Assembly: GCA_001723645.1 (NCBI GenBank)
Contig: MDLC01000015.1
Location: forward strand, 1-57,238
Source: Candidatus Endobugula sertula
GTDB lineage: Bacteria; Pseudomonadota; Gammaproteobacteria; Pseudomonadales; Cellvibrionaceae
Length of the DNA: 57,238 nucleotides
Direction: 5' to 3'
How positions within the stretch are numbered: the first letter of the stretch is position 1; each line of letters begins with the position of its first letter. The notes below the pieces were generated by a model. That model was not told the origin of the DNA and searched no databases. It was given only the letters and a program-made list of their open reading frames with translations. This document shows positions 1 through 57,238 of the stretch, piece after piece. A program made the position numbers and the translations under genes.

Positions 1-16
1 AGAACATTCTGAATGC

Positions 17-817
17 TTAGGAAGAAAAAGCGATCATGTTTAATCGTTGGCGGTGATCATCTTCAGTGGAATACGCAGCGAGTATATTTCCATTGAGATT
101 AGGTGTAAACACACCATCATCAGTCTCGACAAATATATTTGCAATGCTCGTCTCTTCAATATAAGTATGAGTAGCAGCATCAAGCCATAGTATTGCATCA
201 TACTGATCTTTATTTATTAACGAATTAGGGAGATGGGTATGACTATAATTGGCCGCTGTTTTAGCCACTCCAACACCATTTGGCGCTGTACGCCCGTAAT
301 GCATTTCTACCAGTAAGTTTTGCCCTTCTTCTTTATAGGGCCTTATAAATGGTGCACACAAAACAATAAACTCATATGCATTTGATGGCATTGGGATGAT
401 ATGTCCGCGGGAGCCAAAGACAATAGGGCGCAAATATAATATGCTTGAACAGAATGGTTTATTCCACTGTTCTTCGATTTCAGAGACCAATTTAAGCGCC
501 CGATAAAATAATGACTTATCGGGTGAAGGCATACACAGTCTATTGCAAGAAGTAACTAACCGCTGATAATAACGTTCTGGTCAAAAAAAATAAATTTCTC
601 CATTCAATTTTGTAGCAAAACACCCCTCAAAAATACTTTGCCCATACTGTATTCCAGACGCACCCACATCAATCATTCGCCTTGAGCCTTCACTCAAACC
701 TTTACTTATCCATTTATTATTTTGATGAGTTGCACTATAAGAAAAAGGAGACCAACCTGGCATTGTATGAAACAATGTAGATTTTTCTTTCTTCGGTATT
801 TTTTCTTCTAACTCCAT
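17..817 (-). pseudogene. Fold-type IV (branched-chain/IlvE-like) aminotransferase, interrupted by an in-frame TGA
   Basis: Track ORFs 581..817 and 17..532 share one frame: ...GEIYFF-TGA-PERYYQRLVTSCNRLCMPSPDK... Motifs QSIFEGCFA, LYLRPIVFG, AKTAANY and EETSIANIF fit BCAT-type enzymes. The TGA (581-583) sits where the family has Arg (F-R-P). The C-terminus after GNIL diverges and is short. Confidence 0.75.
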
Positions 818-829
818 GTCTATACCCTC

Positions 830-1300
830 TTACATTACTTTTTTCCATAGGAAAATAAATGGTAAATTTTTCCACATAACTATTATCGCCAATCCTAAAA
901 ATACAGCCAAAGACCCGACTAGTCTTATCGTACTAAATTGTTCACCCAATAAAATTGTTGCCAAAGTCATAGAAAAAACGGGAACTAATAATGTAAAAGG
1001 AGACACTATAGCCACAGAATATTTTTTAAGCAATTTACCCCATATAGCAAATGCCCAAATTGTTCCACATAAACCAGTATAAAGAAGTACACTAAAGCCT
1101 TCCCAGCCCATATTTTTAACTGCAGAGAATTGATCCTCTTCAAATATTATAGACAGTATTAAGAGTGGTAATGGAGGAATAACGCTAGCCCAAACCATAA
1201 GCCTCATTTGATTTGATGGCTTTGCGCTTCTCATCAAAATTTGTGTAACTCCCCAAAAAAAAGTAGCAAGAAATGCCCAAAATATATCTACTATCTTCAT
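830..1300 (-). CDS. EamA-domain (DMT superfamily) membrane protein, single 5-TM domain (half-size or truncated)
   Basis: 156 aa with about five hydrophobic helices. FWG motif near the N-terminus and a LLGE..S....G tail, typical of EamA repeats. Usual family members have two such domains. Confidence 0.6.
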   Translation of the reverse strand: MKIVDIFWAFLATFFWGVTQILMRSAKPSNQMRLMVWASVIPPLPLLILSIIFEEDQFSAVKNMGWEGFSVLLYTGLCGTIWAFAIWGKLLKKYSVAIVSPFTLLVPVFSMTLATILLGEQFSTIRLVGSLAVFLGLAIIVMWKNLPFIFLWKKVM

Positions 1301-1326
1301 AATTAATCCTATTGAAATCTTATCTT

Positions 1327-2720
1327 TTATCTTCCAGTTATCAACTTATTAGCTTTTATATTTTCATTATCTAAAATCATTTTATGCGGATCGTAAAAAC
1401 GCAATATCTTTAAACCATCTGAAGATCCACTTAATGAGATTAAGTTACAAGGCTCGTTAGAATGATTAGTAAGCTTATTAATATTTTTATTAGAAAAGCC
1501 AGAAAATCTACTAAGAATAGGCAAATTTTCGAATTTATTTTCAGCAACCATTTCAAGCTCTTCTTTAATCTGTATTATCAAACATTGATCATCCTGATGA
1601 CGCCATGCGAGATATTCATCTAGTCGTTCCATTCCGTTAATAAAAGGGCTGGCTACCATCATATATAAGTTATCTTCCGACAAATCAAAATTGTCTCTGG
1701 CAAATTCCTCGCTTGCTTTTTTTCTATCAAGAATGTCGTCATCGGTTTTGTAAGGGTGCAGAGCGGTTTTTATCATGCTTTCGCTATATGATTTTTTATC
1801 CATTAACTTAGTTACTAATGCCAAGTACTCCTTAATTCCGCAGATATATCCTCTACCCTCAAAGTCAGCCAGCAGACCTCTTAAATGAGCCATAAGCATG
1901 GGATTTTGACAATCTGACTCTGTAAAATTAAATGCATCGTCCCTCAAAGAAAAGCCCAAGAAGTTTTCCATAAATTCTTTATGTGAATCATAGCTATATT
2001 CAGTTTCATCAAAAACCGTAAAATATTGCGGCAGATTAATATTTGCTTTAGCCAAACTAGAAAAAGAGTAAAAATCATTTTCAGCATAATCGCCTTCCAT
2101 GATACTATCATAATAAGCTGTATTTATTTCGCTCAATTTATCAAATAAACCACCCCAGCTTGTATTCTTTTTATCAATTTTTCCTAGACCAAAATCTTTA
2201 CTTACCTTTTGAACCCATGTCCAATACCCAAGAATTTCAGAACTTGAATCTCCCGTAATAACAAAATCTATTTCGCCCTGGTTTTCTATCACATATTTAG
2301 CTATCACATTCATCAAGCCAAGGTTGCAACCATTACAAAATGTCTCTCTTCCATTCTCTTGAGAAAGATGACCAGATATAAGTATTTCCTCTTTAAAATA
2401 CTGGACTAAATCACCTGAAATAGAGCCTTTTTTAACTCAACATAGTGACCACCTCGTACAGCAGTACGCACACTTATATCTGAAGACTCGCGAACTGAAA
2501 GTGACTCAAAAACATTTTCTATATTCTCAAAAACACCTTGAGGGACACCTGGGTGAATCATTATCACAACATGAAGATGAAAGCTTTCCCCGTACTTCTT
2601 TTTTAAGATAAGCTGCATCAATCTTACATAAGCCAGTGTCCATGCAGAGTCTTTTCCGCCACCAAATGGTAAGAGGATATGCGCTTTTTGAAGAGGGCGG
2701 AAATTTGTTAACGACAACAA
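1327..2720 (-). pseudogene. PP-loop (GGGKDS) ATP-pyrophosphatase superfamily protein, frameshifted in an A6 run
   Basis: ORF 2406..2720 carries LLPFGGGKDSAW (PP-loop). The frame of ORF 1327..2316 stays open upstream to 2436 (VKKGSISGDLVQYFKEE...FCNGCNLGLMNVIAKY). Adding one A to the coding-strand A6 run (plus-strand T6 at 2428-2433) fuses both into one ORF of about 465 aa. Confidence 0.6.
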
Positions 2721-2891
2721 TTATCTTACGATTTTTCCGCAAGTTCTTTTTGTTCAATACCAATGTTTTTACTTAATTGTAAGTAAGTATATTCATCCGT
2801 AATAGAAAAATTCATAGCAATAATATTGTTTAGTTAAAATTAGCTATATTTATAACAAATTATAAATATAGCTGAAAAATTACTTATTAGA

Positions 2892-3878
2892 TTAAAAAGT
2901 AAATGGGGATTCTACGCTACGATCAAAGAGACAAACATCGGCAATGTTACGCTTACCCGTTATAAATTTAATTAGACGCTGAATCCCTAATCCACCGCCA
3001 GCTGTTTTGGGGATATGATTCAGCTTCGCTAGGGATAAATAATTTTCATAAGGCTCGAAATCCATACCCAACTCCTCCATTCTACGAACAATACTATTGT
3101 ATTCATATTCACGCTCAGCGCCTGATAGACTTTCACCATACCCCTCTGGATAAATAAGATCAAAGTTACGATAGATGCCCACCGCATTCGGATCTTCTAA
3201 GTCGTAAAATTCCTTCTTGAAGCTTGTTACAAAAGCTGGCGCACTAGAACTATTGGTAACTTCCTGACATATTTCGTCTTCACTCCTACTGTCACCAATT
3301 GTTGTAATTCTCTCAAACGGCTCATCCCAATCTAGCAGCTCCCTACCTAACAACTGCAGTTCACTTTCACATTGGGCTTTTACAGCCTTAATGGTATGCT
3401 TAAATAGCATTTCGACAAAATCCATTACTTCATGCATGCTGGCATTTTGTATTTCCATGTCAAATTGAGAAAACTCTAATAAATGGTTTGAGCTTGATTT
3501 AACTTTCCTTTTTTCTAAACGAATATTTGGTGAAACTATATATAGTTTTTCAATACTTGGAGACATTAAGGCTAACTGCTTGTGAAAAATCATACTTGCT
3601 GTCAACTTCAGATTTTTTTCTTCGTACTTTATATCTGCCGAATAAACTGAATGATTCAGAGGATCTGTAATTGGAGATAGCAAAAGGGGCATAATTTGTT
3701 TAAATCCATGCTGATTGGCATAATTTTGCAGCTCAGATAAAACAACAGATTGAATATGTTGTATGGCTCCCACTTCATAGCCCATTTCACCTAAAAGCAA
3801 TTGCATGAATATAAGATTCCGGCTGTGACTATCAGACGGCAAAGTCGTTAGCACAACAATACCTTTATGTTTTTGCAT
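2892..3878 (-). CDS. Class II aminoacyl-tRNA-synthetase-like catalytic core (AsnA/AspRS/AsnRS type, no anticodon-binding domain) preceded by a ~40-aa B12-binding-domain fragment
   Basis: Motif-2-like NHLLEFSQFDMEI and motif-3-like GGGLGIQRLIKFITG. SPNIRLEK and GESLSGAEREYEY also fit AspRS/AsnRS cores. The N-terminus KGIVVLTTLPSDSHSRNLI..GYEV resembles the start of glutamate mutase S (DxHxxG region) and then stops. An alternative upstream ATG lies at 3908. Confidence 0.65.
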   Translation of the reverse strand: MQKHKGIVVLTTLPSDSHSRNLIFMQLLLGEMGYEVGAIQHIQSVVLSELQNYANQHGFKQIMPLLLSPITDPLNHSVYSADIKYEEKNLKLTASMIFHKQLALMSPSIEKLYIVSPNIRLEKRKVKSSSNHLLEFSQFDMEIQNASMHEVMDFVEMLFKHTIKAVKAQCESELQLLGRELLDWDEPFERITTIGDSRSEDEICQEVTNSSSAPAFVTSFKKEFYDLEDPNAVGIYRNFDLIYPEGYGESLSGAEREYEYNSIVRRMEELGMDFEPYENYLSLAKLNHIPKTAGGGLGIQRLIKFITGKRNIADVCLFDRSVESPFTF

Positions 3879-3888
3879 GAGAAATTCC

Positions 3889-5148
3889 CTATACCATATT
3901 GAAATCATATTTGAATTTATTAAATGAAAGCATATTCAGCAGATCGGAGGACGATAGCAGTTTCTTTTTTTTATAGATGGTGTTTTTAAGGTAATCTGGA
4001 AAGGGTATCTTCCCGACTTCCGCCCATTGAATACTGCCTGCATGGTCAACCCAAGAGCTTGCCAATTTTTTATTGTCATTGTGTAAACAGTACGGGATAT
4101 CTAAGTAACCTTTTTTAAAAGACAACTCTATCGCGCTGCCTATATCAGATGATGTATTCAATACGGCGCTAACAATTGATCTTGCCTGCTGAAAAATAAT
4201 TTCACTATTCCAATGAATTTTAGACTCTTCAACAAAACACTTCTTATTTTCTGCATTTGAAGCCCACTCTATGGCCATGACATTATCTTGTATTGATGGA
4301 ATACCATGCGCTTCTGATGCAGTTTTTACAATTAATCGAGGTATACCTGCCCGCTTTGCAATCCATGTACTATCCTCAATAATGGATTTTGCACCTGACT
4401 CTGTTGCAGGGAACATCCCCATAAATGTATACATAACTATATGCCAAGTAGTGGGCTGCAAAAATTCTTCTGCTAGTAACTGTAACGCAGCTAGAGCTCC
4501 TAAATCCTGCTCCAAATTTGACCCTTGCGCATAACTCAATGAAACTGAGGACACTCCATTGGCCTGCATAAACATGCATTCCAAAACTGTTATGGCAACA
4601 AGCATTGATGGAGGGCATAACTGACCAAGTAAACAACCGCCAAAAGACTCGATATGCAGAGGACGCGTACTTGTTGAGTTCTCACCGAATAACTGACAGC
4701 TTTCCGCCCAAGCTTTAACACTTGCTTTCAATGGCTCCCTACCATAAGGCATACAATATGATATTGGTCCTCCTTCAGTTGCATCTAAACCCATTTCTAA
4801 AATAGATTTAAAAATTTCTATTGGCTTTGCACAACCATGCCGAACCTGTATAGAAAAATCAGAATCAAAAATACCGTCAATAAGCGAGGCATTTTCATTT
4901 TTTTCAAAAGAAACTATGGGATAACCATTCAACTCTTTTTTCATTTCTACTGCTTCTTTTGCTGTAGAAAATTTTAACTGCCTTGTAAAGCTATCTATGG
5001 TTATAGTTCCTACGGTAGAGAACCCACAATGCTTAACTGCCAATAAGCCTGTCCTCATTTGCTCCGGCGATGAAAAAACCATCCTCGGCTGAAGCAAAAG
5101 GTGACCCTTCTCAATAGCCGCAGTTATAAAGTTATGAAAACTACTCAT
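3889..5148 (-). CDS. Methylaspartate (glutamate) mutase E-subunit-like protein
   Basis: Colinear blocks recalled from clostridial GlmE/MutE: QPRMV.., TIDSFTRQ, LNGYPIV, RHGCAKP, EGGPISYCMPYG, CPPSM, FMGMFP..ESGA, LIVKTASEAHGIPS. Confidence 0.75.
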   Translation of the reverse strand: MSSFHNFITAAIEKGHLLLQPRMVFSSPEQMRTGLLAVKHCGFSTVGTITIDSFTRQLKFSTAKEAVEMKKELNGYPIVSFEKNENASLIDGIFDSDFSIQVRHGCAKPIEIFKSILEMGLDATEGGPISYCMPYGREPLKASVKAWAESCQLFGENSTSTRPLHIESFGGCLLGQLCPPSMLVAITVLECMFMQANGVSSVSLSYAQGSNLEQDLGALAALQLLAEEFLQPTTWHIVMYTFMGMFPATESGAKSIIEDSTWIAKRAGIPRLIVKTASEAHGIPSIQDNVMAIEWASNAENKKCFVEESKIHWNSEIIFQQARSIVSAVLNTSSDIGSAIELSFKKGYLDIPYCLHNDNKKLASSWVDHAGSIQWAEVGKIPFPDYLKNTIYKKKKLLSSSDLLNMLSFNKFKYDFNMV

Positions 5149-5604
5149 TTGGTCAAGTCTCTTTTACTGAAGCATTCGTAAACGGGCTAATCCAGACAGT
5201 GCTTAATTCAGAATTCTTATTTTCTGATCACTACTAAAGCGATAAGCAGTTTTTTGGCGCAAAAATAATTTCTTTATGGTATAGCGCTATCAAGTAGTAA
5301 TCTTGCATTATTCTATTCCTTTTCGCTCAGGCGAAATTTGCTTGCTGTATCGATAAACCTTATTTGATATTTTATACCACACATACCAAAACATTCAGTC
5401 AACTATACTGTGAGCACTTGGATTCAAACTGTTATAGATCTTATCTTCTTTGGATAACAGCCAATTTCTACAAGCACTCTTAGCTAAAATATTCTAAATA
5501 CTGTACTCTGAAAATACTTTAATGTCTTCCACCTAAACCATGCTTTTATAAACTTAGAGCAGCAGAGCGCATTATAAACAGCCCCCCAATCGTACGATTG
5601 TTAA

Positions 5605-5754
5605 AGCTGAGAGTGTTTGTTTAAATCAGTTTTGAGAATCGTCCTGAGAGGAGCGATATCCTATCCACAACAAGTTACCTGCTCGCACGACCATTAGCTG
5701 GGAGCTATTTGTTTAAATCAGCTTTGGGAATCGCCCTGAGAGGAACAACATCCC
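5605..5754. repeat. Two tandem copies (91-bp period) of a ~57-bp element in the intergenic region upstream of the mutase-like operon
   Basis: Copy 1, starting at 5605: agctgagagtgtttgtttaaatcagttttgagaatcgtcctgagaggagcgatatcc. Copy 2, starting at 5696: agctgggagctatttgtttaaatcagctttgggaatcgccctgagaggaacaacatcc. Confidence 0.8.
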
Positions 5755-5991
5755 AAATACACCAATGATTTGAGAACATGCTAATACAATTATTTATCGT
5801 ATTACAACTTCTCTTTTATGGAAATTGATATACATCACAGAAAATAAAATTATTTTTGTTCACAATAACAATGCGGTAAACCCAATTTTATTATATAGAT
5901 GAAAAATTCTTTAATAATAAATAATGGCGATAAATTCAATGAAATATGCCCTGCTTTTTTTTGCTATTGCCTTATCGTCTTGGCTAATTGC

Positions 5992-6291
5992 TTATTCAAG
6001 TAATCCAATAATGTCTTTTGGGAGATAATCTTGCGGATTGTTATAACCAAGCGTGTAGCCACTCTTCTCATCAGGCCAATATTTTATATTATCTTTTTTG
6101 ATGGAATAGATAATTGTATTATGTAATCCTCACTCTACAAGTTCAACTTTATAGCCTGCTTGTATCAGCACTGATTGCACTTGTCATGTTTCAATTTGAC
6201 CATCACCATTATTAAGTCCAAATTTATTAAAGGCTTCTTCCCATTGCCATTCATAGGAGCCTCCACAATTATCACATTCTGATATGGGCAT
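5992..6291 (-). pseudogene. 100-codon reading frame with two internal TGA codons (unknown small protein)
   Basis: Hand translation: MPISECDNCGGSYEWQWEEAFNKFGLNNGDGQIET-TGA-QVQSVLIQAGYKVELVE-TGA-GLHNTIIYSIKKDNIKYWPDEKSGYTLGYNNPQDYLPKDIIGLLE-TAA. Apart from the two TGAs the frame is uninterrupted. Confidence 0.4.
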
Positions 6292-6618
6292 GATTTTATT
6301 CCTTTCCAAATTTGTAAGTAATGTCATGAACCATGTACATAACGATGATTGCTGACTGCATCCAGTTTTTTATCTGAAATCCGGCATGGTTGATTGGTGA
6401 CTTGTATCGTTCCATACTTCAAACGTACAACACGGACATAGGACGATTTAAAATTGGTCGGATCATGGTCAATAACAACCTCTATGATCTTTCCATTTTC
6501 ATTTCCATCAGGAGTTGATCGTAGTGTAATAAGTTTCATGTCTTTCCCTATTGTTTAAATGATGCGACATTGCATCTTTGAAACCCGCCCAATTAAACGG
6601 GTTTCTACAGATACCATC

Positions 6619-6795
6619 ACGTATCACTGGTTGTCGGCACTGTTGACGCATGGGTATTTCCAGCGCTCTTGGCGTATCAGGTAAGCGAATAATAGGTTCA
6701 AGATAGCGATGGTTAACGCTGCGAATCTCGCAGCGTAATGTTCCCCAGGAAGCGTGTATTTCTTCACAAGCAAAGCCTGTCATACTATTTGGCAT
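6619..6795 (-). pseudogene. yicC: yicC N-terminal remnant
   Basis: Within ORF 6508..6858, MPNSMTGFA...EIRSVNHRYLEPIIRLPD matches the YicC-family N-terminus. Similarity ends after about 60 aa. The position, divergent from rph, matches the enterobacterial yicC-rph arrangement. Confidence 0.6.
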
Positions 6796-6914
6796 AGAGA
6801 ACCATTCTGCAGGTTGGTATTTGAAAACCATTAACCACAAAATAATAACACAGCACATCGACTTTTTGCGGTAAACTAGGCGTTATTTTCCCCATTATTA
6901 TCCGTAGGTTTATT

Positions 6915-7643
6915 ATGCAGCGTCCCAGTGGTAGAACCGCAGATCAAACTCGCCCTATCCGTTTAACCAAAAACTTTACCAAACATGCCGAAGGCTCTGT
7001 TCTCGTTGAATTTGGTGATACCAAGGTTATTTGTAATGCCAGTATTGATAATAGTGTTCCCGGCTTTTTACGTGGGCAGGGTTCAGGGTGGATTACTGCA
7101 GAATACGGTATGTTGCCACGCTCAACAGGTTCACGTATGGGACGCGAGGCAACGAGGGGCAAACAAACTGGACGTACCATAGAGATACAACGCTTAATCG
7201 GTCGCTCACTACGTGCAGCAGTCAATCTCAATATTCTTGGTGAACGCACAATTACTATCGATTGTGATGTTATTCAGGCGGATGGAGGTACACGCACCGC
7301 TTCTATAACTGGTGCTAGTGTTGCTTTAGCAGACGCATTGCAACGCTTAGTAGCCAATGGTACGTTAAAGAGTAATCCGCTAGTCCGTATGGTTGCTTCC
7401 ATCTCCGTAGGTATCTATGAAAATGAAGCAGTATTAGACTTGGACTATCTGGAAGATTCTGCTGCTGATACCGATATGAATATTGTCATGGCCGATGATG
7501 GCGGGATGATTGAAATTCAGGGTACGGCAGAGGGGAAGCCATTTAGTGAAGCTGAATTTGCGCAAATGCTGGCTTTAGCGAAGAAAGGCATTCAAGAATT
7601 GCGGACGCATCAACAGGCCTGTCTTCATAGTATGTCTGGATGA
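6915..7643 (+). CDS. rph: Ribonuclease PH
   Basis: [36 protein letters not shown], and the [19 protein letters not shown] motifs. 242 aa. Confidence 0.95.
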
Positions 7644-7699
7644 GTGAATTTAACCGAACGTCAAACAACCGGGAATAAAGCATTATAAAAAAACGGGAC

Positions 7700-7951
7700 T
7701 TATATTCCCATATTTTTCAATATTTCCATCACTTCGCGAATAACACCTGCGGCTTGTGGGTGTTGCCACTCTATATCCTTCAATAACAGATCCAGCGTTT
7801 CTTTAAAATCAGAGCCGACAGGGATTTCTTCGCCGGAATAATAAGTATAGTTTTTTAAGCTATCCATCAGTTGCTGTTGTTGGGGACTGGTGAAATCATC
7901 ACCAAAGCGTTCATGCAAGCTGCTGATTAAGTTTTCGATAGACTCTGACAT
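7700..7951 (-). CDS. Small acidic hypothetical protein
   Basis: 83-aa ORF with an ATG start between conserved genes. No family recognised. Confidence 0.5.
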   Translation of the reverse strand: MSESIENLISSLHERFGDDFTSPQQQQLMDSLKNYTYYSGEEIPVGSDFKETLDLLLKDIEWQHPQAAGVIREVMEILKNMGI

Positions 7952-8032
7952 AATATATTCCTATTAAATAAGTAATCGTTATCAAATACACACAAGCATG
8001 TAGCAACTGCCTCTTTAGTCATCAGTGCGGCA

Positions 8033-8881
8033 TTAGCTCAATAGGGCCTTGGCATGATAACGCAAGTGCTCTTCAATAAAGCTAGCAATAAAAAAGTAAC
8101 TGTGATCATAGTTAGGTTGCAAGCGTAAAGTCAGAGGATAGTTTGCTTCATCACAGGCTTGTTTCAGTGCGGACGGCTGCAGTTGCTCTATTAAAAACTC
8201 ATCGGCTTCTCCTTGGTCTACTAACAAAGGGAGTTTGGTCGTTGCTGTGGCGCTACTGGAAACCAATAGAGACGCATCATATTGTTCCCAATTGCGTTTA
8301 TCGTTACCTAGATAAATACTAAAAATTTTTTCACCCCAGGGGCATTGTGTAGGGTGACAAATAGGGGAAAAGGCTGAGACGGAACCATAACGGTCTGGGT
8401 TTTTCAATGCGATAGTTAAGGCCCCATGTCCACCCATAGAATGACCACTAATACTGCAACGATCAGTCACAAGGAAATGTGTTTTAATTAGTTGTGGCAA
8501 CTCATCTAACACATAATCATACATATTGTAGTGTTGATTCCATGGTGCTTGCGTGGCATTTAGATAAAATCCAGCGCCAGAACCGAAATCATAACTATCA
8601 TGCTCGCCAGGCAAATCAGTTCCTCGTGGACTGGTGTCAGGGCAAACAATGGCAATTCCCAGCTCAGCAGCAACTCGCTGAGCGCCGGCTTTCTGCATAA
8701 AGTTTTCATCTGTACAGGTTAAGCCTGATAGCCAATACAAAACGGGTACAGATTGGGTTTCTGCTTGAGGGGGAAGGTAGATAGCAAAAATCATATCACA
8801 GTTCAAGCAATCAGAATGATGCATATAACGTTTAAGCCAACCATCAAAAACACGACGTTGAGACAATAAATTCATATTCAT
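8033..8881 (-). CDS. frmB: S-formylglutathione hydrolase (esterase D family)
   Basis: [18 protein letters not shown] and the HDHSYFFI tail. Adjacent to frmA. Confidence 0.9.
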
Positions 8882-8913
8882 AAACCTTTACAGTGGCTTA
8901 GTGAGAACAGTGC

Positions 8914-10035
<1,122 letters not shown>

Positions 10036-10165
10036 TTATTTGCAATAATTAACTTGGATGAGTTTAACAGAAATCGCTTATTTCTGAATGGTACGAACGA
10101 CTAACACTATCGGTAATGCGAGTGGCTCACTGAAAACCATAAGGGTTCCCTTGGTTTTCTGTGCC

Positions 10166-10807
10166 TTAAGTTGGCGCTAATATCTTCGCCATATCTTCTG
10201 TAAATACGGGCCACTCATGCAAGGTATCGCTCCAACCTTGCTGGCGTAATTTAGCTAATGCTTTTTCGGTATTTTCCTGCTTAAAAATATCTTTTTCTTC
10301 TGCGGTCAACGTGGTATTAATCGTTTCCAGACGAACCAATACGGTTTGGTCTAGTTGGTTAGCATCGTTATCACCAATAATCGTGTGTACAATAATATTG
10401 ACGTAGGTATTGTCAGATGGGGCTAGTGGCCAGCAACGTTCTACACGGACTCTGTCATTGAGTTCCTCAAGCATACGATGACATAAATAAGCCCGACACA
10501 GATAAGCATGAACACCAGATAACTTGCTGATCACAATGTGGTTATCAAGAAAACAATGAATTGCCGCTTTGATAAAGGGCGTGGTGTAGATGTCGATGCC
10601 GCTTTTTTCCGCTAATTCATGGAACGCTTGTAAATAGCTGGGAACACTGTCTATATAACGACGAATAAAAGCTGTTAATCTATGCATATCGTCAGGGCTT
10701 GAAGATAACATGGCATAATAGAGACTATCCGATTCTGTCGAGGCAGCTTGCATGGCTTTAATATCATCTGCCAGTTTAGCTACATGAACGAGTAAAGACG
10801 ATTCCAT
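10166..10807 (-). CDS. Hypothetical protein
   Basis: 213-aa ORF. No family recognised. Confidence 0.5.
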   Translation of the reverse strand: MESSLLVHVAKLADDIKAMQAASTESDSLYYAMLSSSPDDMHRLTAFIRRYIDSVPSYLQAFHELAEKSGIDIYTTPFIKAAIHCFLDNHIVISKLSGVHAYLCRAYLCHRMLEELNDRVRVERCWPLAPSDNTYVNIIVHTIIGDNDANQLDQTVLVRLETINTTLTAEEKDIFKQENTEKALAKLRQQGWSDTLHEWPVFTEDMAKILAPT

Positions 10808-11338
10808 GGATATCTCAACATTAATGCATAGGTTTGATCGTAATTAACATAGCATTGTTTTAAATATTAGGCCATTTTGCTGATTAAATATCAATCGTTA
10901 ATCGCTGAAATAGCCACAGAAAAGACAAACCTGTTGACTTTAAGGGGCTTTTGTGGCCCCCTACGCACTGGGGAACTTCATGAAGGTATGGGCTTTGGTC
11001 AATATTCCCTAAAGTTGTGGCAAGTTATTAGCCGTAGTTGTTGGTAGTACCGCCTACAATAGGGGCATCAGCATTAGCCGCTTTACTTCCTTACTTATTC
11101 AATAGGCAAACGGTTTATCACTGTTCTGTTGCGGAAGCATGATGCTAGATATTTTGATTTGGAGCTAAAGATTTTTGGTAATTTAGTAGGTAGTAGGTCA
11201 ATACGGATGAAGCGACTGTCGGTGGTGTATTGGATAGATTGTAAGAGTAGTACAAATCACGATTAACAGATTTAGCCACAACATATGTTAGTAAAGTAAG
11301 TAATAACAAATGCAACGCTACATTGGAGATCTTGGGAG

Positions 11339-12481
11339 ATGTTAAAAACAACAAGTCGGCTTGTTGCCTGGTTGTCTGTTCCTACGTTATTGCTGACCAG
11401 TGGTCATGTTTTAGCGGAAGAGAATGGGCGCTCTACAGTCAATATGCCACAGGGGGTAACCTCTACCAGTCAAGATATTTATGGGCTGCACATGGATATC
11501 TTTTGGTGGTGTGTAGGTATTGGTGTCGTCGTTTTTGGCGTCATGTTTTACTCGATGATTGTTCACCGTAAGGCCAATGGGGCTAAAGCGGCTAATTTCC
11601 ATGAGAGTACAATGCTGGAAATTGTGTGGACTGTCGTGCCATTCCTTATTTTGATTCTTATGGCTTGGCCAGCAACAAAATCGCTGGTAAAGCTTTATGA
11701 TACGTCTGAGTCTGATGTTGATATTGTAATCACTGGTTACCAGTGGTTCTGGAAGTACGAATATCTGGATCAGGGGGTCAGCTTTTTTAGCCGCCTAAGT
11801 ACTCCCGAAGAGCAGATTCGCAACCAAGCACCAAAGGGTGATAACTATCTACTAGAGGTTGATGAACCTTTACTCATCCCCACCAATAAAAAAGTTCGTT
11901 TCTTAGTGACATCCAATGATGTGATTCATTCTTGGTGGGTCCCTGATTTGGCGGTTAAGCGCGATGCAATTCCCGGTTATGTGAATGAAAGTTGGACTTA
12001 TGTGAATGAGCCAGGAACCTTCCGCGGTGTGTGTGCTGAATTGTGCGGTAAAGACCATGGATTTATGCCCGTTGTTGTTAAAGCGGTAGAAGAAGGCGAG
12101 TACAATACTTGGTTAGCTGATCGCCGAGCTCAAGCGGAAAAAGAAAAAGAGCTAGCCAACAAAACATTTACTTTTGATGAACTGATGGTTCAGGGTGAAC
12201 AAGTCTATGGCAAGGCCTGTGCGGCCTGTCATGGTGCCAACGGTGAAGGGGGGGTCGGTAAAGCGATTGCCGGTAGTCCTATTGCCACTGGCGATCTGTC
12301 TGGGCATCTAGACATAGTGATTAACGGTAGTCAGGTGAACCCTGCAATGGCCGCTTTCAGAGAGACGTTGTCTGAAGTGGATACTGCTGCTGTTATCACT
12401 TATCAGCGTAATGCGTTTGGTAATAGCACGGGTGATGCAGTGCAACCAATCGATATCCTCAAATTTAAGCAAGGCAATTAA
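11339..12481 (+). CDS. coxB: Cytochrome c oxidase subunit II with C-terminal cytochrome c domain
   Basis: Signal/TM N-terminus, the CuA site DVIHSWWVP...CAELCGKDHGFM, and a C-terminal CAACH heme-c motif. Confidence 0.95.
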   Translation: MLKTTSRLVAWLSVPTLLLTSGHVLAEENGRSTVNMPQGVTSTSQDIYGLHMDIFWWCVGIGVVVFGVMFYSMIVHRKANGAKAANFHESTMLEIVWTVVPFLILILMAWPATKSLVKLYDTSESDVDIVITGYQWFWKYEYLDQGVSFFSRLSTPEEQIRNQAPKGDNYLLEVDEPLLIPTNKKVRFLVTSNDVIHSWWVPDLAVKRDAIPGYVNESWTYVNEPGTFRGVCAELCGKDHGFMPVVVKAVEEGEYNTWLADRRAQAEKEKELANKTFTFDELMVQGEQVYGKACAACHGANGEGGVGKAIAGSPIATGDLSGHLDIVINGSQVNPAMAAFRETLSEVDTAAVITYQRNAFGNSTGDAVQPIDILKFKQGN

Positions 12482-12507
12482 GTCGCAAGAATAAGAGAGA
12501 GAATATT

Positions 12508-14058
12508 ATGGCCCACGGTCCTGCTAAAGGTTTTACACGGTGGTTATATACTACTAACCACAAAGACATTGGTTCAATGTATCTTTGGTTCAGTTTTGCA
12601 ATGTTTCTTTTGGGTGGTGTATTTGCCCTGGTGATTCGTGCAGAGTTATTTGAGCCAGGGTTACAGATTGTTGAGCCAGGATTTTTTAACCAAATGACAA
12701 CCATGCATGGTCTAGTTATGGTTTTTGGTGCGGTGATGCCAGCGTTTGTCGGTCTTGCTAACTGGATGATTCCCATGATGGTGGGTGCTCCTGATATGGC
12801 ACTGCCGAGGATGAATAACTGGAGTTTCTGGATTCTTCCATTTGCCTTTGCCATGATGGTGGCTACCTTGTTTATGGAAGGTGGTGGTCCTAACTTTGGT
12901 TGGACTTTCTACGCTCCGTTGTCTACGACTTATGCACCACCTAGTGTTACCTTCTTTATTTTTGCTGTGCACATTATGGGGGCCAGTTCGATCATGGGCT
13001 CCATTAATATTATTGCAACCATTTTAAATATGCGTGCCCCTGGCATGACCTTAATGAAAATGCCATTGTTTGTTTGGACTTGGTTGATTACAGCTTATCT
13101 ATTGATTGCGGTCATGCCAGTATTGGCGGGTGTGGTTACCATGATGTTGATGGATATTCACTTTGGTACGAGTTTCTTTGATGCGGCTGGTGGTGGTGAT
13201 CCAGTGTTATTCCAGCATGTTTTCTGGTTCTTTGGTCACCCTGAAGTATATATCATGATCTTACCTGCCTTTGGTATTGTGAGTGCCATTATTCCTACGT
13301 TCGCACGTAAGCCATTGTTTGGTTACTCTTCTATGGTATATGCAACCGCTTCCATTGCATTCTTAAGTTTTATCGTTTGGGCTCACCACATGTTTACGGT
13401 GGGGATGCCAATTGCAGGTGAGTTGTTCTTTATGTATGCCACCATGTTGATCGCTGTGCCTACGGGTGTGAAAGTATTTAACTGGGTTACAACTATGTTC
13501 CGTGGTGCCATGACATTCGAAACCCCCATGCTATTTTCTATTGCCTTTGTCATCTTATTTACCATTGGTGGTTTCTCTGGCTTAATGCTGGCGATTGCTC
13601 CAGCAGACTTCCAGTATCACGATACCTACTTTGTGGTGGCTCACTTCCATTATGTATTAGTGCCAGGAGCCATTTTCTCGATCACAGCGGGTGTGTACTA
13701 CTGGCTGCCTAAGTGGTGCGGCAATATGTATAACGAAACCATGGGTAAAACTCAGTTCTGGATGGCGTTTATTGGTTTGAACCTAACATTCTTCCCAATG
13801 CATTTTGTAGGCTTGGCGGGAATGCAACGCCGAGTACCAGATTACAACCAGTTTTTCGCAGACTTCAATATGATTTCTAGTTGTGGTGCCTTCTTGTTTG
13901 GCGCTGCACAAATCATGTTGCTCTATAATGTTATTTCAACAATTCGTGGTGGCAAAAAAGCAACCGATGAAGTGTGGGAAAATCCAGAAGGTTTGGAGTG
14001 GACCGTGGCATCGCCTGCCCCTTACCATACCTTTAGTACTCCGCCAGCAGTGAAATAG
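12508..14058 (+). CDS. coxA: Cytochrome c oxidase subunit I
   Basis: WLYTTNHKDIG, WFFGHPEVY and HHMF..G motifs. 516 aa. Confidence 0.97.
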   Translation: MAHGPAKGFTRWLYTTNHKDIGSMYLWFSFAMFLLGGVFALVIRAELFEPGLQIVEPGFFNQMTTMHGLVMVFGAVMPAFVGLANWMIPMMVGAPDMALPRMNNWSFWILPFAFAMMVATLFMEGGGPNFGWTFYAPLSTTYAPPSVTFFIFAVHIMGASSIMGSINIIATILNMRAPGMTLMKMPLFVWTWLITAYLLIAVMPVLAGVVTMMLMDIHFGTSFFDAAGGGDPVLFQHVFWFFGHPEVYIMILPAFGIVSAIIPTFARKPLFGYSSMVYATASIAFLSFIVWAHHMFTVGMPIAGELFFMYATMLIAVPTGVKVFNWVTTMFRGAMTFETPMLFSIAFVILFTIGGFSGLMLAIAPADFQYHDTYFVVAHFHYVLVPGAIFSITAGVYYWLPKWCGNMYNETMGKTQFWMAFIGLNLTFFPMHFVGLAGMQRRVPDYNQFFADFNMISSCGAFLFGAAQIMLLYNVISTIRGGKKATDEVWENPEGLEWTVASPAPYHTFSTPPAVK

Positions 14059-14131
14059 GTAAAATAGACAGTTAAATAAATAGTCATCAACAGTTATTTT
14101 TGCTGCTGATGACTACTTTGGGGCGTAGTTT

Positions 14132-14746
14132 ATGACTAAGCGTTTTTGGCAAGATAATTCAACACCTCTATTGTGCGTCAAGTTAGGTGCAATAGTCGTT
14201 ATGATGTTTGCCTTCGCTATTTTTATTATGCCCCCTTTGTATGATTTGTTTTGTGATATTACCGGTCTAAACGGAAAAACCGGAGGGCCTTTTGTTACGG
14301 GAAATGCAGAGAATGAGCTTGGTGTGGATACATCAAGAACGGTTAAAGTGCAATTTTTAGCAACCAATAATGAAAATATGCCGTGGGAGTTTCGCCCGCA
14401 GATAAAAACCATTACCGTACACCCTGGAGAGCCTACAGTAGTTAATTATCTTGCGGTCAATAATACCCGCTTTGACATGGTGGCTCAGGCAGTGCCTAGT
14501 TTAGTGCCATTTAAGGCAGCGAATTATTTTCATAAAACAGAGTGTTTTTGCTTTAATCAGCAGCCATTAGCTGCGGGTGAAAGTGCAGAGCTAGGTCTAA
14601 GTTTTATTGTTGATGTTGATATTCCTAAAAACATTAACACCATTACCTTATCTTACACTTTGTTTGATATTACAGAATCACAAAAGAAAAAAACGACACT
14701 CAATGTGATTAACAGTCATCAACAGCTGGCGGTAAATCAATTATGA
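14132..14746 (+). CDS. ctaG: Cytochrome c oxidase assembly protein CtaG/Cox11
   Basis: N-terminal TM helix, PLYDLFC and the CFCF copper motif. Position between coxA and coxC. Confidence 0.9.
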   Translation: MTKRFWQDNSTPLLCVKLGAIVVMMFAFAIFIMPPLYDLFCDITGLNGKTGGPFVTGNAENELGVDTSRTVKVQFLATNNENMPWEFRPQIKTITVHPGEPTVVNYLAVNNTRFDMVAQAVPSLVPFKAANYFHKTECFCFNQQPLAAGESAELGLSFIVDVDIPKNINTITLSYTLFDITESQKKKTTLNVINSHQQLAVNQL

Positions 14747-14784
14747 TTACCGTCAATAATGAATAAAAACAACGGAGAAATCCT

Positions 14785-15693
14785 ATGTCCGCCGAAGGCA
14801 ATTACTACGTTCCCGATCAGAGTAGGTTACCTATTTTTGCATCTTTAGGTTTATTTCTGACAGTCTATGGCGCGGCAACTAAACTGAATGGTGGCGGCTG
14901 GACGATCTTTATGTTGGGTGCGGTGGTCATGGCTGTTGTCCTATGGTCATGGTTTAGCACCGTCATCAGTGAAAATATTGCGGGCTTGAACAGTAACCAG
15001 CTTAAGAAATCCTACGTATGGGGCATGGGCTGGTTTATTTTTAGTGAGGTGATGTTCTTTGCGGCTTTCTTTGGCGCATTGTTTTATATCCGTAACTTTG
15101 CCTTACCCTGGTTAAGTGGTGAAGGTGATACATCGACAACCAACGCCATTTTATGGAGTGGTTTTGAAGCACAGTGGCCATTAATGGTCACACCAGATAT
15201 GGCGGCTAATGGTGATGCGGCAAAAGTCGTTGGTCCAGGTCAAAATATGAGTATTACCACGGCAGAATCGATTTGGAGTTGGTTACCACTGTGGAATACC
15301 ATTGTGTTATTAACATCGAGTGTGACAGTACACTTCGCTCACACAGCGTTAAAAAATAATAACAAGAAAGGCTTTAATATTTGGTTAGGCATAACGGTTG
15401 CCTTAGGTATTCTTTTCTTGGTCCTACAAGCAGAAGAATACATTCATGCCTACAGTGTTGACCTTACTTTAGATTCTGGTGTGTATGGCACTACCTTTTT
15501 TATGCTAACAGGTTTCCATGGTGCGCACGTGACCTTAGGAACCTTTATGTTATTAGTGATGTGGTTGCGTTCAGTATTAAAAGGTCATTTCAAACATGAA
15601 GACTGTTTTGGTTTTGAAGCGGCTAGTTGGTATTGGCACTTCGTTGACGTGGTGTGGGTTGGCTTATTTATCTTTGTTTATATCTTAGGATAA
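14785..15693 (+). CDS. coxC: Cytochrome c oxidase subunit III
   Basis: TGFHGAHV and WYWHFVDVVW motifs. 302 aa. Confidence 0.93.
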   Translation: MSAEGNYYVPDQSRLPIFASLGLFLTVYGAATKLNGGGWTIFMLGAVVMAVVLWSWFSTVISENIAGLNSNQLKKSYVWGMGWFIFSEVMFFAAFFGALFYIRNFALPWLSGEGDTSTTNAILWSGFEAQWPLMVTPDMAANGDAAKVVGPGQNMSITTAESIWSWLPLWNTIVLLTSSVTVHFAHTALKNNNKKGFNIWLGITVALGILFLVLQAEEYIHAYSVDLTLDSGVYGTTFFMLTGFHGAHVTLGTFMLLVMWLRSVLKGHFKHEDCFGFEAASWYWHFVDVVWVGLFIFVYILG

Positions 15694-15754
15694 TCAATAA
15701 GAGACACTATTTTTTAGCGTTTAACAGAGAGGGCTGTAGCCCTCTCTCAACGTC

Positions 15755-16009
15755 TTACTGATTATTTAACTGCTGTAGCTGTTCCTTCGTTAACTTTCTA
15801 TCCCAGGGTGCGCCACTTCCTAGTTGGCCTGTATACAAACCATAAAAAATGGTTGCCATTAACAATGATGCTAAGGTAATGCGAATACCTAAAGTATAGA
15901 GTGTACGCTTACTGGGAGAGTTCATGTCTTTTAATAAAAATACCAGCCCACTGGTTAAACTAATGAGTAAAGCGATAAATAATAAAACAACAATAATTTT
16001 TAATACCAC
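15755..16009 (-). CDS. Small two-TM membrane protein commonly found in proteobacterial cox clusters
   Basis: 84 aa with two hydrophobic helices. Same position and orientation as the small gene in Pseudomonas-type cox clusters (recalled synteny). Confidence 0.55.
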   Translation of the reverse strand: MVLKIIVVLLFIALLISLTSGLVFLLKDMNSPSKRTLYTLGIRITLASLLMATIFYGLYTGQLGSGAPWDRKLTKEQLQQLNNQ

Positions 16010-16036
16010 GATAAACTCCTAAATTAGGTTGTTAGA

Positions 16037-16786
16037 GTGCTGACTAATTTCCGTCTAGCTACGATGACACAACAATGGAAGTTGACATTGTTTGTGTTGT
16101 TTTTTTTGCCTCTGTTGCTGCGACTGGGTTTTTGGCAGTTGGAGAGAGCGGAAGAAAAACGGCAGTTGTGGATAGTGTATCAAGAACAGAAGCGCTTGCC
16201 AGCAGTACCATTGGATATTGATCAAAAACAAACCGTTACTCACTATCAAACGGTGATTGTTGAAGGCCATTATGATCGCCAACGCTATTGGTTGCTGGAT
16301 AATCAGCCACGTAATGGTCAAGTGGGCTATGAAGTGATTATGCCATTGCAAGTGGGTAAGCAATGGTTACTGGTTAACAGGGGCTGGGTAGCGGCTCCCG
16401 CTAGAAGAGATCAGTTGCCAGTATTGAAGACACCAGAAGGAAAGGTAACATTGCAGGGATATTTGCACCAACCTTCGCAAAATGCAGTGTTAAAACAGTT
16501 AGAAAGTGATTTACTCGTTGACTGGCCCAAGCGAGTATTGCAAATTAACCATTTTGCCGCACAGTCTGTGTTAAAGGCTGATGTGTATCCCACTCAATTA
16601 AGGATTAAAGACGATAGTCCTGGTGCTTTGATTACACAGTGGCCTGTGATGAGTACACAACCAGAAAAGCATCAGGGTTATGCGGTGCAATGGTTTACTA
16701 TGGCGCTGGTGTTGTTTTTGCTTTATGGTTGGGTGCTATTGTTTAGAACCGAAAGTAAAACATTAGAAAATAATAGAGAGAAATAA
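16037..16786 (+). CDS. SURF1-family cytochrome oxidase biogenesis protein
   Basis: N- and C-terminal TM helices, the GFWQL.R motif and YA.QWF near the C-terminus. GTG start. Confidence 0.85.
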   Translation: MLTNFRLATMTQQWKLTLFVLFFLPLLLRLGFWQLERAEEKRQLWIVYQEQKRLPAVPLDIDQKQTVTHYQTVIVEGHYDRQRYWLLDNQPRNGQVGYEVIMPLQVGKQWLLVNRGWVAAPARRDQLPVLKTPEGKVTLQGYLHQPSQNAVLKQLESDLLVDWPKRVLQINHFAAQSVLKADVYPTQLRIKDDSPGALITQWPVMSTQPEKHQGYAVQWFTMALVLFLLYGWVLLFRTESKTLENNREK

Positions 16787-16793
16787 ACCGACA

Positions 16794-17411
16794 ATGAATG
16801 ATTCACAAGATCCAGCATTAATAAAGCGTCATCGTTTTTATGGCGTGCTGATAGTGCTAATGATAGTAGCGCCTATGGTCATTGCTTACATCATGTTTCA
16901 GACGGGTTGGGGAGTCTCTGGCGGTACAACCAATAAAGGGCAGTTATTAACACCACCATTGGCCATTAAATCGCTCCCTTTAGTGGATGGATCAACTTAT
17001 CTTGAGGATTTAGTGAATGATCAATCGATCGGTAAAAAATGGCGTATCTTAGTTCCTGTGAAAGCAGATTGTAATGAAACGTGTAGGCGGCACTTGTATT
17101 TAACCCGACAAGTGCATATTCGTTTAGCAGAGAAGGCCTATCGTGTTGAAAGAATTTTTCTGGCGCTTGATACACTCCCTGAAAGTTTGAAACAAGAGCT
17201 AAATACAGAGCATCCCAATGTGCGTTGGGCAAAGTCCACTGCAAGCCATTTTGCTCAATGGTTAGTGCCAGCAGTGCTAGAAAATTCAGATCAATACTTT
17301 TATTTGGTAGATCAAACAGGTTTTATGATGATGCGCTATGATAGACATCATTCAGGACAAGACTTACTAGACGACGTAAAGAAGTTATTGAAGTTTACCT
17401 ATGATAAATGA
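16794..17411 (+). CDS. Membrane-anchored hypothetical protein of the cox cluster
   Basis: 205 aa with a single N-terminal TM helix. Sits between SURF1 and ctaA, as in other gammaproteobacterial cox clusters. Confidence 0.55.
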   Translation: MNDSQDPALIKRHRFYGVLIVLMIVAPMVIAYIMFQTGWGVSGGTTNKGQLLTPPLAIKSLPLVDGSTYLEDLVNDQSIGKKWRILVPVKADCNETCRRHLYLTRQVHIRLAEKAYRVERIFLALDTLPESLKQELNTEHPNVRWAKSTASHFAQWLVPAVLENSDQYFYLVDQTGFMMMRYDRHHSGQDLLDDVKKLLKFTYDK

Positions 17412-17474
17412 AGAGAGGTGTTAGATGTCTAGTGTGAAACGCATCGTATTGAATATCTCAGGTCTCACAAAGAT

Positions 17475-18524
17475 ATGTTATTTAGATCAACTCCAAAACA
17501 CACAGCACTTTTTCGCTTAACCCTGTCGGCTTTTCTATTAGCTATTGTGGTTGTCGTTTTAGGTGCCTTTACTCGCTTGGTGGATGCTGGCTTAGGTTGT
17601 CCTGACTGGCCGGGTTGTTATGGACATTTATTATGGCCTAATGAAAGCCATGAAATTGCTAAAGCCGAGGAGGCTTTTCCTTCCACTCCTGTTAAAACAG
17701 ACAAAACCTGGCCCGAGATGGTGCATCGGTATTTTGCAGGTGCGTTAGTGTTATTTATTCTTGCTATTTTTATTATTTCTTTACGCCAGAGTAAAGCAAT
17801 GGTTCTCATGGGGCTAGAGAGGTTACCTGTAAAATTACCGCTATTTTTGTTGTGCTTGGTTATGTTGCAAGCGGCATTTGGTATGTGGACAGTGACGTTG
17901 AAATTATGGCCTCAAGTGGTGACTGCACACTTGTTGGGCGGTTTTTCTACACTGTCGTTTTTATGGTTGCTTAATCAGCGGCTTGGAGGACAGCGTTGGG
18001 TGTTGATGGGTAGAGAGCTGGAGTTAATTCAAAAACTCAAACCTTTATTGTTACTGTCCTTGATCGTTGTGATTGTACAGATTGCACTAGGTGGTTGGGT
18101 CAGTTCTAATTATGCTGCACTAGCTTGCCCAGATTTTCCACAGTGCTTGGGGCAGTGGATTCCACCGATGGATGTACAAACTGGCTTTAATATTAGCCAA
18201 GATATTGGCCCGAATTATCTGGGAGGTCAATTGGATAACCATAGTCGTACAGCAATACATTTTTTCCATAGAATTGGAGCCTTAACAGTGCTTGTCGTAT
18301 TCTCAGCATTGAGTGCTATGTTGTGGCGAACTGGCGCTAAAGTTGTTCGGTCTTGGGCATTATTACTACTATGTGTTCTAGGGCTGCAACTCGTTTTAGG
18401 AATGAGTAATATTGTTTGGGCTCTGCCATTAGTTGTTGCGGTAGCTCATCATGCGGTAGGTGCTTTACTGCTGTTGGTTATGGTATCGATTTGTTACCGT
18501 GTATATACTGCAAGCATTAAGTAA
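17475..18524 (+). CDS. ctaA: Heme A synthase (COX15/CtaA)
   Basis: Multi-TM protein with GCPDWPGC and CPDFPQC motifs and conserved His in the TM helices. Confidence 0.85.
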   Translation: MLFRSTPKHTALFRLTLSAFLLAIVVVVLGAFTRLVDAGLGCPDWPGCYGHLLWPNESHEIAKAEEAFPSTPVKTDKTWPEMVHRYFAGALVLFILAIFIISLRQSKAMVLMGLERLPVKLPLFLLCLVMLQAAFGMWTVTLKLWPQVVTAHLLGGFSTLSFLWLLNQRLGGQRWVLMGRELELIQKLKPLLLLSLIVVIVQIALGGWVSSNYAALACPDFPQCLGQWIPPMDVQTGFNISQDIGPNYLGGQLDNHSRTAIHFFHRIGALTVLVVFSALSAMLWRTGAKVVRSWALLLLCVLGLQLVLGMSNIVWALPLVVAVAHHAVGALLLLVMVSICYRVYTASIK

Positions 18525-18560
18525 TCATTATTAGATGATAAAAAATTAAGAGCCATTACC

Positions 18561-19466
18561 ATGAGTGTTCATCAAGAAGTATTAGGCAAACCCTGTCCAT
18601 TATGGCGTGATTATTTGGAGCTTTGTAAGCCTAAGGTGGTTGCCTTGATGTTACTGACATCACTCATAGGCATGTTGCTCGCTGTGCCTGGTATGGTGCC
18701 TCTGGATATTCTCATTTTCGGCAATCTGGGTATTGCTTTGTGTGCAGGGAGTGCCGCAACCGTTAATCATTTAGTTGATCGTCGTATTGATATGAAAATG
18801 CAGCGCACTCACAATAGACCCGTTGCTAAAGGCCGTATTGAGTCGTATAACGCTTTAGTATTTGCCGTGGTCATCGGTGCAATAGGCATGGCAGTATTGT
18901 TTTTTTTCGTCAATGCCTTAACCGCTTGGTTAACTCTCGCATCTCTTATAGGTTATGCGCTGATTTATACGATGTTTTTAAAACGTGCCTCCCCGCAGAA
19001 TATTGTGATTGGTGGGTTGGCTGGTGCCACACCTCCTTTATTAGGCTGGACATCGGTGACGAATAATATCGATGCTTATGGTCTGTTATTGGTATTAATT
19101 ATCTTTGCTTGGACACCACCGCATTTCTGGGCTTTGGCTGTACATCGTAAAGATGACTATGCCAAAGCTGATATTCCTATGTTGCCAGTGACTCATGGTG
19201 AGCGCTACACCAAAATTCATATTCTACTCTATACCATCATTATGGTAATCATCTCTTTGCTACCTTATGTCATTGGTATGTTCCACTGGTTGTATTTATC
19301 AAGCGCCTTATTATTGGGGGCAGGCTTTATTTATTGGAGCCTGATGATGCTTTTCAATAAACATCCTAATGCACCAATGGAAACCTTTAAATATTCTATT
19401 ATCTATTTAATGGCCTTGTTTGCCATTATGCTATTGGATCACTATCTATTACCTATGAGCTTTTAA
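18561..19466 (+). CDS. cyoE: Protoheme IX farnesyltransferase (heme O synthase)
   Basis: UbiA-family motifs NH..DR.ID..M.RT..RP and [10 protein letters not shown]. Confidence 0.93.
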
Positions 19467-19487
19467 TAAACTGACGATTCCTATTTT

Positions 19488-19922
19488 ATGGATACACAAC
19501 AGAAAAATATTAAAAAAACAGTTTTTCTTCTTATTGTTGCCATGGTAACGATTCTGGCTTTGTTTTTACATAAAATAACAACACCACGATATCTATCGAA
19601 TATAGAGTTAAAAATTAATGGGTTAGTGATGCTTGAAGACAAACAGAAGCTGAATTTTGTCTCAGACAAGCTTAATGAATCTTGGATACTGATAGCGGCC
19701 GACAAAGAAGATAGGCAACGACTTGAAGCCTTGCTACAAATGCTTAAACCTTATTTAAGAAAAAAGGTAACCATTGTTGATCGATCTGAGGTTGTCGCGA
19801 CTTTCACCGATGATATTATCCCTGTTGTAAGGCCATCAGGTAAATACCTAGCCTATTTCAAGCCTCCTTATGAACAACATAAAATGTTACTCACATTGTC
19901 CTCACTACTCGCGCATCATTAA
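19488..19922 (+). CDS. Membrane-anchored protein at the SCO1/SenC position, lacking any cysteine
   Basis: 144 aa with an N-terminal TM helix. Occupies the slot of senC/SCO1 after ctaB, but has no CxxxC and no Cys at all. Confidence 0.45.
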   Translation: MDTQQKNIKKTVFLLIVAMVTILALFLHKITTPRYLSNIELKINGLVMLEDKQKLNFVSDKLNESWILIAADKEDRQRLEALLQMLKPYLRKKVTIVDRSEVVATFTDDIIPVVRPSGKYLAYFKPPYEQHKMLLTLSSLLAHH

Positions 19923-19939
19923 TCAAGTGTTGTTCATAT

Positions 19940-20734
19940 TCATAAAGCTCTGACTTTAGCACTAAACAATAATAGGCATACAAAGGCACTACTGGCACAA
20001 ACCACAATGGATGGGCCTGCAGGAGTGTCCCATAGTAATGAAGTGGTTAAGCCTCCTATCACCGATAGACAACCAAGAATACCTGACCATAGCACCATTT
20101 TTTCCGGTGAGTCAGCTAAATAACGTGCCGTAGCTGCTGGGATGATGAGTAGAGCAGTGATTAATAGAACGCCAACCATTTTAATCGATATAGCGATAGT
20201 TAAGGCTAACAACAGAAATAATAATAAGCGTATTTTATTAACCTGAATACCTTCAACGGCTGCCAGTGATTCGTTAACAGTTATAAATAACAAAAAGTGC
20301 CAATATCGCCAGATAGTAAAGCCAATGATGCTGCCTAGACCAATAATGAACACAACATCTGCAATCGTCGTAGATAGTAAGTCACCCAATAAGTAGGTGC
20401 TAAGGTCTACTCTCCCAGTATCAAATACACTGACTAAAATAAGTCCTAACGCAAGGCTTGAATGGGACAAAATACCTAATAGCGTATCGGTAGACAGCTG
20501 TTTTTGATTTTGCCAGCCGACTAACAATAGGGCAATGACGATACCACTAAGCACAATAGCAAGCTGAATATTAATTGTCAGTAATAAGCCAAAAGCGACG
20601 CCCAATAGTGACGAATGCGCTAATGTATCGCCAAAATACACTAATCGTTGCCAGACAATTAATGAACCTAAGGGTGCTGCGATGATAGCAACCCCGAGAC
20701 CTGCAATCAGAGCGGGTGCTAAAAACTCAATCAT
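19940..20734 (-). CDS. znuB: Zinc ABC transporter permease
   Basis: Multi-TM ABC-3 family protein. The likely start is MIEFLAPAL (20734), overlapping the znuC stop. The track ORF extends to 20782. Confidence 0.9.
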   Translation of the reverse strand: MIEFLAPALIAGLGVAIIAAPLGSLIVWQRLVYFGDTLAHSSLLGVAFGLLLTINIQLAIVLSGIVIALLLVGWQNQKQLSTDTLLGILSHSSLALGLILVSVFDTGRVDLSTYLLGDLLSTTIADVVFIIGLGSIIGFTIWRYWHFLLFITVNESLAAVEGIQVNKIRLLLFLLLALTIAISIKMVGVLLITALLIIPAATARYLADSPEKMVLWSGILGCLSVIGGLTTSLLWDTPAGPSIVVCASSAFVCLLLFSAKVRAL

Positions 20735-21524
20735 GGTGTTGGTCTTGATGTTTTTTATGAAGATAACCACCCTCTTTATCATTCACATCTAATACATCAC
20801 CATGTACATCATGGCTGTGGTCATGATGGTGGGTATAAATCGCCACATTGGTTCCGGTAGCGTGACCAAACATTTCTAGATAAGCTGGATGATTGGATAT
20901 CTTATCCGGGTGCCCATGACAGCAAATATGTTGATTAAGACAAATAACCCGGTCTGTTGCTGCCATCACAATATGTAAGTCGTGAGAGACCATTAAAACG
21001 CCACATTTCAACTCACTTCTAAGCTGGGCAATGAGATCATAGAGTTGGCTTTGGCCAGTGATATCCACTCCTTGTGCAGGTTCATCCAGAACCAATAGTT
21101 GTGGCTGTCGAAGTAAAGCCCGAGATAATAAAACCCGTTGGGTTTCTCCTCCTGATAAATGGTGCATGGAGGTTTTTTTTAATCCTTGAACACCGGTTTT
21201 TTCTAGAGCCTGTTCAATATGTAATGTGCCATGGTGGGTTAATGATAAGAAACGCTCTACGGTAAGAGGCATCTGAGGATTAAGCTGCAAACGTTGAGGC
21301 ATATAGCCAATAGTCAGCTCTGGTGAGCGGATTACCTTTCCCCTAGTCGGTTTGCGTAACCCCAACAGAATATTAAGTAAACTGCTTTTTCCTGCTCCAT
21401 TGGGGCCAATAATAGTGACTATTTCATTGGCTGATACCGTTAAATCAATGTCTTGCAGTAAAGTACGTTGTCGATCTCGAAGAGAGATTTCTTGAGCTTG
21501 TAACAGAGGTTCGGTAGATAACAT
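20727..21524 (-). CDS. znuC: Zinc ABC transporter ATPase with His-rich C-terminal tail
   Basis: Walker A GPNGAGKSS, signature LSGGETQR, Walker B LLVLDEP. C-terminal HHHDHSHDVHGD. Confidence 0.92.
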   Translation of the reverse strand: MLSTEPLLQAQEISLRDRQRTLLQDIDLTVSANEIVTIIGPNGAGKSSLLNILLGLRKPTRGKVIRSPELTIGYMPQRLQLNPQMPLTVERFLSLTHHGTLHIEQALEKTGVQGLKKTSMHHLSGGETQRVLLSRALLRQPQLLVLDEPAQGVDITGQSQLYDLIAQLRSELKCGVLMVSHDLHIVMAATDRVICLNQHICCHGHPDKISNHPAYLEMFGHATGTNVAIYTHHHDHSHDVHGDVLDVNDKEGGYLHKKHQDQHHD

Positions 21525-21531
21525 ATTTATT

Positions 21532-21996
21532 TTATAATTTTTGGCAGTTTTGGCATAGGCCTAATACCTCCAGCCATTGTTGTTGGATACGAAATCCAGT
21601 TTGAGTTCCGATATGACTTACTTGCTGGCGGAGAGAGTCATTATGACATTCTGTGGCAGTTTGACATTCGGTACAAATTAAAAAATAGCTGGGGTGCCTA
21701 GTTGAAGGGTCCGTGCAGCCAATAAAGGCATTTAAAGAATTGATACGGTGTATTAAACCGACGTTTAATAAAAAGTTGAGCGTTCTATAAACCGTTGGTG
21801 GTGCAATACAGCGTTCTGACACTTCCGCCAGCATTTCTATTAAATCATAGGCCCCTAAAGGCTGGTGACTTTTCCAAATAAGCTTCAGCAGTTGCTCGCG
21901 TAAAGGAGTCAGGCGTACATTCGCTTCCTGACAAGCTAACAGAGCATTACTGATGGCGGTATCGATACAATGCTGATGATTCTTGCATTGACTCAT
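21532..21996 (-). CDS. zur: Zinc uptake regulator (Fur family)
   Basis: Fur-like winged helix plus CxxC...CxxC pairs (CTECQ, CQNCQ). Divergent from znuA. Confidence 0.85.
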   Translation of the reverse strand: MSQCKNHQHCIDTAISNALLACQEANVRLTPLREQLLKLIWKSHQPLGAYDLIEMLAEVSERCIAPPTVYRTLNFLLNVGLIHRINSLNAFIGCTDPSTRHPSYFLICTECQTATECHNDSLRQQVSHIGTQTGFRIQQQWLEVLGLCQNCQKL

Positions 21997-22026
21997 GAAT
22001 CTGTCTTTTCTCTATTTACAAAAAAC

Positions 22027-22051
22027 ATTTTCGTTATAATATAACACTATT
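22027..22051. promoter_or_regulatory. Candidate Zur box in the zur-znuCB / znuA divergent promoter
   Basis: Perfect palindrome GTTATAATATAAC (22033-22045), matching the remembered Zur consensus core GTTATA-N-TATAAC. It lies between the divergent zinc genes. Confidence 0.6.
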
Positions 22052-22085
22052 GTTTTTTATGCATTACTTAACTCTGAGTTTCTCT

Positions 22086-22997
22086 ATGAACGTTCGTCGC
22101 TTCCTATTATGGCTTTTATTGTTTATGGCTTTATTTCCTGCTTTTGCCGAGCAGACGGGCGTTTCAACTCCAATCCCTGTCGCAGCCACAACCCCAACGA
22201 TAATAACCAGTATTCGACCTTTGGGCTTGTTGGCAAAGGCGGTTGTGGGACAATACGCTAAGGTCGATATATTGATGGAAACGTCTTTTTCGGCCCATCA
22301 TTACTCACTGACTGTATCAGATCGACAGAATATATTATCTGCAGATATTGTGCTATGGGTGGGAGATGCATTAGAAACCGTATTGAAAAAGCCTTTACAT
22401 CAACGCCAGAAAACGACTATTCAGGCGATGAAACTATCCGGGATAACATGGCCTGATCGTCAGGAACATCATCATGGCCCTGACGAGTATCACAGTGATC
22501 ATGACCCTCATATATGGCTAAATCCATTAAATAATATTGTCGTTATTGATGCCTTGCTTAAACAGTTGTCCCTAGATTTTCCGCAGTATGCTGATATGTA
22601 TCAGCACAATGCCAATACCTTAAAGCAAGGACTAGTGAATTTGGATAAACGGTTACAACACACTATGTTGCCTCTTCAAGAACGTAGCTTCATCGTAGCT
22701 CATCCGGCTTATTCTCACTTTGTTGAGCGATATAATCTACAACAATTAGCCTATATTACTTTGACCCCAGAGCGCATGGTGGGGGCAAGGCATCTTTATC
22801 GGTTACGTCAGCAATCACGCGTTCGATGTGTTTTTCAGGATTATGGTATTCAATCACCCAGTGTAAAAAAACTGGCTAAGGACCTCAGTGTCCCTTTATT
22901 AAGGCTTGATCCATTGGGCTTTAAAAGTGCTACGTTAATCCAGCTTATTGAACAGCTTGGAATCGATTTTCATCATTGTCTCGCAGAGACTAGGTAA
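22086..22997 (+). CDS. znuA: Periplasmic zinc-binding protein with His-rich loop
   Basis: Signal peptide MNVRRFLLWLLLFMALFPAFA, a His-rich loop RQEHHHGPDEYHSDHDPHIW, and HPAYSHF. The track ORF starts at an upstream TTG (22050). Confidence 0.9.
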   Translation: MNVRRFLLWLLLFMALFPAFAEQTGVSTPIPVAATTPTIITSIRPLGLLAKAVVGQYAKVDILMETSFSAHHYSLTVSDRQNILSADIVLWVGDALETVLKKPLHQRQKTTIQAMKLSGITWPDRQEHHHGPDEYHSDHDPHIWLNPLNNIVVIDALLKQLSLDFPQYADMYQHNANTLKQGLVNLDKRLQHTMLPLQERSFIVAHPAYSHFVERYNLQQLAYITLTPERMVGARHLYRLRQQSRVRCVFQDYGIQSPSVKKLAKDLSVPLLRLDPLGFKSATLIQLIEQLGIDFHHCLAETR

Positions 22998-23495
22998 TAC
23001 AATACGCTTGCTTTGTCGATAAACGCACTCAGTGCATTGTATCTGCAGTATCAAGTGATCTAAATGATCATTGAACTTTCGCAGAACACGAATAGGAGGA
23101 CGGGAAAACGGAAAAAAGCCCTGTACTTAATCTGCTTTATTTAAAGATAAAAGCGTAATCAAGTACAGGGAAAAGGGGTTCACTTAACCAATTAGCAATC
23201 ATGCTAATATGTTACCTATGGTAACAATAAATATATTTAGCAGCAATAGATTTCTTGGGTCTATAAATAATTTTGTGTAATCAGTCATGATTAAATAGAA
23301 ATAAAACTATAGCTATAACGTGAGATCTTAACAAGCGATCTGAATTGATCAAAGACGATATTTTTAGAGAAGAAAGACCCATTGAACTAGGGCTTGTCCA
23401 CACTCAATGACGGCCTAGTTTTATCCAAATGTTGATCTATACCTAGCCTTTTCTTTATGATCAACAGCCCTTTACCCATTTAAGAAGTATACCCT

Positions 23496-26201
23496 ATGAC
23501 CGCTCCCCTTATTCTTGTCGATGGTTCCTCTTATCTTTACCGTGCGTTTCATGCCATGTTTAAGGCAGACTTGCGCAATTCCCAGGGTGAGCCTACAGGA
23601 GCCATACGCACGGTTACCAGTATGTTACGGCGCCTACAGAAAGATTATCCCGATAGCGTGGTGGCTGTTATTTTTGATGCCAAAGGTAAGACATTTCGAG
23701 ATGATATTTTTCCCGAATATAAGGCTAATCGTCCATCAATGCCCGATGATTTAAAGTCACAGGTTGAACCAGTACATCAAATTATTCGCAATATGGGTTT
23801 ATCCCTGTTAGTGGTTGATGGCGTTGAAGCAGATGATGTGATTGGAACACTGGCTCATCAAGCAACACAACAAGGTATGAACGTGATTGTTTCTACTGGC
23901 GATAAAGATATGGCCCAACTGGTTAACGAGCATGTGATGTTGGTGAATACTATGACTGAAACGATGATGGATGTTGCTGGAGTCGAGGATAAATTCGGTA
24001 TTCCACCTGCGCTAATTATCGATTTTCTTGCATTAACGGGAGATAAAGTCGATAACATTCCTGGTGTTCCTGGTGTCGGAGAAAAAACAGCATTGGCTTT
24101 GCTGCGGAATATTGGTGGTATTGAGGCGATTTATCAAAATCTTGAGAGTATTCGTGAGCTGGATTTCCGTGGTGCAAAGACTATACATAAAAAACTCGAA
24201 GAGCACGAAGAGATGGTACGTCTCTCCTACACCCTAGCGACAATTAAAACGGATGTTGCTCTGGGTTTGGGTCCTAAGGATTTAGTGCAGGAAGAGGAAA
24301 ATGTTGAGGCTTTACGCGAGCTTTATGAGCGCTATGAATTTAAACCTTGGCTCCAGGAACTGAATGGTAATGATTTAGAAAAAGCGTCTAGCCCTATCGA
24401 TTATGACACTGTGCTGACCGAAGGTGCTTTACAGCAATGGATTAATCACTTGGAGCAGGCAGAGTTATTTGCTTTTGATACAGAAACGACCAGCCTGGAC
24501 TATATGGAAGCCCGTGTTGTGGGGGTTTCTTTTGCGGTTGAATCTGGCAAGGCCGCCTATGTACCATGTGGCCATGACTACCTGGATGCACCTGAGCAGC
24601 TGTCTTTAGATTACGTTTTAGAGAAATTGAAACCTTTGCTGGAAAACCCCAACAAAGCTAAAGTTGGACAAAATCTTAAATACGATCGCAATGTGTTGCT
24701 CAATCACGAAGTAGAGCTACAAGGGATCGCTTTCGACACCATGTTAGAATCCTATATTTATCACTCTACAGCTACCCGCCACGATATGGATAGCTTGGCG
24801 TGCTTTTATCTGGATAAATCGACGATCCATTTTGAAGATATTGCGGGGAAAGGAGCCAAGCAACTCACCTTTAACCAGATCCCCCTTGAACAGGCAGCTC
24901 CCTACGCTGCGGAAGACGCGGACATTACTTTGCAGTTGCATCAAACATTGTGGCCAAAATTACAGCAGAAAGCGAGTTTGGGGAATGTATTTAGATCGAT
25001 AGAGCTACCCCTGATACCCGTTATTTCCAGAATGGAACGTCAGGGAGCACTTATTGATGCAGCCCTGCTGGGTGAGCACAGCCTTGAACTTGATAATCGA
25101 TTAAATATCTTGCAAAAAACAGCCTTTGATTTGGCGGGAGAAGCATTTAATTTAAGTTCTCCCAAACAATTGGGGGCTATTTTATTTGAGAAGCTGGCAT
25201 TACCTGTTATTAAGAAAACGCCCAAAGGGGCACCCTCAACGGCAGAAGAAGTATTGCAAGAATTGGCCTTGGATTACCCTTTACCAAAAGTGTTGATTGA
25301 ATATCGTAGTTTAGCCAAATTGAAGTCCACTTATACCGATAAATTACCGCAAATGATTAAGCCCCAAACGGGAAGGATCCATACATCATACCATCAGGCG
25401 GTAACAGCGACCGGACGTTTATCGTCTTCAGACCCTAATTTACAAAATATCCCCATTCGCAATCCGGAGGGTCGACGTATTCGACAGGCTTTCATTGCAC
25501 CCGATGGGTATCAGATAGTCGCGGCTGATTATTCACAGATTGAATTGCGTATTATGGCTCATCTATCAGGGGATAAAGGGTTAACAGAGGCCTTTAATCA
25601 TGGGTTGGATGTCCATAGAGCGACTGCGGCGGAAGTGTTTGATGTGGCACTTGATCATGTAACAGATGAGCAGCGTCGCAGTGCAAAGGCCATCAACTTC
25701 GGATTAATTTATGGTATGTCGGCTTTTGGGCTTGGTAAACAATTGGGCTTAGGGCGCAATGATGCTCAGCAATATATCGACTTGTATTTTGAACGCTACC
25801 CTGGTGTAAAAGATTATATGGACTGCATTCGGCAGCAGGCGGCAAAACAGGGTTATGTAGAAACCTTAATGGGGCGCCGCTTATACTTGCCTGATATTAG
25901 TGCCAATAACAATGTGCGTAAACAGGCGACTGAGCGCACAGCCATTAACGCACCAATGCAGGGGACTGCTGCAGATATTATAAAAACAGCGATGATACGC
26001 GTGGATCAATGGTTGATGGCAGAAAAGGTGAATGCCTGTATGATTATGCAGGTTCACGATGAGTTAGTTCTTGAGGTGAAAACCTCTGATACTATGCGAG
26101 TGAGCCAACAGTTGGCTAAAATCATGTCTGAAGCGGTAACATTATCCGTTCCCCTTGTGGTTGATGTAGGTTTTGGAGATAATTGGGACCAAGCGCACTA
26201 A
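23496..26201 (+). CDS. polA: DNA polymerase I
   Basis: 5'-nuclease N-terminus ([16 protein letters not shown]), a 3'-5' exonuclease block ([11 protein letters not shown]), and polymerase motifs DYSQIELR and QVHDELV. 901 aa. Confidence 0.98.
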
Positions 26202-26393
26202 CTGTTAGCCGATTGACTTTTTTAAAGTTAACAGCTCCTATGTAAAAATAGTTCAAAAAAAATTGTATTTTTTTGAACTTCTGCAAAAAAGCATAGTCAT
26301 ACACTATGTCCTTAACCCCAACTGCTCTTCAGGCCCCTAAGCAAAAGAGCAAATATTAGCCACAACAACGTAGAATTTGTTATCTCTATGGCA

Positions 26394-26421
26394 CCCCAGC
26401 TTTTTAGCTGGGGTTTTCTTT
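26394..26421 (+). terminator. Rho-independent terminator not attached to any ORF (possible sRNA 3' end downstream of polA)
   Basis: ccccagc-ttttta-gctgggg followed by ttttcttt. Confidence 0.6.
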
Positions 26422-26663
26422 ATGTTCTCAATGTATTAGAGTCATTTATTAAGGTTAGTTCGAGTAAAAACATAGAAATAGGTAGACTACGTTAGATATC
26501 AAGGGATTCACGTATCATTACTTGTTTTGTGCAAAAAGCAGCCAAACTTCACGAATTTTGCTATTTATAGCGCCTTTACAGAAAAAAAATTTGACTTCTC
26601 ATGCCTGTAACTATATAAAAAGCGCTCTTCATACACTAACCAATAATATTAGGGGGCAAAATA

Positions 26664-27737
26664 ATGAAGAAAGCTCTTTTAGCATTAGCAGTTGCGGGTG
26701 CAGCTGTGTCGGCACAGGCTGACGTAAAACTATCGGGTCATGTACAAACGTCTTTTGGTGACATCGAAGAATTTGGTCAAACTGTTGATACAGCAACTGG
26801 TGCGGTTTCTAATACCAACGAAGAAAGTTTTTCTGTAAATAATACAGCCACGTCACAATCGCGATTCCGTATTACGTCTAGCAAAGAAGCTGGCGGTATT
26901 ACTTATGGTACTAATATAGAAGTTGGTTTGCGTGAAGGTGGTGGTACTAACTTACGTACTCGTAAGAACGAAGTAACCATGGCGGGTAGTTTTGGTAAGG
27001 TAAGTATTGGTCACGGTTCTGAATCATCTGATGGTGCTGTTGAAAGCTCATTCAGTTCTACGTGGGTAACCTGGGATGATCTCAGTAACTATGAAGTTGG
27101 TTATGCGGACCTTAGTACAACTACGAATGAATTCGGCATCTATGAAGTGATTGATGGTAATCGTACTAATCGTATTCGCTATGACTCTCCAAAAATTGCT
27201 GGCGTATTAACGTTCTCCGGTGATATACAGGATGATGATGATCTTGTTTTTGCTGCTCGTGCCGGAAATAGCAATTTCGCTGGTGCTTTGTATCATTTAG
27301 CAAGAGATGCTGATAATGCTGATGAGTTTGGTGGTTCTATCGCTATTAAATCGGGTATTTTTGTTGCGTCATACGGTTTTGCGGAGCGTGATGCTGCCAA
27401 TACTCCTGGTACGGCTGTAGCAGCAGGTGGTGCAGTGTCTGGGGCTGATGAGTCAGAAGCCGAATATAGTGTATTTAATATCGGTATTGAAACAGCCACC
27501 TATGGCTTAACCCTTGATATGCAAAACATTGAGTTAGATAACAATCGTGCTGATAATGTGGCTGGTGAAGTTTCTACTGTTGGTTTAAATTTTACTTACA
27601 AGCCAACCTCTGGTGTTACACTTTTTGCGGACATTCATAGGATTGAAGCGGACACTACTTCTGTAAATGCACAGCTTGCTGGTGTGAATGGTGTTAGTGG
27701 TAATGGTGCTACAGCCGGTGCTCGCATCACTTTCTAA
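26664..27737 (+). CDS. Outer-membrane porin (general Gram-negative porin family)
   Basis: Signal peptide MKKALLALAVAGAAVSAQA, beta-strand-like alternating pattern, and a C-terminal ...ARITF with terminal Phe. Confidence 0.8.
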   Translation: MKKALLALAVAGAAVSAQADVKLSGHVQTSFGDIEEFGQTVDTATGAVSNTNEESFSVNNTATSQSRFRITSSKEAGGITYGTNIEVGLREGGGTNLRTRKNEVTMAGSFGKVSIGHGSESSDGAVESSFSSTWVTWDDLSNYEVGYADLSTTTNEFGIYEVIDGNRTNRIRYDSPKIAGVLTFSGDIQDDDDLVFAARAGNSNFAGALYHLARDADNADEFGGSIAIKSGIFVASYGFAERDAANTPGTAVAAGGAVSGADESEAEYSVFNIGIETATYGLTLDMQNIELDNNRADNVAGEVSTVGLNFTYKPTSGVTLFADIHRIEADTTSVNAQLAGVNGVSGNGATAGARITF

Positions 27738-27786
27738 TTGTAAGTAGTTTTGATAACCAAAAGTTAGAGAGATATTATATAGAAAA

Positions 27787-27819
27787 AGCGCATCATTCTT
27801 TGAGTGGTGCGCTTTTTTG
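27787..27819 (+). terminator. Rho-independent terminator of the porin gene
   Basis: agcgcatca-ttctttgag-tggtgcgct (8 of 9 bp) followed by tttttg. Confidence 0.75.
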
Positions 27820-27915
27820 TCGATTACCGCTCAGGTTGCAGTGCTTATAAAAACCTATTACAATAGTCGGCCTTGGTAATACTCTCACTTAACAAACCAT
27901 TGCTGCTCTCTTTTT

Positions 27916-28272
27916 ATGCCATCTATTGTTGTATTTTTTTTAATCGTTATGACTTCTTTTATGATCGGTTGTTCCGGTGGCGTTGCTACCGATAATGAAT
28001 TAGCGGCACCTCAGGATCGAATCGCTCCTGGAGTTTTTACGGGCTCTAGTGGTGAGTTTTCGGTGACTAAGTATTTTAGTGATGAAGCCAAACGCAAGAA
28101 AAGCGGTGGGTATTATATTCTCGATCTTAAAGGTGCTCCTCCAATGTCTGAGGAAGAGTTTAAAGAGTTTGAAAGCTTCCGTGCATGGTTACGTTCAAAA
28201 GAAAAAGAATCTTCCGAATATAAAGAATACCAACAATGGCGAGCTACTCAGCAATCGTCTCCATCGAGCTAG
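27916..28272 (+). CDS. Small lipoprotein, function unknown
   Basis: Lipobox-like FMIGC after a hydrophobic N-terminus. 118 aa. Confidence 0.55.
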   Translation: MPSIVVFFLIVMTSFMIGCSGGVATDNELAAPQDRIAPGVFTGSSGEFSVTKYFSDEAKRKKSGGYYILDLKGAPPMSEEEFKEFESFRAWLRSKEKESSEYKEYQQWRATQQSSPSS

Positions 28273-28352
28273 TCTGCACATAATAGCTACAATGAAGCTT
28301 CAGCTTCTTTCTGTATAGAGGTCTATTATTTTAAGTGCTATTTATTGGCTTT

Positions 28353-28386
28353 TGGTCATAAAAGTGTCATATTTTGTGGCTATCAT
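28353..28386 (+). promoter_or_regulatory. Candidate Pho box upstream of pstC
   Basis: Repeats with 11-bp phasing: tGGTCATaaaa-gTGTCATattt-tGTGGCTatca. They resemble the remembered CTGTCAT-N4 repeat consensus. tataat lies at 28399-28404. Confidence 0.55.
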
Positions 28387-28449
28387 CTTCCCATTCTTTA
28401 TAATATAGATCCACTGCGTTACCCAGCGAGTCTTATTCTGGTATAAACG

Positions 28450-29862
28450 ATGAATTTTTCTACATTATTTACCTTTATTCTGCTGGGTGTGGCCGTTGTC
28501 TATTATCTGTGCCAGTATCGCTCTCTCAGCATTGCTAAACAAATGGGAGGACTTAAACACCTACACTCCTTACCAGTATTTTATGGTATGCAAGCTGCCA
28601 TATGGTGCGCTATTCCCTGTATCATTATTTTTACGTTATGGACAATTCTTGACGATTCAATAATCCGTCAACTTACCTTACAGTACTTGACCGAAGAGCA
28701 GCAGCGTCTTCCACAGGGGGAGCTGATATTATTACTAAGCTCTATTGAGAACATAGCTCAAGGTACATCACTCCAGCAAGACCCACAAATGTTGGCTATC
28801 GCTGAGCGAGTTAATGATTTCCAACGAATTAGTCAACTTGCGTTAACGGTTATTGTGCTTTGCGCCGTTATTATCCTAGGTTCCTGGCGTTGGATGCGAG
28901 TTAGCGCGGCTAACAACGCGCGTAATAGTGTTGAGCGTACTTTTATGGTGTCTTTGTTCGTCTGTTCAATGATCGCTATTATCACCACTATTGGTATTGT
29001 ATTTTCCGTTTTATTTGAGTCTATTCGTTTTTTCCAAATCATACCCATCCATGAGTTTGTTTTTGGCGCCCAATGGAGCCCTCAGTTGTCTATTCGTGAA
29101 GATCAGGTGGGCAGCTCAGGTGCATTTGGTGCTGTGCCCCTATTTACAGGGACATTGTTGATTTCGGCTATCGCCATGTTAGTTGCAGTACCTACTGGTT
29201 TAATGACAGCCATTTATTTATCGGAATATGCCAATGCTAAACTAAGAGGTATTGTTAAGCCATTATTAGAAATATTGGCAGGTATTCCTACGGTCGTTTA
29301 TGGTTTTTTTGCGGCTTTAACCATTGCGCCAATGATTAAAAATAGTTTGCATGGTTTTGACCTTTCTTTATTGGGTATAAGTTTGGGGGTGTTGGACGTT
29401 TCAGGGGAAAGTGCTTTGGCAGCGGGTTTGGTAATGGGAGTGATGATTATTCCATTTGTTTCTTCGCTTTCTGATGATGTCATTAATGCGGTTCCCCAGT
29501 CGTTGCGTGATGGTGCTTATGGTTTGGGCTCAACCCAATCGGAAACCGTTAAAAAAGTGGTTTTTCCCGCTGCTTTACCGGGTATCGTCGGCGCCATACT
29601 GTTGGCAGTATCCCGTGCTATTGGAGAAACTATGATTGTCGTGATGGCTGTCGGTACGGCAGCGAAGCTGACATTCAATCCGCTAGAGTCGGTAACCACG
29701 GTGACAGTGCAAATGACAACCTTGCTCATTGGTGACCATGAATTTGATAGTGCAAAAACGTTAGCTGCTTTTGCTTTGGGTCTGGTACTGTTTATCCTAA
29801 CGTTGGGACTTAACTTCATTGCGCTTCGCATCGTAAAAAAATATCGTGAGCAATATGACTAA
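28450..29862 (+). CDS. pstC: Phosphate ABC transporter permease PstC (long form)
   Basis: Multi-TM protein with the EAA-like motif RDGAYGLGSTQSETVKKVVFPAALPG. 470 aa. Confidence 0.92.
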   Translation: MNFSTLFTFILLGVAVVYYLCQYRSLSIAKQMGGLKHLHSLPVFYGMQAAIWCAIPCIIIFTLWTILDDSIIRQLTLQYLTEEQQRLPQGELILLLSSIENIAQGTSLQQDPQMLAIAERVNDFQRISQLALTVIVLCAVIILGSWRWMRVSAANNARNSVERTFMVSLFVCSMIAIITTIGIVFSVLFESIRFFQIIPIHEFVFGAQWSPQLSIREDQVGSSGAFGAVPLFTGTLLISAIAMLVAVPTGLMTAIYLSEYANAKLRGIVKPLLEILAGIPTVVYGFFAALTIAPMIKNSLHGFDLSLLGISLGVLDVSGESALAAGLVMGVMIIPFVSSLSDDVINAVPQSLRDGAYGLGSTQSETVKKVVFPAALPGIVGAILLAVSRAIGETMIVVMAVGTAAKLTFNPLESVTTVTVQMTTLLIGDHEFDSAKTLAAFALGLVLFILTLGLNFIALRIVKKYREQYD

Positions 29863-31147
29863 TCAAACAATAAAAACGATTGATCGCGTTAACTTAACGC
29901 TGAAAACACGCCATCGTGCAGAAAAGCGTTTCCGTTTATATGGTATGGTTTCTATTGCGTTTGGTTTACTTTGCTTATTGTTTTTATTTAGTAATATTAT
30001 TGGCAAAGGTATGCGAGGTTTTACTTATCACTATCTCATTTTATCGGTTGAACTTGATGCATCGGTTCTCGGTATTACCGATCCTAATGATTTAGATCAA
30101 ATCTTAGCAGCCAATTATTCAGGGCTTATTAAAAAAGCGGCGTATCGCTATTTTCAAGTGAATGAGCGCAAAGCTAAAAAGAAAGTGCGTAAATTGTTGG
30201 CCATTGATGGAACTGGATATCTGTTACAGAATAAACTCAAGCAAGGTAACGTGTCTGAATTATTGGGCACAAAAGTAACCATATTAGCTCTGGTTGATGA
30301 TAAAGTGGATTATTACCTGAAGCGTTTGGGGGAACCTGATGAGCCTGGAAAGCAAGCGTTTGATGATCAGCAGTTACGGTGGATAGACACTGCAAAAGAA
30401 GCCGGAGATCTTAAACACAAAATCAATTGGGCATTTTTTAGTACCGGCGACTCATCACACTCCGAAGAGGCGGGCATTCGTGGTGCGGTCATGGGATCAT
30501 TCTATCTGTTGTTGGTAACTTTTCTATTGTCGTTTCCGATTGGCATTGCCGCTGCCATTTATCTGGAGGAGTATGCGCCTACAAACAGATGGACTGATTT
30601 GATTGAGGTGAATATTAATAATCTGGCGGCGGTACCTTCTATTATTTTCGGTCTGCTTGGTTTAGCGATATTTTTATCGTTTTTTGGTTTTCCTCGCTCA
30701 ACACCTCTGGTAGGCGGTTTTGTATTAACACTGATGACTTTGCCGACAATTATTATTTCTAGTCGGGCAGCGATTAAAGCGGTTCCCCCTTCTATTCGTC
30801 AGGCAGCTTATGGAATAGGAGCCTCCAAGATGCAAGTGACGTTACACCATGTATTACCTTTGGCAATGCCGGGCATGTTAACGGGAACCATTATTGGTCT
30901 GGCTCAAGCGTTAGGTGAAAGCGCTCCACTATTAATGATTGGTATGGCAGCATTTATTCCAGAAGTTCCAAATGGTGTTAGCGATCCAGCAACGGCCCTA
31001 CCAATGCAGATTTTCCAATGGTTTAGGAATGCTGATGCTGGTTTTAATGAAAAAGCGTCAGCTGCCATTTTAGTATTATTGATGTTTTTAATTTCTATGA
31101 ATATATTGGCTGTTTGGGCGCGTCGCCGCCTTGAAAGGCGTTGGTAG
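29846..31147 (+). CDS. pstA: Phosphate ABC transporter permease PstA (long form)
   Basis: IRQAAYGIGASKMQVTLHHVLPLAMPG motif. GTG at 29846 or ATG at 29855. Overlaps the pstC stop. Confidence 0.92.
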   Translation: MSNMTNQTIKTIDRVNLTLKTRHRAEKRFRLYGMVSIAFGLLCLLFLFSNIIGKGMRGFTYHYLILSVELDASVLGITDPNDLDQILAANYSGLIKKAAYRYFQVNERKAKKKVRKLLAIDGTGYLLQNKLKQGNVSELLGTKVTILALVDDKVDYYLKRLGEPDEPGKQAFDDQQLRWIDTAKEAGDLKHKINWAFFSTGDSSHSEEAGIRGAVMGSFYLLLVTFLLSFPIGIAAAIYLEEYAPTNRWTDLIEVNINNLAAVPSIIFGLLGLAIFLSFFGFPRSTPLVGGFVLTLMTLPTIIISSRAAIKAVPPSIRQAAYGIGASKMQVTLHHVLPLAMPGMLTGTIIGLAQALGESAPLLMIGMAAFIPEVPNGVSDPATALPMQIFQWFRNADAGFNEKASAAILVLLMFLISMNILAVWARRRLERRW

Positions 31148-31230
31148 TCAGTAATAATTAAGCATTTATTTTGCAATATGACGAAAAGCGATAACGATAA
31201 TATTAGGCATGATTGATAAACGACATCACA

Positions 31231-32100
31231 ATGACAGAAATAAAGGGTGATATAGTGGTAGACCAAAAAACGACAATGACAACAAATAACAAGGTCGTGT
31301 TAGACGGTGATAACGATAAAACAGTCGGTGAGCCTTTTGTTGAAAATGCAAAAATGTCGATGCGTCACGTTAATGTATTTTATGGTGAAAAGCAGGCAAT
31401 TTTTGATGTTAATTTAGATATTGCCTCCAATCAAGTGGTTGCGATGATTGGTCCATCCGGGTGTGGTAAGTCGACGTTTTTACGTTGCTTAAACCGCATG
31501 AATGACACCATTAGTATTTGCCGTGTTGATGGAAAATTATTCTTGGAAGAACAAGACATTAACGACAAGAAAATGGATGTAGTGCCACTTCGTGCTCGTG
31601 TAGGAATGGTTTTTCAAAAACCGAATCCATTTCCAAAATCTATTTACGACAATGTAGCTTACGGGCCCCGTATCCACGGTCTAGCTGATCGTCGCTCCGA
31701 CTTGGATGAAATAGTGGAAACTAGTTTGCAAAAAGCAGGTTTATGGGATGAGGTCAAAGACCGTTTACACCAACCAGGAATCGGTCTATCAGGTGGCCAG
31801 CAGCAACGTTTATGTATTGCCCGAACCATTGCAGTGAGCCCAGAAGTTATTTTGATGGATGAACCCTGTTCGGCATTAGACCCTATTGCAACCGCAAAGA
31901 TTGAAGAACTCATTGATGAACTCAGCCAAAATTATACGATTGCCATCGTAACACACTCAATGCAACAGGCAGCTCGGGTTTCCCACAGAACAGCCTACTT
32001 TCATTTGGGTAAACTCATTGAAGTCAACGAAACTGAAAAAGTATTTACCAACCCAGATCACTCATTAACAGAAGCTTATATTACTGGACGTTTTGGTTGA
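31231..32100 (+). CDS. pstB: Phosphate ABC transporter ATPase
   Basis: Walker [35 protein letters not shown] and the AYITGRFG tail. The first ATG is 31231 (the track ORF starts at TTG 31213). Confidence 0.95.
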
Positions 32101-32135
32101 TTGCTGAAAATTTCTGGTAAGGCTTGGAGAAGACA

Positions 32136-32852
32136 ATGGATAAATTAAATATTAATCAACATATCTCACAACAATATAACTCAGCATTAGATGACTTAAA
32201 GACGGAATTTTTAGCTCTAGGTGGTATTGTCGAGCAACAAATTATTAAAGCAGTAAAGTCAATTACTGATGTGGATGTTGATTTAGCAGCAGAGGTGATG
32301 GCGGTAGAAAAAGAGGTTGATAAGCGTGAAATAGTATTGGATGACCTATGTACACAGATTATTGCTCGTCGTCAGCCAACTGCTTCTGACTTGCGTTTGG
32401 TCATGGCAATATCGAAAGCTACACGAGACCTAGAACGTATGGGGGATGAAGCGAATAAGATTGCTAAAATGGCGATTGCTATTTCAGAATCTGAAACACT
32501 CCCACATGGCTTTAGTGAGCTGCGTAATCTGGGTCGTCAAGTACAAGATGAAGTTAATATTACATTAACTGCATTTGCTCGTTATGATGTGGATATGGCT
32601 CTTCAGGTTGTTGACAAGGATGAAGAAATCGATCGCGAGTATGCTACGGCTATGCGTGAGTTGATTACTTATATGATGGAAGATCCACGCAATATCAGTC
32701 GTGCAATGAGTATTATATGGTCATTGCGCTCTTTAGAGCGTATTGGTGACCATGCTGGTAATATTTCAGAGCAAGTGATTTATTTGGTAAAAGGTTTGGA
32801 TATTCGTCACAAAACAGCAGACGAAGTAGCCGAACAGGTTAGCCAGGATTGA
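32136..32852 (+). CDS. phoU: Phosphate signalling regulator PhoU
   Basis: Two PhoU repeats with DLERMGDEA and SLERIGDHA motifs. ATG at 32136. Confidence 0.93.
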   Translation: MDKLNINQHISQQYNSALDDLKTEFLALGGIVEQQIIKAVKSITDVDVDLAAEVMAVEKEVDKREIVLDDLCTQIIARRQPTASDLRLVMAISKATRDLERMGDEANKIAKMAIAISESETLPHGFSELRNLGRQVQDEVNITLTAFARYDVDMALQVVDKDEEIDREYATAMRELITYMMEDPRNISRAMSIIWSLRSLERIGDHAGNISEQVIYLVKGLDIRHKTADEVAEQVSQD

Positions 32853-32936
32853 TAGGATCACCTGTTATTTTTCAAAAGGTATCTACCCTATCTTGCTATC
32901 GCTCCTGCTTCGGCGCAGTGTCAGTGGTCAACGGAG

Positions 32937-34193
32937 TTATTGTACACCCAGTGTTTTTAGTTTCTCCACAGCGGCTTTTCCTACATTTCCACCTGTCTGC
33001 GAGGCTTTTCGGTAGTAGTTGATAGCTGATGAGCGTTGATTATTTATGAGTGCAATTTCACCGAGATAATAGTTAGCAATACCAGTTTCCAGTAAACGGT
33101 TACTAGCAATTAAATCTTTTTGTGCAGCCTTGTATTGCTGATTCTGCTGGTGACTTAAACCGCGATAGAAAAAGGGAGCAAAATAACTCGGTTCGAGTTT
33201 TTCAGCACGATTGTAAGATTGTATTGCTCCATGATAATCTTTGGTTTCATTGAGTAAGCGACCAAGAGTAATATGAAAGCGTGCTTCATTGGATTGTTGT
33301 TTAATAGCGAGGCTAGTCAGTGTTTGTGCTTTAGCCCAGTCTTTCTTTTTTGCTACTTTTAAGGCATTAGCATGTAATTGATAGGCGGGTTGATCGTTTT
33401 TAAGCTGGCGAATGGCATTTTGGTAAGCGGCTTTATTGCGTTTTCCTTTAGGCAATTGCTTAGCGCGTTGCTGATTTTTGTTCACGCGTTCTGCAGAAGG
33501 AGGGTGACTGGCCAGTAGCCCATCAAGCCATCCCCCTTGTCCCCCCTTTTGAGAAAGTTTTAGAAAGGTTTGTTGTAACTCCACAGCCGCCTGAGGATCA
33601 TACCCTGCCTTCACCATATAATTAATACCATAGAAATCGGCTTCCAGCTCATCGTCTCGACCATACCGGGCATTGACGGCTGATGCTCCCAGTCCTGCGA
33701 GGGTGCCATAGAGGTTATTATCAGAGGTTTGAGAAATAATATCGACACCGAATTGTAGCAAACTATTGCGGGACAACTGATTGGCACCATGTCGAGCTGC
33801 TGCATGAACTATTTCGTGCCCAAGCACTGCAGCGAGCTGAGCTTCGTCTTCTAACAGCACCAGTAAACCACGGTTTATAGCAATTTTACCGCCCGGCAAG
33901 GCCCAAGCATTGGGTACATCATTATTGAGAACCACAAATTCATACGGTAATTCAGGACGATCACTGAGTTTGGCTAAGGTTTGTCCAACGCTATCAATAT
34001 ACGTGTTTAGTTCAGGGGCAATCATATACCGCCCGCCTTGGGACTGTTGGCTGGATTTATATTGTTGTGTTCCTATAGCTAACTCTTGTTGAGTACTAAC
34101 CAGAGAAAGCTCTCTTTTGCCGGTGACTGGGTTCATTTCACAGCCGGCAAACACAACAGTGCTTAATAGCGTAATAAATAATCTTTTATACAT
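32937..34193 (-). CDS. M48-family zinc metalloprotease lipoprotein with C-terminal TPR repeats
   Basis: Lipobox VFAGC, HEIVHAAARH (HExxH) and EADFYG. The C-terminal half is rich in TPR-like repeats. Confidence 0.85.
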   Translation of the reverse strand: MYKRLFITLLSTVVFAGCEMNPVTGKRELSLVSTQQELAIGTQQYKSSQQSQGGRYMIAPELNTYIDSVGQTLAKLSDRPELPYEFVVLNNDVPNAWALPGGKIAINRGLLVLLEDEAQLAAVLGHEIVHAAARHGANQLSRNSLLQFGVDIISQTSDNNLYGTLAGLGASAVNARYGRDDELEADFYGINYMVKAGYDPQAAVELQQTFLKLSQKGGQGGWLDGLLASHPPSAERVNKNQQRAKQLPKGKRNKAAYQNAIRQLKNDQPAYQLHANALKVAKKKDWAKAQTLTSLAIKQQSNEARFHITLGRLLNETKDYHGAIQSYNRAEKLEPSYFAPFFYRGLSHQQNQQYKAAQKDLIASNRLLETGIANYYLGEIALINNQRSSAINYYRKASQTGGNVGKAAVEKLKTLGVQ

Positions 34194-34311
34194 ATAAGAT
34201 CCCCTTCTTGTTGACGTATAATAATGCCTATTCTTGTCTTATGTCACAAGCTATTATAACCAAACGATCCGAATAGATGATTATCATCACCGTAAAAAAA
34301 CAATATTGAAT

Positions 34312-34797
34312 ATGGCTGCATTACAAGTTATTGAGTTATTCGCCGGAAACGATCCTCAGGGGCGAGCTATCGTTGAACGTTTATCCGTTCGACAAAACGA
34401 AGATAATAGCGTTCAATTAGTCAAATCTCCCGCTTTTATTCGGGGTCTTGCCAGTGGTGGTGATAAGATTCAGCTGGTTCCAGATACGAAAGAGTTTATT
34501 ATCAAACAACATAGTGGTAATTTGTGTATTCGCGTTTATGCGAAACAGGGCCTGGAAGCGATTAATGAGCAATTAACCCCAGAATTTGAAAAGCTCGGTG
34601 GTGAGTTGGATACCGAAACACCTCGCTTTCTTGTTTATAGTATCCATGTCAGCTGCGGGTTTAAAACCATTGAATTACTCTTAAATCGACATGTTGGCAA
34701 TAACCATCAAGCGATGTGGGCCTACGGTAATGTGTATGACCCTGTCGATGGTGTTACCCCTCTGAATTGGTGGAATAAAATTCTACAGCCAGAGTAG
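34312..34797 (+). CDS. Hypothetical protein
   Basis: ORF from the first in-frame ATG (MAALQVIELF...). No family recognised with confidence. Confidence 0.5.
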   Translation: MAALQVIELFAGNDPQGRAIVERLSVRQNEDNSVQLVKSPAFIRGLASGGDKIQLVPDTKEFIIKQHSGNLCIRVYAKQGLEAINEQLTPEFEKLGGELDTETPRFLVYSIHVSCGFKTIELLLNRHVGNNHQAMWAYGNVYDPVDGVTPLNWWNKILQPE

Positions 34798-34847
34798 TCG
34801 TCGCGTGCTAAACACTCAATATTTGATTCAGTAAACAGGTATATATT

Positions 34848-35621
34848 ATGTTAATGGTAATTTCTCCCGCTAAGAAGTTAGAGGTTGAAGGCCCGTCTGC
34901 AACCCAACAAAAATCTCAGGCAGCCTTATTGAATGATGCGCAAATACTGATCGATGAATTAAAACAATTGGCCCCCCAGGATATCTCATCGTTGATGAGC
35001 ATCAGTGATAAATTAGGTCTCTTAAATTATGATCGTTATCAAGCATGGCAATTACCATTCTCACTCGACAATGCAAAACAGGCAATACTTGCATTTAAAG
35101 GAGATGTTTATGTGGGTTTAGAGGCCGAGTCTTTTAGCGTTGATGATTATACCTTTGCCCAACAACATTTACGTATTCTATCAGGCCTTTATGGTGTATT
35201 ACGCCCATTGGACTTAATGCAGGCCTATCGTTTGGAAATGGGAACTCGGTTTGAAAATAGTCGTGGTAAAAACCTTTATGAATTCTGGGGGGAGAAGATT
35301 ACCGGAGAACTCAATAGGCAGCTAAAAAAGAATAAAAGTGATATCTTAATTAATTTGGCATCAACGGAATATTTTAAGTCAGTGAAACCTGCCTCCTTAC
35401 ATGCTGATATTGTTACTCCTCTTTTTAAAGATAAGAAAAGCGGTCAGTATAAAACCATTAGCTTCTACGCCAAGAAAGCAAGGGGCCTAATGGCGGCTTA
35501 TGCGATTCGTAATAAAATAACCGATGCTAGGAAGCTAAAGAAGTTTGATGTGCAAGGGTACTCTTATAATGCGGAGATGTCGAAAGAAAATGAATGGGTG
35601 TTTACCCGAGAGGAGATATAG
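34848..35621 (+). CDS. yaaA: Peroxide stress protein YaaA (UPF0246)
   Basis: N-terminal MLMVISPAKKL, SGLYGVLRPLDLMQAYRLEM and FYAKKARG motifs. Confidence 0.9.
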   Translation: MLMVISPAKKLEVEGPSATQQKSQAALLNDAQILIDELKQLAPQDISSLMSISDKLGLLNYDRYQAWQLPFSLDNAKQAILAFKGDVYVGLEAESFSVDDYTFAQQHLRILSGLYGVLRPLDLMQAYRLEMGTRFENSRGKNLYEFWGEKITGELNRQLKKNKSDILINLASTEYFKSVKPASLHADIVTPLFKDKKSGQYKTISFYAKKARGLMAAYAIRNKITDARKLKKFDVQGYSYNAEMSKENEWVFTREEI

Positions 35622-35637
35622 CGTTGTCGGCTCCAAC

Positions 35638-35730
35638 AAGAGTTATCCGTGTACGTTTGAGTTTTATAGTCTCGATCTCAACCCCATTGAGTATCAATGG
35701 GCACAGGCTAAAGCCATAAAACAACATTGA
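35638..35730 (+). mobile_element. IS630-family transposase C-terminal remnant
   Basis: ...FYSLDLNPIEYQWAQAKAIKQH* matches the conserved YSPDLNPIE..W..LK tail of IS630/Tc1-type transposases. No upstream catalytic domain is present. Confidence 0.55.
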
Positions 35731-36316
35731 TGCTCTATGGACGTCTCTATTCGCATGAAATATGACAAATGATAAGTGAATAGCTGGAGAAGCCTCCTTT
35801 TATTTTGCACAATAAATCCACTTTCTTTCGCTATCAAAAAACATAACGTAAAGTTAGTTAAACAATTTTAGCAACGCCATGATTTTTCAGTATATAGTCG
35901 TTTTATGGTTGCGCTTTAATTGGAAGTGTAATGTGATATAGTTCAGGTACTGGCATGTGGTATTCGTCGATAATACATCCCAGAAGCAGAGAGTGAATAA
36001 ACAGGTGAATACCAGTAAATAATAACAATAGTCATTCTGCATTCTATTTTTATGCAGACATTTGGCAGTAAACAGAGGTCCATCATGAAATTTGATGTTC
36101 TAACAGTCACCGCACTATTATTTATAGTGGGTGTTTTAATGAGTAGCTTAGGCATTACAGAAGATTTAGTCAGCCAAAGCAATATGGCTCCGCCATCGGC
36201 GCTACAGCAAGGCATTTCAACGCATTAAAACACCATAGAGCATCGTTAATAGGAAATGAATTAATAGTGCTTTATTCAACTCGCCGTTAAATTATCGTAA
36301 CGAGGGTCGATTAACA

Positions 36317-36862
36317 TTAATTAGTTACCACGCAATCCAGGGGTACATCCCAAGGTTCTGGAGTAATTTTACGCACTTGTTGAAAATAATAGGCCACCCC
36401 CATCATCAGTGCACGACGTTTAGAACCACCCCTTTCAAAGGTTTTATCATAGTAGCCCCCTCCCATACCAATACGGTGATTGTACTTATCAAAAGCAACT
36501 AATGGTGTTAGTACCAGATCCAAACTGCAGGCTGCAATAATACTGCCAGAGACTGGCTCTAAAATTCCATATTTATTAGACTCTAGTGGTGTGGTGGGCG
36601 TGTAGTTGACGAAAGCCAAACGCTCCTTTTCTATAACGGGCAAATAACAGGTTTTTCCTTGACTCCAGGCTTTTTTCAACAGAAAACCAAGACCAATTTC
36701 ACCTTCGTTAGCTAGGTAAAAAGCAATATGACGACTTTCTCGATAAATCTCAGTCTGTAATATGTTCATAGCCAACTCATAAGAGGCTCGTTTTTGAGCA
36801 CCCTGGCCTACAGCACAACGTCGCCGACGCATATTTTGTCGAATAGCATTAGCTGGCAACAC
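36317..36862 (-). CDS. ygfA: 5-formyltetrahydrofolate cyclo-ligase
   Basis: IRQ..R.RR N-terminus, a GMGGGYYD motif, and synteny downstream of ssrS. Confidence 0.88.
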   Translation of the reverse strand: MLPANAIRQNMRRRRCAVGQGAQKRASYELAMNILQTEIYRESRHIAFYLANEGEIGLGFLLKKAWSQGKTCYLPVIEKERLAFVNYTPTTPLESNKYGILEPVSGSIIAACSLDLVLTPLVAFDKYNHRIGMGGGYYDKTFERGGSKRRALMMGVAYYFQQVRKITPEPWDVPLDCVVTN

Positions 36863-36964
36863 AAAAACTACCCTTTGTCAATGATAAATCACACGTTTTT
36901 GAAAACACTCCTGATAAAGAATAATGAACTAGGCCGCTAGCCTTGTCCATATAGGAGATAAGAA

Positions 36965-37145
36965 ACAGGAAAGTATCCCAAGAATGCCGCTGTCATAATG
37001 GCCTTGAACCGTGAAGTTCAAGTGGTGGTCTCTGGCAAGCATTAGGCTTTCCGTAGTACGGACATGCACACCAACAAGCACGAGAAACCTCCGGAAGTTG
37101 TAATATCGGCTCAAGGACGATGACTGGCAAACACCTCAGGACTCA
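36965..37145 (-). ncRNA. ssrS: 6S RNA
   Basis: The minus strand contains blocks matching remembered E. coli 6S RNA: CCTTGAGCCGATATT, GTTGGTGTGCATG, GGAAAGCCTAA and CTTGAAC..GGTTCAAGG. The termini are complementary. The conserved zapA-ssrS-ygfA synteny holds. Ends are approximate. Confidence 0.85.
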
Positions 37146-37189
37146 TGACTATTATAGACAACTAACGCCAACAATAAAATGGAAGGCAT

Positions 37190-37471
37190 TTAAAGAGAGA
37201 GAATCTTTTCCACTCGATTGCACATGTCGTTAACCAGCTCTTGGTCCAGAGGTTCATTGCGCTGAGATAAATGTAACACCTCGTGGGCAAGATTCAATGC
37301 TGCCATTACCGCGATTCGCTCAACACCAATAACATTACCAGACTGGCGGATAGTTCTCATGCGATTATCAAGCTCAGTGGCCGCTTTCAACAAAGAATCA
37401 CGCTCTTCGCTGGGACAGGCAACTTGGTAATCTTTATCCAAAATATGTACAGAAAGAGTTTCTCTTGACAT
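37190..37471 (-). CDS. zapA: Cell division protein ZapA
   Basis: 93 aa. VHILDKDYQVACPSEERDSLLKAA..LD..M is typical of ZapA. Lies upstream of ssrS. Confidence 0.88.
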   Translation of the reverse strand: MSRETLSVHILDKDYQVACPSEERDSLLKAATELDNRMRTIRQSGNVIGVERIAVMAALNLAHEVLHLSQRNEPLDQELVNDMCNRVEKILSL

Positions 37472-37472
37472 A

Positions 37473-37694
37473 CTAATTCACCCCTTCTTTCAGACTTTTA
37501 AGGTGCTGAATCATGGATTCCACACGTTTACGCACTAACTCATTTTTTTCGATGAGGTGAGCGCGCTCATTCAGCCATTGCTGCTCACGCTTAAGTAGGG
37601 ACTGATTATCCTCATGCAACTGCGAGCAGTGCCTGATAAGTTCATCCAGTTTCTGAGAAAGGTCTTGTAAGTTATGCTCTGTCATAGGCGACAA
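37473..37694 (-). CDS. Small coiled-coil protein (ZapB-like / zapA-associated)
   Basis: 73 aa with a heptad-rich sequence. Immediately upstream of zapA, with a 1-nt gap. Confidence 0.55.
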   Translation of the reverse strand: MSPMTEHNLQDLSQKLDELIRHCSQLHEDNQSLLKREQQWLNERAHLIEKNELVRKRVESMIQHLKSLKEGVN

Positions 37695-38330
37695 TTAAAC
37701 GATGATCTTGAAAAAACTGCAAGTTATTCAACCAGAATCTTTTGCAACAAAAAGTTCGAGGTGTCATTTTTACCACCCAGTAGATAGAAATCAGGGTTCA
37801 ACAGGTTATCCCTGCCATTGTAATTCAATTGGCTGAAACATCAAATCGACGTTGACCATAGTTCTCACGATGTTGATCAAACACGTTTTTCAACATGGTG
37901 AATTCAATGGGTCATTGCAACACTTAAATGGTAAATGCCCATTATTTGAGATTGTCTACGTGTTCCCACCAAACCAAAAGAAATTTTACCATCGGTCATG
38001 TGGGCTTTATAGTCGCAGGGTAAATCACTCAGTGATGTTAGGATACGGATTCATTGCAAAAGACAGGAGGTATACAACCTAAACCAGTCACCAGAACGAA
38101 ATGGGACGAATTTCTGATCGATAGTTCTTTGGTAACGACTCAATCAGCAACTCCTTGTTTAAATTCTTCTGTATAGCATTGTTTACTACTCGTAGTTTCA
38201 CCTCATTAAGTGGTGTATTTTCTCTTAATTAAGAGTCTCGTGCTATTACAAAAGTGACTGACTCGCTATTATCTCACCTGACAAGCTGCCATAATATTAT
38301 ATATTGAAACATCGGTAACATGACGAAAAC

Positions 38331-38987
38331 ATGACAATAGTTAACTGGAACAAGATTGATACGGTTATGCTAGACATGGATGGCACACTGTTGGATCTGC
38401 ATTATGATACATACTTTTGGACGAATCATTTGCCTCAACGTTACGCTGAACTTAAACAGATTCCCGAAACCGAAGCAAGACATCGTTTAAATACTCATAT
38501 CCGTTCATTGAAAGGCACTTTAAACTGGTACTGCCTCGACTATTGGGCAACAGAGCTAGACATTAATATTCTCACCCTCAAAAGGGAGATCAAAGAACGC
38601 CCTTATACAAAGGAATTTTTGCAATTTTTGCAGGTCCAAAAAAAGCAGGTGGTATTAGTCACTAATGCCCATCCGGTTGGTCTTAATATAAAGCTGGGTG
38701 AAACGTGCATTGGAGATTATCTCGATCATATTATTTCATCTCATCAGTTTAGTGAACCCAAAGAAGCCCAGGCATTTTGGCATCACTTACGAAACCACTT
38801 CCCCTTCAATAGCCAACGCACTTTGTTTATTGATGACAATCTGACTATTCTAGAATCAGCTAAAGCCTATGGTATTGCTTATATACTGGGTATCCATCAA
38901 CCTGACAGTCAAATTGAGCGCCAACTTGAAGGGATACCTGCCATCTATCACTTTAATGAAATCATGCCCGATAAGGCTATCGACTAA
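38331..38987 (+). CDS. HAD-superfamily hydrolase (YrfG-like nucleotidase)
   Basis: Motif I MLDMDGTLLD, VLVTNAH and FIDDN. 218 aa. Confidence 0.8.
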   Translation: MTIVNWNKIDTVMLDMDGTLLDLHYDTYFWTNHLPQRYAELKQIPETEARHRLNTHIRSLKGTLNWYCLDYWATELDINILTLKREIKERPYTKEFLQFLQVQKKQVVLVTNAHPVGLNIKLGETCIGDYLDHIISSHQFSEPKEAQAFWHHLRNHFPFNSQRTLFIDDNLTILESAKAYGIAYILGIHQPDSQIERQLEGIPAIYHFNEIMPDKAID

Positions 38988-39161
38988 CGGGTTGTGCACC
39001 TCATGATTATGCTTTTCACTTGGTGCTTACGTAAGTATTGTGGCAAGCGATTTATTTTGTTACGAACTAATATGGATGCTCTCGCTAAAGACGTTGATTC
39101 ATCCCCCGATGATTACCAGTGGGAAAGGGCTGACCGCTTTAAAGTCGTTATCACTAAGGCG

Positions 39162-39326
39162 TTAAGACGACTTGAGATTAAAAACCAGTGCTCGAATGCC
39201 TACCTGAAATTGCACTTTCTTTAAATCTCGATAACGAACGTGTTTGTTGCGATGCGCAAACACATGTTCATAAGATGATCGCATCGCAGAAAACCAGCCA
39301 TCCTTACGACGATCTTTTCCTTTCAT
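39162..39326 (-). mobile_element. IS5/IS1182-type (DDE) transposase C-terminal remnant
   Basis: Hand translation ...MKGKDRRKDGWFSAMRSSYEHVFAHRNKHVRYRDLKKVQFQVGIRALVFNLKSS* fits the R..vEhvF...K.....RyRgL.K.......l.a...NL tail of these transposases. No catalytic domain lies upstream. Confidence 0.5.
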
Positions 39327-39440
39327 ATTGTTCTTTTGGGTCGTCGCGTTGTGGCAGCCTTTGTGCTTGAGTGCTCATAACCGTTCTCCTTTTTGTGTCG
39401 CTTTTTTGATACGGTAGAAAGTTGGATACTGCTTATTTAT

Positions 39441-40397
39441 CTATACGTTTATGCAATACCATTGAGGTGTTTTAATCGCCTGTAAATATCGCTTCGACTG
39501 CTTATCCCTTTGTAGAAACATGGGTGATTCATTCGTCACTTCAAAACCAAACTGTTTCGGTAAGCTGGTATACATTGACTTTGGCGGCAAGTCATAAATT
39601 TTTTTAATCTTTCGTCCTGTATCAAAGGTATGATAATAAATGATAGAAATTCCCAGTTCATTGCGAATAAAACGAATGGCTGCCGCTAATGATAATTCAG
39701 CCCAAAGCGTTTTATAAGGTTTTAGAATGACCTCTGCATATTCTTTAATATCTCCATATTCACAATGAATGCCATTAATCACATCGCCGGGTTTTGCCGT
39801 GTTTTCCTTGGAGAGATGTTTGTTTACGTGCTCCAGATCTCTATTGACGTCGCGTAACCAATCATTTTGCACCTCCTCAATTAATGCTTCCCCAGTAGAT
39901 AAATCTGCATCGATTCTTACCCATGACAAGGTTTTACGATAGCCCCTTCTAATAGGGTGACCTCTAAACTCAAATGGACCGTAGTTATCTGAAGGCTTTA
40001 ATAAGCGGTGATACTCCTGATTGTGCTTATTATCAAAATTAATTTGCAACACCAAATTCTGCTGATTTCTCGAAGTCTGGTCGTAGTCTCTGTCACCCTC
40101 CCCCCAGCGATCCAATGTTAGAGTAAAGGCCAGCGTGCCTTCATTCCAGTAAAGTGACACATCATCCTTGGTCAACATACCGTTACCACAACGTTTAGTA
40201 ATATTTTTCACTATAGGCTTGGTGGAAAAGCGTTGTAAAGGCGGCTTGTTTAACTCGCGTACTTGTAAGCTTTGCCTTTTGTTGTTTTCCATATACCAAT
40301 TAATCATATCTAAACAATAGCGGTCTTTAAGATAATAAAAGACTCTTCTTTCGTCACCTAAGCAATCGAGTATTTCGTCTAATTCTTTCTGTTTCAT
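39441..40397 (-). CDS. Uncharacterised protein, paralog A of the rtcB-prfH-linked gene
   Basis: 318 aa. Colinear with ORF 41581..42474: [104 protein letters not shown]. Confidence 0.7.
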   Translation of the reverse strand: MKQKELDEILDCLGDERRVFYYLKDRYCLDMINWYMENNKRQSLQVRELNKPPLQRFSTKPIVKNITKRCGNGMLTKDDVSLYWNEGTLAFTLTLDRWGEGDRDYDQTSRNQQNLVLQINFDNKHNQEYHRLLKPSDNYGPFEFRGHPIRRGYRKTLSWVRIDADLSTGEALIEEVQNDWLRDVNRDLEHVNKHLSKENTAKPGDVINGIHCEYGDIKEYAEVILKPYKTLWAELSLAAAIRFIRNELGISIIYYHTFDTGRKIKKIYDLPPKSMYTSLPKQFGFEVTNESPMFLQRDKQSKRYLQAIKTPQWYCINV

Positions 40398-40677
40398 AAT
40401 AGTACTTCTGATAGGAACATCTGATTAACCGATAAATATTTACTGAAGTATTTGTAAATGGGTCAATCTAGATAGTATTACATTCAATGTTTCACATTTT
40501 CTTATCGCTACTCAAGCGATAAGTCATTTTAGACAATTCTCACCTTTTAAACTGATAACAAATAGCGTTTAGTCAGTACTCAATTGGCTAAAGAGCACTT
40601 CATAAATACCGCCTGCGCATTTTTAGCCAAATTGTTATAGCGCACTTTCCGATATCCAAATGGTGACGTTCCATTAA

Positions 40678-41022
40678 ATGACAAAATTTACAAATGGTCG
40701 TCTCATCAGCGACTATCTCGCGCTGAGGCTTTGGGATAAAAAGGTTCAATGGTTTTACAAAGTGCTGACCAAGATAGAATCTCGTTCATTGGCTCCAGAA
40801 ACATCTCTTTGCGAGTCTTCTTACGACATTTTTCAAATTCTTGGTAAAATTGGCGGGCATAAAAAACACCGTAATTTAATGCGAATGATTTCAGAGCAAC
40901 AAAAAGCTATTGCTGAAATAAAAGCGGCGATGATTGCCGATGAGGATTTCGCGGAGAAATTCGCGGCTGAATTATTGGATGAACAAACCTATAAAAAAGT
41001 CATGTCTATCTTTGTACCGTGA
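40678..41022 (+). CDS. Hypothetical protein
   Basis: 114-aa ORF. Its stop overlaps the next ORF's start. No family recognised. Confidence 0.4.
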   Translation: MTKFTNGRLISDYLALRLWDKKVQWFYKVLTKIESRSLAPETSLCESSYDIFQILGKIGGHKKHRNLMRMISEQQKAIAEIKAAMIADEDFAEKFAAELLDEQTYKKVMSIFVP

Positions 41023-41255
41023 GAGGGCTTTTTGCTAACCCCCTTCATAGTGAACCAGAAGAATTAAAGGATCGGAGTTTGCCTGAAAGTCCTTTGGTGG
41101 AGGAGGATGATCCTGCCTTGGCACATTTGACCTATGAGAAAAAGGTCGAGGTGATTAAATCGTTATGGAAGATGATGTCATTGATGGTTGATATGGCGTG
41201 GGGCCTGGATAGTACACAACAATCTTTAACCGAAACCTTCCGTGGAACTGGGTAA
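41019..41255 (+). CDS. Hypothetical acidic protein
   Basis: 78-aa ORF, coupled to the preceding ORF. Confidence 0.35.
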   Translation: MRGLFANPLHSEPEELKDRSLPESPLVEEDDPALAHLTYEKKVEVIKSLWKMMSLMVDMAWGLDSTQQSLTETFRGTG

Positions 41256-41306
41256 GATTCTGGAAGTGTGGTACGACTAAAAGATAGCAAAAGGAGGGTA
41301 AAGAAT

Positions 41307-41390
41307 ATGGCAGAAGTCACAAAAGCATTAATTTATTGCCGTGTATCCAGTAAGAAGCAAAAGCAAGGGGACGGCTTGGAGTCAGGAACA
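41307..41390 (+). pseudogene. Serine recombinase N-terminal remnant
   Basis: A strong RBS aaggaggg precedes MAEVTKALIYCRVSSKKQKQGDGLES, which carries the catalytic-Ser motif Y.RVSS..Q of resolvase/large serine recombinases. Similarity ends after about 28 aa. Confidence 0.5.
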
Positions 41391-41580
41391 CCGCCGCCAG
41401 ACCTTACAAAAAATGAAAGCTTGTTATTGAGGAAAAAGCGGCGAATTCGGTCAAACCGCAGCGAGGTCGTGACGATACTTATATGTTCATGGCACCATAA
41501 GTTGGCCACCTTTTGACACCATAGATTGGCCGTTTTGTATAATATTTGTTCATTTGGTGCGTTTGTCTCCTGATCATACT

Positions 41581-42474
41581 CTAAATTGATAGGCGATACC
41601 ATTGGGTATTTTTAATAGCCTTTAGATATCTCCTAGCTTTTTTGTGTTGTTCTAAAAACCTAGGACTTTGACTGGTTACTTCAAATCCAAATTGCTTTGG
41701 TAACTTTGTGTACATAGATTTGGGCAGCAATCCGTAGATTTTCTTAATTTTTCGCCCTGTGTCAAAAGTATGATAATAGATGGTCGAAATACCCAGCTTG
41801 TTGCGGATAAATTGAATAGCCGCTAGTAGTGAGAGTTCCGCCCATAATCTCTTATAAGGCTCTAATATGACTTCAGCATAGTGTTTAAATTCATTATACT
41901 CACAGTCAATACCATGGATAATATCGCCGGGTTTTACTGTGTTTTTCCCAGCATAGCACCTTGTAACACGCTGCATATCCCAGGTAACTCTACGGATCCA
42001 ATCATTTTGTACCTCTTCAATTAATGCTTCTCCTGTCGTAGGATCAAAATCTATTCTTACCCAAGATAATGTTTTGCGGTTATTTTGCCTAATAGGATGC
42101 CCTCTATATTCAAATGGGCCATAGCTATCATAAGGTTTTAGTAAACTATGGTAGTGTTGGTTATGTTCATTGCCAAAATTGATTTGTAAAACCAGATTTT
42201 GCTGATTTCTAGGTGTTTGATCATAACCTCTTTCGCTGTCACCCCACCGATCAAGTGTTAATGTAAAAGTTAATACATCATTGGGCCAGTAAGATTTAAG
42301 ATTATCTATTGGTAAATAACCATTGCCGCATCGTTTGATAATGTTTTTAACAATCGGTTTTGCGGCAAATAACTCTAAATAATAGCGATCCTTAAAATAA
42401 TGAAAGCCCCTTCTTTCATTACCTAAGCAATACAGTACATCCTCTAAATATTTACTCGTTAAAATCTCTACCAT
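41581..42474 (-). CDS. Uncharacterised protein, third gene of the rtcB-prfH operon (paralog B)
   Basis: 297 aa. The start overlaps the prfH stop by 23 nt. Shares long identical blocks with 39441..40397 but lacks about 25 aa near the N-terminus. Confidence 0.75.
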
Positions 42475-43135
42475 AAAAAGTACGTATAGGTTTACCCCTT
42501 TGCACTTCGTAGTGCTGTGACCATCGTGAACGTTCGAGTGATTTATTTTCTAAATCGTTTTGATTTGCCAGCAATAGTTGCAAACGCTCTAATGCGATTT
42601 GCTTATTTCTATGCTGGGAACGGTCTGATTCAACACGCACTTTTAAACCAGTTGTGCGATGAGTGATACGAACCGCACTATTGGTCTTATTGACATGTTG
42701 ACCACCTGGCCCTTTTGACCGCATAGTCTCCATATCGACTTCCTTCACTAATTCGTTGAACGTCTTCATACTATTACTAGGCATTGATAATGTCGCAATA
42801 CCCACGAACCAGTTGATGCGTTTATGCTTAGGTCGATAAGGGCTTTCACCTTGCCATTTAATAGTTCCTTGCCATTTATGAGCAAACCCATCAACCCCTT
42901 TGCCTTCTAAGCGGATCAATATCGACAAAAATGCATCAGGCTCAATCAATGTCTGATTTCGCAATAACTTATCAAATGCTAAGCTCTCAACGATTTCAGC
43001 AGACAGATTTTCTCTGTATGCTTCATCCAATAGAACTCGACTGAGCTGAGCAATAACCCAGCCGCATTCTTTAGGGCCTTGACCAGCCGTCAGTTGTAGC
43101 CATACAACTGACGATTTTTTATGCTTTGTTTCCAT
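42452..43135 (-). CDS. prfH: Peptide chain release factor H (PrfH)
   Basis: 227 aa. The RF-like GGQ domain reads [20 protein letters not shown] without a codon-recognition domain of RF1/2 size. Lies 2 nt downstream of rtcB, as in known rtcB2-prfH pairs. Confidence 0.88.
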
Positions 43136-43137
43136 AT

Positions 43138-44373
43138 TTATGTTCTCCGTGTTTTATAGGTGAGTAATGGTTTAAAGGTTGCAACGATATCAACCATACC
43201 GGCTTCCGCTAAGTCGCTCACCACCTGACTAATATTTTTGTAGGCTTGTGGGGCCTCTTCATAAAGTAGATCTCTTTGCTTACAAATAACACGGCTACCT
43301 AGTGAAGTTTTCTCTAAGTCTTTTACCTTAAAACGCTTTTCTAAGCGGCCTCGAGCATCACTGCGTTTCCATTTTCGGCCTGCACCATGTGCTAGAGAAA
43401 AACCTCCAAGAGCCAATGCACTTAGCTCATTAACTCTAGGTTTAACAAGATAACTTAAACTACCTCGAGATCCAGGTATCATTACTAAGCCCTTATTCGT
43501 TGGGCTTGCACCTTTACGGTGTATCCAATAACGTCTTTCTGAATCGATGTCTGACTTTGCGGCTGATTTTGCAGAAAGCCCCATTAGCTCAGTCTCAACA
43601 CTTGATAAAGCTTCAACCATATTGTGGGTGACATCGAACAAATAGCGTTGCTTTGTCTTTAACTGCTGACAAAAACGTTCTGCAATAAGTTCTCGATTTG
43701 CTTCAGCCCAACGGATAGCGTAATTGTGACGTTTTTGATACTGTTCATACTGATATTCATCTTGTATGGTTTCTAATGATTTTGAACCTAGGTTATCAAC
43801 ATGATCGCGAAGTATTTTTTGCCCTAAACCTCTAGAGCCGCTATGTACGAGTAAAAACACATGCTTTTTATCAATACCTAATCCATCAAATACATCACTA
43901 TCAATAATCTCATGAATCTGTTGCAATTCAGCAAAGTGATTATCGCCACCTATTGTTCCTAACTTGTGATGCTCTGTTAATGAAAAATCACCTTCAATTA
44001 TTAGACTGCGATCGCCCAACCATTCTTCCCTATTGCCATTCCATAGTTCATCAAGCCCAACAAGTTGTTTTTCCCATTTGTCTAATTTGACCTTTCTGGT
44101 CGGAATATCTAATTGCCATAAACCCATGCCACAACCAATATCACTACCCACCATATGGGGGTAGATACAGTTTTCCGTTACAAAAGCGGCGCCAATGGGT
44201 TGCCCTTTTCCTGGGTGTAGATCTGGCATACCAATACCGATACGCATACCCGGTAATTCCATTGTTTTTTTCAGCTGCGTAATGGCAGCGTCTTCTAACC
44301 AATTTTTGTCAGAGCTAATAATGCTCGTTCGACGATCCTCAGCTGTTTCGATATTTTTAAATAAAGTACTCAT
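43138..44373 (-). CDS. rtcB: RNA 3'-phosphate/5'-OH ligase RtcB (PrfH-associated type)
   Basis: [35 protein letters not shown] and HGAGR motifs. 411 aa. Confidence 0.93.
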
Positions 44374-44486
44374 ACAATTTACTTGTTCTATTTTTTCCTA
44401 TATGTCATCTTTCGGCGCAAGTTCGCCCCTCCTGAATCATACATTCAAGTTAAAAAATGACAGGCAATAAGTCTTAACAGTTAATA

Positions 44487-44612
44487 GCGGTGCAAGGATG
44501 CGCCGCCACTGGTCGACAGACCAGTGCGAACCCCTTAAAAACAAGGAGCTTCACATAGCTTCGCCAGTTTTTAAGGGGTGACAGTTAAATAGGTTAGGAT
44601 GACCTATTTAAC
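44487..44612 (-). ncRNA. Candidate structured RNA / leader: four consecutive hairpins upstream of rtcB-prfH
   Basis: Four stems on the plus strand: gcggtgca/tgcgccgc (44487-44506, 7 of 8 bp), cactggtc/gaccagtg (44507-44526), ccccttaaaaac/gtttttaagggg (44531-44578, 12 bp) and gttaaataggt/acctatttaac (44584-44612, 11 bp). No ORF and no U-tract. Strand is not determined from sequence. Confidence 0.35.
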
Positions 44613-44725
44613 TATATAATTAGTAACTGCAATAAATTTTAAATATGCAAAGCTAAACTAAAGCTTCAATAAAGAGCCAGAGATTAAAAATGTTTGTCTG
44701 AATGGATATAGCAGTAAGAAAAAAT

Positions 44726-44938
44726 TTAGCTATAAGAAGCTTGGCGCCCGCCTTCCGGTACCTTTGTTCGCATTTTATGGACTTGTGAATAAGCATATCC
44801 CTTAAATTTCGCCCAGCAGCCTTTATGCAAGAATAATTGTCTTTTCTCTCTTACCATTTCGCCAACCGCTGTACTGTATAAAACACAGTTTCGAGGTACA
44901 AATAAAGAATCGATAATATATTGTGTTTTACTACCCAT
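44726..44938 (-). CDS. Small basic hypothetical protein downstream of cca
   Basis: 70-aa ORF. No family recognised. Confidence 0.3.
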   Translation of the reverse strand: MGSKTQYIIDSLFVPRNCVLYSTAVGEMVREKRQLFLHKGCWAKFKGYAYSQVHKMRTKVPEGGRQASYS

Positions 44939-44978
44939 TGTCTTTCATCCTGTTGAGTACTATTCCTCTAAAGTCTTT

Positions 44979-46241
44979 CTATTGAGGAGCTATCTTATAC
45001 TGTGCCATATACCGCTTAATACTACCCAAACGTAACCGACGAATTTTCTCTGCTAATTTAAGGCCTTCATAGCCTTCACTTAGTAATGGCTTGATATTGG
45101 TATCTATAGCAACCTGGTTGTATTCGATTAACAATTGAGATTGAGGGTAATCTCTTTGCTCTAATCCTAAACGACCCCTAGCATCCGCTTCACAGGCTTG
45201 CGCAAAGTAACGTACACGTTCTGGTCGCCTGAACCCATCTAGTGCTTCCAATAGCTTTAATACCGATTTGGGACGCATTTCTAATAACTTATGACAACGT
45301 AAATGATGCTCTGACACTAGTTTTGCCAAGGTGCGAAAGTCTTTCGGTACTTTATAACACTCACATACTTTCTCAACTAAAGGTACACCTTTAATTTCAT
45401 GGCGAATATGACGAGGCCACTCTTCTTCAGGGGTAAGACCTTTACCCAAATCATGCATTAGTGCAGCCCAGGTCACGATTAGATCATCAAAACGCTCTCT
45501 GGCAATGTCCACGACCATCATCACATGATCACCCGTATCCACTTCTGGGTGATGCTGTGGGGGTTGCGGAACACCAAATAAACAGTCTAATTCTGGCATT
45601 AAAACCTCCAATGCACCACAGGCACGGAGCACTCGGAAAAACTCACTGGGCCGAGGCTCGGTTAATGCTCGAGACATTTCCTTCCAAACACGTTCCGGTG
45701 TTAATTCAGCAAGCTCGCCATTGTTAACCAAGTGCTTCATTAATTCTAATGTATTGGGATGCACTTGAAAATCTAACGTGGCATAACGTGCAGCAAAACG
45801 GGCTACTCTTAATACTCTCAATGGGTCATCAGAGAATGATTCTGAAACATGTCGTAAGACTTTATTATTTAAATCGGCTCTACCGTTAAACGGATCAACA
45901 TATTTACCTTCTAATGTCAGCGCAATGGCATTAATCGTAAGGTCTCTCCGAGATAGATCTTCTTCAAGTGTAACCTCGGGGCTAAAATCACAAACAAAGC
46001 CAGTGTGCCCCTTACCTGATTTTCTTTCAGTACGAGCGAGAGCATATTCATCCTTAGTTTCTGGGTGTAAAAAACAGGGAAAGTCGTTACCTATTTGTTG
46101 ATAGCCTTGCTCTATAAGCATTTCTGGAGTCGCACCGATGACTACCCAGTCATGATCTGCAACTGGGCGACCTAATAGCTTATCGCGTACCGCTCCACCG
46201 ACTAAATAAGCCTGAACACCAGTATTCTGTATATTTTCCAT
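44979..46241 (-). CDS. cca: Multifunctional CCA-adding enzyme (class II nucleotidyltransferase with HD domain)
   Basis: YLVGGAVRDKLLGRP..D.DWVV, ARTERK and RDLTINA, plus a C-terminal HD-domain region (LMHDLGK). 420 aa, like E. coli Cca. Confidence 0.92.
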   Translation of the reverse strand: MENIQNTGVQAYLVGGAVRDKLLGRPVADHDWVVIGATPEMLIEQGYQQIGNDFPCFLHPETKDEYALARTERKSGKGHTGFVCDFSPEVTLEEDLSRRDLTINAIALTLEGKYVDPFNGRADLNNKVLRHVSESFSDDPLRVLRVARFAARYATLDFQVHPNTLELMKHLVNNGELAELTPERVWKEMSRALTEPRPSEFFRVLRACGALEVLMPELDCLFGVPQPPQHHPEVDTGDHVMMVVDIARERFDDLIVTWAALMHDLGKGLTPEEEWPRHIRHEIKGVPLVEKVCECYKVPKDFRTLAKLVSEHHLRCHKLLEMRPKSVLKLLEALDGFRRPERVRYFAQACEADARGRLGLEQRDYPQSQLLIEYNQVAIDTNIKPLLSEGYEGLKLAEKIRRLRLGSIKRYMAQYKIAPQ

Positions 46242-46987
46242 TATATTGTTACGACTAAGTTCTCATTAAAGTTTGGGTTATAGCTATCTGGATAACCTCT
46301 TGGATTACAAATAATACGGCAGTTACCTATGGAGTAATCATAACTTTGGTGCAAATGACCGTGAATCCAAAGATTTGGACTGTACTCCAAAATAAAATCA
46401 TCTAAATCAGATACATAGGCAGCGCTCGTCATATCGCTTGCCTTTTTCTCTGAAAGAGACATTCTACTAGGGCCGTGGTGACTTATAACAACATTTTTAT
46501 ACCCTTTATAAGTGGTTAGTTCACGTTCAAGCCAATGAAGTGAATGTTTATGGATAATAGCCGTATCTATCGACCTTAATTTTGAGTACTTGGGAGAAAC
46601 TCGAATCTTCTTGTAGTCATTCATTATCTGTTGACAGTGAAAACCTGCAATCCGAGGATCGCCAAAAAGCTCAAAATCTGTCCATAATGTACAGCCAAAG
46701 AAATTAATATTACCTAAAGTAACCAACTCTTTTTCTAAAATATGAATGTTTGTGTCTTTAGCCATCGCTTTCATTTCATGAATATATTTCGGATACGCTT
46801 TACCGTAAAATTCATGGTTGCCTAGTACATATAAGACGGGTTTATCAGGTATATTTTTTAATGCCCACTCTATTCCTTTTCCTTTTACATGGATATCACC
46901 AGCAAGAATGACAATGTCACACTCCGGCAAGGTTAGTTCCAAATTAGCAAACTCTATATGTAGATCACTTAATATTAATAACTTCAC
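46241..46987 (-). CDS. Calcineurin-like metallophosphoesterase
   Basis: LSDLHIE, AGDI, GNHEFY, HHGP and GHLH motifs. The stop overlaps the cca start (TAATG). Confidence 0.85.
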   Translation of the reverse strand: MKLLILSDLHIEFANLELTLPECDIVILAGDIHVKGKGIEWALKNIPDKPVLYVLGNHEFYGKAYPKYIHEMKAMAKDTNIHILEKELVTLGNINFFGCTLWTDFELFGDPRIAGFHCQQIMNDYKKIRVSPKYSKLRSIDTAIIHKHSLHWLERELTTYKGYKNVVISHHGPSRMSLSEKKASDMTSAAYVSDLDDFILEYSPNLWIHGHLHQSYDYSIGNCRIICNPRGYPDSYNPNFNENLVVTI

Positions 46988-47023
46988 GTTATACTTCTGA
47001 TAGTTTTTTCATATGTAAAGGGT

Positions 47024-47048
47024 AAAACCGCCAGCAAGCTGACGGTTA
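47024..47048 (-). terminator. Probable terminator after the SPFH gene
   Basis: aaccgccag-caag-ctgacggtt hairpin (8 of 9 bp), followed on the minus strand by a short TTTT run. Confidence 0.5.
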
Positions 47049-47052
47049 TCGG

Positions 47053-48207
47053 TTAAGCCTTTTTAGGGGCTAGAGTTACAAGCTCGTTAAGCACACCGCC
47101 TAAACCACCGTAAACAGAAATCTTATCGATTTGACCGGTAATTTTTTCGAGTGCTTCTAACTCTTTCAAGCGAAGCAATACTGGATTATTTTCCATCATC
47201 TTAGCAGTATTATGTAACGAACGCATAGCTTGAGTTTCCTCGCGGCGTTTGATCAAGTTAGCTTCAGCTTCTTTTTGTGCTTCAACCACTTGATTCAAGA
47301 TTTGCTTCATATCACCCGGCAAGATAATGTCTTTAACACCAACATTGACCAGCTCAATACCATAGTTAGCTAATTTTTCGCGAGTCGCTTGGGTAATCAC
47401 TGTGTTAAGTGTATCTTTATCTTCCAACAAAGTATCCAGTGATTGTGTACCCACCGCTTCACGCAGGCTTAACTGCAGCTCGCGATAGATAAAACCAGCA
47501 TAATCATTCACTTTTAAAGCGACGATTTCTGGATCTTTCACTTTATAGCTAGCGCTTAAGTTAATACGCAGGCTCACACGATCCTTTGTTAAAATTTTTT
47601 GACCACTTACCTCAACAGCTTGTAAGCGTAGATCTAATAGCTTAACACCAACAGAACGATTGTATTTCCAGAAGCCATAATTTCCAGGCTTTAAAATACT
47701 CTCGAGCTTACCATTAACGTTTAGAAGGCCGACGTGTTCATCTGGCACTTCTGCGTAAAGAATGGCATTAACTACTTCTCGGCTTTGACCTACTGTTAGG
47801 CCTCGACCTAGTAGATTAATCAACGACTTATCGATTTGGTAGTTCTCACTGATATCAATAATATCAACACGAACATCCTCTACATTTTTCCAAACGGTTA
47901 AAACAGAACCTGGTGCGAGCACACTAGCCAGCTTGTTATCTCGATACAGCAAACCGACTTCAGAGTCTTTAAGGTTAAACTGTTCAAGATAAGGTGCTAA
48001 TTTATCTGCATATTGAGTCATTAGGAACTGTGCTTTACGGTTCTTAAATAACACGTCGGTAATGTCATGAACGTCTACTGCCACTCGGCCTTGTGGGGTC
48101 GATACTCGGTGTCGACCTGGACCTAGTACACGTTTAAATTGATCACGCACATACAATAGAGCACGTTGATGATCAGCAATATCAATTGTCTTCCAGAAAA
48201 TCATCAT
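47053..48207 (-). CDS. SPFH/band-7 domain protein (slipin-like)
   Basis: 384 aa. A central SPFH-type region and a C-terminal coiled-coil QKEAEANLIKRREETQA. Confidence 0.85.
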   Translation of the reverse strand: MMIFWKTIDIADHQRALLYVRDQFKRVLGPGRHRVSTPQGRVAVDVHDITDVLFKNRKAQFLMTQYADKLAPYLEQFNLKDSEVGLLYRDNKLASVLAPGSVLTVWKNVEDVRVDIIDISENYQIDKSLINLLGRGLTVGQSREVVNAILYAEVPDEHVGLLNVNGKLESILKPGNYGFWKYNRSVGVKLLDLRLQAVEVSGQKILTKDRVSLRINLSASYKVKDPEIVALKVNDYAGFIYRELQLSLREAVGTQSLDTLLEDKDTLNTVITQATREKLANYGIELVNVGVKDIILPGDMKQILNQVVEAQKEAEANLIKRREETQAMRSLHNTAKMMENNPVLLRLKELEALEKITGQIDKISVYGGLGGVLNELVTLAPKKA

Positions 48208-48494
48208 TTTCTCCTTATAGCTGGCATCATAAAGATGCCTTTTATGAATAGGCGAGGCCCACTTGGTTTTAACGCGGTCGATAATTTGAATAGCCTAGGT
48301 CACTTATCTCAGCGGCTTGTTGCGCGGTTATCTTCACCCTGAAGAACAACATCCGTGTATGCTTTCCTTAGCGAATAACCGTGGTTCAAGCATAAAATAA
48401 TGACGTAAACGATTAACCCATCATCAACGGTATTAAAACCATTGCTAGCTAATCTATAGAAGCCTTAACCAGCAGTGAGCCTCTAGTGTTTTAT

Positions 48495-48541
48495 TGGTAA
48501 CAAACCAAGGGGATTCGAACCCCAGACTTTCGTCTTACCCA
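48495..48541 (-). other. tRNA 3'-half-like fragment (T-arm plus ..ACCA), no 5' half
   Basis: The minus strand reads TGGGTAAGACGAAAGTCTGGGGTTCGAATCCCCTTGGTTTGTTACCA. It directly abuts the CCA end of tRNA-Met. No complementary 5' acceptor strand was found. Confidence 0.45.
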
Positions 48542-48618
48542 TGGTGTTTTTGGCAGGATTCGAACCTGCTACCCATCGATTATGAATCGATTGCTCTACC
48601 CGTATGAGCTACAAAAAC
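48542..48618 (-). tRNA. tRNA with CAT anticodon (Met, or Ile if lysidine-modified), CCA encoded
   Basis: Hand fold: GTTTTTG TA GCTC ATACGGGTA GAGC A ATCGA TTCATAA TCGAT GGGTA GCAGG TTCGAAT CCTGC CAAAAAC A CCA. Confidence 0.85.
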
Positions 48619-48984
48619 CTATGCGTTGGAGGCATAGTTGTTTAGCGGGCTAGCGAATCGGTACACAGGACATTAAAAATGGCTGTGCCAGCCTGGCATA
48701 CGGAACCAGAGACACTGTTTCGTTAACTTGCGCATAAACATCGGTATGGAGTTAGACGCCAAAAAAGCGCCAAACTCCAAATACTTATCATCGAATATCG
48801 GAAACAACACTAAGGTGTTTGCCTTTTTCCTTATCGTACTCGGCAATTTCCATTTCTCCGTCAATTGGCGCTATTGTTACCAAATGATCAATTCGTGAAT
48901 ACATCTCTCCATGGTAGGCTTTTAGCTCGCCTTTTCCATTTTCATATCCTCATTGCTTATGAACTAAAGCCAATACAGTTTGGT

Positions 48985-49536
48985 TTAGCCACTCTTCCAT
49001 TTTCGTTGACTAGAAAATTGTTTAGTCAGATAGTCCATTTGATCGGCAATAATATGCCGATTAGTTAAATACAAATATTCAAAAGGATTCGGCGTAAACG
49101 GAACCGCTAATAAAAGCATATTTGCTTGTTCCGGTGTACGATTGCCTTTTGCATGATTGCAGCGCTTGCAGGCGGCCACGACATTTGTCCAACTATCGGC
49201 TCCACCTTGAGCACGCGGTACCACATGGTCACGGGTTAGTTCCTGTGCAAAAAATATTTGGCCGCAATATAAGCACACATAATTATCTCGACGAAATAAC
49301 ATAGCATTGCTAAATGAACGGACCTTCATACTTTTTCCGTGACCTTTAGTCGCAATCACTGGAGAAATATCAAGCATAGAACGTTCGCCATCGCGGTTGT
49401 AACCGCCCCGCATTAAGGCACCTTGTTCACCCATTTCCCACAGCACAAGTTTTTTGCTGTAAAGGGTTGTAGCAGCCTCCACTAATAGCCAATGCATCGG
49501 CATACCAGAGGGATTTAGGCGTAGTACTTTTTTCAT
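48985..49536 (-). CDS. HNH endonuclease
   Basis: CLYCG...TRDHVVPRAQGG..SW.NVVAACKRCNHAKGNRTP is a classic HNH-Cys4 motif. 183 aa. Confidence 0.88.
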   Translation of the reverse strand: MKKVLRLNPSGMPMHWLLVEAATTLYSKKLVLWEMGEQGALMRGGYNRDGERSMLDISPVIATKGHGKSMKVRSFSNAMLFRRDNYVCLYCGQIFFAQELTRDHVVPRAQGGADSWTNVVAACKRCNHAKGNRTPEQANMLLLAVPFTPNPFEYLYLTNRHIIADQMDYLTKQFSSQRKWKSG

Positions 49537-49578
49537 TACCTTGCGCCAAAAAATAAATCCATATGTGAATACACCAGC

Positions 49579-49875
49579 CTAATAGTATTTAATAAAGTTC
49601 ATACCATCAGCCGAGCGATAACCATTTGTTTCTAACAAATGGATCATCGCTTGTCGTTTTTGTAATTGCCTTTCTGTAACAACTACATAAAGCGGCATCA
49701 ATTGTTGATGGAGTGCCCATGTCAACAATTGGTGCCCATTTTCGCGACCAACTAAATAGTGATCCACATATAGCTGGGTTACACTATTTTTAAGCAATTG
49801 CTTTTTTGCTTTTCTTGCATCGTCACAGAAAACATCTGCGAAACGGTTTTGATTTTTGCTAACAGATAAACGCAT
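49579..49875 (-). CDS. Hypothetical protein inside the tRNA array
   Basis: 98-aa ORF, 33 nt downstream of tRNA-His. No family recognised. Confidence 0.45.
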   Translation of the reverse strand: MRLSVSKNQNRFADVFCDDARKAKKQLLKNSVTQLYVDHYLVGRENGHQLLTWALHQQLMPLYVVVTERQLQKRQAMIHLLETNGYRSADGMNFIKYY

Positions 49876-49908
49876 AATCCCTCCTGTGAGCTAGTGAGAA
49901 TATTTAGG

Positions 49909-49980
49909 GGTGACCGATGGGACTCGAACCCATATATACTTGAGCCACATTCAAGCGCATTACCGATCTGCCACGGCCAC
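49909..49980 (-). tRNA. tRNA-His (GTG), no encoded CCA (CCT) and no G-1
   Basis: Hand fold: GTGGCCG TG GCAG ATCGGTA ATGC G CTTGA ATGTGGC TCAAG TATAT ATGGG TTCGAGT CCCAT CGGTCAC C. Followed by CCT, and position -1 is T. Confidence 0.75.
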
Positions 49981-50011
49981 ACCTAAATATTCTGGGTAAT
50001 AAGAAATAATT

Positions 50012-50086
50012 TGGTCCGCCCGGTAGGATTTGAACCCACACCTGTCGGCTTAAAAGGCCGATGCGCTACCATTACGCCACGAACGG
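50012..50086 (-). tRNA. tRNA-Lys (TTT), CCA encoded
   Basis: Hand fold: CCGTTCG TG GCGT AATGGTA GCGC A TCGGC CTTTTAA GCCGA CAGGT GTGGG TTCAAAT CCTAC CGGGCGG A CCA. Confidence 0.85.
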
Positions 50087-50091
50087 AAAAT

Positions 50092-50170
50092 TGGCACCTG
50101 ACACAGGACTCGAACCTGCATCTCCCCGCTTCGTAGGCGGGTGCTCTAAATCCAATTGAGCTAATCAGGC
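50092..50170 (-). tRNA. tRNA-Arg (ACG), CCA encoded
   Basis: Hand fold: GCCTGAT TA GCTC AATTGGATTTA GAGC A CCCGC CTACGAA GCGGG GAGAT GCAGG TTCGAGT CCTGT GTCAGGT G CCA. Confidence 0.85.
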
Positions 50171-50176
50171 AAAATT

Positions 50177-50250
50177 TGGAGCCCAATACAGGACTCGAAC
50201 CTGTCTCTACTGCTTACAAGGCAGTTGCACAGCCGCTATGCCAATCGGGC
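50177..50250 (-). tRNA. tRNA-Thr (TGT), CCA encoded
   Basis: Hand fold: GCCCGAT TG GCAT AGCGGCT GTGC A ACTGC CTTGTAA GCAGT AGAG ACAGG TTCGAGT CCTGT ATTGGGC T CCA. Confidence 0.85.
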
Positions 50251-50290
50251 AAGTTAAGAAATTTTGTGAAATAAAAGACTGGAATCCTTT

Positions 50291-51487
50291 CTAGCCTTTT
50301 ACGTTGACGATTTGACGAAGCGTATGAACAACGTCAACAAGATCAGTTTGGTTATCCATAACATCATCAATTGGCTTATACGCCATGGGAATCTCATCGA
50401 TTACACCTTTGTCTTTACGGCATTCAATCCCCTCTGTTGCAGATACAAGATCACTTACAGAATAGGTTTTTGCAGCCGCAGTTCGACTTAGGCGACGTCC
50501 AGCGCCGTGAGAGCAAGAACAGAACGATTCTGATTCACCTTTACCACGAACAATAAAACTTTTATCGCCCATAGACCCAGGAATAATACCCAAATCATCT
50601 TTTCTTGCGCGGATAGCGCCTTTACGTGTAACCCATACGTTTTTACCAAAATGGTTTTCCTTTTCCACATAGTTATGATGACAATTGATGGCTTCTTGAG
50701 TGACCGCAAACGCTGGAAGATGTTTACGTAGCTCCATCATCACTGCATTCATCATATGTGTACGATTCAATGCAGCATAATCTTGCCCCCAAGATACTGC
50801 TTCGATGTAATCATCGTAATATTCTGATCCTTCAGATAGATAAGCCAAATCTTTATCGGGCAAATGGATCATCCATTTTTCCATTTCACGTTTCGCGATC
50901 TCGATAAAATGCATTCCAATTTTATTACCGATACCACGGCTTCCTGAATGCAGCATAATCCATACGTCTTGATTTTCATCCAAACACAACTCGATAAAGT
51001 GATTCCCTGAACCTAGCGTACCTAACTGCTTTGCAAAGGCATCATACTTAATACGTTTACTTATTTGAGGATGCTTCTCGAAGATAGTACTTAAACGCAT
51101 TGAAATATCATGGCCACCTGCAATTTTAGGGTCACGATGTTTTCCGCCTGCCCCCAAAGGCACAACAGATTCAATACGACTGCGAATAGCTTTCAAATTA
51201 TCAGGCAGATCTTTTGCCTTTAGCGATAGACGCACGGCATTCATACCACAACCAATATCCACGCCTACTGCAGCAGGGATAATCGCTTTATCGGTCGCGA
51301 TTACTGAACCCACAGTCGCTCCTTTACCCAAATGAACATCTGGCATTGCTGCTACATGTTTATAGACAAAGGGTAAATTCGCTACTCGGCTTAATTGTGC
51401 CTGTGTGTTGTAATCAATATCATCTGTCCAGATTTTTACAGGCACACGCTGATCTTTATGCGTTGCCAATACTTTTTTAATGGTCAT
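50291..51487 (-). CDS. rtcB: RNA ligase RtcB embedded in the tRNA array
   Basis: MPDVHLGKG, GVDIGCGM, GSGNHFIELC, HSGSRGIGN, HNY and HGAGR motifs. 398 aa. Lies 30 nt downstream of an oversized tRNA-like gene and 40 nt upstream of tRNA-Thr. Confidence 0.95.
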   Translation of the reverse strand: MTIKKVLATHKDQRVPVKIWTDDIDYNTQAQLSRVANLPFVYKHVAAMPDVHLGKGATVGSVIATDKAIIPAAVGVDIGCGMNAVRLSLKAKDLPDNLKAIRSRIESVVPLGAGGKHRDPKIAGGHDISMRLSTIFEKHPQISKRIKYDAFAKQLGTLGSGNHFIELCLDENQDVWIMLHSGSRGIGNKIGMHFIEIAKREMEKWMIHLPDKDLAYLSEGSEYYDDYIEAVSWGQDYAALNRTHMMNAVMMELRKHLPAFAVTQEAINCHHNYVEKENHFGKNVWVTRKGAIRARKDDLGIIPGSMGDKSFIVRGKGESESFCSCSHGAGRRLSRTAAAKTYSVSDLVSATEGIECRKDKGVIDEIPMAYKPIDDVMDNQTDLVDVVHTLRQIVNVKG

Positions 51488-51517
51488 AATTGCCTCCTTT
51501 AGTTATTTTATAATGAC

Positions 51518-51658
51518 TGGTTGGAGGTATAGGAATAACCTAAGCGCGTCCTGCGCTTAGCCTTTCAGATGCAAAGCAGTTCAAAATGCTCCCGGCATTT
51601 TGTCGAACCCATCTCGCCGGGGCAAAAACCCGGTGCTCAGCCACTAAGCCAACCTCCA
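51518..51658 (-). tRNA. Oversized (141 nt) tRNA-like gene with a 74-nt T-loop. The 7-nt anticodon loop reads TTTTTGC (UUU). CCA encoded.
   Basis: Hand fold: TGGAGGT TG GCT TAGTGGCTG AGC A CCGGG TTTTTGC CCCGG CGAG ATGGG [TTCGA CAAAATGC-CGGGA-GCATTTTG AACTGCTTTGCATCTGAAAGG CTAAGCGC-AGGAC-GCGCTTAG GTTATT] CCTAT ACCTCCA A CCA. Acceptor pairs 7/7 and T-stem 5/5. Confidence 0.6.
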
Positions 51659-51668
51659 GTTAAGTAAT

Positions 51669-51818
51669 TGGAGCGATGTATGGGAATCGAACCCATTTCC
51701 TCTGCTTGGACTGCTTTGCAGGAGCAAAAGCAGGACATCATGTAGTGGTGGTTGCGAAGCAATTGTGTATAGGGATATACACAACAACGCAGGTACCTCA
51801 CCATTCGGTTAACATCGC
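51669..51818 (-). tRNA. Oversized (150 nt) tRNA-like gene with an ~80-90 nt insertion in the anticodon arm. Anticodon undetermined. CCA encoded.
   Basis: 5' part: GCGATGT TA ACC GAATGGTGA GGT A CCTGC. 3' part: GCAGA GGAA ATGGG TTCGATT CCCAT ACATCGC T CCA. Acceptor pairs 7/7. The insert holds the hairpins TTGTGTATA-TCCC-TATACACAA and CTGCTTTTGC-TCCT-GCAAAGCAG. Confidence 0.55.
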
Positions 51819-51824
51819 ATAAAT

Positions 51825-51902
51825 TGGTCTGGGTGGTAGGGTTTGAACCTACGACCTTTGGGTTCCAAACCCAACACGCTAACCAAACTGCGCTACACCC
51901 AG
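51825..51902 (-). tRNA. tRNA-Pro (TGG), CCA encoded
   Basis: Hand fold: CTGGGTG TA GCGC AGTTTGGTTA GCGT G TTGGG TTTGGAA CCCAA AGGTC GTAGG TTCAAAC CCTAC CACCCAG A CCA. Confidence 0.9.
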
Positions 51903-51910
51903 AATAAATT

Positions 51911-52052
51911 TGGCGGTTCATACCACTTCCCATAAATAGAGAGGGAACCGGTGATCTCTCGGCTTATTCACATGAATGTAATGTATGCCGATTTTGCAGG
52001 AGCAAAAATCGGTGACAACCGAGCGCATTAAACCTGACTATGCTAATGAACC
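51911..52052 (-). tRNA. Oversized (142 nt) tRNA-Asp(GTC)-like gene with a 49-nt insertion after the anticodon loop and an expanded T-loop. CCA encoded.
   Basis: Hand fold: GGTTCAT TA GCAT AGTCAGGTTTA ATGC G CTCGG TTGTCAC [CGATTTTTGC-TCCT-GCAAAATCGG CATACATTACATTCATGTGAATAAG] CCGAG AGATC ACCGG [TTCCC TCTCTATTTAT GGGAA] GTGGT ATGAACC G CCA. Acceptor pairs 7/7. Confidence 0.6.
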
Positions 52053-52057
52053 TTAAT

Positions 52058-52133
52058 TGGTGGAGACCGTGGGAATCGAACCCACCACACAGTGCTTGCA
52101 AAGCATCGTCGCCCCCTTGATACATGGGCCCCC
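52058..52133 (-). tRNA. tRNA-Ala (TGC) with G3:U70, a poorly paired D-arm, CCA encoded
   Basis: Hand fold: GGGGGCC CA TGTATCAAGGGGGCGAC GATGC TTTGCAA GCACT GTGTG GTGGG TTCGATT CCCAC GGTCTCC A CCA. The G3-T70 wobble is present. No convincing D-stem. Confidence 0.7.
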
Positions 52134-52138
52134 AATTT

Positions 52139-52293
52139 TGGAGTGCGAGGCTGGGTGAAAGAAGTGTTGTTAGCAAAGCACTGCTTTGTACTTCTTGAAC
52201 GCCCAAAACTTATAATTTTTGGCCGGCCCGCTTGCGGCAAACCAGCGTATACGGAGGTTGCAGCTCCGCGCATCGTCTCTCTGCCACTCGCAC
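52139..52293 (-). tRNA. Oversized (155 nt) tRNA-Cys(GCA)-like gene with an 87-nt T-loop. U73, CCA encoded.
   Basis: Hand fold: GTGCGAG TG GCAG AGAGACG ATGC G CGGAG CTGCAAC CTCCG TATAC GCTGG [87 nt, including AAGAAGT..ACTTCTT and AAAGC-AGT-GCTTT hairpins] CCAGC CTCGCAC T CCA. Acceptor, anticodon and T stems all pair perfectly. Confidence 0.6.
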
Positions 52294-52310
52294 AAAATAG
52301 TTATTCAGAT

Positions 52311-52384
52311 TGGCAACAGCGTCAGGATTCGAACCTGGAATACCGGAGTCAAAGTCCAGTGTGTTACCGTTACACCACGCTGCT
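52311..52384 (-). tRNA. tRNA-Gln (TTG), G73, CCA encoded
   Basis: Hand fold: AGCAGCG TG GTGT AACGGTA ACAC A CTGGA CTTTGAC TCCGG TATT CCAGG TTCGAAT CCTGA CGCTGTT G CCA. One T-stem mismatch. Confidence 0.8.
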
Positions 52385-52392
52385 ATATTTTT

Positions 52393-52481
52393 TGGTCGTG
52401 AGGAGCGGGTTTGAACTCTCGCAGCACTCTTGTTACTGTGCGGATTAGCAATCCGCTGCCTTACCACTCGGCCACATTTCC
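52393..52481 (-). tRNA. tRNA-Ser(GCT)-like, probably defective (acceptor and T stems do not pair)
   Basis: Type II D-arm GCCGAGTGGTAAGGC, anticodon arm GCGGA TTGCTAA TCCGC, and a long variable arm. The 5' strand GGAAATG pairs at only 3 of 7 positions with CCTCACG, and the T-stem GAGAG/CCGCT is poor. Confidence 0.5.
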
Positions 52482-52487
52482 AATAAT

Positions 52488-52629
52488 TGGTTGCGGTGGC
52501 TGGAATAACCAAAGTACTTTCTGTACTTTGCTCTGCGAGTGCTTCGCTGCTCAAAATGCTCCAGGCATTTTGTCGAACCAACAAGTTCGGGCATATGAAA
52601 CCCGCGAGTAGCCATAGCTCAACACCGCT
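52488..52629 (-). tRNA. Oversized (142 nt) initiator-like tRNA (CAT) with the same 74-nt T-loop architecture as 51518..51658. CCA encoded.
   Basis: Hand fold: AGCGGTG TT GAGC TATGGCT A CTC G CGGGT TTCATAT GCCCG AACTT GTTGG [TTCGA CAAAATGC-CTGGA-GCATTTTG AGCAGCGAAGCACTCGCAGAG CAAAGTAC-AGAAA-GTACTTTG GTTATT] CCAGC CACCGCA A CCA. There is a 1:72 A-A mismatch, and the 3' end CCGCAACCA resembles remembered E. coli tRNA-fMet. Confidence 0.6.
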
Positions 52630-52640
52630 TCAAATAGTAG

Positions 52641-52715
52641 TAGGCCAAGGCGGATTCGAACCGCTCCTTATCCCGCTTATGAGGCGGGTGCATTCACCGA
52701 TTATGCTATTGGCCT
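52641..52715 (-). tRNA. tRNA with CAT anticodon (Met/Ile2 type), no CCA encoded
   Basis: Hand fold: AGGCCAA TA GCAT AATCGGTGA ATGC A CCCGC CTCATAA GCGGG ATAAGG AGCGG TTCGAAT CCGCC TTGGCCT A. Followed by CTA. Confidence 0.75.
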
Positions 52716-52725
52716 AATTTAAAAT

Positions 52726-52809
52726 TGGTGTAGGCAGATGGAGTTGAACCACCAAAGCTTTCGCGACCGGGTTACAACCGGCTAGAGTCACCACGTCTCT
52801 TCTGTGTAC
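52726..52809 (-). tRNA. tRNA-Tyr (GTA), type II, with two central acceptor mismatches. CCA encoded.
   Basis: Hand fold: GTACACA GA AGAG ACGTGGTGA CTCT A GCCGG TTGTAAC CCGGT CGCGAAAGCTTT GGTGG TTCAACT CCATC TGCCTAC A CCA. An alternative 5' strand GCAGGTA (to 52813) pairs 6/7 but leaves a 6-nt connector. Confidence 0.65.
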
Positions 52810-52818
52810 CTGCATAAT

Positions 52819-52895
52819 TGGCTCCGGCAGTTGGGATCGAACCAACGAACTCCTGATTAACAGTCAGGCGCATTACCACTCTGCTTCACACCGGA
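52819..52895 (-). tRNA. tRNA-Asn (GTT), CCA encoded
   Basis: Hand fold: TCCGGTG TGAAGCAGAGTGGTAATGC G CCTGA CTGTTAA TCAGG AGTTC GTTGG TTCGATC CCAAC TGCCGGA G CCA. The D-stem is shifted (GCA/TGC). Confidence 0.8.
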
Positions 52896-52902
52896 ATAAA
52901 AT

Positions 52903-52979
52903 TGGTACAGTGAGCTGGACTCGAACCAGCACTCTCCTGATCTTCAATCAAGCGCTCTACCAATTGGAGCTATCACTGC
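52903..52979 (-). tRNA. tRNA-Phe (GAA), CCA encoded
   Basis: Hand fold: GCAGTGA TA GCTC CAATTGGTA GAGC G CTTGA TTGAAGA TCAGG AGAGT GCTGG TTCGAGT CCAGC TCACTGT A CCA. Confidence 0.9.
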
Positions 52980-52987
52980 CGTTTTAT

Positions 52988-53173
52988 TTGGCACGCGGTG
53001 AAAGAAAAGTATCAAACCTCATCGAGGAGTGGAACGACAGCAATAAAATTGATCCTGAACGGCTAGAAGACCAGCTCACACCAGAGCGTTATAGGGCGCT
53101 ATTTGATACCCTCGTAGATTGGAATGACTATCTTGACAACCATGCACCGGATATCAAGGAGTTGTTGCTATGA
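52988..53173 (+). CDS. Small hypothetical protein upstream of mobC (start uncertain, TTG)
   Basis: The part of track ORF 52910..53173 that lies outside tRNA-Phe. Its stop overlaps the mobC-like start (ATGA). Confidence 0.3.
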   Translation: MARGERKVSNLIEEWNDSNKIDPERLEDQLTPERYRALFDTLVDWNDYLDNHAPDIKELLL

Positions 53174-53598
53174 ACAATTCTGCGAACCTCAAACAAGCGT
53201 TTGAAACCTCTAGCGCTCAAAATACCATCAAACCTAAAAAGCAGTATGCACGAACATTTTCTATGCGTCTTACGGATGGTGAACGTGATTTCTTAGACCA
53301 GCATAGCGGCTCTTTGTCATGGTCTGGCTATATCCGCAAGCGTGTCTTTGGTGAAAAAGCCGAAAAACGTCGCCCTGTAAAACGAGCTGTGCCAGATACG
53401 GCGCTACTAGCTCAAGTTCTCGCAGAGCTAGGCGCTTCCCGTTTATCTGCCAATATCAACCAACTGGCAAAACACGCCAATATGGGAACGCTGGACGTTT
53501 CGCCTGAAACTGAGCGCGAGATTGAAAGCGCCTGCCGTGAAATCCATACCCTGCGTATGCTGTTGATTGCTGCCTTGGGTGTTCAGCCAGAGGATTAG
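53170..53598 (+). CDS. MobC-like relaxosome accessory protein
   Basis: RHH-like N-terminal part (FSMRLTDGERDFL) and the ELGASRLSANINQLAKHANMG motif typical of MobC-family mobilisation proteins. Immediately upstream of the relaxase. Confidence 0.8.
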   Translation: MNNSANLKQAFETSSAQNTIKPKKQYARTFSMRLTDGERDFLDQHSGSLSWSGYIRKRVFGEKAEKRRPVKRAVPDTALLAQVLAELGASRLSANINQLAKHANMGTLDVSPETEREIESACREIHTLRMLLIAALGVQPED

Positions 53599-53600
53599 AG

Positions 53601-54734
53601 ATGATATTGCACGGCAATCAACGCGGCGGCGCTAAAGATATGGCGCTTCATCTTATGAAAGATGAAAACGAACATATTGAGGTGTACGAGATCAGAGGCT
53701 TTGCTTCTGAAAACCTCATAGGGGCTTTTAACGAAGCCTATGCCATTAGCCGCGCCACACGTTGTAAGCAATTCCTATACTCTCTAAGCTTAAACCCGCC
53801 ACCGGATGAGCAGGTATCTACTGAAAGCTTTAAAAAAGCCATTAATCAGGCTGAACAACGGCTAGGGCTGGATAATCAGCCCCGCGTTATTGTTTTCCAT
53901 GAAAAGCAGGGGCGTAGGCATTGCCATGTTGTCTGGTCACGAATTGATAGCTCTGAATTAAAGGCCATACGGCTTCCTTTTACCAAGTTGAAATTACGGG
54001 AGTTATCCCGCGAATTATTCCTAGAGCATGGCTGGGCTATGCCCGAAGGTTTGCGGGATTCCCACAACCGTGACCCGCGTAATTTTACCTTGGCAGAATG
54101 GCAGCAAGCCAAACGCACAGGCAAGAACCCCAAGCAGGTTAAGGCCGTATTCCAAGAATGCTGGAATATTAGCGATACACAAAGCGCTTTTGCCAATGCC
54201 CTAAAAGAGCATGGTTATATCTTGGCGCGTGGTGATCGGCGCGGCTTTGTTGCGGTGGATTTTAAAGGTGAAGCTTTCGCCGTGTCTAAATGGGTTGGCA
54301 TTAAAGCAAAAGACGTTAAAGCCAAACTCAACGAAGCGGATAAGTTGCTTCCATTTGCAGACGCTAAAGCACACATGGCAAATGCTATGGCGGCAACATT
54401 GCAAAAGGCTCAAGAGCAGCAAAATACCGCTATTCGTGAGCGCCAAAATCAGCTTGAGGCAAGACTTGAAGCCATGGCCATGCAACATAAGCAAGAACGC
54501 CAAAATCTGGAACAAACACAAGATATACGCCGTATTGAAGAAACCAAAACCCGCCAAGCCAGATACAGCAAAGGCTTACGAGGCCTATGGCAACGCCTGG
54601 ATAAGTTCAGGGAACAGGGGCAAAAGCATATCACTCAAGACATACAACAATACCGCGAAATCCAACAACATAAGCGGGATACGTTCAGCATGACAGACCC
54701 ACAAAAACATAGGGGTAGAGGGCTTGAGCGTTAA
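53601..54734 (+). CDS. Relaxase / mobilisation nuclease (MobA/VirD2-type)
   Basis: N-terminal relaxase domain with HCHVVWSRI (His-triad region), then a long Q/E-rich coiled-coil tail. 377 aa. Confidence 0.88.
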   Translation: MILHGNQRGGAKDMALHLMKDENEHIEVYEIRGFASENLIGAFNEAYAISRATRCKQFLYSLSLNPPPDEQVSTESFKKAINQAEQRLGLDNQPRVIVFHEKQGRRHCHVVWSRIDSSELKAIRLPFTKLKLRELSRELFLEHGWAMPEGLRDSHNRDPRNFTLAEWQQAKRTGKNPKQVKAVFQECWNISDTQSAFANALKEHGYILARGDRRGFVAVDFKGEAFAVSKWVGIKAKDVKAKLNEADKLLPFADAKAHMANAMAATLQKAQEQQNTAIRERQNQLEARLEAMAMQHKQERQNLEQTQDIRRIEETKTRQARYSKGLRGLWQRLDKFREQGQKHITQDIQQYREIQQHKRDTFSMTDPQKHRGRGLER

Positions 54735-54822
54735 TTAATTGGTTAAATTTGACTCAAACAGCAAAAAAGTTGTATGCTTAAACATATATGTGTTTATACG
54801 CTTATTTATAGAGGTAACTATC

Positions 54823-55059
54823 ATGACACGTTGGAGTCTTGTTGTTAATAACGAAACCGATCAAAGCTTACGTGCTTTTCTGGGTCAGAAAGGTGCGAAA
54901 AAAGGTGATTTATCCAAATTCGTAGAAGAAGCCGTACTGGATAAATTACTGGCTGAAACAGCAGAAATGATTAAAGAGCGTAATGCTGCCGATGATCAAA
55001 TGAATATTATGAGTACAGTAAATGAAGCATTAGAGGCTGTACGTGCGCATAGTTCTTGA
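54823..55059 (+). CDS. Ribbon-helix-helix antitoxin
   Basis: An RBS gaggt precedes ATG 54823. 78 aa with an MTRWSLVVNNETDQSLRAFL beta-strand start. Its end overlaps the PIN gene. Confidence 0.7.
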   Translation: MTRWSLVVNNETDQSLRAFLGQKGAKKGDLSKFVEEAVLDKLLAETAEMIKERNAADDQMNIMSTVNEALEAVRAHSS

Positions 55060-55459
55060 TACAGGCATTTTAGTTAGCGCATTAATCACCAAAGATACGC
55101 CGCCTGATTGGTTGTACCAATCATGGTGTAAACAAGCCTTTACGCTTGTCACCTCTGAAGAGCAACTGGAAGAAATAAAGCGTGTACTGTCTTATAAAAA
55201 GCTCGAACGTTTTATCAATCAGTCCGAAGCACAAATTCTGCTAGAAGCTCTCCACCGAAAAGCAGATATTGCAACAGACCTACCTTTTGTTGAACTATCA
55301 CCTGACCCTGATGATAACCGTATTATTGCCACGGCGCTGGCTGGGCAAGCGGATTATCTGGTATCAGGCGATAAGGCGGATTTATTGAGCCTTGGCATGG
55401 CTCATGATATTCCCATTCTTACTGCTCGGCAGATGGCAGAACGCTTGAAACTGGGTTAA
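55043..55459 (+). CDS. PIN-domain toxin
   Basis: IVLDTGILVSALI (the first acidic residue), D...D in DPDDNRIIATA and SGD. 138 aa, GTG start. Confidence 0.8.
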   Translation: MRIVLDTGILVSALITKDTPPDWLYQSWCKQAFTLVTSEEQLEEIKRVLSYKKLERFINQSEAQILLEALHRKADIATDLPFVELSPDPDDNRIIATALAGQADYLVSGDKADLLSLGMAHDIPILTARQMAERLKLG

Positions 55460-55475
55460 ATAACAAAGCCATTTA

Positions 55476-56027
55476 TCAATTGAAAAAGTCTCGAATGTCC
55501 ATAATTGCACCTTTCCCGTTAAGGTGCTGGCGCATTTGATTTAGCTTTTCATAAATTGTGACAGTATATATTCCGTTAAAGCTGCCATATATCTTATGGT
55601 CTTCCCCCGTTTCACAATATTTAGGGTTATCCAATGTGTGAAAAGTTCTACAGTGAAATGGCCTTACCTCATATATCGTACATTCGCCTTCATCACCAAG
55701 AAAAGGACAAGGGCTAGTATGTCCGGTAGAAGCAATTAATTGTCTGGGCTTTCTCTTTCGACGGGTCTCTTCCTCTATAAGTTTTGCTTCTAATTCAGTG
55801 ATCGTGACATCAATTTTGCAGCAGTGAGAACATCCTTTCGAGCAAACAGAGAAGGTTTTAACAAAGTCACCATAATCTTCTAAATATTTGTAAATATCTT
55901 TTAGCTTCAAAATAGCTCTTTTATTTTTAGATTGAAGTGTGCTCAGTAACTTCTTGCACTTAATAGCTAATTCATTAGGGATAGCAGGTAATACCGTTTC
56001 TTCACTTTTATCTTTAAACTTTATCAT
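55476..56027 (-). CDS. YkgJ-family cysteine-cluster (Zn/Fe-chelating) protein
   Basis: CSKGCSHCCK (CxxCxxCC) plus a second C-rich block CPFLGDEGECTIYEVRPFHCR. Confidence 0.8.
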   Translation of the reverse strand: MIKFKDKSEETVLPAIPNELAIKCKKLLSTLQSKNKRAILKLKDIYKYLEDYGDFVKTFSVCSKGCSHCCKIDVTITELEAKLIEEETRRKRKPRQLIASTGHTSPCPFLGDEGECTIYEVRPFHCRTFHTLDNPKYCETGEDHKIYGSFNGIYTVTIYEKLNQMRQHLNGKGAIMDIRDFFN

Positions 56028-56147
56028 TATACGACCTCTGATAACCTCTACGATTAAATCATGATGATATTGATGCCAAAAAAGTGGCTAGTTACACCTT
56101 AGCTGAGAGTAACAAAATAAGTGAACAAAGACGACGATAAGAGGAAC

Positions 56148-56336
56148 CTAAAATGAGGTATTAGGTACTTTTTTAATATAATCACGAACGGCGATGAGTA
56201 TAGGGCTTAGATCTTCGTCTTTGCTATGAATCATCTTCAAAACCGTATCCTCGCTATCGGCTAGATCACAAAGCATAGAGCCATACATTTTCATGTAGCT
56301 GCGGTATTTGCGTTTAAGCTGTGCTGGTGTTGTCAT
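56148..56336 (-). CDS. Small hypothetical protein downstream of the resolvase
   Basis: ORF from an internal ATG (MTTPAQLKRKY...). Overlaps the resolvase 3' end. Confidence 0.35.
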   Translation of the reverse strand: MTTPAQLKRKYRSYMKMYGSMLCDLADSEDTVLKMIHSKDEDLSPILIAVRDYIKKVPNTSF

Positions 56337-56925
56337 TGCTGGAAGTCCTTTTTTTCTGAGGGGTATATTCATTTAAGATGCGGCTGAGAGTGCGGGTAGA
56401 GATGCCAAATTCTTTGGCTATCTCTTTATGAGTGTATTGCTGTTGGGCTTTCATTTTGAGGAGTGCGCGGGTTTTACGCTGTGATAGTTTACGCCGCCGC
56501 CCAAGGTGTTTGCCGTTTTGTCGGGCGATTTCCAACCCTGCTTTGGTTCGCTCTGAAATAATATCGCGCTCAAGCTCTGCAAAGGCATTGCGGATGGTAT
56601 ACATGCACTTACCCATCGGGGTTGTTGTGTCGATAGCTTCCGTCAAACATTTAAACTCAAGGCCGCGTTGCTGAAATAAATCTAATACGTCTAGTGCGTT
56701 TCTAACCGAACGGAAGGCACGGTCAAATTTCCAAATCACCAGCACATCACCATACTGCATAGACGCAATAGCGCTGTCGAAGCCTGGGCGTGATTTAGCG
56801 ATAGCGGACACGCCCAAGTCTTCGAAGATATTATTCTGCTCACACCCTGCTAATATCAGGGCTTTGCGTTGTAGGTCTAAATTCTGTTCACTGGTGCTAA
56901 CCCGCGCATAACCAATCAAGGCCAT
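56314..56925 (-). CDS. Serine recombinase (resolvase/invertase family)
   Basis: MALIGYARVSTSEQNLDLQ (catalytic Ser), VWKFDRAFRS, and a C-terminal HTH HKEIAKEFGISTRTLSRIL. Confidence 0.92.
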   Translation of the reverse strand: MALIGYARVSTSEQNLDLQRKALILAGCEQNNIFEDLGVSAIAKSRPGFDSAIASMQYGDVLVIWKFDRAFRSVRNALDVLDLFQQRGLEFKCLTEAIDTTTPMGKCMYTIRNAFAELERDIISERTKAGLEIARQNGKHLGRRRKLSQRKTRALLKMKAQQQYTHKEIAKEFGISTRTLSRILNEYTPQKKRTSSNDNTSTA

Positions 56926-57238
56926 AAATCCTCCCATAAAATAATGTCTTCCCTATAACGGTAGACAAAACCGAACGTTTCTGTCTTATAGCCATAAGAT
57001 CACCCAGTCAATAAAAAAGAGAGAAAAAGGCGTTAAAAACGGGCGTAAACAGCCATTTTTTAAGCACAAAATAATCTTATGGAATTATGACGAAATCCTT
57101 CGATTGCGGCGGCTATTAATCTATTGATATTGCTTACTTTTTCTTGTTCTGTATGGGCAGATGCATATTCCACTCCAAGATGAACACCTTCTCCAATTGA
57201 AAATGATCACCCCCTGCGATTAAACGTGATCAGTCTCT

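Follow-up and report, generated by a model that had tools for sequence, protein, structure and literature searches.

A protein family with a GNAT-like core encoded beside RtcB RNA ligase genes

In E. coli, the rtcB2-prfH operon for ribosome rescue and repair consists of two genes and needs no third protein (Tian et al. 2022, PMC9304027; Maviza et al. 2022, PMC9223846). Accessory genes of PrfH (RFH)-RtcB systems have been described, and those listed encode TPR, novel Pol-beta nucleotidyltransferase, ZnR plus charged-helix, and charged-helix "RFR" domains (Burroughs & Aravind 2019, PMC6514570). The protein family analyzed here fits the same concept of genes accreting around a PrfH-RtcB core, but it is not a TPR, Pol-beta, or Zn-ribbon protein, and the article itself mentions no GNAT-like partner (PMC6514570). 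Among the papers searched, none links a GNAT-like protein to RtcB or PrfH.

The rtcB2-prfH locus of Ca. Endobugula sertula

The 57,238-nt stretch of Ca. Endobugula sertula DNA that we analyzed (the window) carries an rtcB2-prfH pair followed by a third gene. We refer to the product of this gene as X297, to its paralog encoded 1.2 kb downstream as X318, and to the family as X. The features are as follows.

39441..40397, minus strand: AB835_05810, the full-length 318-aa X paralog (X318)
40678..41516, plus strand: spacer between X297 and X318, with two small overlapping ORFs (114 and 78 aa) plus a recombinase fragment
41268..41516, plus strand: N-terminal fragment of a serine recombinase or IS607-like protein (weak matches: NF033518 IS607, 1e-3; PHROG 95 integrase, 2e-4)
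41581..42474, minus strand: X297, a 297-aa ORF; prfH-proximal, RtcB-associated protein with a predicted GNAT fold, without 25 residues of the N-terminal region
42452..43135, minus strand: prfH, 227 aa, release factor H of the EcPrfH type without a C-terminal tail (TIGR03072)
43138..44373, minus strand: rtcB2, 411 aa, PrfH-coupled RtcB RNA ligase (TIGR03073, NF007153)
44738..44917, minus strand: RlaP nucleotidyltransferase remnant, a 60-aa internal fragment
44979..46241, minus strand: CCA-adding-type nucleotidyltransferase (PolyA_pol head, RNA-binding, and HD domains)
46241..46987, minus strand: calcineurin-like metallophosphoesterase (Pfam Metallophos, 2.8e-14)
47053..48207, minus strand: SPFH/Band-7 protein (Pfam Band_7, 5.4e-31)
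48542..48618, minus strand: tRNA-Met(CAT), between the HNH and Band-7 genes
48985..49536, minus strand: HNH endonuclease-family protein (Pfam HNH_5, 1.4e-16)
49907..52979, minus strand: array of tRNA genes (11 in addition to the tRNA-Met(CAT) gene), split by the RtcB1-type gene (ARAGORN and Rfam)
50291..51487, minus strand: second RtcB, E. coli RtcB1 type (Pfam RtcB, 433 bits)

The prfH product scored 209 bits against the equivalog model TIGR03072 (cut-off, 166.65) and matched the PrfH chains of PDB entries 9mor (2e-42) and 7sa4 (3e-40), with an alignment that stopped short of the CgPrfH tail. The adjacent ligase scored 438 bits against TIGR03073 release_rtcB (cut-off, 271.8) and 503 bits, above the cut-off, against NF007153; it was 28% identical to E. 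coli RtcB1. The second RtcB of the window was 54% identical to the E. coli RtcB of the rtcBA operon. An equivalog PrfH and a same-strand, PrfH-coupled RtcB separated by a 2-nt gap place the pair among rtcB2-prfH operons, with the gene order and adjacency of E. coli, a bona fide PrfH and RtcB2, and a PrfH of the tail-less EcPrfH type. In contrast to the E. coli operon, the window and about 20 other species have a gene for a predicted GNAT-fold protein after prfH, and the island is larger. The first-pass annotation had placed rtcB, prfH, and the 297-aa ORF at the positions given above, with the 2-nt gap and a 23-nt overlap between prfH and the ORF, and our analysis confirmed this arrangement, with all three genes on the minus strand.

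The ligases, nucleotidyltransferase, phosphoesterase, SPFH/Band-7 scaffold, and tRNA-like gene were co-located in an RtcB-centered RNA-repair island, which comprised RtcB2, the RtcB1-type ligase, the CCA-type nucleotidyltransferase, the RlaP remnant, and the Metallophos, Band_7, HNH, and tRNA-Met genes. Genes for MobC, a relaxase, and a resolvase adjoined the island. Burroughs and Aravind (2016) reportedly described RNA-repair modules that combine SPFH/Band-7 proteins with tRNA-like genes. In Anabaena, the TrcR regulon is a stress island with a tRNA array (PMC10272220). The window resembled these modules in its HNH, tRNA-Met, Band-7, CCA, and RtcB genes and its 12-tRNA array, and the arrangement recurred with X in other genomes; X is not known as a part of the described modules.

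Several elements of the island were conserved at other loci that encode X. The position of the CCA-type nucleotidyltransferase gene was the same at L081, L001-L003, and L005. A tRNA-Met(CAT) gene lay close upstream of the Band-7 gene at L081, L002, L026, L054, L057, and L072, and the tRNA at this position was called tRNA-Ile(GAT) at L049. Arrays of tRNA genes resembling that of the window were found upstream of the X-containing islands at L081, L026, L049, and L054, and at L171 an HNH gene, the product of which was 63% identical to that of the window, lay directly upstream of X. An Rfam search of positions 38000..52000 returned tRNAs only. A promoter and terminator scan of positions 39000..45200 was not informative; promoter-like sites were rarer than in shuffled sequences.

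The window was atypical: it encodes two X paralogs as well as two RtcBs, its RlaP gene is decayed, and a mobile-element border is present. The full-length paralog (62% identity to X297, with a 25-aa gap), the 25-residue loss, and the restriction of the overlap to this window were all missed at first pass. The overlap itself was real, but co-translation, which had been read from it, rests on a window-specific feature; relatives have 45 to 241 nt between prfH and X. Synteny of rtcB-prfH with locus L081 stopped at position 42476. The closest relative of X297 was P0015, which is encoded in an RtcB-PrfH-X operon. A recent duplication of X318 was rejected as the origin of X297: when close homologs were included, X297 grouped with P0015, outside the clade of X318, P0002, and P0003. 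In a coarser tree, X297 and X318 fell together within the gammaproteobacterial PrfH-linked clade.

The module in this window appears to be partly eroded: X297 has become joined to the end of prfH and is short of 25 residues in its N-terminal region, and only a fragment of RlaP is left. It is possible, though doubtful, that X297 is a decaying, nonfunctional copy in an eroding symbiont genome and that X318 alone is functional. The 25 residues that X297 lacks were present in every other aligned homolog, and the confidence of the AF2 model (pLDDT, 87.3) dropped to 63-76 over residues 1-70, around the deletion. Moreover, X297 was less similar to orthologs than X318, the usual prfH-X intergenic region and start codon were lost, and no Shine-Dalgarno sequence was visible upstream of its ATG. 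The adjoining 60-aa RlaP fragment, which was 92% identical (tblastn) to residues 118-177 of the 300-aa RlaP of L001, is consistent with the same reading, and intact RlaP genes occupied the equivalent position at L081 and related loci. Against decay, the frame was intact over 297 codons. X297 is a real gene, with homologs down to E values of 1e-126 and beyond and with every invariant residue of the family kept. In addition, its in-frame ATG (42474), 20 nt upstream of the prfH TAA (42454..42452), could permit termination-reinitiation.

Genomic linkage of X

The X family comprised 938 clusters at 50% identity and was found in at least 445 species genomes. Its members were uniformly 305 to 335 aa long (about 318 aa was typical) and strongly basic, as judged by pI. 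The first-pass annotation had recognized no family, and indeed no Pfam, NCBIfam, PADLOC, or PHROG model matched either window copy above noise, nor did any Pfam model match any of the 40 alignment members. Lacking a Pfam or NCBIfam model, the family is previously unannotated.

As had been proposed at first pass, we surveyed X loci for neighboring prfH and rtcB genes. A same-strand RtcB gene lay within 1.5 kb of X at 48 of the 62 genome loci that could be evaluated and at 20 of 34 metagenome loci. The coupling was tight, often with overlapping genes or gaps of <100 nt, and involved five RtcB clades, including the E. coli RtcB1 type. PrfH was found at only 20 of the closest 80 genome matches and 7 of the closest 80 metagenome matches; counts from this sample are biased as a measure of the fraction of all prfH-rtcB2 operons that have X. 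Most RtcB-linked X loci had an RtcB1-type ligase or another RtcB clade without PrfH, and therefore the primary partner of X is RtcB rather than PrfH. Of the 160 loci sampled, 60 had X together with a ligase of the RtcB1 type (52% identity to E. coli RtcB), and X was usually the next gene downstream. In this respect X resembled RtcA of the E. coli rtcBA operon, which has the same type of ligase partner and the same position. However, the fold of X is unrelated to that of RtcA, and rtcA and rtcR were almost never found at X loci.

The order rtcB2-prfH-X recurred at about 20 species-level loci in Gammaproteobacteria and Desulfobacterota, and tblastn found no X homolog in 72,556 plasmids or 50,697 phages. 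Because of this recurrence and absence, X is best regarded as a conserved accessory, not as a chance neighbor or mobile gene; the arrival of a mobile-element gene by chance had been named at first pass as the finding that would count against an accessory role. The proposal of an accessory component of PrfH-RtcB was thus sound as to conservation and amiss as to the main partner.

Other recurrent neighbors of X were genes for ArfB, an RbfA-like protein, SPFH/Band-7 proteins (12 of the closest 80 genome loci and 12 of the closest 80 metagenome loci), HNH proteins, and tRNA arrays. A small basic protein, c3, was encoded downstream of X at 18 of 80 genome and 7 of 80 metagenome loci. Two assignments of c3 were dropped: hhalign gave a probability of 0.5% for homology to the basic N-terminal extension of some stand-alone X homologs, and an ArfA-like identity had no Pfam or NCBIfam support. 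Six distant members of the family stood alone, with no RtcB nearby, and X also occurred as a single housekeeping-like gene.

Fold and invariant residues of X

The modeled core of X had the mixed sheet and strand-helix-strand cofactor cleft of a GNAT-like fold. On the strength of this model, we assign the core of X to the GNAT (acyl-CoA N-acyltransferase-like) fold, of which it is a divergent version. At an E value of ≤1, none of the 40 members was matched by a Pfam or NCBIfam GNAT model, and the sole match in a PDB sequence-profile search was a spurious one to UvrC (E value, 0.91). In GNAT proteins, the loop for the acyl-CoA pyrophosphate lies at the strand-helix junction and has the sequence of motif A (Q/R-x-x-G-x-G/A). 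X had no such motif; the family consensus at the junction was E-E-V-Q-N-D-W-L-R, with an invariant Q177, and W180 and R182 stood in place of the motif A glycines, as mapped via the secondary-structure string rather than by residue-level superposition. X thus differs from the described GNAT superfamily (RimI/RimJ/RimL, Gcn5, Naa, Elp3, TmcA, and Mom) in having no profile match and no glycine-rich CoA loop. It also differs in its length of about 318 aa, its extra N-terminal region, helical insertion, and basic C-terminal helix, and its strong basicity. TmcA and Mom are members of the superfamily that act on nucleic acids.

The family alignment contained 27 invariant positions. Among them was a polar cluster (E174, E175, Q177, D179, H147, R110, R161, K265, S274, and Y276) that was common to RtcB-linked and stand-alone members. 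The conserved blocks singled out at first pass were the most conserved parts of the family.

These residues bear on the idea that X is a noncatalytic adaptor, a GNAT-like scaffold that has lost acyl-CoA binding and that recruits RtcB and the rescue factor to damaged 30S subunits or RNA, positions them there, or activates RtcB, as archease does elsewhere. We consider this unlikely. The invariant positions, including the polar cluster, were kept in linked and stand-alone members alike, so that the cluster is more suggestive of an active site than of an interface, and the stand-alone members have no nearby RtcB to recruit.

Still less probable is a conventional GNAT for small molecules, such as an enzyme inactivating an antibiotic or toxin that targets the ribosome, which would only be co-regulated with RtcB in a translation-stress island. 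The fold of X would suit such a protein, as would the existence of stress regulons that join GNATs with RtcB, HNH, slipin, and tRNA arrays (Anabaena TrcR, PMC10272220). The tight same-strand coupling to RtcB across five clades, the 318-aa length with extra domains, and the missing CoA motif argue against it. So does the strong basicity of X, which is unexpected for small-molecule GNATs.

We regard as very improbable a GNAT-type toxin (TacT-, AtaT-, or ItaT-like) or immunity partner that blocks translation during repair, despite the fold and the translation-related setting. GNAT toxins of the TacT/AtaT type are about 160 to 180 aa long, roughly half the size of X, and are encoded next to a small DNA-binding antitoxin. 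No antitoxin-like neighbor was conserved at the loci examined, and c3 was infrequent, basic, and not RHH-like. X was also absent from plasmids and phages, had no PADLOC match above noise, and occurred as a single housekeeping-like gene; nothing pointed to the toxin or immunity role that had been suggested at first pass. A PD-(D/E)xK-like nuclease variant, also suggested then from a D...E-x-Q pattern that is conserved as D163 ... E174-E175-x-Q177, is contradicted at the level of the fold, since this block lies on a strand hairpin of the GNAT-like core and the alpha-beta-beta-beta-alpha-beta core with D...(D/E)xK is absent.

Proposed role of X

Because a large, unannotated family adjoins RtcB genes in many bacteria, the third gene after rtcB-prfH probably encodes a so far unstudied component of the repair of RNA and ribosomes. 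The explanation toward which we lean is that X is a GNAT-fold family, a gene partner of RtcB, that acts on the RNA or 30S subunit that RtcB seals. The conserved minimal unit would be RtcB plus X, extended in some lineages by a decoding-site- or 30S-binding factor (PrfH, ArfB, or an RbfA-like protein plus a small basic protein), and this unit would often sit within larger RNA-repair islands with SPFH/Band-7, HNH, CCA and RlaP nucleotidyltransferase, phosphoesterase, and tRNA-array genes. In RtcB1-type operons, X would lie where E. coli has rtcA. X may bind the damaged RNA or small ribosomal subunit and perform a group-transfer (acyl-transfer-like) or substrate-presenting step there, possibly using the invariant E174/E175/Q177/D179 strand-helix junction, H256, K265, S274, and Y276.

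A more specific proposal, and one that we make tentatively as a long shot, is that X is a new RNA-repair enzyme, a GNAT-fold transferase that acts on RNA or the ribosome in concert with RtcB. In one version, X might modify a nucleotide or ribosomal component at the site of the sealed nick, thereby protecting the repaired rRNA or tRNA from renewed cleavage, and would then be the functional equivalent of Hen1. In the Pnkp/Hen1 system, Hen1 2'-O-methylates the junction, and the repaired RNA resists re-cleavage. If X modifies repaired RNA, the two systems would be analogous in pairing a ligase with a group-transfer enzyme in one operon, but only analogous, as they differ in ligase class, in transferase fold, and in chemistry. 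In another version, X would be the missing bacterial cofactor of RtcB and take the place of RtcA or archease. If X is such an enzyme, its stand-alone homologs would mark an unrecognized housekeeping RNA modification.

RtcB ligases and PrfH-RtcB2 ribosome repair are currently dissected biochemically as two-protein systems. Our results point to the X family as the most consistent gene neighbor of RtcB across five ligase clades, and as one whose GNAT scaffold carries an invariant, enzyme-like site. The fold assignment and quantified linkage would still be useful if the Burroughs and Aravind 2016 survey already catalogues the family, and culturable carriers of X (Simiduia, Marinicella, Microbulbifer, and Zooshikella) offer a concrete assay target. 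Should X prove to be a cofactor, or an enzyme that modifies RNA or the ribosome, it would add a step to bacterial RNA repair and could explain what replaces RtcA in many rtcB operons.

The rtcB-prfH-X operon and its repair island

The first-pass annotation had described an rtcB-prfH operon extended by a third gene. All three consecutive minus-strand ORFs, together with their coordinates, the 2-nt spacing between rtcB and prfH, and the 23-nt overlap between prfH and the third gene, were reproduced in our ORF listing of the window, a 57,238-bp Candidatus Endobugula sertula contig. We refer to the family of the third protein as X, to the prfH-proximal copy as X297, and to a full-length paralog further along the minus strand as X318.

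Features of the repair island in the window
53170..56937, border genes: MobC/NikA-like, MobA/VirD2 relaxase, RHH-PIN toxin-antitoxin pair, CxxCxxCC protein, serine resolvase
48542..52979, minus strand, array of 12 tRNA genes, enclosing the genes that follow down to tRNA-Met(CAT)
50291..51487, minus strand, second RtcB, RtcB1 type (the kind encoded in E. coli rtcBA), 398 aa; 433 bits with Pfam RtcB and 54% identity to E. coli RtcB1
49579..49875, minus strand, 98-aa ORF just upstream of the HNH gene; sub-threshold match to cREC_REC ("cyclic-phosphate processing receiver"), 20.6 bits versus 27
44738..44917, minus strand, remnant of the nucleotidyltransferase RlaP, a 60-aa internal fragment between cca and rtcB
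43138..44373, minus strand, rtcB (RtcB2, the PrfH-coupled RtcB), 411 aa; TIGR03073 438 bits, NF007153 503 bits
42452..43135, minus strand, prfH, 227 aa; TIGR03072 209 bits
41581..42474, minus strand, X297, 297-aa ORF, third of the same-strand trio
40678..41516, plus strand, two overlapping ORFs between the X copies (114 and 78 aa), no family match
within 40678..41516, plus strand, fragment of a serine recombinase/IS607-type gene, an 82-aa N-terminal piece
39441..40397, minus strand, X318 (AB835_05810), 318 aa, 62% identical to X297

The window PrfH passed the NCBIfam equivalog TIGR03072 (209 bits versus a cutoff of 166.65), and the window RtcB passed both models for PrfH-coupled RtcB. The solved PrfH chains 9mor and 7sa4 matched the window PrfH, which ended short of the C-terminal tail that marks the Capnocytophaga type among the PrfH subfamilies (PMC12829566). 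The overlap between prfH and X297, which had been taken to imply cotranslation, was created by an X297 ATG located 20 nt ahead of the prfH TAA. It was present in the window, but it was a local peculiarity and not a family trait because prfH and X were separated by 45 to 241 nt in relatives. E. coli RtcB2 and PrfH are sufficient in vitro and in vivo (PMC9304027, PMC9223846, PMC13166195); therefore, X is an accessory rather than a core component of RtcB2-PrfH repair.

The RtcB1-type gene lay within the tRNA array and was followed along the minus strand by HNH, tRNA-Met(CAT), Band-7, metallophosphoesterase, and CCA-type nucleotidyltransferase genes, and then by RtcB2, PrfH, X297, the recombinase remnant, and X318; RtcB and X were thus each present twice in the island. 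The tRNA-Met(CAT) gene was thus placed between HNH and Band-7. Elsewhere, arrays of up to 20 tRNAs were found beside X islands, usually with tRNA-Met(CAT) close upstream of Band-7 (loci L081, L002, L026, L049, L054, L057, and L072). These arrays with repair genes resembled the tRNA array/RtcB/HNH/slipin stress regulon of Anabaena (PMC10272220). Mobile-element genes abutted the island beyond the tRNA array, suggesting that the island is part of, or adjoins, a mobilizable element.

The closest relative found, locus L081 from a Logan assembly, had a single full-length X located 145 nt 3' of prfH in the order RtcA ... HNH - Band-7 - CCA - RlaP - RtcB - PrfH - X. Its 97-aa gene at 2664..2957 occupied the same position as the 98-aa ORF of the window. 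Synteny between the window and L081 reached no further than the prfH stop codon; the window lacked the intergenic region that normally separates prfH from X. The conserved blocks pointed out in the first-pass annotation were common to X297 and X318 in a pairwise comparison. X297 alone lacked 25 residues around X318 positions 33 to 59, the other aligned homologs being about 318 aa, and it retained every invariant family residue. The X297 model had a pLDDT of 87.3, with reduced confidence across residues 1 to 70.

A recent duplication of X318 was rejected as the origin of X297; in a tree with close homologs, X297 grouped with the homolog P0015, outside the clade of X318, P0002, and P0003. P0015 was itself located in an RtcB-PrfH-X operon. 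A PTP-like phosphatase gene (PTP-SAK/Tc-R-P/DSPc families) followed X in the P0015 contig (Logan ERR4592245), and it could be another end-processing accessory. In the locus of P0002, the closest X318 homolog (L171), an HNH gene (2..631) was directly upstream of X (866..1822) and its product was 63% identical to the window HNH. HNH took the place of PrfH upstream of X, which shows that modules of the island are shuffled. The ORFs and recombinase fragment at 40678..41516 were probably left behind by the rearrangement from which the two X copies arose. The RlaP remnant was 92% identical to residues 118 to 177 of a relative's intact 300-aa gene; the window gene appeared to have been largely deleted recently. 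Together, the RlaP remnant and the shortened, displaced X297 indicate that the island is eroding in this symbiont.

Distribution of X and its linkage to RtcB

The first-pass annotation recognized no family for the 297-aa protein; this was upheld, as X had no match in Pfam, NCBIfam, PADLOC, or PHROGs. A word-indexed search with X yielded 141 relatives, with AB835_05810 and AB835_05820 among the source names, and every relative seen was named "hypothetical protein." An exhaustive profile search yielded 938 clusters (50% identity) at E<=1e-3, 476 of them at E<=1e-30, with highly uniform lengths of 305 to 335 aa. When each species was represented by a single genome, at least 445 species proved to have an X relative; the carriers were chiefly marine and sediment Gammaproteobacteria, along with Desulfobacterota, Bacteroidota, Vicinamibacteria, and others. 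X was absent from the 72,556 plasmids and 50,697 phage genomes searched.

Gene neighborhoods were surveyed in 80 species-level genome loci that best matched the X of the window and in the best 80 metagenome loci seeded on a distant clade; the fractions describe these parts of the family and not the whole. Genome loci were considered evaluable when each flank was 1.5 kb or longer. Among these best matches, a same-strand RtcB was located within 1.5 kb of X in 48 of 62 evaluable genome loci and in 20 of 34 evaluable metagenome loci, and RtcB occurred anywhere in the flank in 57/80 genome loci. PrfH was present in only 20/80 genome and 7/80 metagenome loci. Thus, the proposal that the third gene is a new accessory component held with regard to its accessory nature, but the partner is RtcB and not PrfH specifically.

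The commonest partner (34 + 26 loci) was an RtcB that shared 52% identity with the ligase encoded in E. coli rtcBA, whereas the window RtcB2 shared only 28% with that E. coli protein; three more RtcB clades also adjoined X. X was usually directly 3' of rtcB, with gaps of -22 to about 300 nt, which is the slot of rtcA in the E. coli operon, and rtcA and rtcR were almost never found in sampled X loci. In 56/58 cases the nearest X relative had the same RtcB type; therefore, the pairings were stable over evolutionary time, and operon inheritance could account for this as well as coadaptation could. The linkage is not valid for the whole family: RtcB was missing from about 13 genome loci whose flanks were the full 8 kb, and the sampled distant members were all stand-alone (6/6).

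In recurrent arrangements, the gene for a true ArfB (NF006718, 145 bits versus a cutoff of 100) separated X from RtcB, or rtcB was preceded by a gene for an RbfA-like protein (Pfam RBFA, 43.8 bits versus 34.7). SPFH/Band-7, HNH, RlaP, and CCA-type nucleotidyltransferase genes and large tRNA arrays also recurred near X. Another recurrent neighbor, immediately 3' of X, was c3, a small basic protein with the conserved N terminus ...RNPVARSPLLRKGGxHxKSKTGQRV, the invariant motif MP..R...A..PL..KGG.H.......R, and no family match. c3 (70 to 106 aa) directly followed X in L023-L043, L056, L061, L075, and other loci, often with a 22-nt overlap, and may serve as a tail protein that binds the ribosome or RNA. 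Two distant stand-alone X genes (L086 and L089) were in the order guaB - rsmB/F-like methyltransferase - X - guaA; an RsmB/RsmF-type rRNA m5C methyltransferase there weakly hints at an rRNA-related role outside repair islands. Another was in the order aroA - X - thiF-like, with an 80- to 90-aa basic N-terminal extension. Such extensions (..KKGGxGGKLGRSNMSHW..) were observed on some stand-alone members (P0199, P0204, P0232, P0251, P0258, and L082-L085) in housekeeping-like contexts that lacked RtcB. When profiles were compared, the extension and c3 showed no homology.

Predicted fold of X

An AlphaFold2 model of X318 built on a 40-sequence alignment had a pLDDT of 93 and a pTM of 0.92, and it resembled GNATs; Foldseek searches of PDB and BFVD again returned GNATs as weak matches. 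In the model, the conserved RxD... block (Q177 region) formed a strand hairpin that led into a helix. This is the part of the fold in which GNATs house their catalytic residues along with the cofactor loop. The suggestion of a PD-(D/E)xK-like nuclease variant was unsupported because the modeled fold is that of GNATs. The canonical GNAT Q/R-x-x-G-x-G/A loop was absent from X, with Q177 kept and W180 and R182 in place of glycines, and GNAT sequence profiles did not match the family. We filed X as a predicted GNAT-fold protein and not as a demonstrated acyl-CoA acetyltransferase.

Of the 27 invariant positions, many were polar (Q107, R110, H147, T156, R161, E174, E175, Q177, D179, K265, S274, and Y276). 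Distant, stand-alone members, when aligned, showed no variation at these positions either, a pattern that suggests an active site. A group-transfer enzyme is the most likely reading of X, and a noncatalytic adaptor is a less likely one. The family was basic (median pI 9.06, net charge +9; C-terminal segment mean +4.6), which fits a nucleic acid or ribosome ligand.

Proposed role of X in RtcB-centered repair

X is conserved, with a GNAT-type fold, an invariant polar site, a basic character, and gene linkage to several RtcB clades and to decoding-site/30S-binding factors. X would share its substrate with RtcB, namely the damaged RNA or small ribosomal subunit being sealed by the ligase. TmcA, Elp3, and Mom are GNATs that act on nucleic acids. 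They serve as a precedent for the fold (PMC7824862), and group transfer by X is plausible because these nucleic acid-directed GNATs show that the fold is capable of it. For example, X might protect the repaired junction by modifying it, add a mark, or assist RtcB.

The accessory genes of PrfH-RtcB systems listed by Burroughs and Aravind in 2019 (PMC6514570) encode a TPR protein, a Pol-beta NTase described as new, Zn-ribbon plus charged-helix proteins, and "RFR" unknown domains; nothing GNAT-like is mentioned there. Among the other papers searched, none tied a GNAT-like protein to RtcB. Although an entry in an earlier catalogue is possible, we rated X as an undescribed, widespread GNAT-fold component of RtcB-centered repair.

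What the first reader, a model, noticed from the sequence alone, without database searches (positions are those of the whole stretch)
44487..44612. Four back-to-back hairpins between the cca operon and rtcB-prfH
**Observed in the sequence.**
- 126 nt with no ORF fold into four adjacent stems of 8, 8, 12 and 11 bp.
- The 12-bp stem ccccttaaaaac/gtttttaagggg encloses a 24-nt loop that contains aaggagc.
- None of the stems is followed by a U-tract, so they do not look like simple terminators.
- On the minus strand the region lies about 115 nt upstream of the rtcB start.

**Background and inference.**
- In enterics, rtcBA neighbours structured Y-RNA-like genes. That is established knowledge, but no Ro/Rsr gene is present here.
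- This element may be a regulatory leader, a sensor RNA or a substrate-mimic RNA.
Basis: partly seen in the sequence, partly recalled or inferred. Interest (0 to 1): 0.55.

Follow-up and report, generated by a model that had tools for sequence, protein, structure and literature searches.

The report
Lineage-specific hairpin expansion in rtcB-prfH leader
The four hairpins are real, but they are a one-lineage expansion of a variable stem-loop in the leader of a ribosome-repair operon whose own promoter and sensor ORF this symbiont has deleted, so they are probably a tolerated add-on and not a conserved regulatory RNA.

Summary
The window is a contig of Candidatus Endobugula sertula. The four adjacent stems exist as described. 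They measure 8, 8, 13 and 12 bp, and the fold z-score is -8 to -11. No other cluster like it occurs in the 57 kb window.

The hairpins lie on the rtcB strand, inside the leader of the rtcB-prfH operon. In 19 related marine gammaproteobacterial loci this leader has a sigma-70 promoter, a strong Shine-Dalgarno site, a conserved 17-34-codon ORF (19-23 codons in the closest relatives) and 190-345 nt of RNA. That layout matches the PA5471.1 leader-peptide attenuator of the Pseudomonas aeruginosa armZ (rtcB-like)-prfH operon.

E. sertula has deleted two RlaP genes, the promoter, the Shine-Dalgarno site and all but the last four codons of the leader ORF. Both flanks of the hairpins align with the leader of the closest relative (RtcB 90% identical). 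The 133-138 nt holding the hairpins correspond to only a 6-nt loop there.

In eight homologous leaders the same position is a helix (H0). Its interior ranges from a 6-nt loop to one, two or, only here, four hairpins.

There is no Rfam match, no terminator, no convincing promoter and no second copy in the sequence I could search. Most likely this is a dispensable expansion segment. A cis role in RNA stability, or membership of a repeat family, remains untested.

The parts
44487..44506 (-). Hairpin A'. Sequence GCGGCGCA-UCCU-UGCACCGC on the rtcB strand. 8 bp with one A.C mismatch (G.U on the + strand).
44507..44526 (-). Hairpin B'. Sequence CACUGGUC-UGUC-GACCAGUG. 8 bp perfect, directly abutting A'.
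44530..44579 (-). Hairpin C'. 13-bp perfect stem ACCCCUUAAAAAC/GUUUUUAAGGGGU. The 24-nt loop has a 6-bp inner stem at 44545-44562.
44583..44613 (-). Hairpin D'. 12-bp perfect AT-rich stem AGUUAAAUAGGU/ACCUAUUUAACU with a 7-nt loop.
44486..44623 (-). Block with no counterpart in the closest relative, L147. BLAST leaves 44486-44623 unmatched against 6 nt in L147. MAFFT places a single 132-column gap that leaves 133 nt (about 44486-44618) without a counterpart. Hairpins A'-C' are 55% G+C, against 25-34% in the flanks.
44624..44630 (-). 5' arm (GCAGUUA) of the conserved closing helix H0 that encloses the four hairpins.
44477..44483 (-). 3' arm (UAACUGU) of helix H0. Homologous to UUAGCUGU in L147.
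44631..44738 (-). Conserved 5' part of what remains of the leader. It covers the last four codons and stop of the ancestral leader ORF (TCT TAT AGC TAA, 44726-44737), the stop-codon hairpin TATAGC...GCTATA (44707-44734) and the downstream conserved stretch. 79% identical to L147.
44374..44476 (-). Conserved proximal leader domain. It holds the long-range helix UGUCAUUUUUU (44452-44462) / GAAAGAUGACA (44403-44413), the hairpin CUUGAAU/AUUCAGG (44431-44449), and the block GGGGCG..UGCGCC.
44726..44938 (-). 70-codon fusion ORF. It joins RlaP (PF10127) residues 1-9 and 118-176 (88% identical to the 300-aa RlaP of L082) in frame to the last four codons of the leader ORF. It marks the deletion that removed the rest of RlaP1, RlaP2, the leader promoter, the Shine-Dalgarno site and the body of the leader ORF.
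43138..44373 (-). rtcB (411 aa, PF01139). 100% identical to the Ca. Endobugula sertula protein. dN/dS 0.13 against L147.
42452..43135 (-). prfH (227 aa, RF-1 domain). dN/dS 0.14 against L147.
44979..46241 (-). cca (PolyA_pol head, RNA-binding and HD domains). It is the upstream gene from which transcription would now have to read through.

Best explanation
The four hairpins are the E. sertula-specific, expanded interior of a variable stem-loop domain. I call the closing helix H0. It lies in the 5' leader of the rtcB-prfH ribosome-repair operon, on the rtcB strand.

In relatives this leader has a promoter, a strongly initiated 17-34-codon ORF (19-23 codons in the closest relatives) and 190-345 nt of RNA. 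By analogy with PA5471.1 of P. aeruginosa armZ-prfH, I infer that it senses ribosome stalling.

E. sertula deleted about 1.3 kb, plus a further 0.3 kb inside RlaP1. This removed RlaP sequence, the leader promoter, the Shine-Dalgarno site and 15 of about 19 leader codons. The sensor is therefore gone, and rtcB-prfH can only be transcribed by read-through from cca or from a weak internal promoter.

As RNA, the four stems would fold locally and independently inside H0, leaving the conserved flanking domains intact. The sister lineage keeps an intact operon and leader with only a 6-nt loop at this site. The hairpins are therefore dispensable for the leader's function.

I take them to be a tolerated expansion segment with no dedicated regulatory role. 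It was either newly inserted or elaborated from one or two ancestral inner hairpins. At most it acts passively as a nuclease barrier or stability element in the read-through transcript.

Shown: homology of the flanks, absence of the block in relatives, the deletion, and the variable H0 interior. Inferred: the attenuator function of the intact leader, transcription of the block, and its lack of function.
For: - Identity: RtcB is 100% identical to the Ca. E. sertula protein.
- Homology of the flanks: an nhmmer profile built from five relatives' leaders hits window 44738-44372 (-) at E = 9e-8, but only with profile positions 137-397 of 398. The promoter, Shine-Dalgarno site and ORF body are missing, and posterior probability is low across the hairpins.
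- Closest relative, L147 (RtcB 90%): L147 1670-3685 matches window 44485-42470 at 88.8% identity, and L147 1553-1663 matches window 44739-44624 at 79%. MAFFT gives one 132-column gap.
- L147 is intact: promoter TTGCGC-17-TATAGT, Shine-Dalgarno site, ORF MLYFIDQVALLGLSVSSYS, and a 215-nt leader against 352 nt here.
- Deletion scar: the 70-aa ORF is RlaP residues 1-9 plus 118-176, followed by ASYS and the stop codon.
- H0 is predicted at the same position in 8 of 8 leaders. Its interior is a 6-nt loop in L147, simple hairpins in L081 and L082, one inner hairpin in L144 and L148, two in L145 and L146, and four here.
- Leader ORFs occur in all 19 clade relatives examined. A strict scan (ATG start, strong Shine-Dalgarno motif) finds one in 52 of 103 prfH-linked rtcB loci, against 5 of 103 on the antisense control.
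- Pseudomonas loci carry the 13-aa type. The PA5471.1 attenuation mechanism is described in PMC12057347 and PMC13041342.
- rtcB and prfH are still under purifying selection, with dN/dS 0.13-0.14.
- Negative searches: no terminator and no convincing promoter, no Rfam family, and no further copy in the window or in 1.25 Mb of related loci.
Against: - The stems are almost perfect: one wobble or mismatch in 41 stem pairs. Yet synonymous sites have diverged by dS of about 0.4 since the split from L147. The block is therefore either very recent or under selection.
- Hairpins A'-C' form a G+C-rich island (55%) in an AT-rich leader. That fits foreign or mobile DNA, or selection for stability, as well as it fits neutral expansion.
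- The direction of change is unresolved: gain here or loss in L147. The RtcB tree is a polytomy. B' and A' sit where the two inner hairpins of L145 and L146 sit, which could mean a conserved two-hairpin module.
- Only 57 kb of the E. sertula genome could be searched for other copies.
- There are no expression data.
Confidence: 0.6

Rival explanations
1. The block is a functional cis-acting RNA module that was kept or acquired after the operon lost its own promoter. Four stable hairpins in the cca-to-rtcB read-through transcript would act as a barrier to 3'-5' exonucleases, a 5' stabiliser after processing, or a pause or roadblock element. They would set how much rtcB-prfH mRNA is made.
For: - The stems are near-perfect despite dS of about 0.4 to the sister lineage.
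- rtcB and prfH are still under purifying selection, so they need to be expressed.
- The block keeps helix H0 and both conserved flanking domains intact.
- Inner hairpins recur at this site in L144, L145, L146 and L148.
Against: - The sister lineage has an intact leader and operon with no inner hairpin.
- None of the stems has a U-tract.
- All three stem imperfections are A.C mismatches on the rtcB strand. That is not what selection on this strand's RNA predicts.
- There is no covariation evidence, because the only second sample, L084, is 100% identical.
Confidence: 0.2
2. The block is a copy of a small non-autonomous mobile or repeated palindromic element (REP-, MITE- or IS200/IS605-derived) that landed in the H0 loop. 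It would be present elsewhere in the E. sertula genome.
For: - It is a discrete block of 133-138 nt, absent from the orthologous site in the closest relative.
- There is a compositional jump to 55% G+C.
- The perfect stems suggest recent arrival.
- The locus is otherwise being remodelled. L147 has an IS3-family insertion in RlaP2, and this window has a deletion at the same locus.
Against: - There is no second copy in the 57 kb window or in 148 loci totalling 1.25 Mb, and none in viral contigs.
- The four hairpins differ from one another, so this is not an array of one REP unit.
- There are no terminal inverted repeats.
- The insertion lies between two pre-existing ATTA repeats, so no target-site duplication can be shown.
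- The 17-nt flanking direct repeat (13 of 17 matching) is at the level expected by chance for AT-rich sequence (my own estimate).
Confidence: 0.12
3. The block is an independent small RNA. Candidates are a Y-RNA- or YrlA-like RNA, a mimic of a tRNA minihelix or rRNA substrate for the neighbouring Cca, RlaP or RtcB enzymes, or a + strand antisense RNA.
For: - The + strand folds better, at -67.1 against -59.9 kcal/mol. All three imperfections are G.U on the + strand.
- Hairpin D has a 12-bp stem and a 7-nt loop, the dimensions of a tRNA acceptor/T-arm minihelix (sequence).
- RNA-repair genes are adjacent.
Against: - No Rfam family matches at E <= 10.
- ARAGORN makes no call here.
- There is no promoter on either strand above chance and no terminator.
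- The D loop does not match the T-loop consensus.
- Relatives encoding the same enzymes lack the block.
- Three transitions falling on one strand by chance has a probability of about 0.25.
Confidence: 0.04
4. The block works at the DNA level, as a set of palindromic operator sites for one or more regulators that took over control of rtcB-prfH.
For: Perfect palindromes look the same on both strands. B is a 20-bp near-perfect palindrome of the size typical of an operator.
Against: - The four palindromes are unrelated to one another.
- No regulator gene is adjacent.
- The block lies 114-240 nt upstream of the ATG, with no promoter around it.
- Relatives lack it.
Confidence: 0.04

Closest known systems
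PA5471.1 leader-peptide attenuator of the Pseudomonas aeruginosa armZ (PA5471, RtcB-like)-PA5470 (prfH) operon (reviewed in PMC12057347; PMC13041342)
   Same: - It occupies the same genomic position, directly upstream of and co-oriented with an rtcB-like gene followed by prfH.
- In relatives of this window it has the same parts: a constitutive-looking promoter, a strong Shine-Dalgarno site, a short leader ORF and a structured untranslated stretch.
- Pseudomonas loci in my set carry the 13-codon ORF, MQQLITLCRSRLA-like.
- The remaining E. sertula leader is homologous to those of its clade.
   Different: - The clade's leader ORF is longer, mostly 17-23 codons and up to 34. Its leader is also longer, 190-345 nt.
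- I found no canonical terminator hairpin with a U-tract.
- E. sertula lacks the promoter, the Shine-Dalgarno site and 15 of about 19 codons.
- The four hairpins have no equivalent in the Pseudomonas leader.
Expansion segments or variable stem-loops of structured RNAs (lineage-specific helices inserted into a conserved helix, as in rRNA, RNase P RNA or riboswitch variable stems)
   Same: A conserved closing helix (H0) holds an interior that varies from a 6-nt loop to four hairpins among homologous leaders. The flanking domains stay conserved.
   Different: The host RNA here is an mRNA leader of unproven structure. I have no covariation statistics for H0, because its arms cannot be aligned in register.
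REP/BIME and MITE-type intergenic palindromic repeats
   Same: It is a cluster of stable hairpins in an intergenic region of an operon. It lacks U-tracts and is absent from the orthologous site in a close relative.
   Different: - The four hairpins are not copies of one unit.
- It has no terminal inverted repeats and no target-site duplication.
- No second copy turned up in the sequence I could search.
Bacterial Y RNAs (YrlA/YrlB) encoded next to rsr and rtcBA in Salmonella
   Same: Only that a structured non-coding stretch is adjacent to an rtcB gene.
   Different: - No Rfam match.
- No long terminal stem with a Ro-binding bulge and no tRNA-like domain.
- This rtcB is the prfH-coupled type, not the rtcBA/rsr type.

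Membership tests
PA5471.1-type leader-peptide attenuator of rtcB-like-prfH operons | Lies immediately upstream of, and co-oriented with, an rtcB-like gene followed by prfH | tested here: met
   rtcB is at 43138-44373 and prfH at 42452-43135, both on the - strand. The leader is 44374-44738.
PA5471.1-type leader-peptide attenuator of rtcB-like-prfH operons | Own promoter, plus a short leader ORF with a Shine-Dalgarno site | tested here: not met
   In E. sertula only the last four codons and the stop survive. Profile positions 1-136 are absent. The feature is present in L147 and in the 18 other clade relatives.
PA5471.1-type leader-peptide attenuator of rtcB-like-prfH operons | Sequence homology of the leader RNA to intact members | tested here: met
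   nhmmer E = 9e-8. The flanks are 79-89% identical to L147.
PA5471.1-type leader-peptide attenuator of rtcB-like-prfH operons | Alternative pairings ending in an intrinsic terminator (segments 3:4) | tested here: inconclusive
   There is no hairpin with a U-tract on the rtcB strand. RNAalifold recovers only the stop-codon hairpin and a small proximal hairpin. In L147 the ORF can pair with a downstream segment, but this rests on a single-sequence fold.
PA5471.1-type leader-peptide attenuator of rtcB-like-prfH operons | Induction of the downstream genes by ribosome stalling | not testable with these tools
   This needs reporter or RNA measurements.
Y RNA / YrlA-like RNA | Match to the Rfam covariance models; a terminal stem with a Ro-binding site and a tRNA-like module | tested here: not met
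   No Rfam match at E <= 10 in 44300-45000. None in the whole window at gathering score. ARAGORN finds nothing here.
REP/BIME or MITE repeated palindromic elements | Many copies in the same genome | tested here: inconclusive
   No copy in the 57 kb window or in 1.25 Mb of related loci. The rest of the E. sertula genome could not be searched.
REP/BIME or MITE repeated palindromic elements | Terminal inverted repeats with a target-site duplication (MITE), or an array of one repeated palindromic unit (REP/BIME) | tested here: not met
   The ends, TATAGTT... and ...CACCGCT, are not inverted repeats. The insertion lies between pre-existing ATTA repeats. The four hairpins are unrelated in sequence.
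Intrinsic (Rho-independent) terminator | G+C-rich hairpin immediately followed by a U-tract | tested here: not met
   The only match is the inner stem of C on the + strand, and its 'tail' is the 3' arm of stem C.

The most novel reading that the evidence does not exclude
The four-hairpin cassette is not junk. One reading is that it is a recently acquired, selected RNA module that gives the promoter-less rtcB-prfH genes a new mode of post-transcriptional control within the cca read-through transcript. It could be a processing or stability switch, or a decoy for the neighbouring RNA-repair enzymes. The other reading is that it is the first seen copy of an undescribed family of multi-hairpin mobile cassettes in Endobugula genomes.
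Probability: 0.1. Interest if true: 0.5.

Novelty: new member of a known kind. Interest (0 to 1): 0.3.

Why it matters
For the finding itself the value is mainly corrective. A striking, statistically solid hairpin cluster next to RNA-repair genes turns out to be a lineage-specific elaboration of a variable loop in a leader that has lost its sensor. It should not be catalogued as a conserved riboregulator or a Y-RNA analogue.

The comparative work has a by-product of wider interest. Short, strongly initiated leader ORFs precede prfH-linked rtcB genes in about half of 103 loci examined, from Pseudomonas, Pseudoalteromonas, Kangiellaceae, some enterics and Cellvibrionales.

This suggests that the PA5471.1 ribosome-stalling attenuator may not be a peculiarity of MexXY regulation in P. 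aeruginosa. It may be the ancestral control of the ribosome-rescue and repair operon, in which stalled ribosomes induce the factors that rescue and religate them. That idea can be tested directly with reporters.

Tried and rejected
1. Rfam at gathering score on the whole window, and at E <= 10 on 44300-45000. Nothing at the locus. The leaders of L147, L082 and L026 also gave nothing.
2. ARAGORN found no tRNA-like gene here.
3. Copies of the hairpins. The repeat finder on the window and blastn-short against 148 loci plus the window gave only chance matches of 13-16 nt or less. Exact-pattern scans of viral contigs for hairpins C and D gave 0 hits.
4. My first reading was that hairpin D is the homologue of the relatives' stop-codon hairpin, and that 'GCTATATCC' is a promoter remnant. 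This was wrong. Alignments A3 and A4 show that TCTTATAGCTAA...GCTATA at 44707-44737 is the stop-codon hairpin itself, fused to the RlaP remnant.
5. My by-eye match of the H0 5' arm to 'GCAGTTAGC' in L082 was also wrong. It was replaced by the anchored folds.
6. Target-site duplication. The 17-nt direct repeat flanking A-C is at chance level for AT-rich sequence. The junction with L147 lies between pre-existing ATTA repeats.
7. An 11-nt identity (AGCTCCTTGTT) between the loop of C and the L147 leader hints at local duplication but is not decisive.
8. Strand asymmetry (G.U on the + strand at three positions) has a chance probability of about 0.25, so it was not used.
9. RNAalifold on seven leaders found no covariation, because the middle of the leader cannot be aligned.
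P0002 was not on record. The close relative was recovered through its cluster member P0121.
11. I considered a protein search with translations of the block. I did not run it, because no frame is open across the block and a negative result would say nothing.

Full report
**Observation.** The sequence at 44487-44612 does form four adjacent stem-loops.
- A (44487-44506): 8 bp. One position is G.U on the + strand and A.C on the - strand.
- B (44507-44526): 8 bp perfect.
- C (44530-44579): 13 bp perfect. Its 24-nt loop contains AAGGAGC and has a 6-bp inner stem.
- D (44583-44613): 12 bp perfect, with a 7-nt loop.

The 126 nt fold at -67.1 kcal/mol on the + strand (z = -10.7) and -59.9 on the - strand (z = -8.1). 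No shuffle did as well. A scan of the whole window for perfect stems of at least 8 bp found no other place where such stems are adjacent. Two of the window's five hairpins with perfect stems of 11 bp or more are here. None of the stems is followed by a U-tract, and promoter-like matches are at chance level. The block ends 114 nt upstream of the rtcB start codon. Only ORFs of 22-35 aa overlap it, and no frame is open across it.

**Organism and genes.** The RtcB encoded at 43138-44373 (-) is 100% identical to the protein of Candidatus Endobugula sertula, the bryostatin symbiont of Bugula. The window is that 57,238-bp contig. The genes on the - strand run as follows:
- a Band7 gene;
- a metallophosphoesterase gene;
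- cca (44979-46241);
- a 70-codon ORF (44726-44938);
- the hairpins;
- rtcB;
- prfH (42452-43135);
- an unknown 297-aa gene.

rtcB and prfH are under purifying selection relative to the closest relative, with dN/dS 0.13 and 0.14 and dS about 0.4.

**What relatives have upstream of rtcB.** I collected 148 loci carrying rtcB homologues, about 105 of them the prfH-linked type. Nineteen belong to the Cellvibrionales-like clade, with RtcB at least 54% identical to this one. Where enough upstream sequence was available, these show:
- a sigma-70 promoter, such as TTGCAT-17-TATAGT followed by GCGC;
- a short 5' UTR and a strong Shine-Dalgarno site (CAGGAGGCTCAAT before the ATG);
- a conserved 17-34-codon ORF, 19-23 codons in the closest relatives. 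Examples are MLYLNHQVALLSLSVSFYYS, MFYTNTTFTMLGFTAETYFS and MLYFIDQVALLGLSVSSYS;
- 190-345 nt of leader before rtcB.

Across all loci, 52 of 103 have an ORF of 10-36 codons with a strong Shine-Dalgarno site in sense orientation within 450 nt upstream. The antisense control gives 5 of 103. The Pseudomonas loci carry a 13-codon ORF, MQQLITLCRSRLA-like.

This is the architecture described for P. aeruginosa. There the 13-codon leader PA5471.1 controls armZ (an RtcB-like gene) and PA5470 (prfH) by transcription attenuation that depends on ribosome stalling (PMC12057347; PMC13041342). No Rfam family covers these leaders.

**E. sertula has lost the sensor half of its leader.** The 70-codon ORF is a remnant of an RlaP (PF10127) nucleotidyltransferase gene. 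Residues 1-9 match the N-terminus of the 300-aa RlaP of L082. Residues 8-66 are 88% identical to its residues 118-176. Its last four codons and stop, TCT TAT AGC TAA, are the end of the leader ORF of the relatives. The conserved stop-codon hairpin TATAGC...GCTATA follows them.

Relatives such as L082 and L144 have the order cca, RlaP, RlaP, promoter, leader ORF, leader, rtcB, prfH. So E. sertula deleted about 1.3 kb, plus about 0.3 kb inside RlaP1. That removed the second RlaP gene, the leader promoter, the Shine-Dalgarno site and 15 of about 19 leader codons.

A profile built from five relatives' leaders confirms this. It hits window 44738-44372 (-) at E = 9e-8, but only with profile positions 137-397 of 398. 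Confidence is high at both flanks and low across the hairpins.

**The hairpins have no counterpart in the closest relative.** The RtcB that is 90% identical (P0002) was not retrievable directly. Its cluster member P0121 led to locus L147, a Cellvibrionaceae MAG. L147 has the intact promoter, Shine-Dalgarno site, leader ORF and a 215-nt leader.
- BLASTN aligns L147 1670-3685 to window 44485-42470 at 88.8% identity.
- It aligns L147 1553-1663 to window 44739-44624 at 79% identity.
- Window 44486-44623 is left opposite 6 nt of L147.
- MAFFT gives a single 132-column gap that leaves 133 nt, about 44486-44618.

These limits are almost exactly the finding's coordinates. In L147 the site is the 6-nt loop of a small hairpin, GCAGUUAA-GAUUAA-UUAGCUGU. 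In E. sertula the same arms, GCAGUUA at 44624-44630 and UAACUGU at 44477-44483, enclose the four hairpins.

**A variable domain, not a conserved motif.** I folded the stretch between two conserved anchors (TTTGCRTA... and ATYGCC) in eight homologous leaders. Each gives a closing helix (H0) at the same position. Its interior differs:

| Leader | Interior of H0 | Segment length |
|---|---|---|
| L147 | 6-nt loop | 31 nt |
| L081, L082 | simple hairpins | 28-30 nt |
| L144, L148 | one inner hairpin | 62-65 nt |
| L145, L146 | two inner hairpins | 71-73 nt |
| E. sertula | four hairpins | 163 nt |

Hairpins B' and A' occupy the same position, just before the H0 3' arm, as the two hairpins of L145 and L146. 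B' shares the core TGGTC/GACCA with L145, so they may be homologous. That would make C' and D' the E. sertula-specific additions, and the L147 state a loss. The RtcB tree is a polytomy of {E. sertula, L147}, {L144-146} and {L081, L082}, so the direction of change cannot be settled.

Either way, the interior of H0 is free to vary. An intact operon and leader, L147, does without inner hairpins.

Among 104 upstream regions, the E. sertula block ranks fifth for folding energy after correcting for G+C. The four regions above it are not members of this clade, and at least two are single long hairpins.

**Other properties.**
- Hairpins A'-C' are 55% G+C, against 25-34% in the flanks and 29% in D'.
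- There is no second copy of any hairpin in the window, in 1.25 Mb of related loci, or in viral contigs for hairpins C and D.
- There are no terminal inverted repeats and no demonstrable target-site duplication.
- A second sample, Logan SRR4020083, is identical to the window, so there is no within-species variation to exploit.
- The three stem imperfections are G.U on the + strand and A.C on the rtcB strand. By chance this has a probability of about 0.25. If it means anything, it points to relaxed constraint on the leader RNA.

**Interpretation.** The block belongs to the rtcB-prfH leader. It is a lineage-specific expansion of a variable stem-loop domain, sitting in a leader whose ribosome-sensing part has been deleted. 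It cannot be part of the ancestral switch, and by comparison with L147 it is dispensable.

My best estimate is a tolerated expansion segment with no dedicated function, which at most acts as a passive nuclease barrier in a cca-to-rtcB read-through transcript (confidence about 0.6). The near-perfect stems, set against a dS of about 0.4, mean the block is either very recent or selected. I therefore keep two rivals alive: a functional cis-acting stability or processing element (0.2) and a copy of an unsampled repeat or mobile family (0.12). Independent sRNA, Y-RNA-like, substrate-mimic or operator readings have no support (about 0.04 each).

**Comparison with known systems.** The closest known system is the PA5471.1 attenuator. 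The position and the homology of the leader are met. The promoter and leader ORF are not met in E. sertula. The terminator is inconclusive. In behaviour, the block resembles an expansion segment nested in a conserved helix. It is not a REP/BIME, a MITE, an intrinsic terminator or a Y RNA by the features I could test.

Noticed in passing
Loci L001-L148, 100-450 nt upstream of rtcB (e.g. L147:1508-1566, L082:4707-4769, L026 about -132): Short leader ORFs with strong Shine-Dalgarno sites precede prfH-linked rtcB in 52 of 103 loci, against 5 of 103 on the antisense control. They fall into related families: ..ITLCRSRLA (Pseudomonas, Leminorella, Pragia, Sideroxyarcus), ..FCRPL.. (Kangiellaceae, Moraxellaceae), ..SFAGLVR (Pseudoalteromonas), and ..LLGFAA.T.FS or MLYLN..ALLGLSV..YS (Cellvibrionales). 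The PA5471.1-type control may therefore be a general feature of rtcB-prfH operons and not specific to MexXY regulation.
   Followed up: partly
window 44726-44938 (-): The 70-codon ORF is an in-frame fusion of RlaP (PF10127) residues 1-9 and 118-176 to the last four codons of the rtcB leader ORF. It is the scar of a deletion of about 1.6 kb in total that removed the rest of RlaP1, RlaP2 and the leader promoter and ORF. Ribosomes translating it would still terminate at the ancestral leader stop codon, inside the conserved stop-codon hairpin.
   Followed up: yes
window 43088-43113 (inside prfH, codons about 8-16): A perfect 11-bp hairpin (CGTCAGTTGTA-TGGC-TACAACTGACG) lies just after the rtcB stop and prfH start. 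It is one of the five longest perfect stems in the window. L147 has a weaker version (8 pairs including one G.U, then a mismatch). More distant relatives lack it. It may bear on translational coupling of rtcB and prfH.
   Followed up: partly
window 41581-42474 and 39441-40397 (-): Two paralogous genes about 72% identical in nucleotide sequence (297 and 318 aa, no Pfam match). In relatives a 315-318-aa homologue, usually preceded by a 47-67-aa ORF, always follows prfH. This looks like a conserved third member of the operon, of unknown function.
   Followed up: no
L082, L144, L145 (and window 44979-46241): The neighbourhood cca, RlaP, (RlaP), leader, rtcB, prfH, unknown 318-aa gene is conserved. 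In P. aeruginosa, loss of cca increases ribosome stalling on PA5471.1 (PMC13041342). The genetic linkage of cca to this leader may therefore be functional.
   Followed up: no
L147:55-1226: In the closest relative, an IS3-family element (HTH_Tnp_1 plus rve) has replaced most of RlaP2, just upstream of the intact leader promoter. The same RNA-repair locus is therefore eroding independently in both Endobugula-like lineages.
   Followed up: partly
window 36971-37145 (-): A 6S RNA (SsrS) gene. Rfam RF00013, 87 bits, full length.
   Followed up: no
window 48542-52979 (-): A cluster of 12 tRNA genes, interrupted by a 398-aa ORF at 50291-51487 that I did not identify. ARAGORN and Rfam disagree on three calls. 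Ala 52058-52132 and Tyr 52726-52809 are called by ARAGORN only. A 30.5-bit Rfam tRNA match at 52406-52481 is not called by ARAGORN.
   Followed up: no
window 5163-5253 and 40439-40530: Two stretches 77-80% identical to each other. Each lies beside a gene on the - strand (3889-5148 and 39441-40397). The window's first 6 kb is also lower in G+C, 35-37% against about 41%.
   Followed up: no
window 44436-44463 (-); L147:1693-1725: A promoter-like site sits inside the conserved proximal leader: CTGTCA-16-TATGAT here and CTGTCA-16-TATAAT in L147. Its count is at chance level in the scan. It would give rtcB a start downstream of the hairpins.
   Followed up: no

Follow-up and report, generated by a model that had tools for sequence, protein, structure and literature searches.

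A metallophosphoesterase gene overlapping an island-borne cca gene in 'Candidatus Endobugula sertula' and its possible role in RNA 3'-end repair

In 'Candidatus Endobugula sertula', a bryozoan symbiont, the gene for a predicted metallophosphoesterase (MPE) overlaps the gene for a CCA-adding enzyme (Cca) inside a region rich in tRNA and RNA-repair genes. Comparison with related genomes indicates that cca is a fixed cargo of a horizontally acquired tRNA-array/RNA-repair island, and that the MPE gene was added later, from a family carried by phages, in a variable slot between the hairpin that follows the SPFH gene and cca. MPE might clean RNA 3' ends for Cca, which the gene neighborhoods of its family make plausible, if somewhat short of probable.

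Organization of the locus

Both genes lie on the minus strand of the window, that is, the whole 57,238-nucleotide stretch analyzed (contig MDLC01000015.1), at the positions given in a preliminary description of this DNA. The MPE gene (46987..46241) has a GTG start, encodes 248 amino acids, and is the first gene past the SPFH hairpin, while cca (46241..44979) encodes a multifunctional CCA-adding/repair enzyme of 420 amino acids with a nucleotidyltransferase head, an RNA-binding domain, and an HD domain. Direct reading of the minus strand (...ACA ATA TAA TGG AAA...) confirmed the TAATG overlap (46239..46243) that had been described, the MPE stop codon TAA (46243-46241) and the cca start codon ATG (46241-46239) having one base in common. 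A 1-nt stop/start overlap is frequent in operons and, taken alone, statistically unremarkable. MPE is predicted to be translationally coupled to cca.

Downstream of cca and on the same strand lies a 70-amino-acid remnant of the RNA-repair nucleotidyltransferase RlaP (PF10127; 44726..44938), which has suffered an internal deletion and a truncation and matches the central part of the intact 300-amino-acid RlaP with 88 to 97% identity in six related islands (L003 to L006, L010, and L012). It is followed, still on the minus strand, by the genes for an RtcB2 RNA ligase of the PrfH-associated type (43138..44373; NCBIfam TIGR03073, 438 bits versus a cutoff of 272) and for PrfH, peptide chain release factor H (42452..43135; NCBIfam TIGR03072, 209 bits versus a cutoff of 167). 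As the two genes are only 2 nt apart and both products exceed their family cutoffs, they constitute an RtcB2-PrfH module. The end of prfH is overlapped by the gene for an uncharacterized 297-amino-acid protein (41581..42474, minus strand), which matched no family in searches that included Pfam and NCBIfam and which has a paralogue at 39441-40397.

Upstream of the MPE gene, an SPFH/Band-7 protein identified with Pfam (47053..48207, minus strand) is a conserved island gene that precedes the variable slot. Past its stop codon, folding revealed a terminator-like hairpin (47027..47046, minus strand), followed by UUUUACCCUUU, and this hairpin separates SPFH from the MPE-cca unit. A consensus terminator scan of the window did not flag the SPFH hairpin, the fold of the 81-nt intergenic region was not significant (z = -1.1), and a promoter scan found promoter-like sites no more often than in shuffled sequence. 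In the related islands, inspection by eye showed that a GC-rich hairpin with a T-run precedes cca in L004, and that L012 has a weaker hairpin at this place.

The upstream part of the island (48542..52979, minus strand), annotated with ARAGORN, Rfam, Pfam, and NCBIfam, holds 12 tRNA genes in three groups together with genes for an HNH endonuclease (48985-49536), a possible cRec-like open reading frame (49579-49875), and RtcB1 (50291-51487). MPE and cca are thus flanked by rtcB2 and prfH (42452-44373) on one side and by SPFH, HNH, rtcB1, and the tRNA genes on the other, which bears out the earlier placement of the pair between an rtcB-prfH operon and a tRNA array. The same description had the region flanked by mobile-element remnants; this held for the right side, where MobC-like, relaxase, RHH-PIN pair, and resolvase genes occupy 53170-56937, but not for the left side, where the small open reading frames at 40678-41516 matched no mobile-element family. 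A candidate recombinase remnant among the latter (41268-41516) was rejected, having neither a Pfam match nor any likeness to the resolvase at 56314.

The island in related genomes and its variable slot

The gene order rtcB1, (rtcA), tRNAs, HNH, SPFH, slot, cca, RlaP was found in six other genomes (L003 to L006, L010, and L012), and the genomes carrying the syntenic island are labeled as two families. In L003 to L006 and L010, the next genes are rtcB2, prfH, and, 3' of prfH, a homologue of the 297-amino-acid protein, whereas L012 has a second RlaP, that homologue, and an rtcB1-like gene instead of rtcB2-prfH. The SPFH proteins of the six islands are 71 to 78% identical to that of the window. 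L004 was the only relative in which the flanks were read, and its chromosomal flanks differ from those of the window. Such recurrence of the gene order in six genomes besides Endobugula, and at another chromosomal site in L004, agrees with the earlier remark that cca does not sit in a typical core-genome context, and its tightest linkage is to the repair genes RlaP and rtcB2-prfH.

The slot between SPFH and cca is empty in L004 and L012. In L003 it contains genes for a reverse transcriptase, a SWIM protein, and a 1058-amino-acid protein on the opposite strand, and in L006 a gene for a HEAT-like protein, indicating that the slot takes unrelated cargo. An HD phosphohydrolase and a nucleotidyltransferase, chemically comparable to MPE as slot cargo, occupy it in L005, L010, and a further locus, L011, and an EF-Tu paralogue is also among the slot contents in relatives. 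Co-oriented slot genes sit tight on cca, the window and L005 having a TAATG junction and L010 a 6-nt gap; in L005 this junction joins the nucleotidyltransferase gene to cca, provided that position 9995 is the cca start, another in-frame ATG being located 6 nt downstream. MPE itself was missing from all six fully syntenic islands, and its only other trace upstream of cca was a 98-amino-acid C-terminal remnant, 25 nt from cca, in L011. The MPE-cca pairing is therefore not conserved, being confined to Endobugula and, as a remnant, to L011.

The metallophosphoesterase and its family

MPE matched Pfam Metallophos (PF00149) with an E value of 2.8e-14 (54.4 bits versus a gathering threshold of 21.5), and its GTG start agrees with the N termini of 37 homologues (MK[IL]..LSDLH). 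The motifs DxH, GD, GNHE, H, GH, and GHxH are all intact, which places the protein in the metallophosphoesterase superfamily, and the metal-binding residues D8, H10, D31, N57, H58, H170/H171, H209, H211, and H213 were invariant in alignments of 28 and 38 sequences. We predict that MPE is an intact binuclear metallophosphoesterase of a phage and mobile-element family (phrog_1649).

The top matches of the predicted fold were PptH, aq_1956, TT1561, MPPED2, and Mre11, and among the fold matches listed none was described as Pnkp or lambda phosphatase. By sequence, a phmmer search against the PDB gave no match at an E value of ≤1, and a profile search returned only PptH (E = 0.017, 46 residues). MPE is predicted to have its fold, cap elements included, in common with Mycobacterium tuberculosis PptH (Rv2795c; PDB 6unc), a phosphopantetheinyl hydrolase; however, the two are only 16 to 17% identical, which does not amount to orthology at the sequence level, their genomic contexts are wholly different, and nothing found points to carrier proteins as the MPE substrate. 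Neither sequence membership nor a top-ranking fold match assigned MPE to the CthPnkp/lambda-phosphatase branch. The PADLOC candidate defense gene PDC-S10 gave a weak match (E = 1.2e-17), its best stretch covering residues 1 to 105 of 248.

The family is very large, with at least 7971 matches among the 8000 candidates scored, and at least eight of its sub-lineages, with less than 50% identity between groups, have members next to tRNA arrays or repair genes. One locus (L090) combines seven tRNAs with HNH, RtcB, RtcA, MPE, and an AAA_33 kinase; the loci with the closest MPE homologue (L224/L225, 65%) carry an integrase, an AAA_33 kinase, a Thg1-like protein, and MPE; and in L070 MPE is followed by an AAA_33 kinase. 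AAA_33 kinases occur near MPE relatives in eight viral loci, and in six viral contigs AAA_33 and HAD_PNKP genes adjoin MPE, together with Rnl1 in five of the six and with HNH nearby. Dolichocephalovirinae jumbo phages have a tRNA array, MPE, and peptide deformylase, and four further viral contigs have 4 to 22 tRNAs at most 5 kb from MPE. Within the same distance, RNA-repair genes or at least two tRNAs were present at 14 of 80 viral and 3 of 80 metagenomic loci. A ClpP query as background for the viral neighborhoods gave only 4 loci, too few for a comparison.

Most family members are not close to RNA-repair genes. Other close homologues adjoin transposases, helicases, BrxR, or CBASS-like genes, and the contexts encountered comprise Cap15/DAC/T6SS, Integrase_2 with a RecD2-like helicase, DDE or rve transposases, UvrD helicases, and BrxR. 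When the immediate neighbors were clustered over about 170 loci, no family appeared in more than five.

These contexts raise the question of whether MPE is unrelated cargo that landed at a hot spot for insertion 5' of cca, in which case the TAATG overlap would reflect compaction and only cca would belong to the island. We consider this explanation doubtful on balance but a serious one, as the contents of the slot vary and include clearly unrelated insertions, the six syntenic islands lack MPE, most of its relatives reside in contexts resembling defense islands or transposons, and the family as a whole has no conserved partner gene. The PDC-S10 match and the rank of PptH as best structural match point the same way, as does the GC content of the MPE gene, the lowest of the island genes (0.353, versus 0.431 for cca), although its GC3 is similar to that of the neighbors and the low GC is not decisive for a separate origin. 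On the other hand, four kinds of RNA-repair machinery stand beside MPE in at least eight distant sub-lineages, for which chance insertion is hard to credit, an independent MPE remnant occupies the same place 5' of cca in L011, and MPE is co-oriented with cca and overlaps it. Candidate functions for MPE as unrelated cargo include those of a second-messenger phosphodiesterase, a defense gene, or a PptH-like carrier-protein hydrolase.

The Cca enzyme, its lineage, and the tRNA array

The preliminary description of a full-length Cca with both a nucleotidyltransferase head and an HD domain was correct: the Pfam domains PolyA_pol, PolyA_pol_RNAbd, and HD were all found, the NCBIfam equivalog NF008137 (PRK10885) was matched with 609.2 bits (cutoff, 451; residues 10 to 414 on model positions 2 to 406), and the translation contains the motifs LVGGAVRD, DHDWVV, HHPEVDTGDH, and MHDLGK. 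The gene is thus expected to encode an intact multifunctional CCA-adding/repair enzyme of the E. coli type (class II, with an HD phosphohydrolase domain), having the same three-domain architecture with intact head and HD motifs. Unlike the E. coli gene, the Endobugula copy lies in a mobile RNA-repair island, in relatives directly followed by RlaP, and belongs to a clade separate from the ordinary Cca of its host family. The HD domain of E. coli-type Cca is said, in work by Yakunin et al. of 2004, to have 2',3'-cyclic phosphodiesterase and phosphatase activity, and with such reported healing activities the step that we propose for MPE would not strictly depend on a second enzyme.

The Ccas of the six related islands are 74 to 81% identical and form a clade of their own, apart from those of Cellvibrio, Marinimicrobium, and other Cellvibrionaceae (51 to 54% identity), so that the phylogenetic comparison suggested beforehand sets the island copy outside ordinary Cellvibrionaceae Cca. 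This bears on the possibility that cca is simply the housekeeping, and only, copy of the organism, with a neighborhood of no special meaning. The protein is indeed a full equivalog of E. coli Cca, and searches seeded with Cellvibrionaceae housekeeping Cca (one five-sequence profile and one single protein) brought up no second Endobugula Cca among the best 120 matches; but none of these matches fell below 61% identity with the query and Teredinibacter was missing as well, which makes the absence of Endobugula uninformative. An exact 8-mer peptide scan of genome contigs with Cca found no genome with two loci among those returned, the E. sertula assembly itself not being one of them. Given the separate clade, the conservation of the neighborhood as an RNA-repair island in two labeled families, and the other site in L004, we regard this explanation as improbable; a sole copy would, moreover, be compatible with an island origin.

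The array of the window consists of the 12 tRNAs called by ARAGORN and one weak Rfam match over 4.4 kb, with protein genes in between. As in the tRNA array units and L-arrays of mobile elements, the tRNAs are clustered, with an embedded HNH gene and rtcB nearby; rtcB and translation genes occur near L-arrays (PMC8421152), and array units of M. avium carry a conserved HNH gene (PMC12803027). The array nevertheless falls outside the definition of a tRNA array unit, which demands 20 or more tRNA genes at a density of at least 2 per kb (PMC4758250), as it has 12 tRNAs in three groups, interleaved with repair enzymes.

It is very improbable that the island Cca serves mainly for maturation, adding CCA to array tRNAs lacking it, with MPE irrelevant: although the CCA-less members proposed earlier as substrates do exist (tRNA-His at 49907 and one tRNA-Met at 52640, the CCA-less tRNA-His being kept in L004 and L012), CCA is encoded in 10 of the 12 tRNAs of the window and in 14/16, 6/7, and 6/8 of those of L004, L006, and L012, respectively, L005 and L010 keep cca with a single tRNA in their 10-kb flanks, and cca is most tightly linked to RlaP and rtcB2-prfH.

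Proposed function

In the model that we favor, MPE-cca would be the promoter-proximal end of an operon comprising MPE, cca, the RlaP remnant, rtcB2, prfH, and the gene for the 297-amino-acid protein. MPE would hydrolyze RNA 3'-end blocks, such as a 2',3'-cyclic phosphate, a 3'-phosphate, or another phosphodiester-linked adduct, or might alternatively trim a damaged terminal nucleotide; Cca would then extend the resulting 3'-OH and restore the CCA end on tRNAs that ribotoxins have damaged. RlaP would formerly have acted on this 3'-OH as well. Such an acceptor-end pathway would parallel the ligation of endonucleolytic breaks by RtcB and the rescue of cleaved ribosomes by RtcB2-PrfH.

As MPE relatives recur, in independent lineages, beside tRNA arrays and genes for RNA end repair, a role in 3'-end healing is reasonable. 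This much of the healing module proposed in the preliminary description stands, while the lack of conservation of the pairing and the PptH-like fold count against it. Removal of 2',3'-cyclic or 3'-phosphate ends by MPE would also run counter to RtcB, which requires such ends.

Known systems offer partial parallels. Phage RNA-repair systems include calcineurin-like and HD phosphatases, RlaP, and CCA-adding enzymes, as stated in PMC7824862 (section 3.4.9). In the healing modules of CthPnkp and T4 Pnkp, a kinase is combined with a 3'-phosphatase/2',3'-cyclic phosphodiesterase, and the CthPnkp phosphatase is, according to PMC2190708, likewise a binuclear metallophosphoesterase, one able to open 2',3'-cyclic phosphates. 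Relatives of MPE similarly adjoin AAA_33 polynucleotide-kinase-like genes, but no kinase was found beside MPE or elsewhere in the Endobugula window. As the viral cassettes already have a separate HAD_PNKP phosphatase, MPE probably does something additional there. RtcB2-PrfH and RlaP operons are seen as horizontally spread counter-ribotoxin systems (PMC9304027; PMC6514570; PMC12776372), and Endobugula has adjacent rtcB2 and prfH genes, with RlaP 3' of cca in its relatives. The accessible portions of the literature on these modules do not describe Cca, the SPFH protein, a tRNA array, or MPE as partners.

A bolder version of the model, which we consider unlikely, is that the PptH-like MPE family represents an unrecognized RNA-end "deblocking" enzyme and that MPE and Cca constitute a dedicated tRNA acceptor-end repair pathway stripping groups that toxins install on the 3' CCA. 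Candidate groups would be the cyclic phosphate left after CCA clipping, pyrophosphate of the toxSAS/CapRel type, or extra nucleotides of the MenT type. Cca would rebuild the end, a complement to the repair of anticodon loops by RtcB and of ribosomes by RtcB2-PrfH in one "translation rescue" island.

Significance

That mobile elements carry RNA-repair operons and tRNA arrays is established, but the enzymes in charge of damaged tRNA 3' ends are poorly mapped. The locus singles out an uncharacterized and very large phosphoesterase family that recurs beside RtcB/RtcA, Rnl1/Pnk, Thg1-like, and Cca genes, and the conserved composite island unites spare tRNAs, two RtcB ligases, PrfH, RlaP, and a dedicated Cca. 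Should MPE not act on RNA, this copy of cca would still be island cargo and MPE a passenger of an insertion hot spot. If MPE does act on RNA ends, it would represent a new class of enzymes for RNA end-healing and would help to explain how mobile elements, and perhaps a defensive symbiont, resist toxins that target tRNAs.

Gene pair and island layout

'Candidatus Endobugula sertula' is a symbiont of Bugula neritina and the producer of bryostatin. On the minus strand, a metallophosphoesterase gene (MPE; 46987..46241, 248 aa), whose GTG start is the point at which the N termini of homologues align, is followed by cca (46241..44979, minus strand, 420 aa), encoding a CCA-adding/repair enzyme. The junction reads ACA ATA TAA TGG AAA, one base being common to the TAA stop and the ATG start, and direct reading of the sequence confirmed the TAATG overlap recorded in the preliminary description; one-nucleotide overlaps are frequent in operons, and this one alone is unremarkable. 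MPE matched Pfam Metallophos and retained all metal-binding motifs of the superfamily. The nucleotidyltransferase head and HD domain previously ascribed to Cca were both recovered, Pfam delineating a PolyA_pol head, an RNA-binding region and an HD domain, and the protein scoring 609 bits (cutoff, 451) with the NCBIfam equivalog for the E. coli-type multifunctional CCA addition/repair protein.

Positions 1-38,987 hold ordinary chromosomal genes (polA, pstCAB-phoU, yaaA, 5-formyl-THF cyclo-ligase, 6S RNA and yrfG), and all genes from approximately 39.4 kb to 52,979 lie on the minus strand. In transcription order, tRNA genes (52979-51825) come first and are followed by the RNA ligase gene rtcB1, four tRNAs, a 98-aa open reading frame (ORF) with a subthreshold cRec match, an HNH endonuclease gene, a tRNA, an SPFH-domain gene, MPE, cca, a 70-aa ORF, the second ligase gene rtcB2, prfH and a gene for an uncharacterised 297-aa protein. 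This order places the pair between rtcB-prfH and the tRNA array, as had been stated. Mobile-element remnants had been noted on both sides; they are present on the right, but none could be verified on the left flank of the island. The right flank (53170-56937) encodes a MobC/NikA-like protein, a MobA/TraI-type relaxase, an RHH-PIN toxin-antitoxin pair, a CxxCxxCC protein and a serine resolvase, has a higher GC content (0.47) and may be a separate mobilisable element adjoining the tRNA array. The 6S RNA (36971-37145, minus strand; Rfam, 87 bits) adjoins the 5-formyl-THF cyclo-ligase gene and serves as a marker for the conserved, chromosomal side of the boundary with the island.

cca as island cargo

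Scanning one genome per species with the Cca protein yielded 52 loci, a sample skewed by the exact peptide patterns on which the scan relied. The eight closest Ccas (74 to 81% identity) came from Cellvibrionaceae, Spongiibacteraceae or "uncultured Pseudomonadales" MAGs, and six of them (loci L003-L006, L010 and L012) share the order rtcB1, (rtcA), tRNAs, HNH, tRNA, SPFH, a variable slot, cca and RlaP, the last being an RNA-repair nucleotidyltransferase gene. All of these except L012 then carry (RlaP2), rtcB2, prfH and a homologue of the 297-aa protein; in L012, cca-RlaP is followed by a second RlaP, the homologue of the uncharacterised protein and an rtcB1-like gene. In L004, a complete chromosome, the flanks are a cysE-like gene and a LysR gene on one side and a phage-type lysozyme gene on the other, unlike those in the window, showing that the cluster occupies a different chromosomal site at least there. 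The claim that cca lies outside a typical core-genome context was thus substantiated.

The ordinary Ccas of Cellvibrionaceae (Cellvibrio, Marinimicrobium and two MAGs) are only 51 to 54% identical to the window Cca, no closer to it than those of enterobacteria or Aeromonas. The phylogenetic comparison proposed in the preliminary description, a neighbour-joining tree without support values that inherits the sampling bias of the scan, grouped the island Ccas in one clade, distant from that of the Cellvibrionaceae housekeeping Ccas. Its nearest neighbours were non-island Ccas of Spongiibacteraceae, Azotimanducaceae and an unclassified Pseudomonadales MAG, whose genes occupy ordinary contexts. From these sequence comparisons, we conclude that cca is cargo of a horizontally spread RNA-repair island.

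An intact 300-aa RlaP lies directly 3' of cca in all six syntenic islands. The 70-aa ORF of the window (44726-44938, minus strand) is an RlaP (PF10127) remnant with an internal deletion and a truncation; the gene has apparently decayed in the symbiont's island. The 297-aa protein (41581-42474, minus strand) and a paralogue (39441-40397, minus strand) are 62% identical to each other and had no match in Pfam, NCBIfam, PADLOC or PHROGs. The former gene shares 23 nt with the end of prfH, and a homologue of it lies after prfH in L003-L006 and L010 and after RlaP2 in L012; the protein is a conserved, uncharacterised partner of RtcB2-PrfH. The 98-aa ORF (49579-49875, minus strand), between tRNA-His and HNH, gave a below-cutoff match (20.6 bits; cutoff, 27; E = 7e-4) to the "cyclic-phosphate processing receiver domain" family of Pfam, cREC_REC, which its L004 homologue (7009-7413) also matched (E = 1.3e-3), and a cyclic-phosphate-processing protein may already be encoded in the island, next to RtcB1.

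A variable slot upstream of cca

MPE was found in none of the six syntenic islands and is not a conserved island component. L004 and L012 have no gene in the slot between SPFH and cca; there, visual inspection showed a GC-rich hairpin and T-run immediately before cca in L004 and a weaker hairpin in L012. In L005 and L010, it holds genes for an HD protein and a nucleotidyltransferase tightly coupled to cca, again by TAATG in L005. In the related locus L011, HD and nucleotidyltransferase genes are accompanied by an EF-Tu paralogue (3435-4688; 417 aa, with all three EF-Tu domains) and by a 98-aa C-terminal MPE fragment (54% identical) separated from cca by 25 nt. L006 carries a HEAT-like 559-aa protein, and L003 a 7-kb insertion on the opposite strand (2550-9620) with reverse transcriptase-like, SWIM zinc-finger and 1058-aa proteins, which, with genes assigned by reading translations, looks like a defence-type cassette. 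In the window, a hairpin at 47027-47046, comparable to those of L004 and L012 but not called by a simple terminator scan, lies 3' of SPFH and 5' of MPE, which probably makes MPE the first gene of the cca-rtcB2-prfH unit.

The MPE family and its neighbourhoods

The family is very large, with at least 7971 matches among 8000 candidates scored, and its best homologues are 54 to 65% identical across the full 248 aa. MPE matched the phage family phrog_1649 (E = 4.6e-51), while a match to the PADLOC candidate PDC-S10 covered its N-terminal half only. By tblastn, it was detected in 193 phage genomes, including jumbo phages of Caulobacter, Brevundimonas, Vibrio and Escherichia. None of the fold matches listed is described as a lambda-phosphatase/CthPnkp-type RNA-healing enzyme, and MPE should be described simply as a putative phosphodiesterase; the structure it matches best is PptH, the phosphopantetheinyl hydrolase of M. 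tuberculosis.

Neighbourhoods were sampled at 80 loci each from metagenomes and viruses and at several exact-match loci. No neighbour family was conserved across them; most copies lack RNA-related neighbours and lie near transposases, helicases, BrxR or CBASS-like genes. A tRNA or RNA-repair setting was found at 14 of 80 viral and 3 of 80 metagenomic loci, many metagenomic contigs being short, an enrichment to be read as qualitative. In L090, seven tRNAs, HNH, RtcB, RtcA, MPE and an AAA_33 kinase occur together, with an integrase nearby. The closest homologue of the window MPE (65%), in Tara Oceans data (L224, 4730-6708; also L225), is the last gene of a three-gene unit after an AAA_33 kinase and a Thg1-like 3'-5' polymerase, adjoining a phage-type integrase; the kinase-Thg1 pairing is a published RNA-repair association (PMC2904730). 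In L070, an AAA_33 kinase follows MPE. On six viral contigs, AAA_33 and HAD_PNKP adjoin MPE, joined by Rnl1 in five, a set that is, by its predicted domains, a T4-type tRNA repair cassette. Dolichocephalovirinae jumbo phages carry MPE and peptide deformylase between two tRNA arrays, and four further viral contigs have 4 to 22 tRNAs at most 5 kb from MPE. Since the positive loci represent at least eight sub-lineages with less than 50% identity between them, the association arose or persisted many times, with different partners.

In the metagenomic contig L079 (780-2306), an MPE homologue is immediately preceded by a gene for an SPFH-domain protein with 31% identity to that of the island, echoing the order of the window. 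Homologues of the island HNH (48985-49536, minus strand) in L090 (1410-2000) and viral L146, L160-L162, L168 and L180 recur in or beside tRNA arrays and RNA-repair cassettes of unrelated elements.

A possible role at RNA 3' ends

The best-supported reading, to which we give nearly even credence, is that MPE makes RNA 3' ends ready for Cca to add nucleotides. MPE would clear a phosphate, whether cyclic or linear, or a different phosphodiester-linked block, and Cca would then extend the freed end, as RlaP formerly would have. The sequence data establish the gene identities, the coupling of MPE with cca, the conservation of the island and the repeated occurrence of the MPE family beside RNA repair, whereas the substrate of MPE and its joint action with Cca are inferred. 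In the same island, RtcB1 would ligate cleaved RNAs, RtcB2-PrfH would rescue and repair cleaved ribosomes, and the array would supply spare tRNAs. CCA-less array members had been proposed as substrates, and two exist, tRNA-His (49907) and one tRNA-Met (52640), but 10 of the 12 array tRNAs encode CCA; supplying it could account for no more than a small part of the linkage. The tRNA-His gene ends in CACCCC, with no encoded CCA, in the window (49907-49980, minus strand), L004 (7011-7084) and L012 (7030-7102). A weak tRNA match (52406-52481, minus strand; Rfam, 30.5 bits; cutoff, 29), not called by ARAGORN, may be a degenerate array member.

The main rival, that MPE is an unrelated passenger, is plausible if rather doubtful. 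The earlier healing interpretation holds insofar as cca is island cargo and the MPE family recurs beside RNA repair, but the pairing is not conserved and the slot accepts unrelated cargo. The HD domain of E. coli-type Cca reportedly has 2',3'-cyclic phosphodiesterase and phosphatase activities of its own (Yakunin et al., 2004), which counts against a role for MPE, and dephosphorylation by MPE would work counter to RtcB.

Several elements of the locus have published precedents. A list of jumbo-phage RNA-repair components already includes calcineurin-like and HD phosphatases, RlaP, RtcB and CCA-adding enzymes (PMC7824862), PrfH-RtcB has been described as a repair unit that spreads horizontally and varies in its additional genes (PMC6514570), and RtcB2-PrfH has been described in the rescue and repair of cleaved ribosomes (PMC9304027). 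Next to long tRNA arrays, rtcB occurs as a co-regulated neighbour (PMC8421152), and an HNH gene is conserved within mycobacterial (Mycobacterium avium) array units (PMC12803027). The survey of Burroughs and Aravind (2016) aside, our literature search found no description of the composite island, of Cca as a fixed RlaP-RtcB2-PrfH partner or of the PptH-like MPE family as an RNA-repair associate. The main value of these findings lies in a conserved tRNA/RtcB/Cca/RlaP/PrfH island and in the MPE family, as yet uncharacterised, whose candidacy as an RNA-end enzyme can be tested.

Follow-up and report, generated by a model that had tools for sequence, protein, structure and literature searches.

Long tRNA arrays (L-arrays) that spread horizontally were described in 2021 (PMC8421152). 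They are induced by translational stress and possess a conserved, linked HNH gene as well as a neighboring or co-regulated rtcB (PMC8421152). L-arrays are reported to be mostly silent or cryptic, 3 of the 26 members of the Anabaena L-array are pseudogenes, and a sponge role has been proposed for L-array tRNAs (PMC8421152). Ribosome repair by PrfH-RtcB2 is described in a separate report (PMC9304027). Two plasmids offer further comparisons. The Variovorax RA8 plasmid carries 15 tRNAs, a PF09414 RNA ligase, 2 tRNAs, an ORF, 6 tRNAs, and an HNH homolog. This layout is the same as in Candidatus Endobugula sertula and the HNH proteins are orthologous; however, the Variovorax ligase is ATP-dependent and is not RtcB. 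On the Tolypothrix PCC 7910 plasmid, a homolog of the E. sertula HNH protein is followed by 16 tRNAs.

The 57,238-nucleotide window analyzed here is a contig from the chromosome of the uncultured symbiont Candidatus Endobugula sertula. In it, 18 tRNA(-like) genes form an accessory array that is combined with genes for an RtcB RNA ligase, for an HNH nuclease, and for further RNA- and ribosome-repair functions. The author of the original prediction was not aware of such an arrangement having been described as a unit. As L-arrays with HNH and rtcB are already published (PMC8421152), this kind of unit is known, and the reading of tRNA supply plus repair is reasonable and not new.

Composition of the Array

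Across the 57 kb, the only canonical tRNAs that ARAGORN detects are 12 minus-strand genes lying within 48542-52979. Ten of them also match the Rfam tRNA model (47-70 bits); tRNA-Tyr and tRNA-Ala are found by ARAGORN only, the latter having just a sub-threshold tmRNA match in Rfam (27.5 bits). Apart from a module termed 'Met2' (see below), the canonical members are:

52903-52979, minus strand: tRNA-Phe-GAA (ARAGORN; Rfam, 47-62 bits for Phe, Asn, and Met1)
52819-52895, minus strand: tRNA-Asn-GTT (ARAGORN; Rfam, same range)
52726-52809, minus strand: tRNA-Tyr-GTA (ARAGORN only)
52640-52715, minus strand: Met1-CAT, no encoded CCA (ARAGORN; Rfam, same range)
52311-52384, minus strand: tRNA-Gln-TTG (ARAGORN, Rfam)
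52058-52132, minus strand: tRNA-Ala-TGC with the G3:U70 identity pair (ARAGORN; sequence reading)
51825-51902, minus strand: tRNA-Pro-TGG (ARAGORN; Rfam, 70 bits)
50177-50250, minus strand: tRNA-Thr-TGT (ARAGORN, Rfam)
50092-50170, minus strand: tRNA-Arg-ACG (ARAGORN, Rfam)
50012-50086, minus strand: tRNA-Lys-TTT (ARAGORN, Rfam)
49907-49980, minus strand: tRNA-His-GTG, 3' end ..CCC, no full CCA (ARAGORN, Rfam)

Identity elements are retained in the canonical members (e.g., G3:U70 in Ala and G-1 in His). Spacers between Phe, Asn, Tyr, and Met1 measure 7, 9, and 10 nt, and the array yielded no convincing candidate for a promoter or a terminator, with promoter-like matches below shuffled expectation. 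The remaining members are five interrupted genes (X1-X5) and one deletion chimera ('Ser'), such that tiny insertion elements and the chimera structurally disrupt 6 of the 18 genes, or one third.

The 18 tRNA(-like) genes and one 'half' that the original prediction placed on the minus strand are recovered to the base as the 12 ARAGORN tRNAs, 'Ser', X1-X5, and, for the 'half', a T-arm minihelix, and the rtcB, 98-aa ORF, and HNH genes are embedded among them as it claimed. Measured coordinates also agree with its spacers of 5-17 nt in the 51.5-53.0 kb block, with rtcB lying 30 nt past X5 and ending 40 nt before tRNA-Thr, and with the 98-aa ORF following closely on tRNA-His (31 nt from its ARAGORN end). 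Its hand-read anticodons are correct, the one 'undetermined' member being Gly-UCC, whose anticodon loop is disrupted. With regard to integrity, 12 members are canonical, and the disruption of the other six had been missed.

Disrupted Members

X1-X5 retain intact acceptor stems, an encoded CCA, and recognizable anticodons (CAT, Cys-GCA, Asp-GTC, Gly-TCC, and UUU, respectively); they contain structured inserts of 49-85 nt in T-loops or anticodon loops.

52488-52628, minus strand: X1, a CAT tRNA with its T-loop (TTCGA..TT) split by a 67-nt family-A' element at 52506-52572
52393-52481, minus strand: 'Ser-GCT' pseudogene, a chimera (Rfam only, a weak 30.5 bits)
52139-52293, minus strand: X2, tRNA-Cys-GCA with its T-loop split by an 85-nt family-B element at 52155-52239
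51911-52052, minus strand: X3, tRNA-Asp-GTC with two insertions
51669-51818, minus strand: X4, tRNA-Gly-TCC, split immediately 5' of its anticodon by a 76-nt family-A element (51711-51786)
51518-51658, minus strand: X5, a UUU tRNA with its T-loop split by a 67-nt family-A' element at 51536-51602

Deletion of one segment in silico yields an end-to-end ARAGORN tRNA for X1 (tRNA-Met), X2 (tRNA-Cys), X4 (tRNA-Gly(tcc), on exact excision), and X5 (tRNA-Lys). X3 is called tRNA-Asp only if both of its insertions are deleted, namely a 49-nt family-C unit 3' of the anticodon loop (51963-52011) and ~14 additional nt in the T-loop. A control deletion scan of 40 random 145-nt segments of the window gave no tRNA calls. 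Against model R1, the X4 element scores 84.9 bits (E = 4e-16) on the plus strand, which is its structured strand, and is thus in reverse orientation; the X3 family-C hairpin also matches on the plus strand, antisense to its tRNA (P1, 20.4 bits), and the X5 and X1 inserts score 15.9 bits and a weak 7.3 bits. Orthologs without the insert are present in a related locus, L003, for X1 (9125-9199), X4 (9814-9887), and X5 (9896-9969), the last with compensatory changes in the acceptor and anticodon stems. The anticodon loop of X5 is intact but unusual (UUUUUGC, with G37). The family-B element of X2 also occurs in the T-loop of tRNA-Glu in locus L006, with compensatory stem changes, and the L006 Cys gene has no insert.

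The 'Ser-GCT' pseudogene joins the 5' two-thirds of a tRNA-Ser to 3'-terminal sequence (..CTCCTCACGACCA) from a CAT tRNA of the CGTGAGG type. Its acceptor and T stems are unpaired, and ARAGORN makes no call on it, even with in-silico deletions. At this site, L003 has Ser, Leu, Leu, Leu, and Met.

The Surrounding Island

The array stands in a conserved chromosomal RNA-repair island that extends to its left as far as ~42.4 kb, an extent that the original prediction had overlooked, and comprises the following:

50291-51487, minus strand: rtcB, 398 aa, 3'-phosphate/5'-hydroxyl RNA ligase (Pfam RtcB, 433 bits, full model)
49579-49875, minus strand: AB835_05865, 98-aa stand-alone cREC-type receiver-like protein (PF20274, synteny)
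48985-49536, minus strand: HNH endonuclease, 183 aa, with a family-specific N-terminal region and HNH_5 at residues 88-141 (Pfam)
48476-48749, minus strand: conserved structured RNA region (alignment of 7-8 loci, RNAalifold)
within 48476-48749, minus strand: upstream domain with covarying stems (RNAalifold)
48542-48618, minus strand: tRNA-like module 'Met2', CAT, part of the structured RNA region (ARAGORN)
48495-48541, minus strand: T-arm minihelix, conserved, part of the structured RNA region
47053-48207, minus strand: SPFH/Band-7 protein, 384 aa (Pfam)
46241-46987, minus strand: calcineurin-like metallophosphoesterase (Pfam, context)
44979-46241, minus strand: multifunctional CCA-adding/repair enzyme (NCBIfam NF008137, 609 bits; cut-off 451)
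43138-44373, minus strand: RtcB2 (TIGR03073, 438 bits; cut-off 271.8)
42452-43135, minus strand: PrfH (TIGR03072, 209 bits; cut-off 166.65)

The rtcB gene is preceded by a strong Shine-Dalgarno sequence (AAGGAGG), and its homologs in Cellvibrionaceae are 79-93% identical. AB835_05865 itself scores 20.6 bits against PF20274, under the cut-off of 27; 10 of 12 orthologs match (best E = 1.3e-5), and in synteny comparisons no other partner accompanies this rtcB as constantly as this family. In the structured RNA region, 21 of 54 pairs show compensatory changes across 7-8 loci (RNAalifold). The anticodon and CCA of 'Met2' vary in relatives, and the 'half' of the original prediction is the T-arm minihelix, for which the multi-locus alignment rules out a chance match. 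Band-7 is linked to this RtcB clade, including in RtcR-controlled operons (loci L016, L065, and L066), and the window has no RtcR gene. The CCA-adding enzyme gene of L003 is followed by that of an RlaP nucleotidyltransferase. RtcB2 and PrfH are, as judged by their family matches, a ribosome rescue/repair pair. The island adjoins housekeeping genes, among them RNase PH and the cox operon.

The 5' Edge and the Mob Module

52989-53010, minus strand: remnant at the array 5' edge (comparison with L003 Trp and the family-B ends of X2 and L006 Glu)
53170-53598, plus strand: MobC-like protein (Pfam)
53601-54734, plus strand: MobA/VirD2 relaxase (Pfam)

The remnant combines the terminal ~13 nt of a family-B insert (..ACTTTTCTTTCAC) with a tRNA-Trp 3' terminus (CGCGTGCCA), and is likely the truncation point beside the Mob module; the tRNA-Trp reading is only likely because the match is short. 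A native leader of ~1 kb, conserved in relatives, is missing here and the MobC/relaxase block takes its place. This module is absent from all related loci compared. Since it adjoins the truncated tRNA-Trp remnant and stands in for the leader, the Mob genes are a separate mobile module, outside the array unit, whose insertion cut the array. The original argument that the array is mobile because of flanking mobility genes is therefore not supported. Downstream of the relaxase are RHH-PIN, a CxxCxxCC protein, and a resolvase; this nearby PIN toxin belongs to the Mob module, and no tRNA-cleaving toxin emerged as the trigger.

Conservation Among Relatives

Among the loci compared for synteny (L003-L013), at least six related genomes show the order array, rtcB, ~98-aa ORF, (HNH), tRNA-like RNA, Band-7, and their flanks differ. 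Together with the Variovorax layout and the CCA-adding enzyme and RtcB2-PrfH in the island, this supports the predicted functional unit of array, ligase, and HNH, the part of the original interpretation that stands, unlike its arguments from novelty and mobility genes. Cellvibrionaceae relatives have the same island, but the tRNA content at the orthologous place ranges from 0 to at least 16 (0 upstream of rtcB in L008, 1 in L010, 2 in L005, and 12-16 in L003, L006, and L007). The array is therefore accessory and not merely a set of the only tRNA copies. Relatives' arrays also contain a truncated Gln, a degenerate Pro, and a doubly interrupted Phe. This decay and the disruption of 6 of the 18 genes here suggest that the array may be under weak selection, whereas compensatory stem substitutions in orthologs indicate selection on folding. 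In Endozoicomonas, Aliiglaciecola, and Agarilytica, this RtcB clade adjoins RtcR, Band-7, RlaP, and tRNA-like RNA, and in the first two it occurs without an array. At the start of Rtc-type operons in relatives are tRNA-like RNAs whose anticodon loops are non-standard.

Interpretation

At the DNA level, the inserts behave like miniature mobile elements: they occur in two orientations, orthologs have precise empty sites, and copies lie outside arrays. They are small and rich in hairpins, and their insertion sites in tRNA loops follow T(T/A)NGA. An alternative is that they are introns, cut from pre-tRNA by a putative endoribonuclease leaving 2',3'-cyclic-phosphate/5'-OH ends, with the exons joined by the adjacent RtcB; if true, this would amount to protein-dependent tRNA splicing in a bacterium, with mini-introns that are mobile. 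The inserts do lie in tRNA loops between intact exons, and their exact excision gives canonical tRNAs. Their structure is strong, with covariation at 19 of 26 pairs; a large excess of G.U pairs over A.C mismatches indicates selection on one strand, and most copies are in sense orientation. In the Cellvibrionaceae loci sampled they are confined to arrays adjoining rtcB, and one Agarilytica copy sits between rtcB and rtcA. However, of the four family A/C-type elements that the window contains, two (X4 and the X3 hairpin) are antisense to their own tRNA, the hairpin unit also appears as REP-like intergenic repeats and nested inside other repeats, and copies exist in genomes or loci without rtcB or HNH nearby. 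Near housekeeping tRNA/tmRNA genes the element is found only in downstream partial duplicates and never splits the functional gene, suggesting that insertion is harmful. Long-standing insert-bearing genes have damaging exon changes (e.g., C61 to A in L007 Arg), the inserts match no Rfam intron or ribozyme family, and no splicing endonuclease was found among the scanned ORFs. Splicing sealed by RtcB is thus unlikely, and markedly so.

For the locus as a whole, we lean toward an accessory, horizontally variable array of the L-array type built into an island for the RNA damage response on the Candidatus Endobugula sertula chromosome, a reading only somewhat likelier right than wrong. The array could instead be cryptic, decaying selfish cargo, an L-array remnant kept by horizontal transfer and the HNH homing nuclease that contributes little or nothing here, with the repair genes serving host RNAs independently. 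This is possible, if on the doubtful side: the six disrupted members, the Mob module in place of the 5' end and leader, the fast gene turnover and pseudogenes in relatives, the mostly silent state of L-arrays with their Anabaena pseudogenes (PMC8421152), and an RtcB clade that works without an array in Endozoicomonas and Aliiglaciecola all fit it. It is opposed by the 12 members with canonical structure and identity elements (10 at 47-70 bits in Rfam), the compensatory substitutions among orthologs, the recurrence of the array-ligase-HNH layout with a non-orthologous ligase, and the presence of a CCA-adding enzyme where some array tRNAs lack CCA. It is improbable that service as nuclease bait or as sensor ligands of the repair system, and not decoding, is the main role of the tRNA(-like) genes, among them the interrupted members and the tRNA-like RNA ahead of Band-7. 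The tRNA-like RNAs that open relatives' operons, the changing anticodon and CCA of Met2-like modules, the X5 loop, and the published sponge proposal (PMC8421152) speak for such a role, but most intact members resemble ordinary decodable tRNAs with encoded CCA, the window lacks RtcR, and bait and decoder look alike computationally. An ordinary core operon holding the genome's housekeeping copies is hardly credible. Its chromosomal location beside RNase PH and the cox operon would suit one, but array presence, size, and content vary widely among genomes whose RtcB is 85-92% identical, flanks vary too, one third of the genes are disrupted, and the array lies within a repair island that includes HNH.

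Under the favored reading of an accessory array within a damage-response island, the sequence suggests an anti-toxin role, co-transcription as a polycistron, and a candidate substrate for each protein. When anticodon nucleases, other ribotoxins, or translational stress damage the translation apparatus, the additional tRNAs would replace, or serve as decoys for, cleaved housekeeping tRNAs. RtcB, probably helped by the small cREC-like protein and the phosphoesterase, would reseal tRNA halves with 2',3'-cyclic-phosphate/5'-OH ends. The CCA-adding enzyme would rebuild 3' CCA ends, which two array tRNAs do not encode in full, and ribosomes whose 16S rRNA has been cut would be rescued and religated by PrfH-RtcB2. 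For the HNH enzyme, the most likely role is that of a DNA nuclease for homing or maintenance, carried along with arrays of this type, and the conserved tRNA-like RNA upstream of Band-7 would belong to the ancestral Rtc-type operon. The present array copy is partly decayed, with five interrupted members, one deletion chimera, and a 5' end and native leader lost to the Mob/relaxase module.

Composition of the tRNA Array

The locus holds 18 tRNA or tRNA-like genes and a "half", which is a T-arm minihelix (48495-48541), all on the minus strand; this count, made in the original prediction, holds under ARAGORN, Rfam and a deletion scan. Twelve members are canonical tRNAs according to ARAGORN and lie between 48542 and 52979 on the minus strand, with none called in the other ~52 kb of the window. 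Ten of the twelve also score 47-70 bits with the Rfam tRNA model; Tyr and Ala are ARAGORN calls only, Ala appearing in Rfam as a sub-threshold tmRNA match. An extra weak Rfam tRNA match (30.5 bits) is located at 52406-52481. Five further genes, termed X1-X5, came to light when spacers of more than 100 nt were read. Extra sequence is present in all five, yet each retains a paired acceptor stem, a recognisable anticodon arm, and a discriminator base followed by CCA.

Insert-bearing tRNA genes of the window
52488-52628, minus strand: X1, anticodon CAT, insert at 52506-52572
52139-52293, minus strand: X2, Cys-GCA, insert at 52155-52239
51911-52052, minus strand: X3, Asp-GTC, insert at 51963-52011
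51669-51818, minus strand: X4, Gly-TCC, insert at 51711-51786
51518-51658, minus strand: X5, anticodon UUU, insert at 51536-51602

When all possible single deletions of each X gene were submitted to ARAGORN, X1, X2, and X5 each yielded an end-to-end tRNA after a single deletion, X4 did so upon exact removal of its insert, and X3 only with two deletions; 40 random 145-nt segments of the window, used as a control, gave 0 tRNA calls. The gene read as "tRNA-Ser" (52393-52481) is a deletion chimera: it begins as tRNA-Ser and finishes with the 3' end of a CAT tRNA, which in the related Cellvibrionaceae locus L003 lies four genes downstream. The deletion runs between the T-arms of these two genes and has removed three short tRNA-Leu genes that are still present in L003. 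This analysis of the non-canonical members resolves the window array into 12 intact genes, five disrupted by insertion, and one chimera. The anticodons originally read by hand were correct, and the one member left without an assignment is Gly-UCC.

All 18 genes share one orientation and are close enough for co-transcription; in the main block, neighbours are only 5-17 nt apart, as first described. The ligase gene rtcB begins 30 nt past X5 and ends 40 nt before tRNA-Thr, and a 98-aa open reading frame directly follows tRNA-His, starting 31 nt past it. Judging from this spacing, co-transcription of the array is plausible; a promoter and terminator scan of the array found none above shuffled expectation. 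Published L-arrays have 26-43 genes, so that an array with 12 intact members is a short one. At orthologous loci, the number of tRNAs at the same place ranges from 0 to 16 or more, so that the array can be regarded as accessory and its genes as dispensable. Its distribution is patchy: the flanking genes differ in L003, L004, L005, L007, L008, and L010, and array content is variable.

The relatives' arrays also contain other unusual members. Genes called as tRNA-Leu are only 77-78 nt long (anticodons TAA, TAG, and CAA; L003 9299-9543, L007 5496-5654, L005 9718-9794) and are without the long variable arm of bacterial leucine tRNAs. A tRNA-Pro-like gene is degenerate and contains another insert type in its anticodon region, ..AAAATACATCCAAGTATTTTGCCCTTCGGG.. 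(L003 9700-9800, L006 5660-5800, L007 5745-5880), and the tRNA-Gln of L003 is cut off after the anticodon arm.

Insert Families in tRNA Loops

Related loci were collected via RtcB homologues and their contigs. Among them are insert-free orthologues of X1 (L003 Met, 9125-9199), X2 (L006 Cys), X4 (L003 Gly, 9814-9887), and X5 (L003 Lys, 9896-9969), and conversely, several genes of relatives (Phe, Arg-ACG, Tyr, His, Leu, and Glu) bear inserts where the window genes are clean. These pairs of orthologues establish that the inserts are presence/absence polymorphisms whose empty sites are precise and which have duplicated no target sequence. They are hairpin-rich elements of 49-85 nt that belong to at least three families and occupy T-, anticodon- and D-loops in the window and in the L003, L004, L006, and L007 arrays. 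They are inserted directly 3' of T(T/A)NGA or ..CGA, in both orientations, and interrupt about a quarter of array genes per genome, so that standard finders under-count array tRNAs.

Family A elements are about 75 nt long, begin directly after T(T/A)NGA, and fold into four hairpins, the first and last of which have GGA-containing loops. In a 10-copy alignment, 19 of the 26 pairs display compensatory changes, and G.U pairs greatly outnumber A.C mismatches, which argues that one strand of the element is under structural selection. The X4 insert scores 84.9 bits with R1, the covariance model of this family, on the plus strand and hence antisense to the tRNA; those of X1 and X5 match it on the sense strand at only 7 and 16 bits, respectively, and are distantly related. 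Family B occupies the T-loop of X2 and again that of a tRNA-Glu in L006. Family C, found in X3, is the reverse complement of a REP-like unit consisting of a short conserved stretch and a family-A-type hairpin, which is also present upstream of the L003 array, nested within a different repeat of L006, and behind terminators of other Gammaproteobacteria. GGA loops are found on the terminal hairpins of elements, and several of these hairpins (e.g., CACAAGGAUGUG) resemble the CsrA-binding consensus and are candidate CsrA sites only.

The X5 insert contains a 22-nt hairpin (51581-51602), CAAAATGCCGGGAGCATTTTGA, and three long-stem repeats scattered over a GC-rich metagenome contig include the identical sequence (L062 752-773; L063 3397-3418 and 13659-13680). 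A metagenome scan with the X1/X5 hairpin returned no more tRNA insertions, only these three repeats and one unrelated site.

One genome per species was scanned for the family A hairpin, and matches were filtered with R1. Genuine copies are present in Agarilytica (between rtcB and rtcA), in two Zetaproteobacteria, and in several gammaproteobacterial MAGs. In these housekeeping contexts, a functional tRNA or tmRNA is never interrupted. Instead, the non-array copies consist of a partial duplicate ending in GGTTCGA, then the element, then a copy of the tRNA or tmRNA 3' end, and these units, some of them tandemly arranged, come after the intact gene and its terminator (L023 5919-6193, L026 4478-4827, L031 430-503, L039 1390-1469). 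The arrangement resembles that of the tRNA-linked repeats (RtT) of the E. coli tyrT locus. The GC-rich L031 copy weakly matches the Rfam family AaHKsRNA22 (RF02902; 32.6 bits against a gathering score of 39.8), which has the same four-hairpin layout as the family A element; the window copies gave no AaHKsRNA22 match in Rfam. Viral contigs contained one exact hairpin match, which at 12.1 bits with R1 is not confirmed as an element.

Mobile DNA Elements or Introns

Comparison of these sequences provides evidence for the inserts being small non-autonomous DNA elements. They are seen in both orientations, copies exist beyond the arrays and far from rtcB or HNH genes, functional housekeeping genes are spared, and exons have decayed in long-interrupted genes (e.g., C61 to A in the L007 Arg gene, and the doubly hit Phe genes). 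When junctions are set against empty orthologous sites, the inserts have the characters of IS200/IS605- or REP-type elements: like REP/REPIN sequences, IS200/IS605-derived PATEs, and tRNA-linked repeats, they are without target duplication or terminal inverted repeats, lie 3' of a short, fixed and specific motif, and contain subterminal hairpins, P1 and P4, with a strand-specific structure. They also resemble such small repeats in having copies after terminators and duplicated tRNA 3' ends. On the other hand, no transposase is seen for the window inserts, as neither an HUH (Y1) transposase nor a RAYT was found among the scanned window ORFs, and the E. coli tyrT RtT gives only 18 bits. Literature searches on T-loop insertions or tRNA-linked repeats returned nothing relevant and gave no description of elements that directly interrupt tRNA loops in about 25-30% of the genes of an array.

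The inserts could also be mobile mini-intervening sequences, with a nuclease cutting the pre-tRNA and the adjacent RtcB joining the exons. Exons that are intact, loops that serve as insertion sites, strand-specific structure, and the confinement of elements to arrays in the Cellvibrionaceae loci sampled are all consistent with splicing, which would be the first case of protein-dependent tRNA splicing known from bacteria and would provide a natural substrate explaining the position of RtcB inside the array. Antisense copies speak against a protein-spliced tRNA intron of the archaeal or eukaryal kind, no EndA-like domain was detected among 40 window ORFs scanned with Pfam, and splicing is considered highly improbable. 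Group I introns were rejected, since the inserts are 49-85 nt long and mostly in the T-loop, compared with a catalytic core of about 200 nt or more in the anticodon loop. Rfam searches of the array at permissive thresholds (E ≤ 1 to 5) assigned the inserts to no family, be it an intron such as Intron_gpI, a ribozyme, a Y-RNA, or any other. A G|TT cassette junction of the integron type fails to recreate the sequence of the empty sites.

Genes of the Island and Their Surroundings

The window is a contig of Candidatus Endobugula sertula, and its left two-thirds is ordinary chromosome (RNase PH, cox operon, transporters). On the minus strand, the array is followed by rtcB, four tRNAs, the gene for a cREC-like 98-aa protein, an HNH gene, a structured RNA that includes the CAT module Met2 (48542-48618) and the T-arm minihelix, and then genes for Band-7, a metallophosphoesterase, a CCA-adding/repair enzyme, RtcB2, and PrfH. 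The rtcB product has a full-length RtcB domain (PF01139, 433 bits, model positions 1-426) and the metal- and GMP-binding motifs GVDIGCG, GSGNHF, HSGSRG, CHHN, and SHGAGR; it thus has the defining features of RtcB 3'-P/5'-OH RNA ligases, and this activity is predicted for it. The 98-aa protein (AB835_05865) scores 20.6 bits with PF20274, below the cut-off of 27; the domain is detected in 10 of its 12 orthologues at E ≤ 0.01 (best 1.3e-5) and is a precomputed match in three database homologues. The HNH protein has tblastn homologues on Nostoc, Tolypothrix, and Acaryochloris plasmids, in which only the HNH domain aligns, and in Tolypothrix PCC 7910 a run of 16 tRNAs directly follows the HNH gene. 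In the window, the genes next downstream of the array block, in the same orientation (42452-46987), are those for the calcineurin-like phosphoesterase, the multifunctional CCA-adding enzyme, and RtcB2-PrfH. RtcB2 (TIGR03073, 438 bits, cut-off 271.8) and PrfH (TIGR03072, 209 bits, cut-off 166.65) are encoded by adjacent genes with 2 bp between them, as in the ribosome repair module.

Several further genes accompany the relatives' loci. In L003, an RlaP nucleotidyltransferase gene comes after the CCA-adding enzyme gene. The array tRNAs of L004 enclose a further translation-rescue component, a small gene resembling arfA, which encodes alternative ribosome rescue factor A (9162-9302, Pfam match), with similar ORFs in L005 (~9480-9640) and L007 (~4667-4813). 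In L006, a reverse-transcriptase (RVT_1) gene directly follows the Band-7 gene (10635-12416). Between HNH and the conserved RNA, window positions 48640-48985 match the location of a 119-aa ORF in L004, L007, and L008, and only short interrupted reading frames are left there.

The structured RNA (~48476-48749, minus strand) is directly upstream of the Band-7 gene and is composed of a covarying-stem domain, a tRNA-like module, and the T-arm minihelix. It is conserved with covarying stems in all related loci and is also present in RtcR-type operons (counterparts at L003 ~12830-13140, L016 ~5600-5950, and L065 ~2650-2790), and its anticodon and CCA vary between species. No Rfam family matches it. 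The conserved block preceding the tRNA-like RNA is unlikely to contain a sigma-54 promoter, as TTGC is missing at -12 and the region forms covarying stems. By analogy, the RNA may correspond to the tRNA-like Y RNAs of rsr-rtcBA operons. More distant RtcB homologues (about 68% identity) are encoded in operons with rtcR and the order tRNA-like RNA, band7, (rlaP), rtcB, without arrays. The core of Band-7, RtcB, and tRNA-like RNA is therefore taken as ancestral, and the array, cREC, and HNH genes as additions in the Cellvibrionaceae lineage.

To the right of the array, a Mob module (53170-56937) encodes MobC, a relaxase, an RHH-PIN toxin-antitoxin pair, a CxxCxxCC protein, and a resolvase. At the array edge (52989-53173), only what are probably the last nucleotides of a family B element and of tRNA-Trp are left. 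Related arrays have a conserved upstream leader of ~1 kb, which the window lacks. The Mob module was inserted later, cutting the array short and replacing its native leader, and is not the vehicle of the array. The Mob flank has no match in the plasmid collection, and the plasmid and phage collections contain no close DNA relatives of the array, only rtcB and single tRNAs at 65-85% identity.

Comparison with Known Systems

The arrangement, originally thought to be undescribed, is an L-array of a published kind, exemplified by the trn operon of Anabaena PCC 7120 with its HNH gene all8564 and co-regulated rtcB (Santamaria-Gomez et al., 2021, PMC8421152). Of the initial interpretation, the unit and its repair logic stand; the claim of novelty and the argument from mobility do not. 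As in L-arrays, tRNAs, here probably supernumerary, form a tight, patchily distributed same-strand array with frequent insertions, deletions, and pseudogenes, a linked HNH gene encodes a homologous HNH domain (43-49% identity), rtcB is nearby, and the proposed role is survival of translation damage. Unlike L-arrays, the window array is gammaproteobacterial and chromosomal, has 12 intact genes only, includes rtcB and the cREC-like gene within it, is fused to Band-7, CCA enzyme, phosphoesterase, and RtcB2-PrfH genes, and has members full of small structured insertion elements.

Plasmid 3 of Variovorax sp. RA8 (NZ_LR594664.1) has the order tRNAs, RNA ligase, tRNAs, small ORF, tRNAs, HNH, and its HNH protein is a full-length orthologue (about 41% identity over 94% of the query); similar megaplasmids occur in Variovorax, Polaromonas, Burkholderia, and Methylibium. 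In contrast to the window, this array is plasmid-borne, its ligase is not RtcB but an ATP-dependent PF09414 enzyme, 23/23 tRNAs are called canonical, and the annotation of the examined stretch includes no Band-7, CCA or PrfH block. The co-occurrence of the same HNH family, an array, and an embedded ATP-dependent RNA ligase independently supports a coupling of arrays to ligation.

Hughes and colleagues reportedly described, in 2020, an RtcR-controlled rsr-yrlBA-rtcBA operon with tRNA-like Y RNAs in Salmonella. RtcR-controlled Rtc operons resemble the present locus in joining an RtcB ligase to tRNA-like non-coding RNAs, and the nearest non-array relatives of the window RtcB sit in rtcR-type operons. 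However, the window has no rtcR, rtcA, or rsr, its tRNA-like RNA has no YrlA match in Rfam, and real decodable tRNAs are numerous. Phage T4 has a tRNA region with SegB and repairs PrrC-cut tRNA-Lys by Pnk/Rnl1, and jumbo phages carry RtcB. Phage tRNA clusters thus likewise unite spare tRNAs, an RNA ligase, and a nuclease targeting tRNA genes, and jumbo-phage RtcB genes are detectable homologues of the window RtcB, but phage genes are absent from the window, the phage and plasmid collections hold no close DNA match, and an HNH search of viral contigs gave only a 16-residue match. Burroughs and Aravind are said to have surveyed RNA-repair systems in 2016, the island being of the type surveyed there. 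In E. coli, RtcB2-PrfH is a ribosome repair module (PMC9304027, PMC9223846). The same pair is found here above NCBIfam equivalog cut-offs, though as an island neighbour and not a stand-alone operon, its link to the array being positional only. Particular to this locus are the in-array rtcB and cREC-like gene, the fusion with Band-7, CCA enzyme, and RtcB2-PrfH genes, the gammaproteobacterial and chromosomal setting, and the loop-targeting mini-elements in about 25-30% of array genes.

Proposed Role of the Island

The physical unit that recurs is one of spare tRNAs with an RNA ligase and an HNH nuclease, adjoined by CCA-repair and ribosome-repair genes. The role proposed here draws on the known activities of RtcB, the CCA-adding enzyme, and PrfH-RtcB2, and on the Anabaena L-array study (PMC8421152). 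Upon ribotoxin attack or translational stress, the island would replenish tRNAs or supply decoys, religate cleaved tRNAs, rebuild CCA ends, and rescue cut ribosomes. The HNH protein is most simply viewed, by analogy, as a homing or maintenance DNA nuclease travelling with arrays, for which SegB of phage T4 is a precedent (PMC8421152).

What makes the locus interesting is chiefly its insertion elements and its conserved tRNA-like RNA, not the association of array and ligase as such. The elements show that tRNA loops are favoured insertion sites, and they may be tolerated either because array genes are dispensable or because the RNA is repaired. Since finders under-count (ARAGORN called 12/18 here), array tRNA counts are not functional counts. 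If the role proposed here is correct, one island combines spare tRNAs and a tRNA ligase with CCA repair and ribosome religation, the L-array concept reaches from cyanobacteria to marine Gammaproteobacteria, and the locus shows the extent to which translation defence may be consolidated in a bryostatin-producing symbiont and its free-living relatives.
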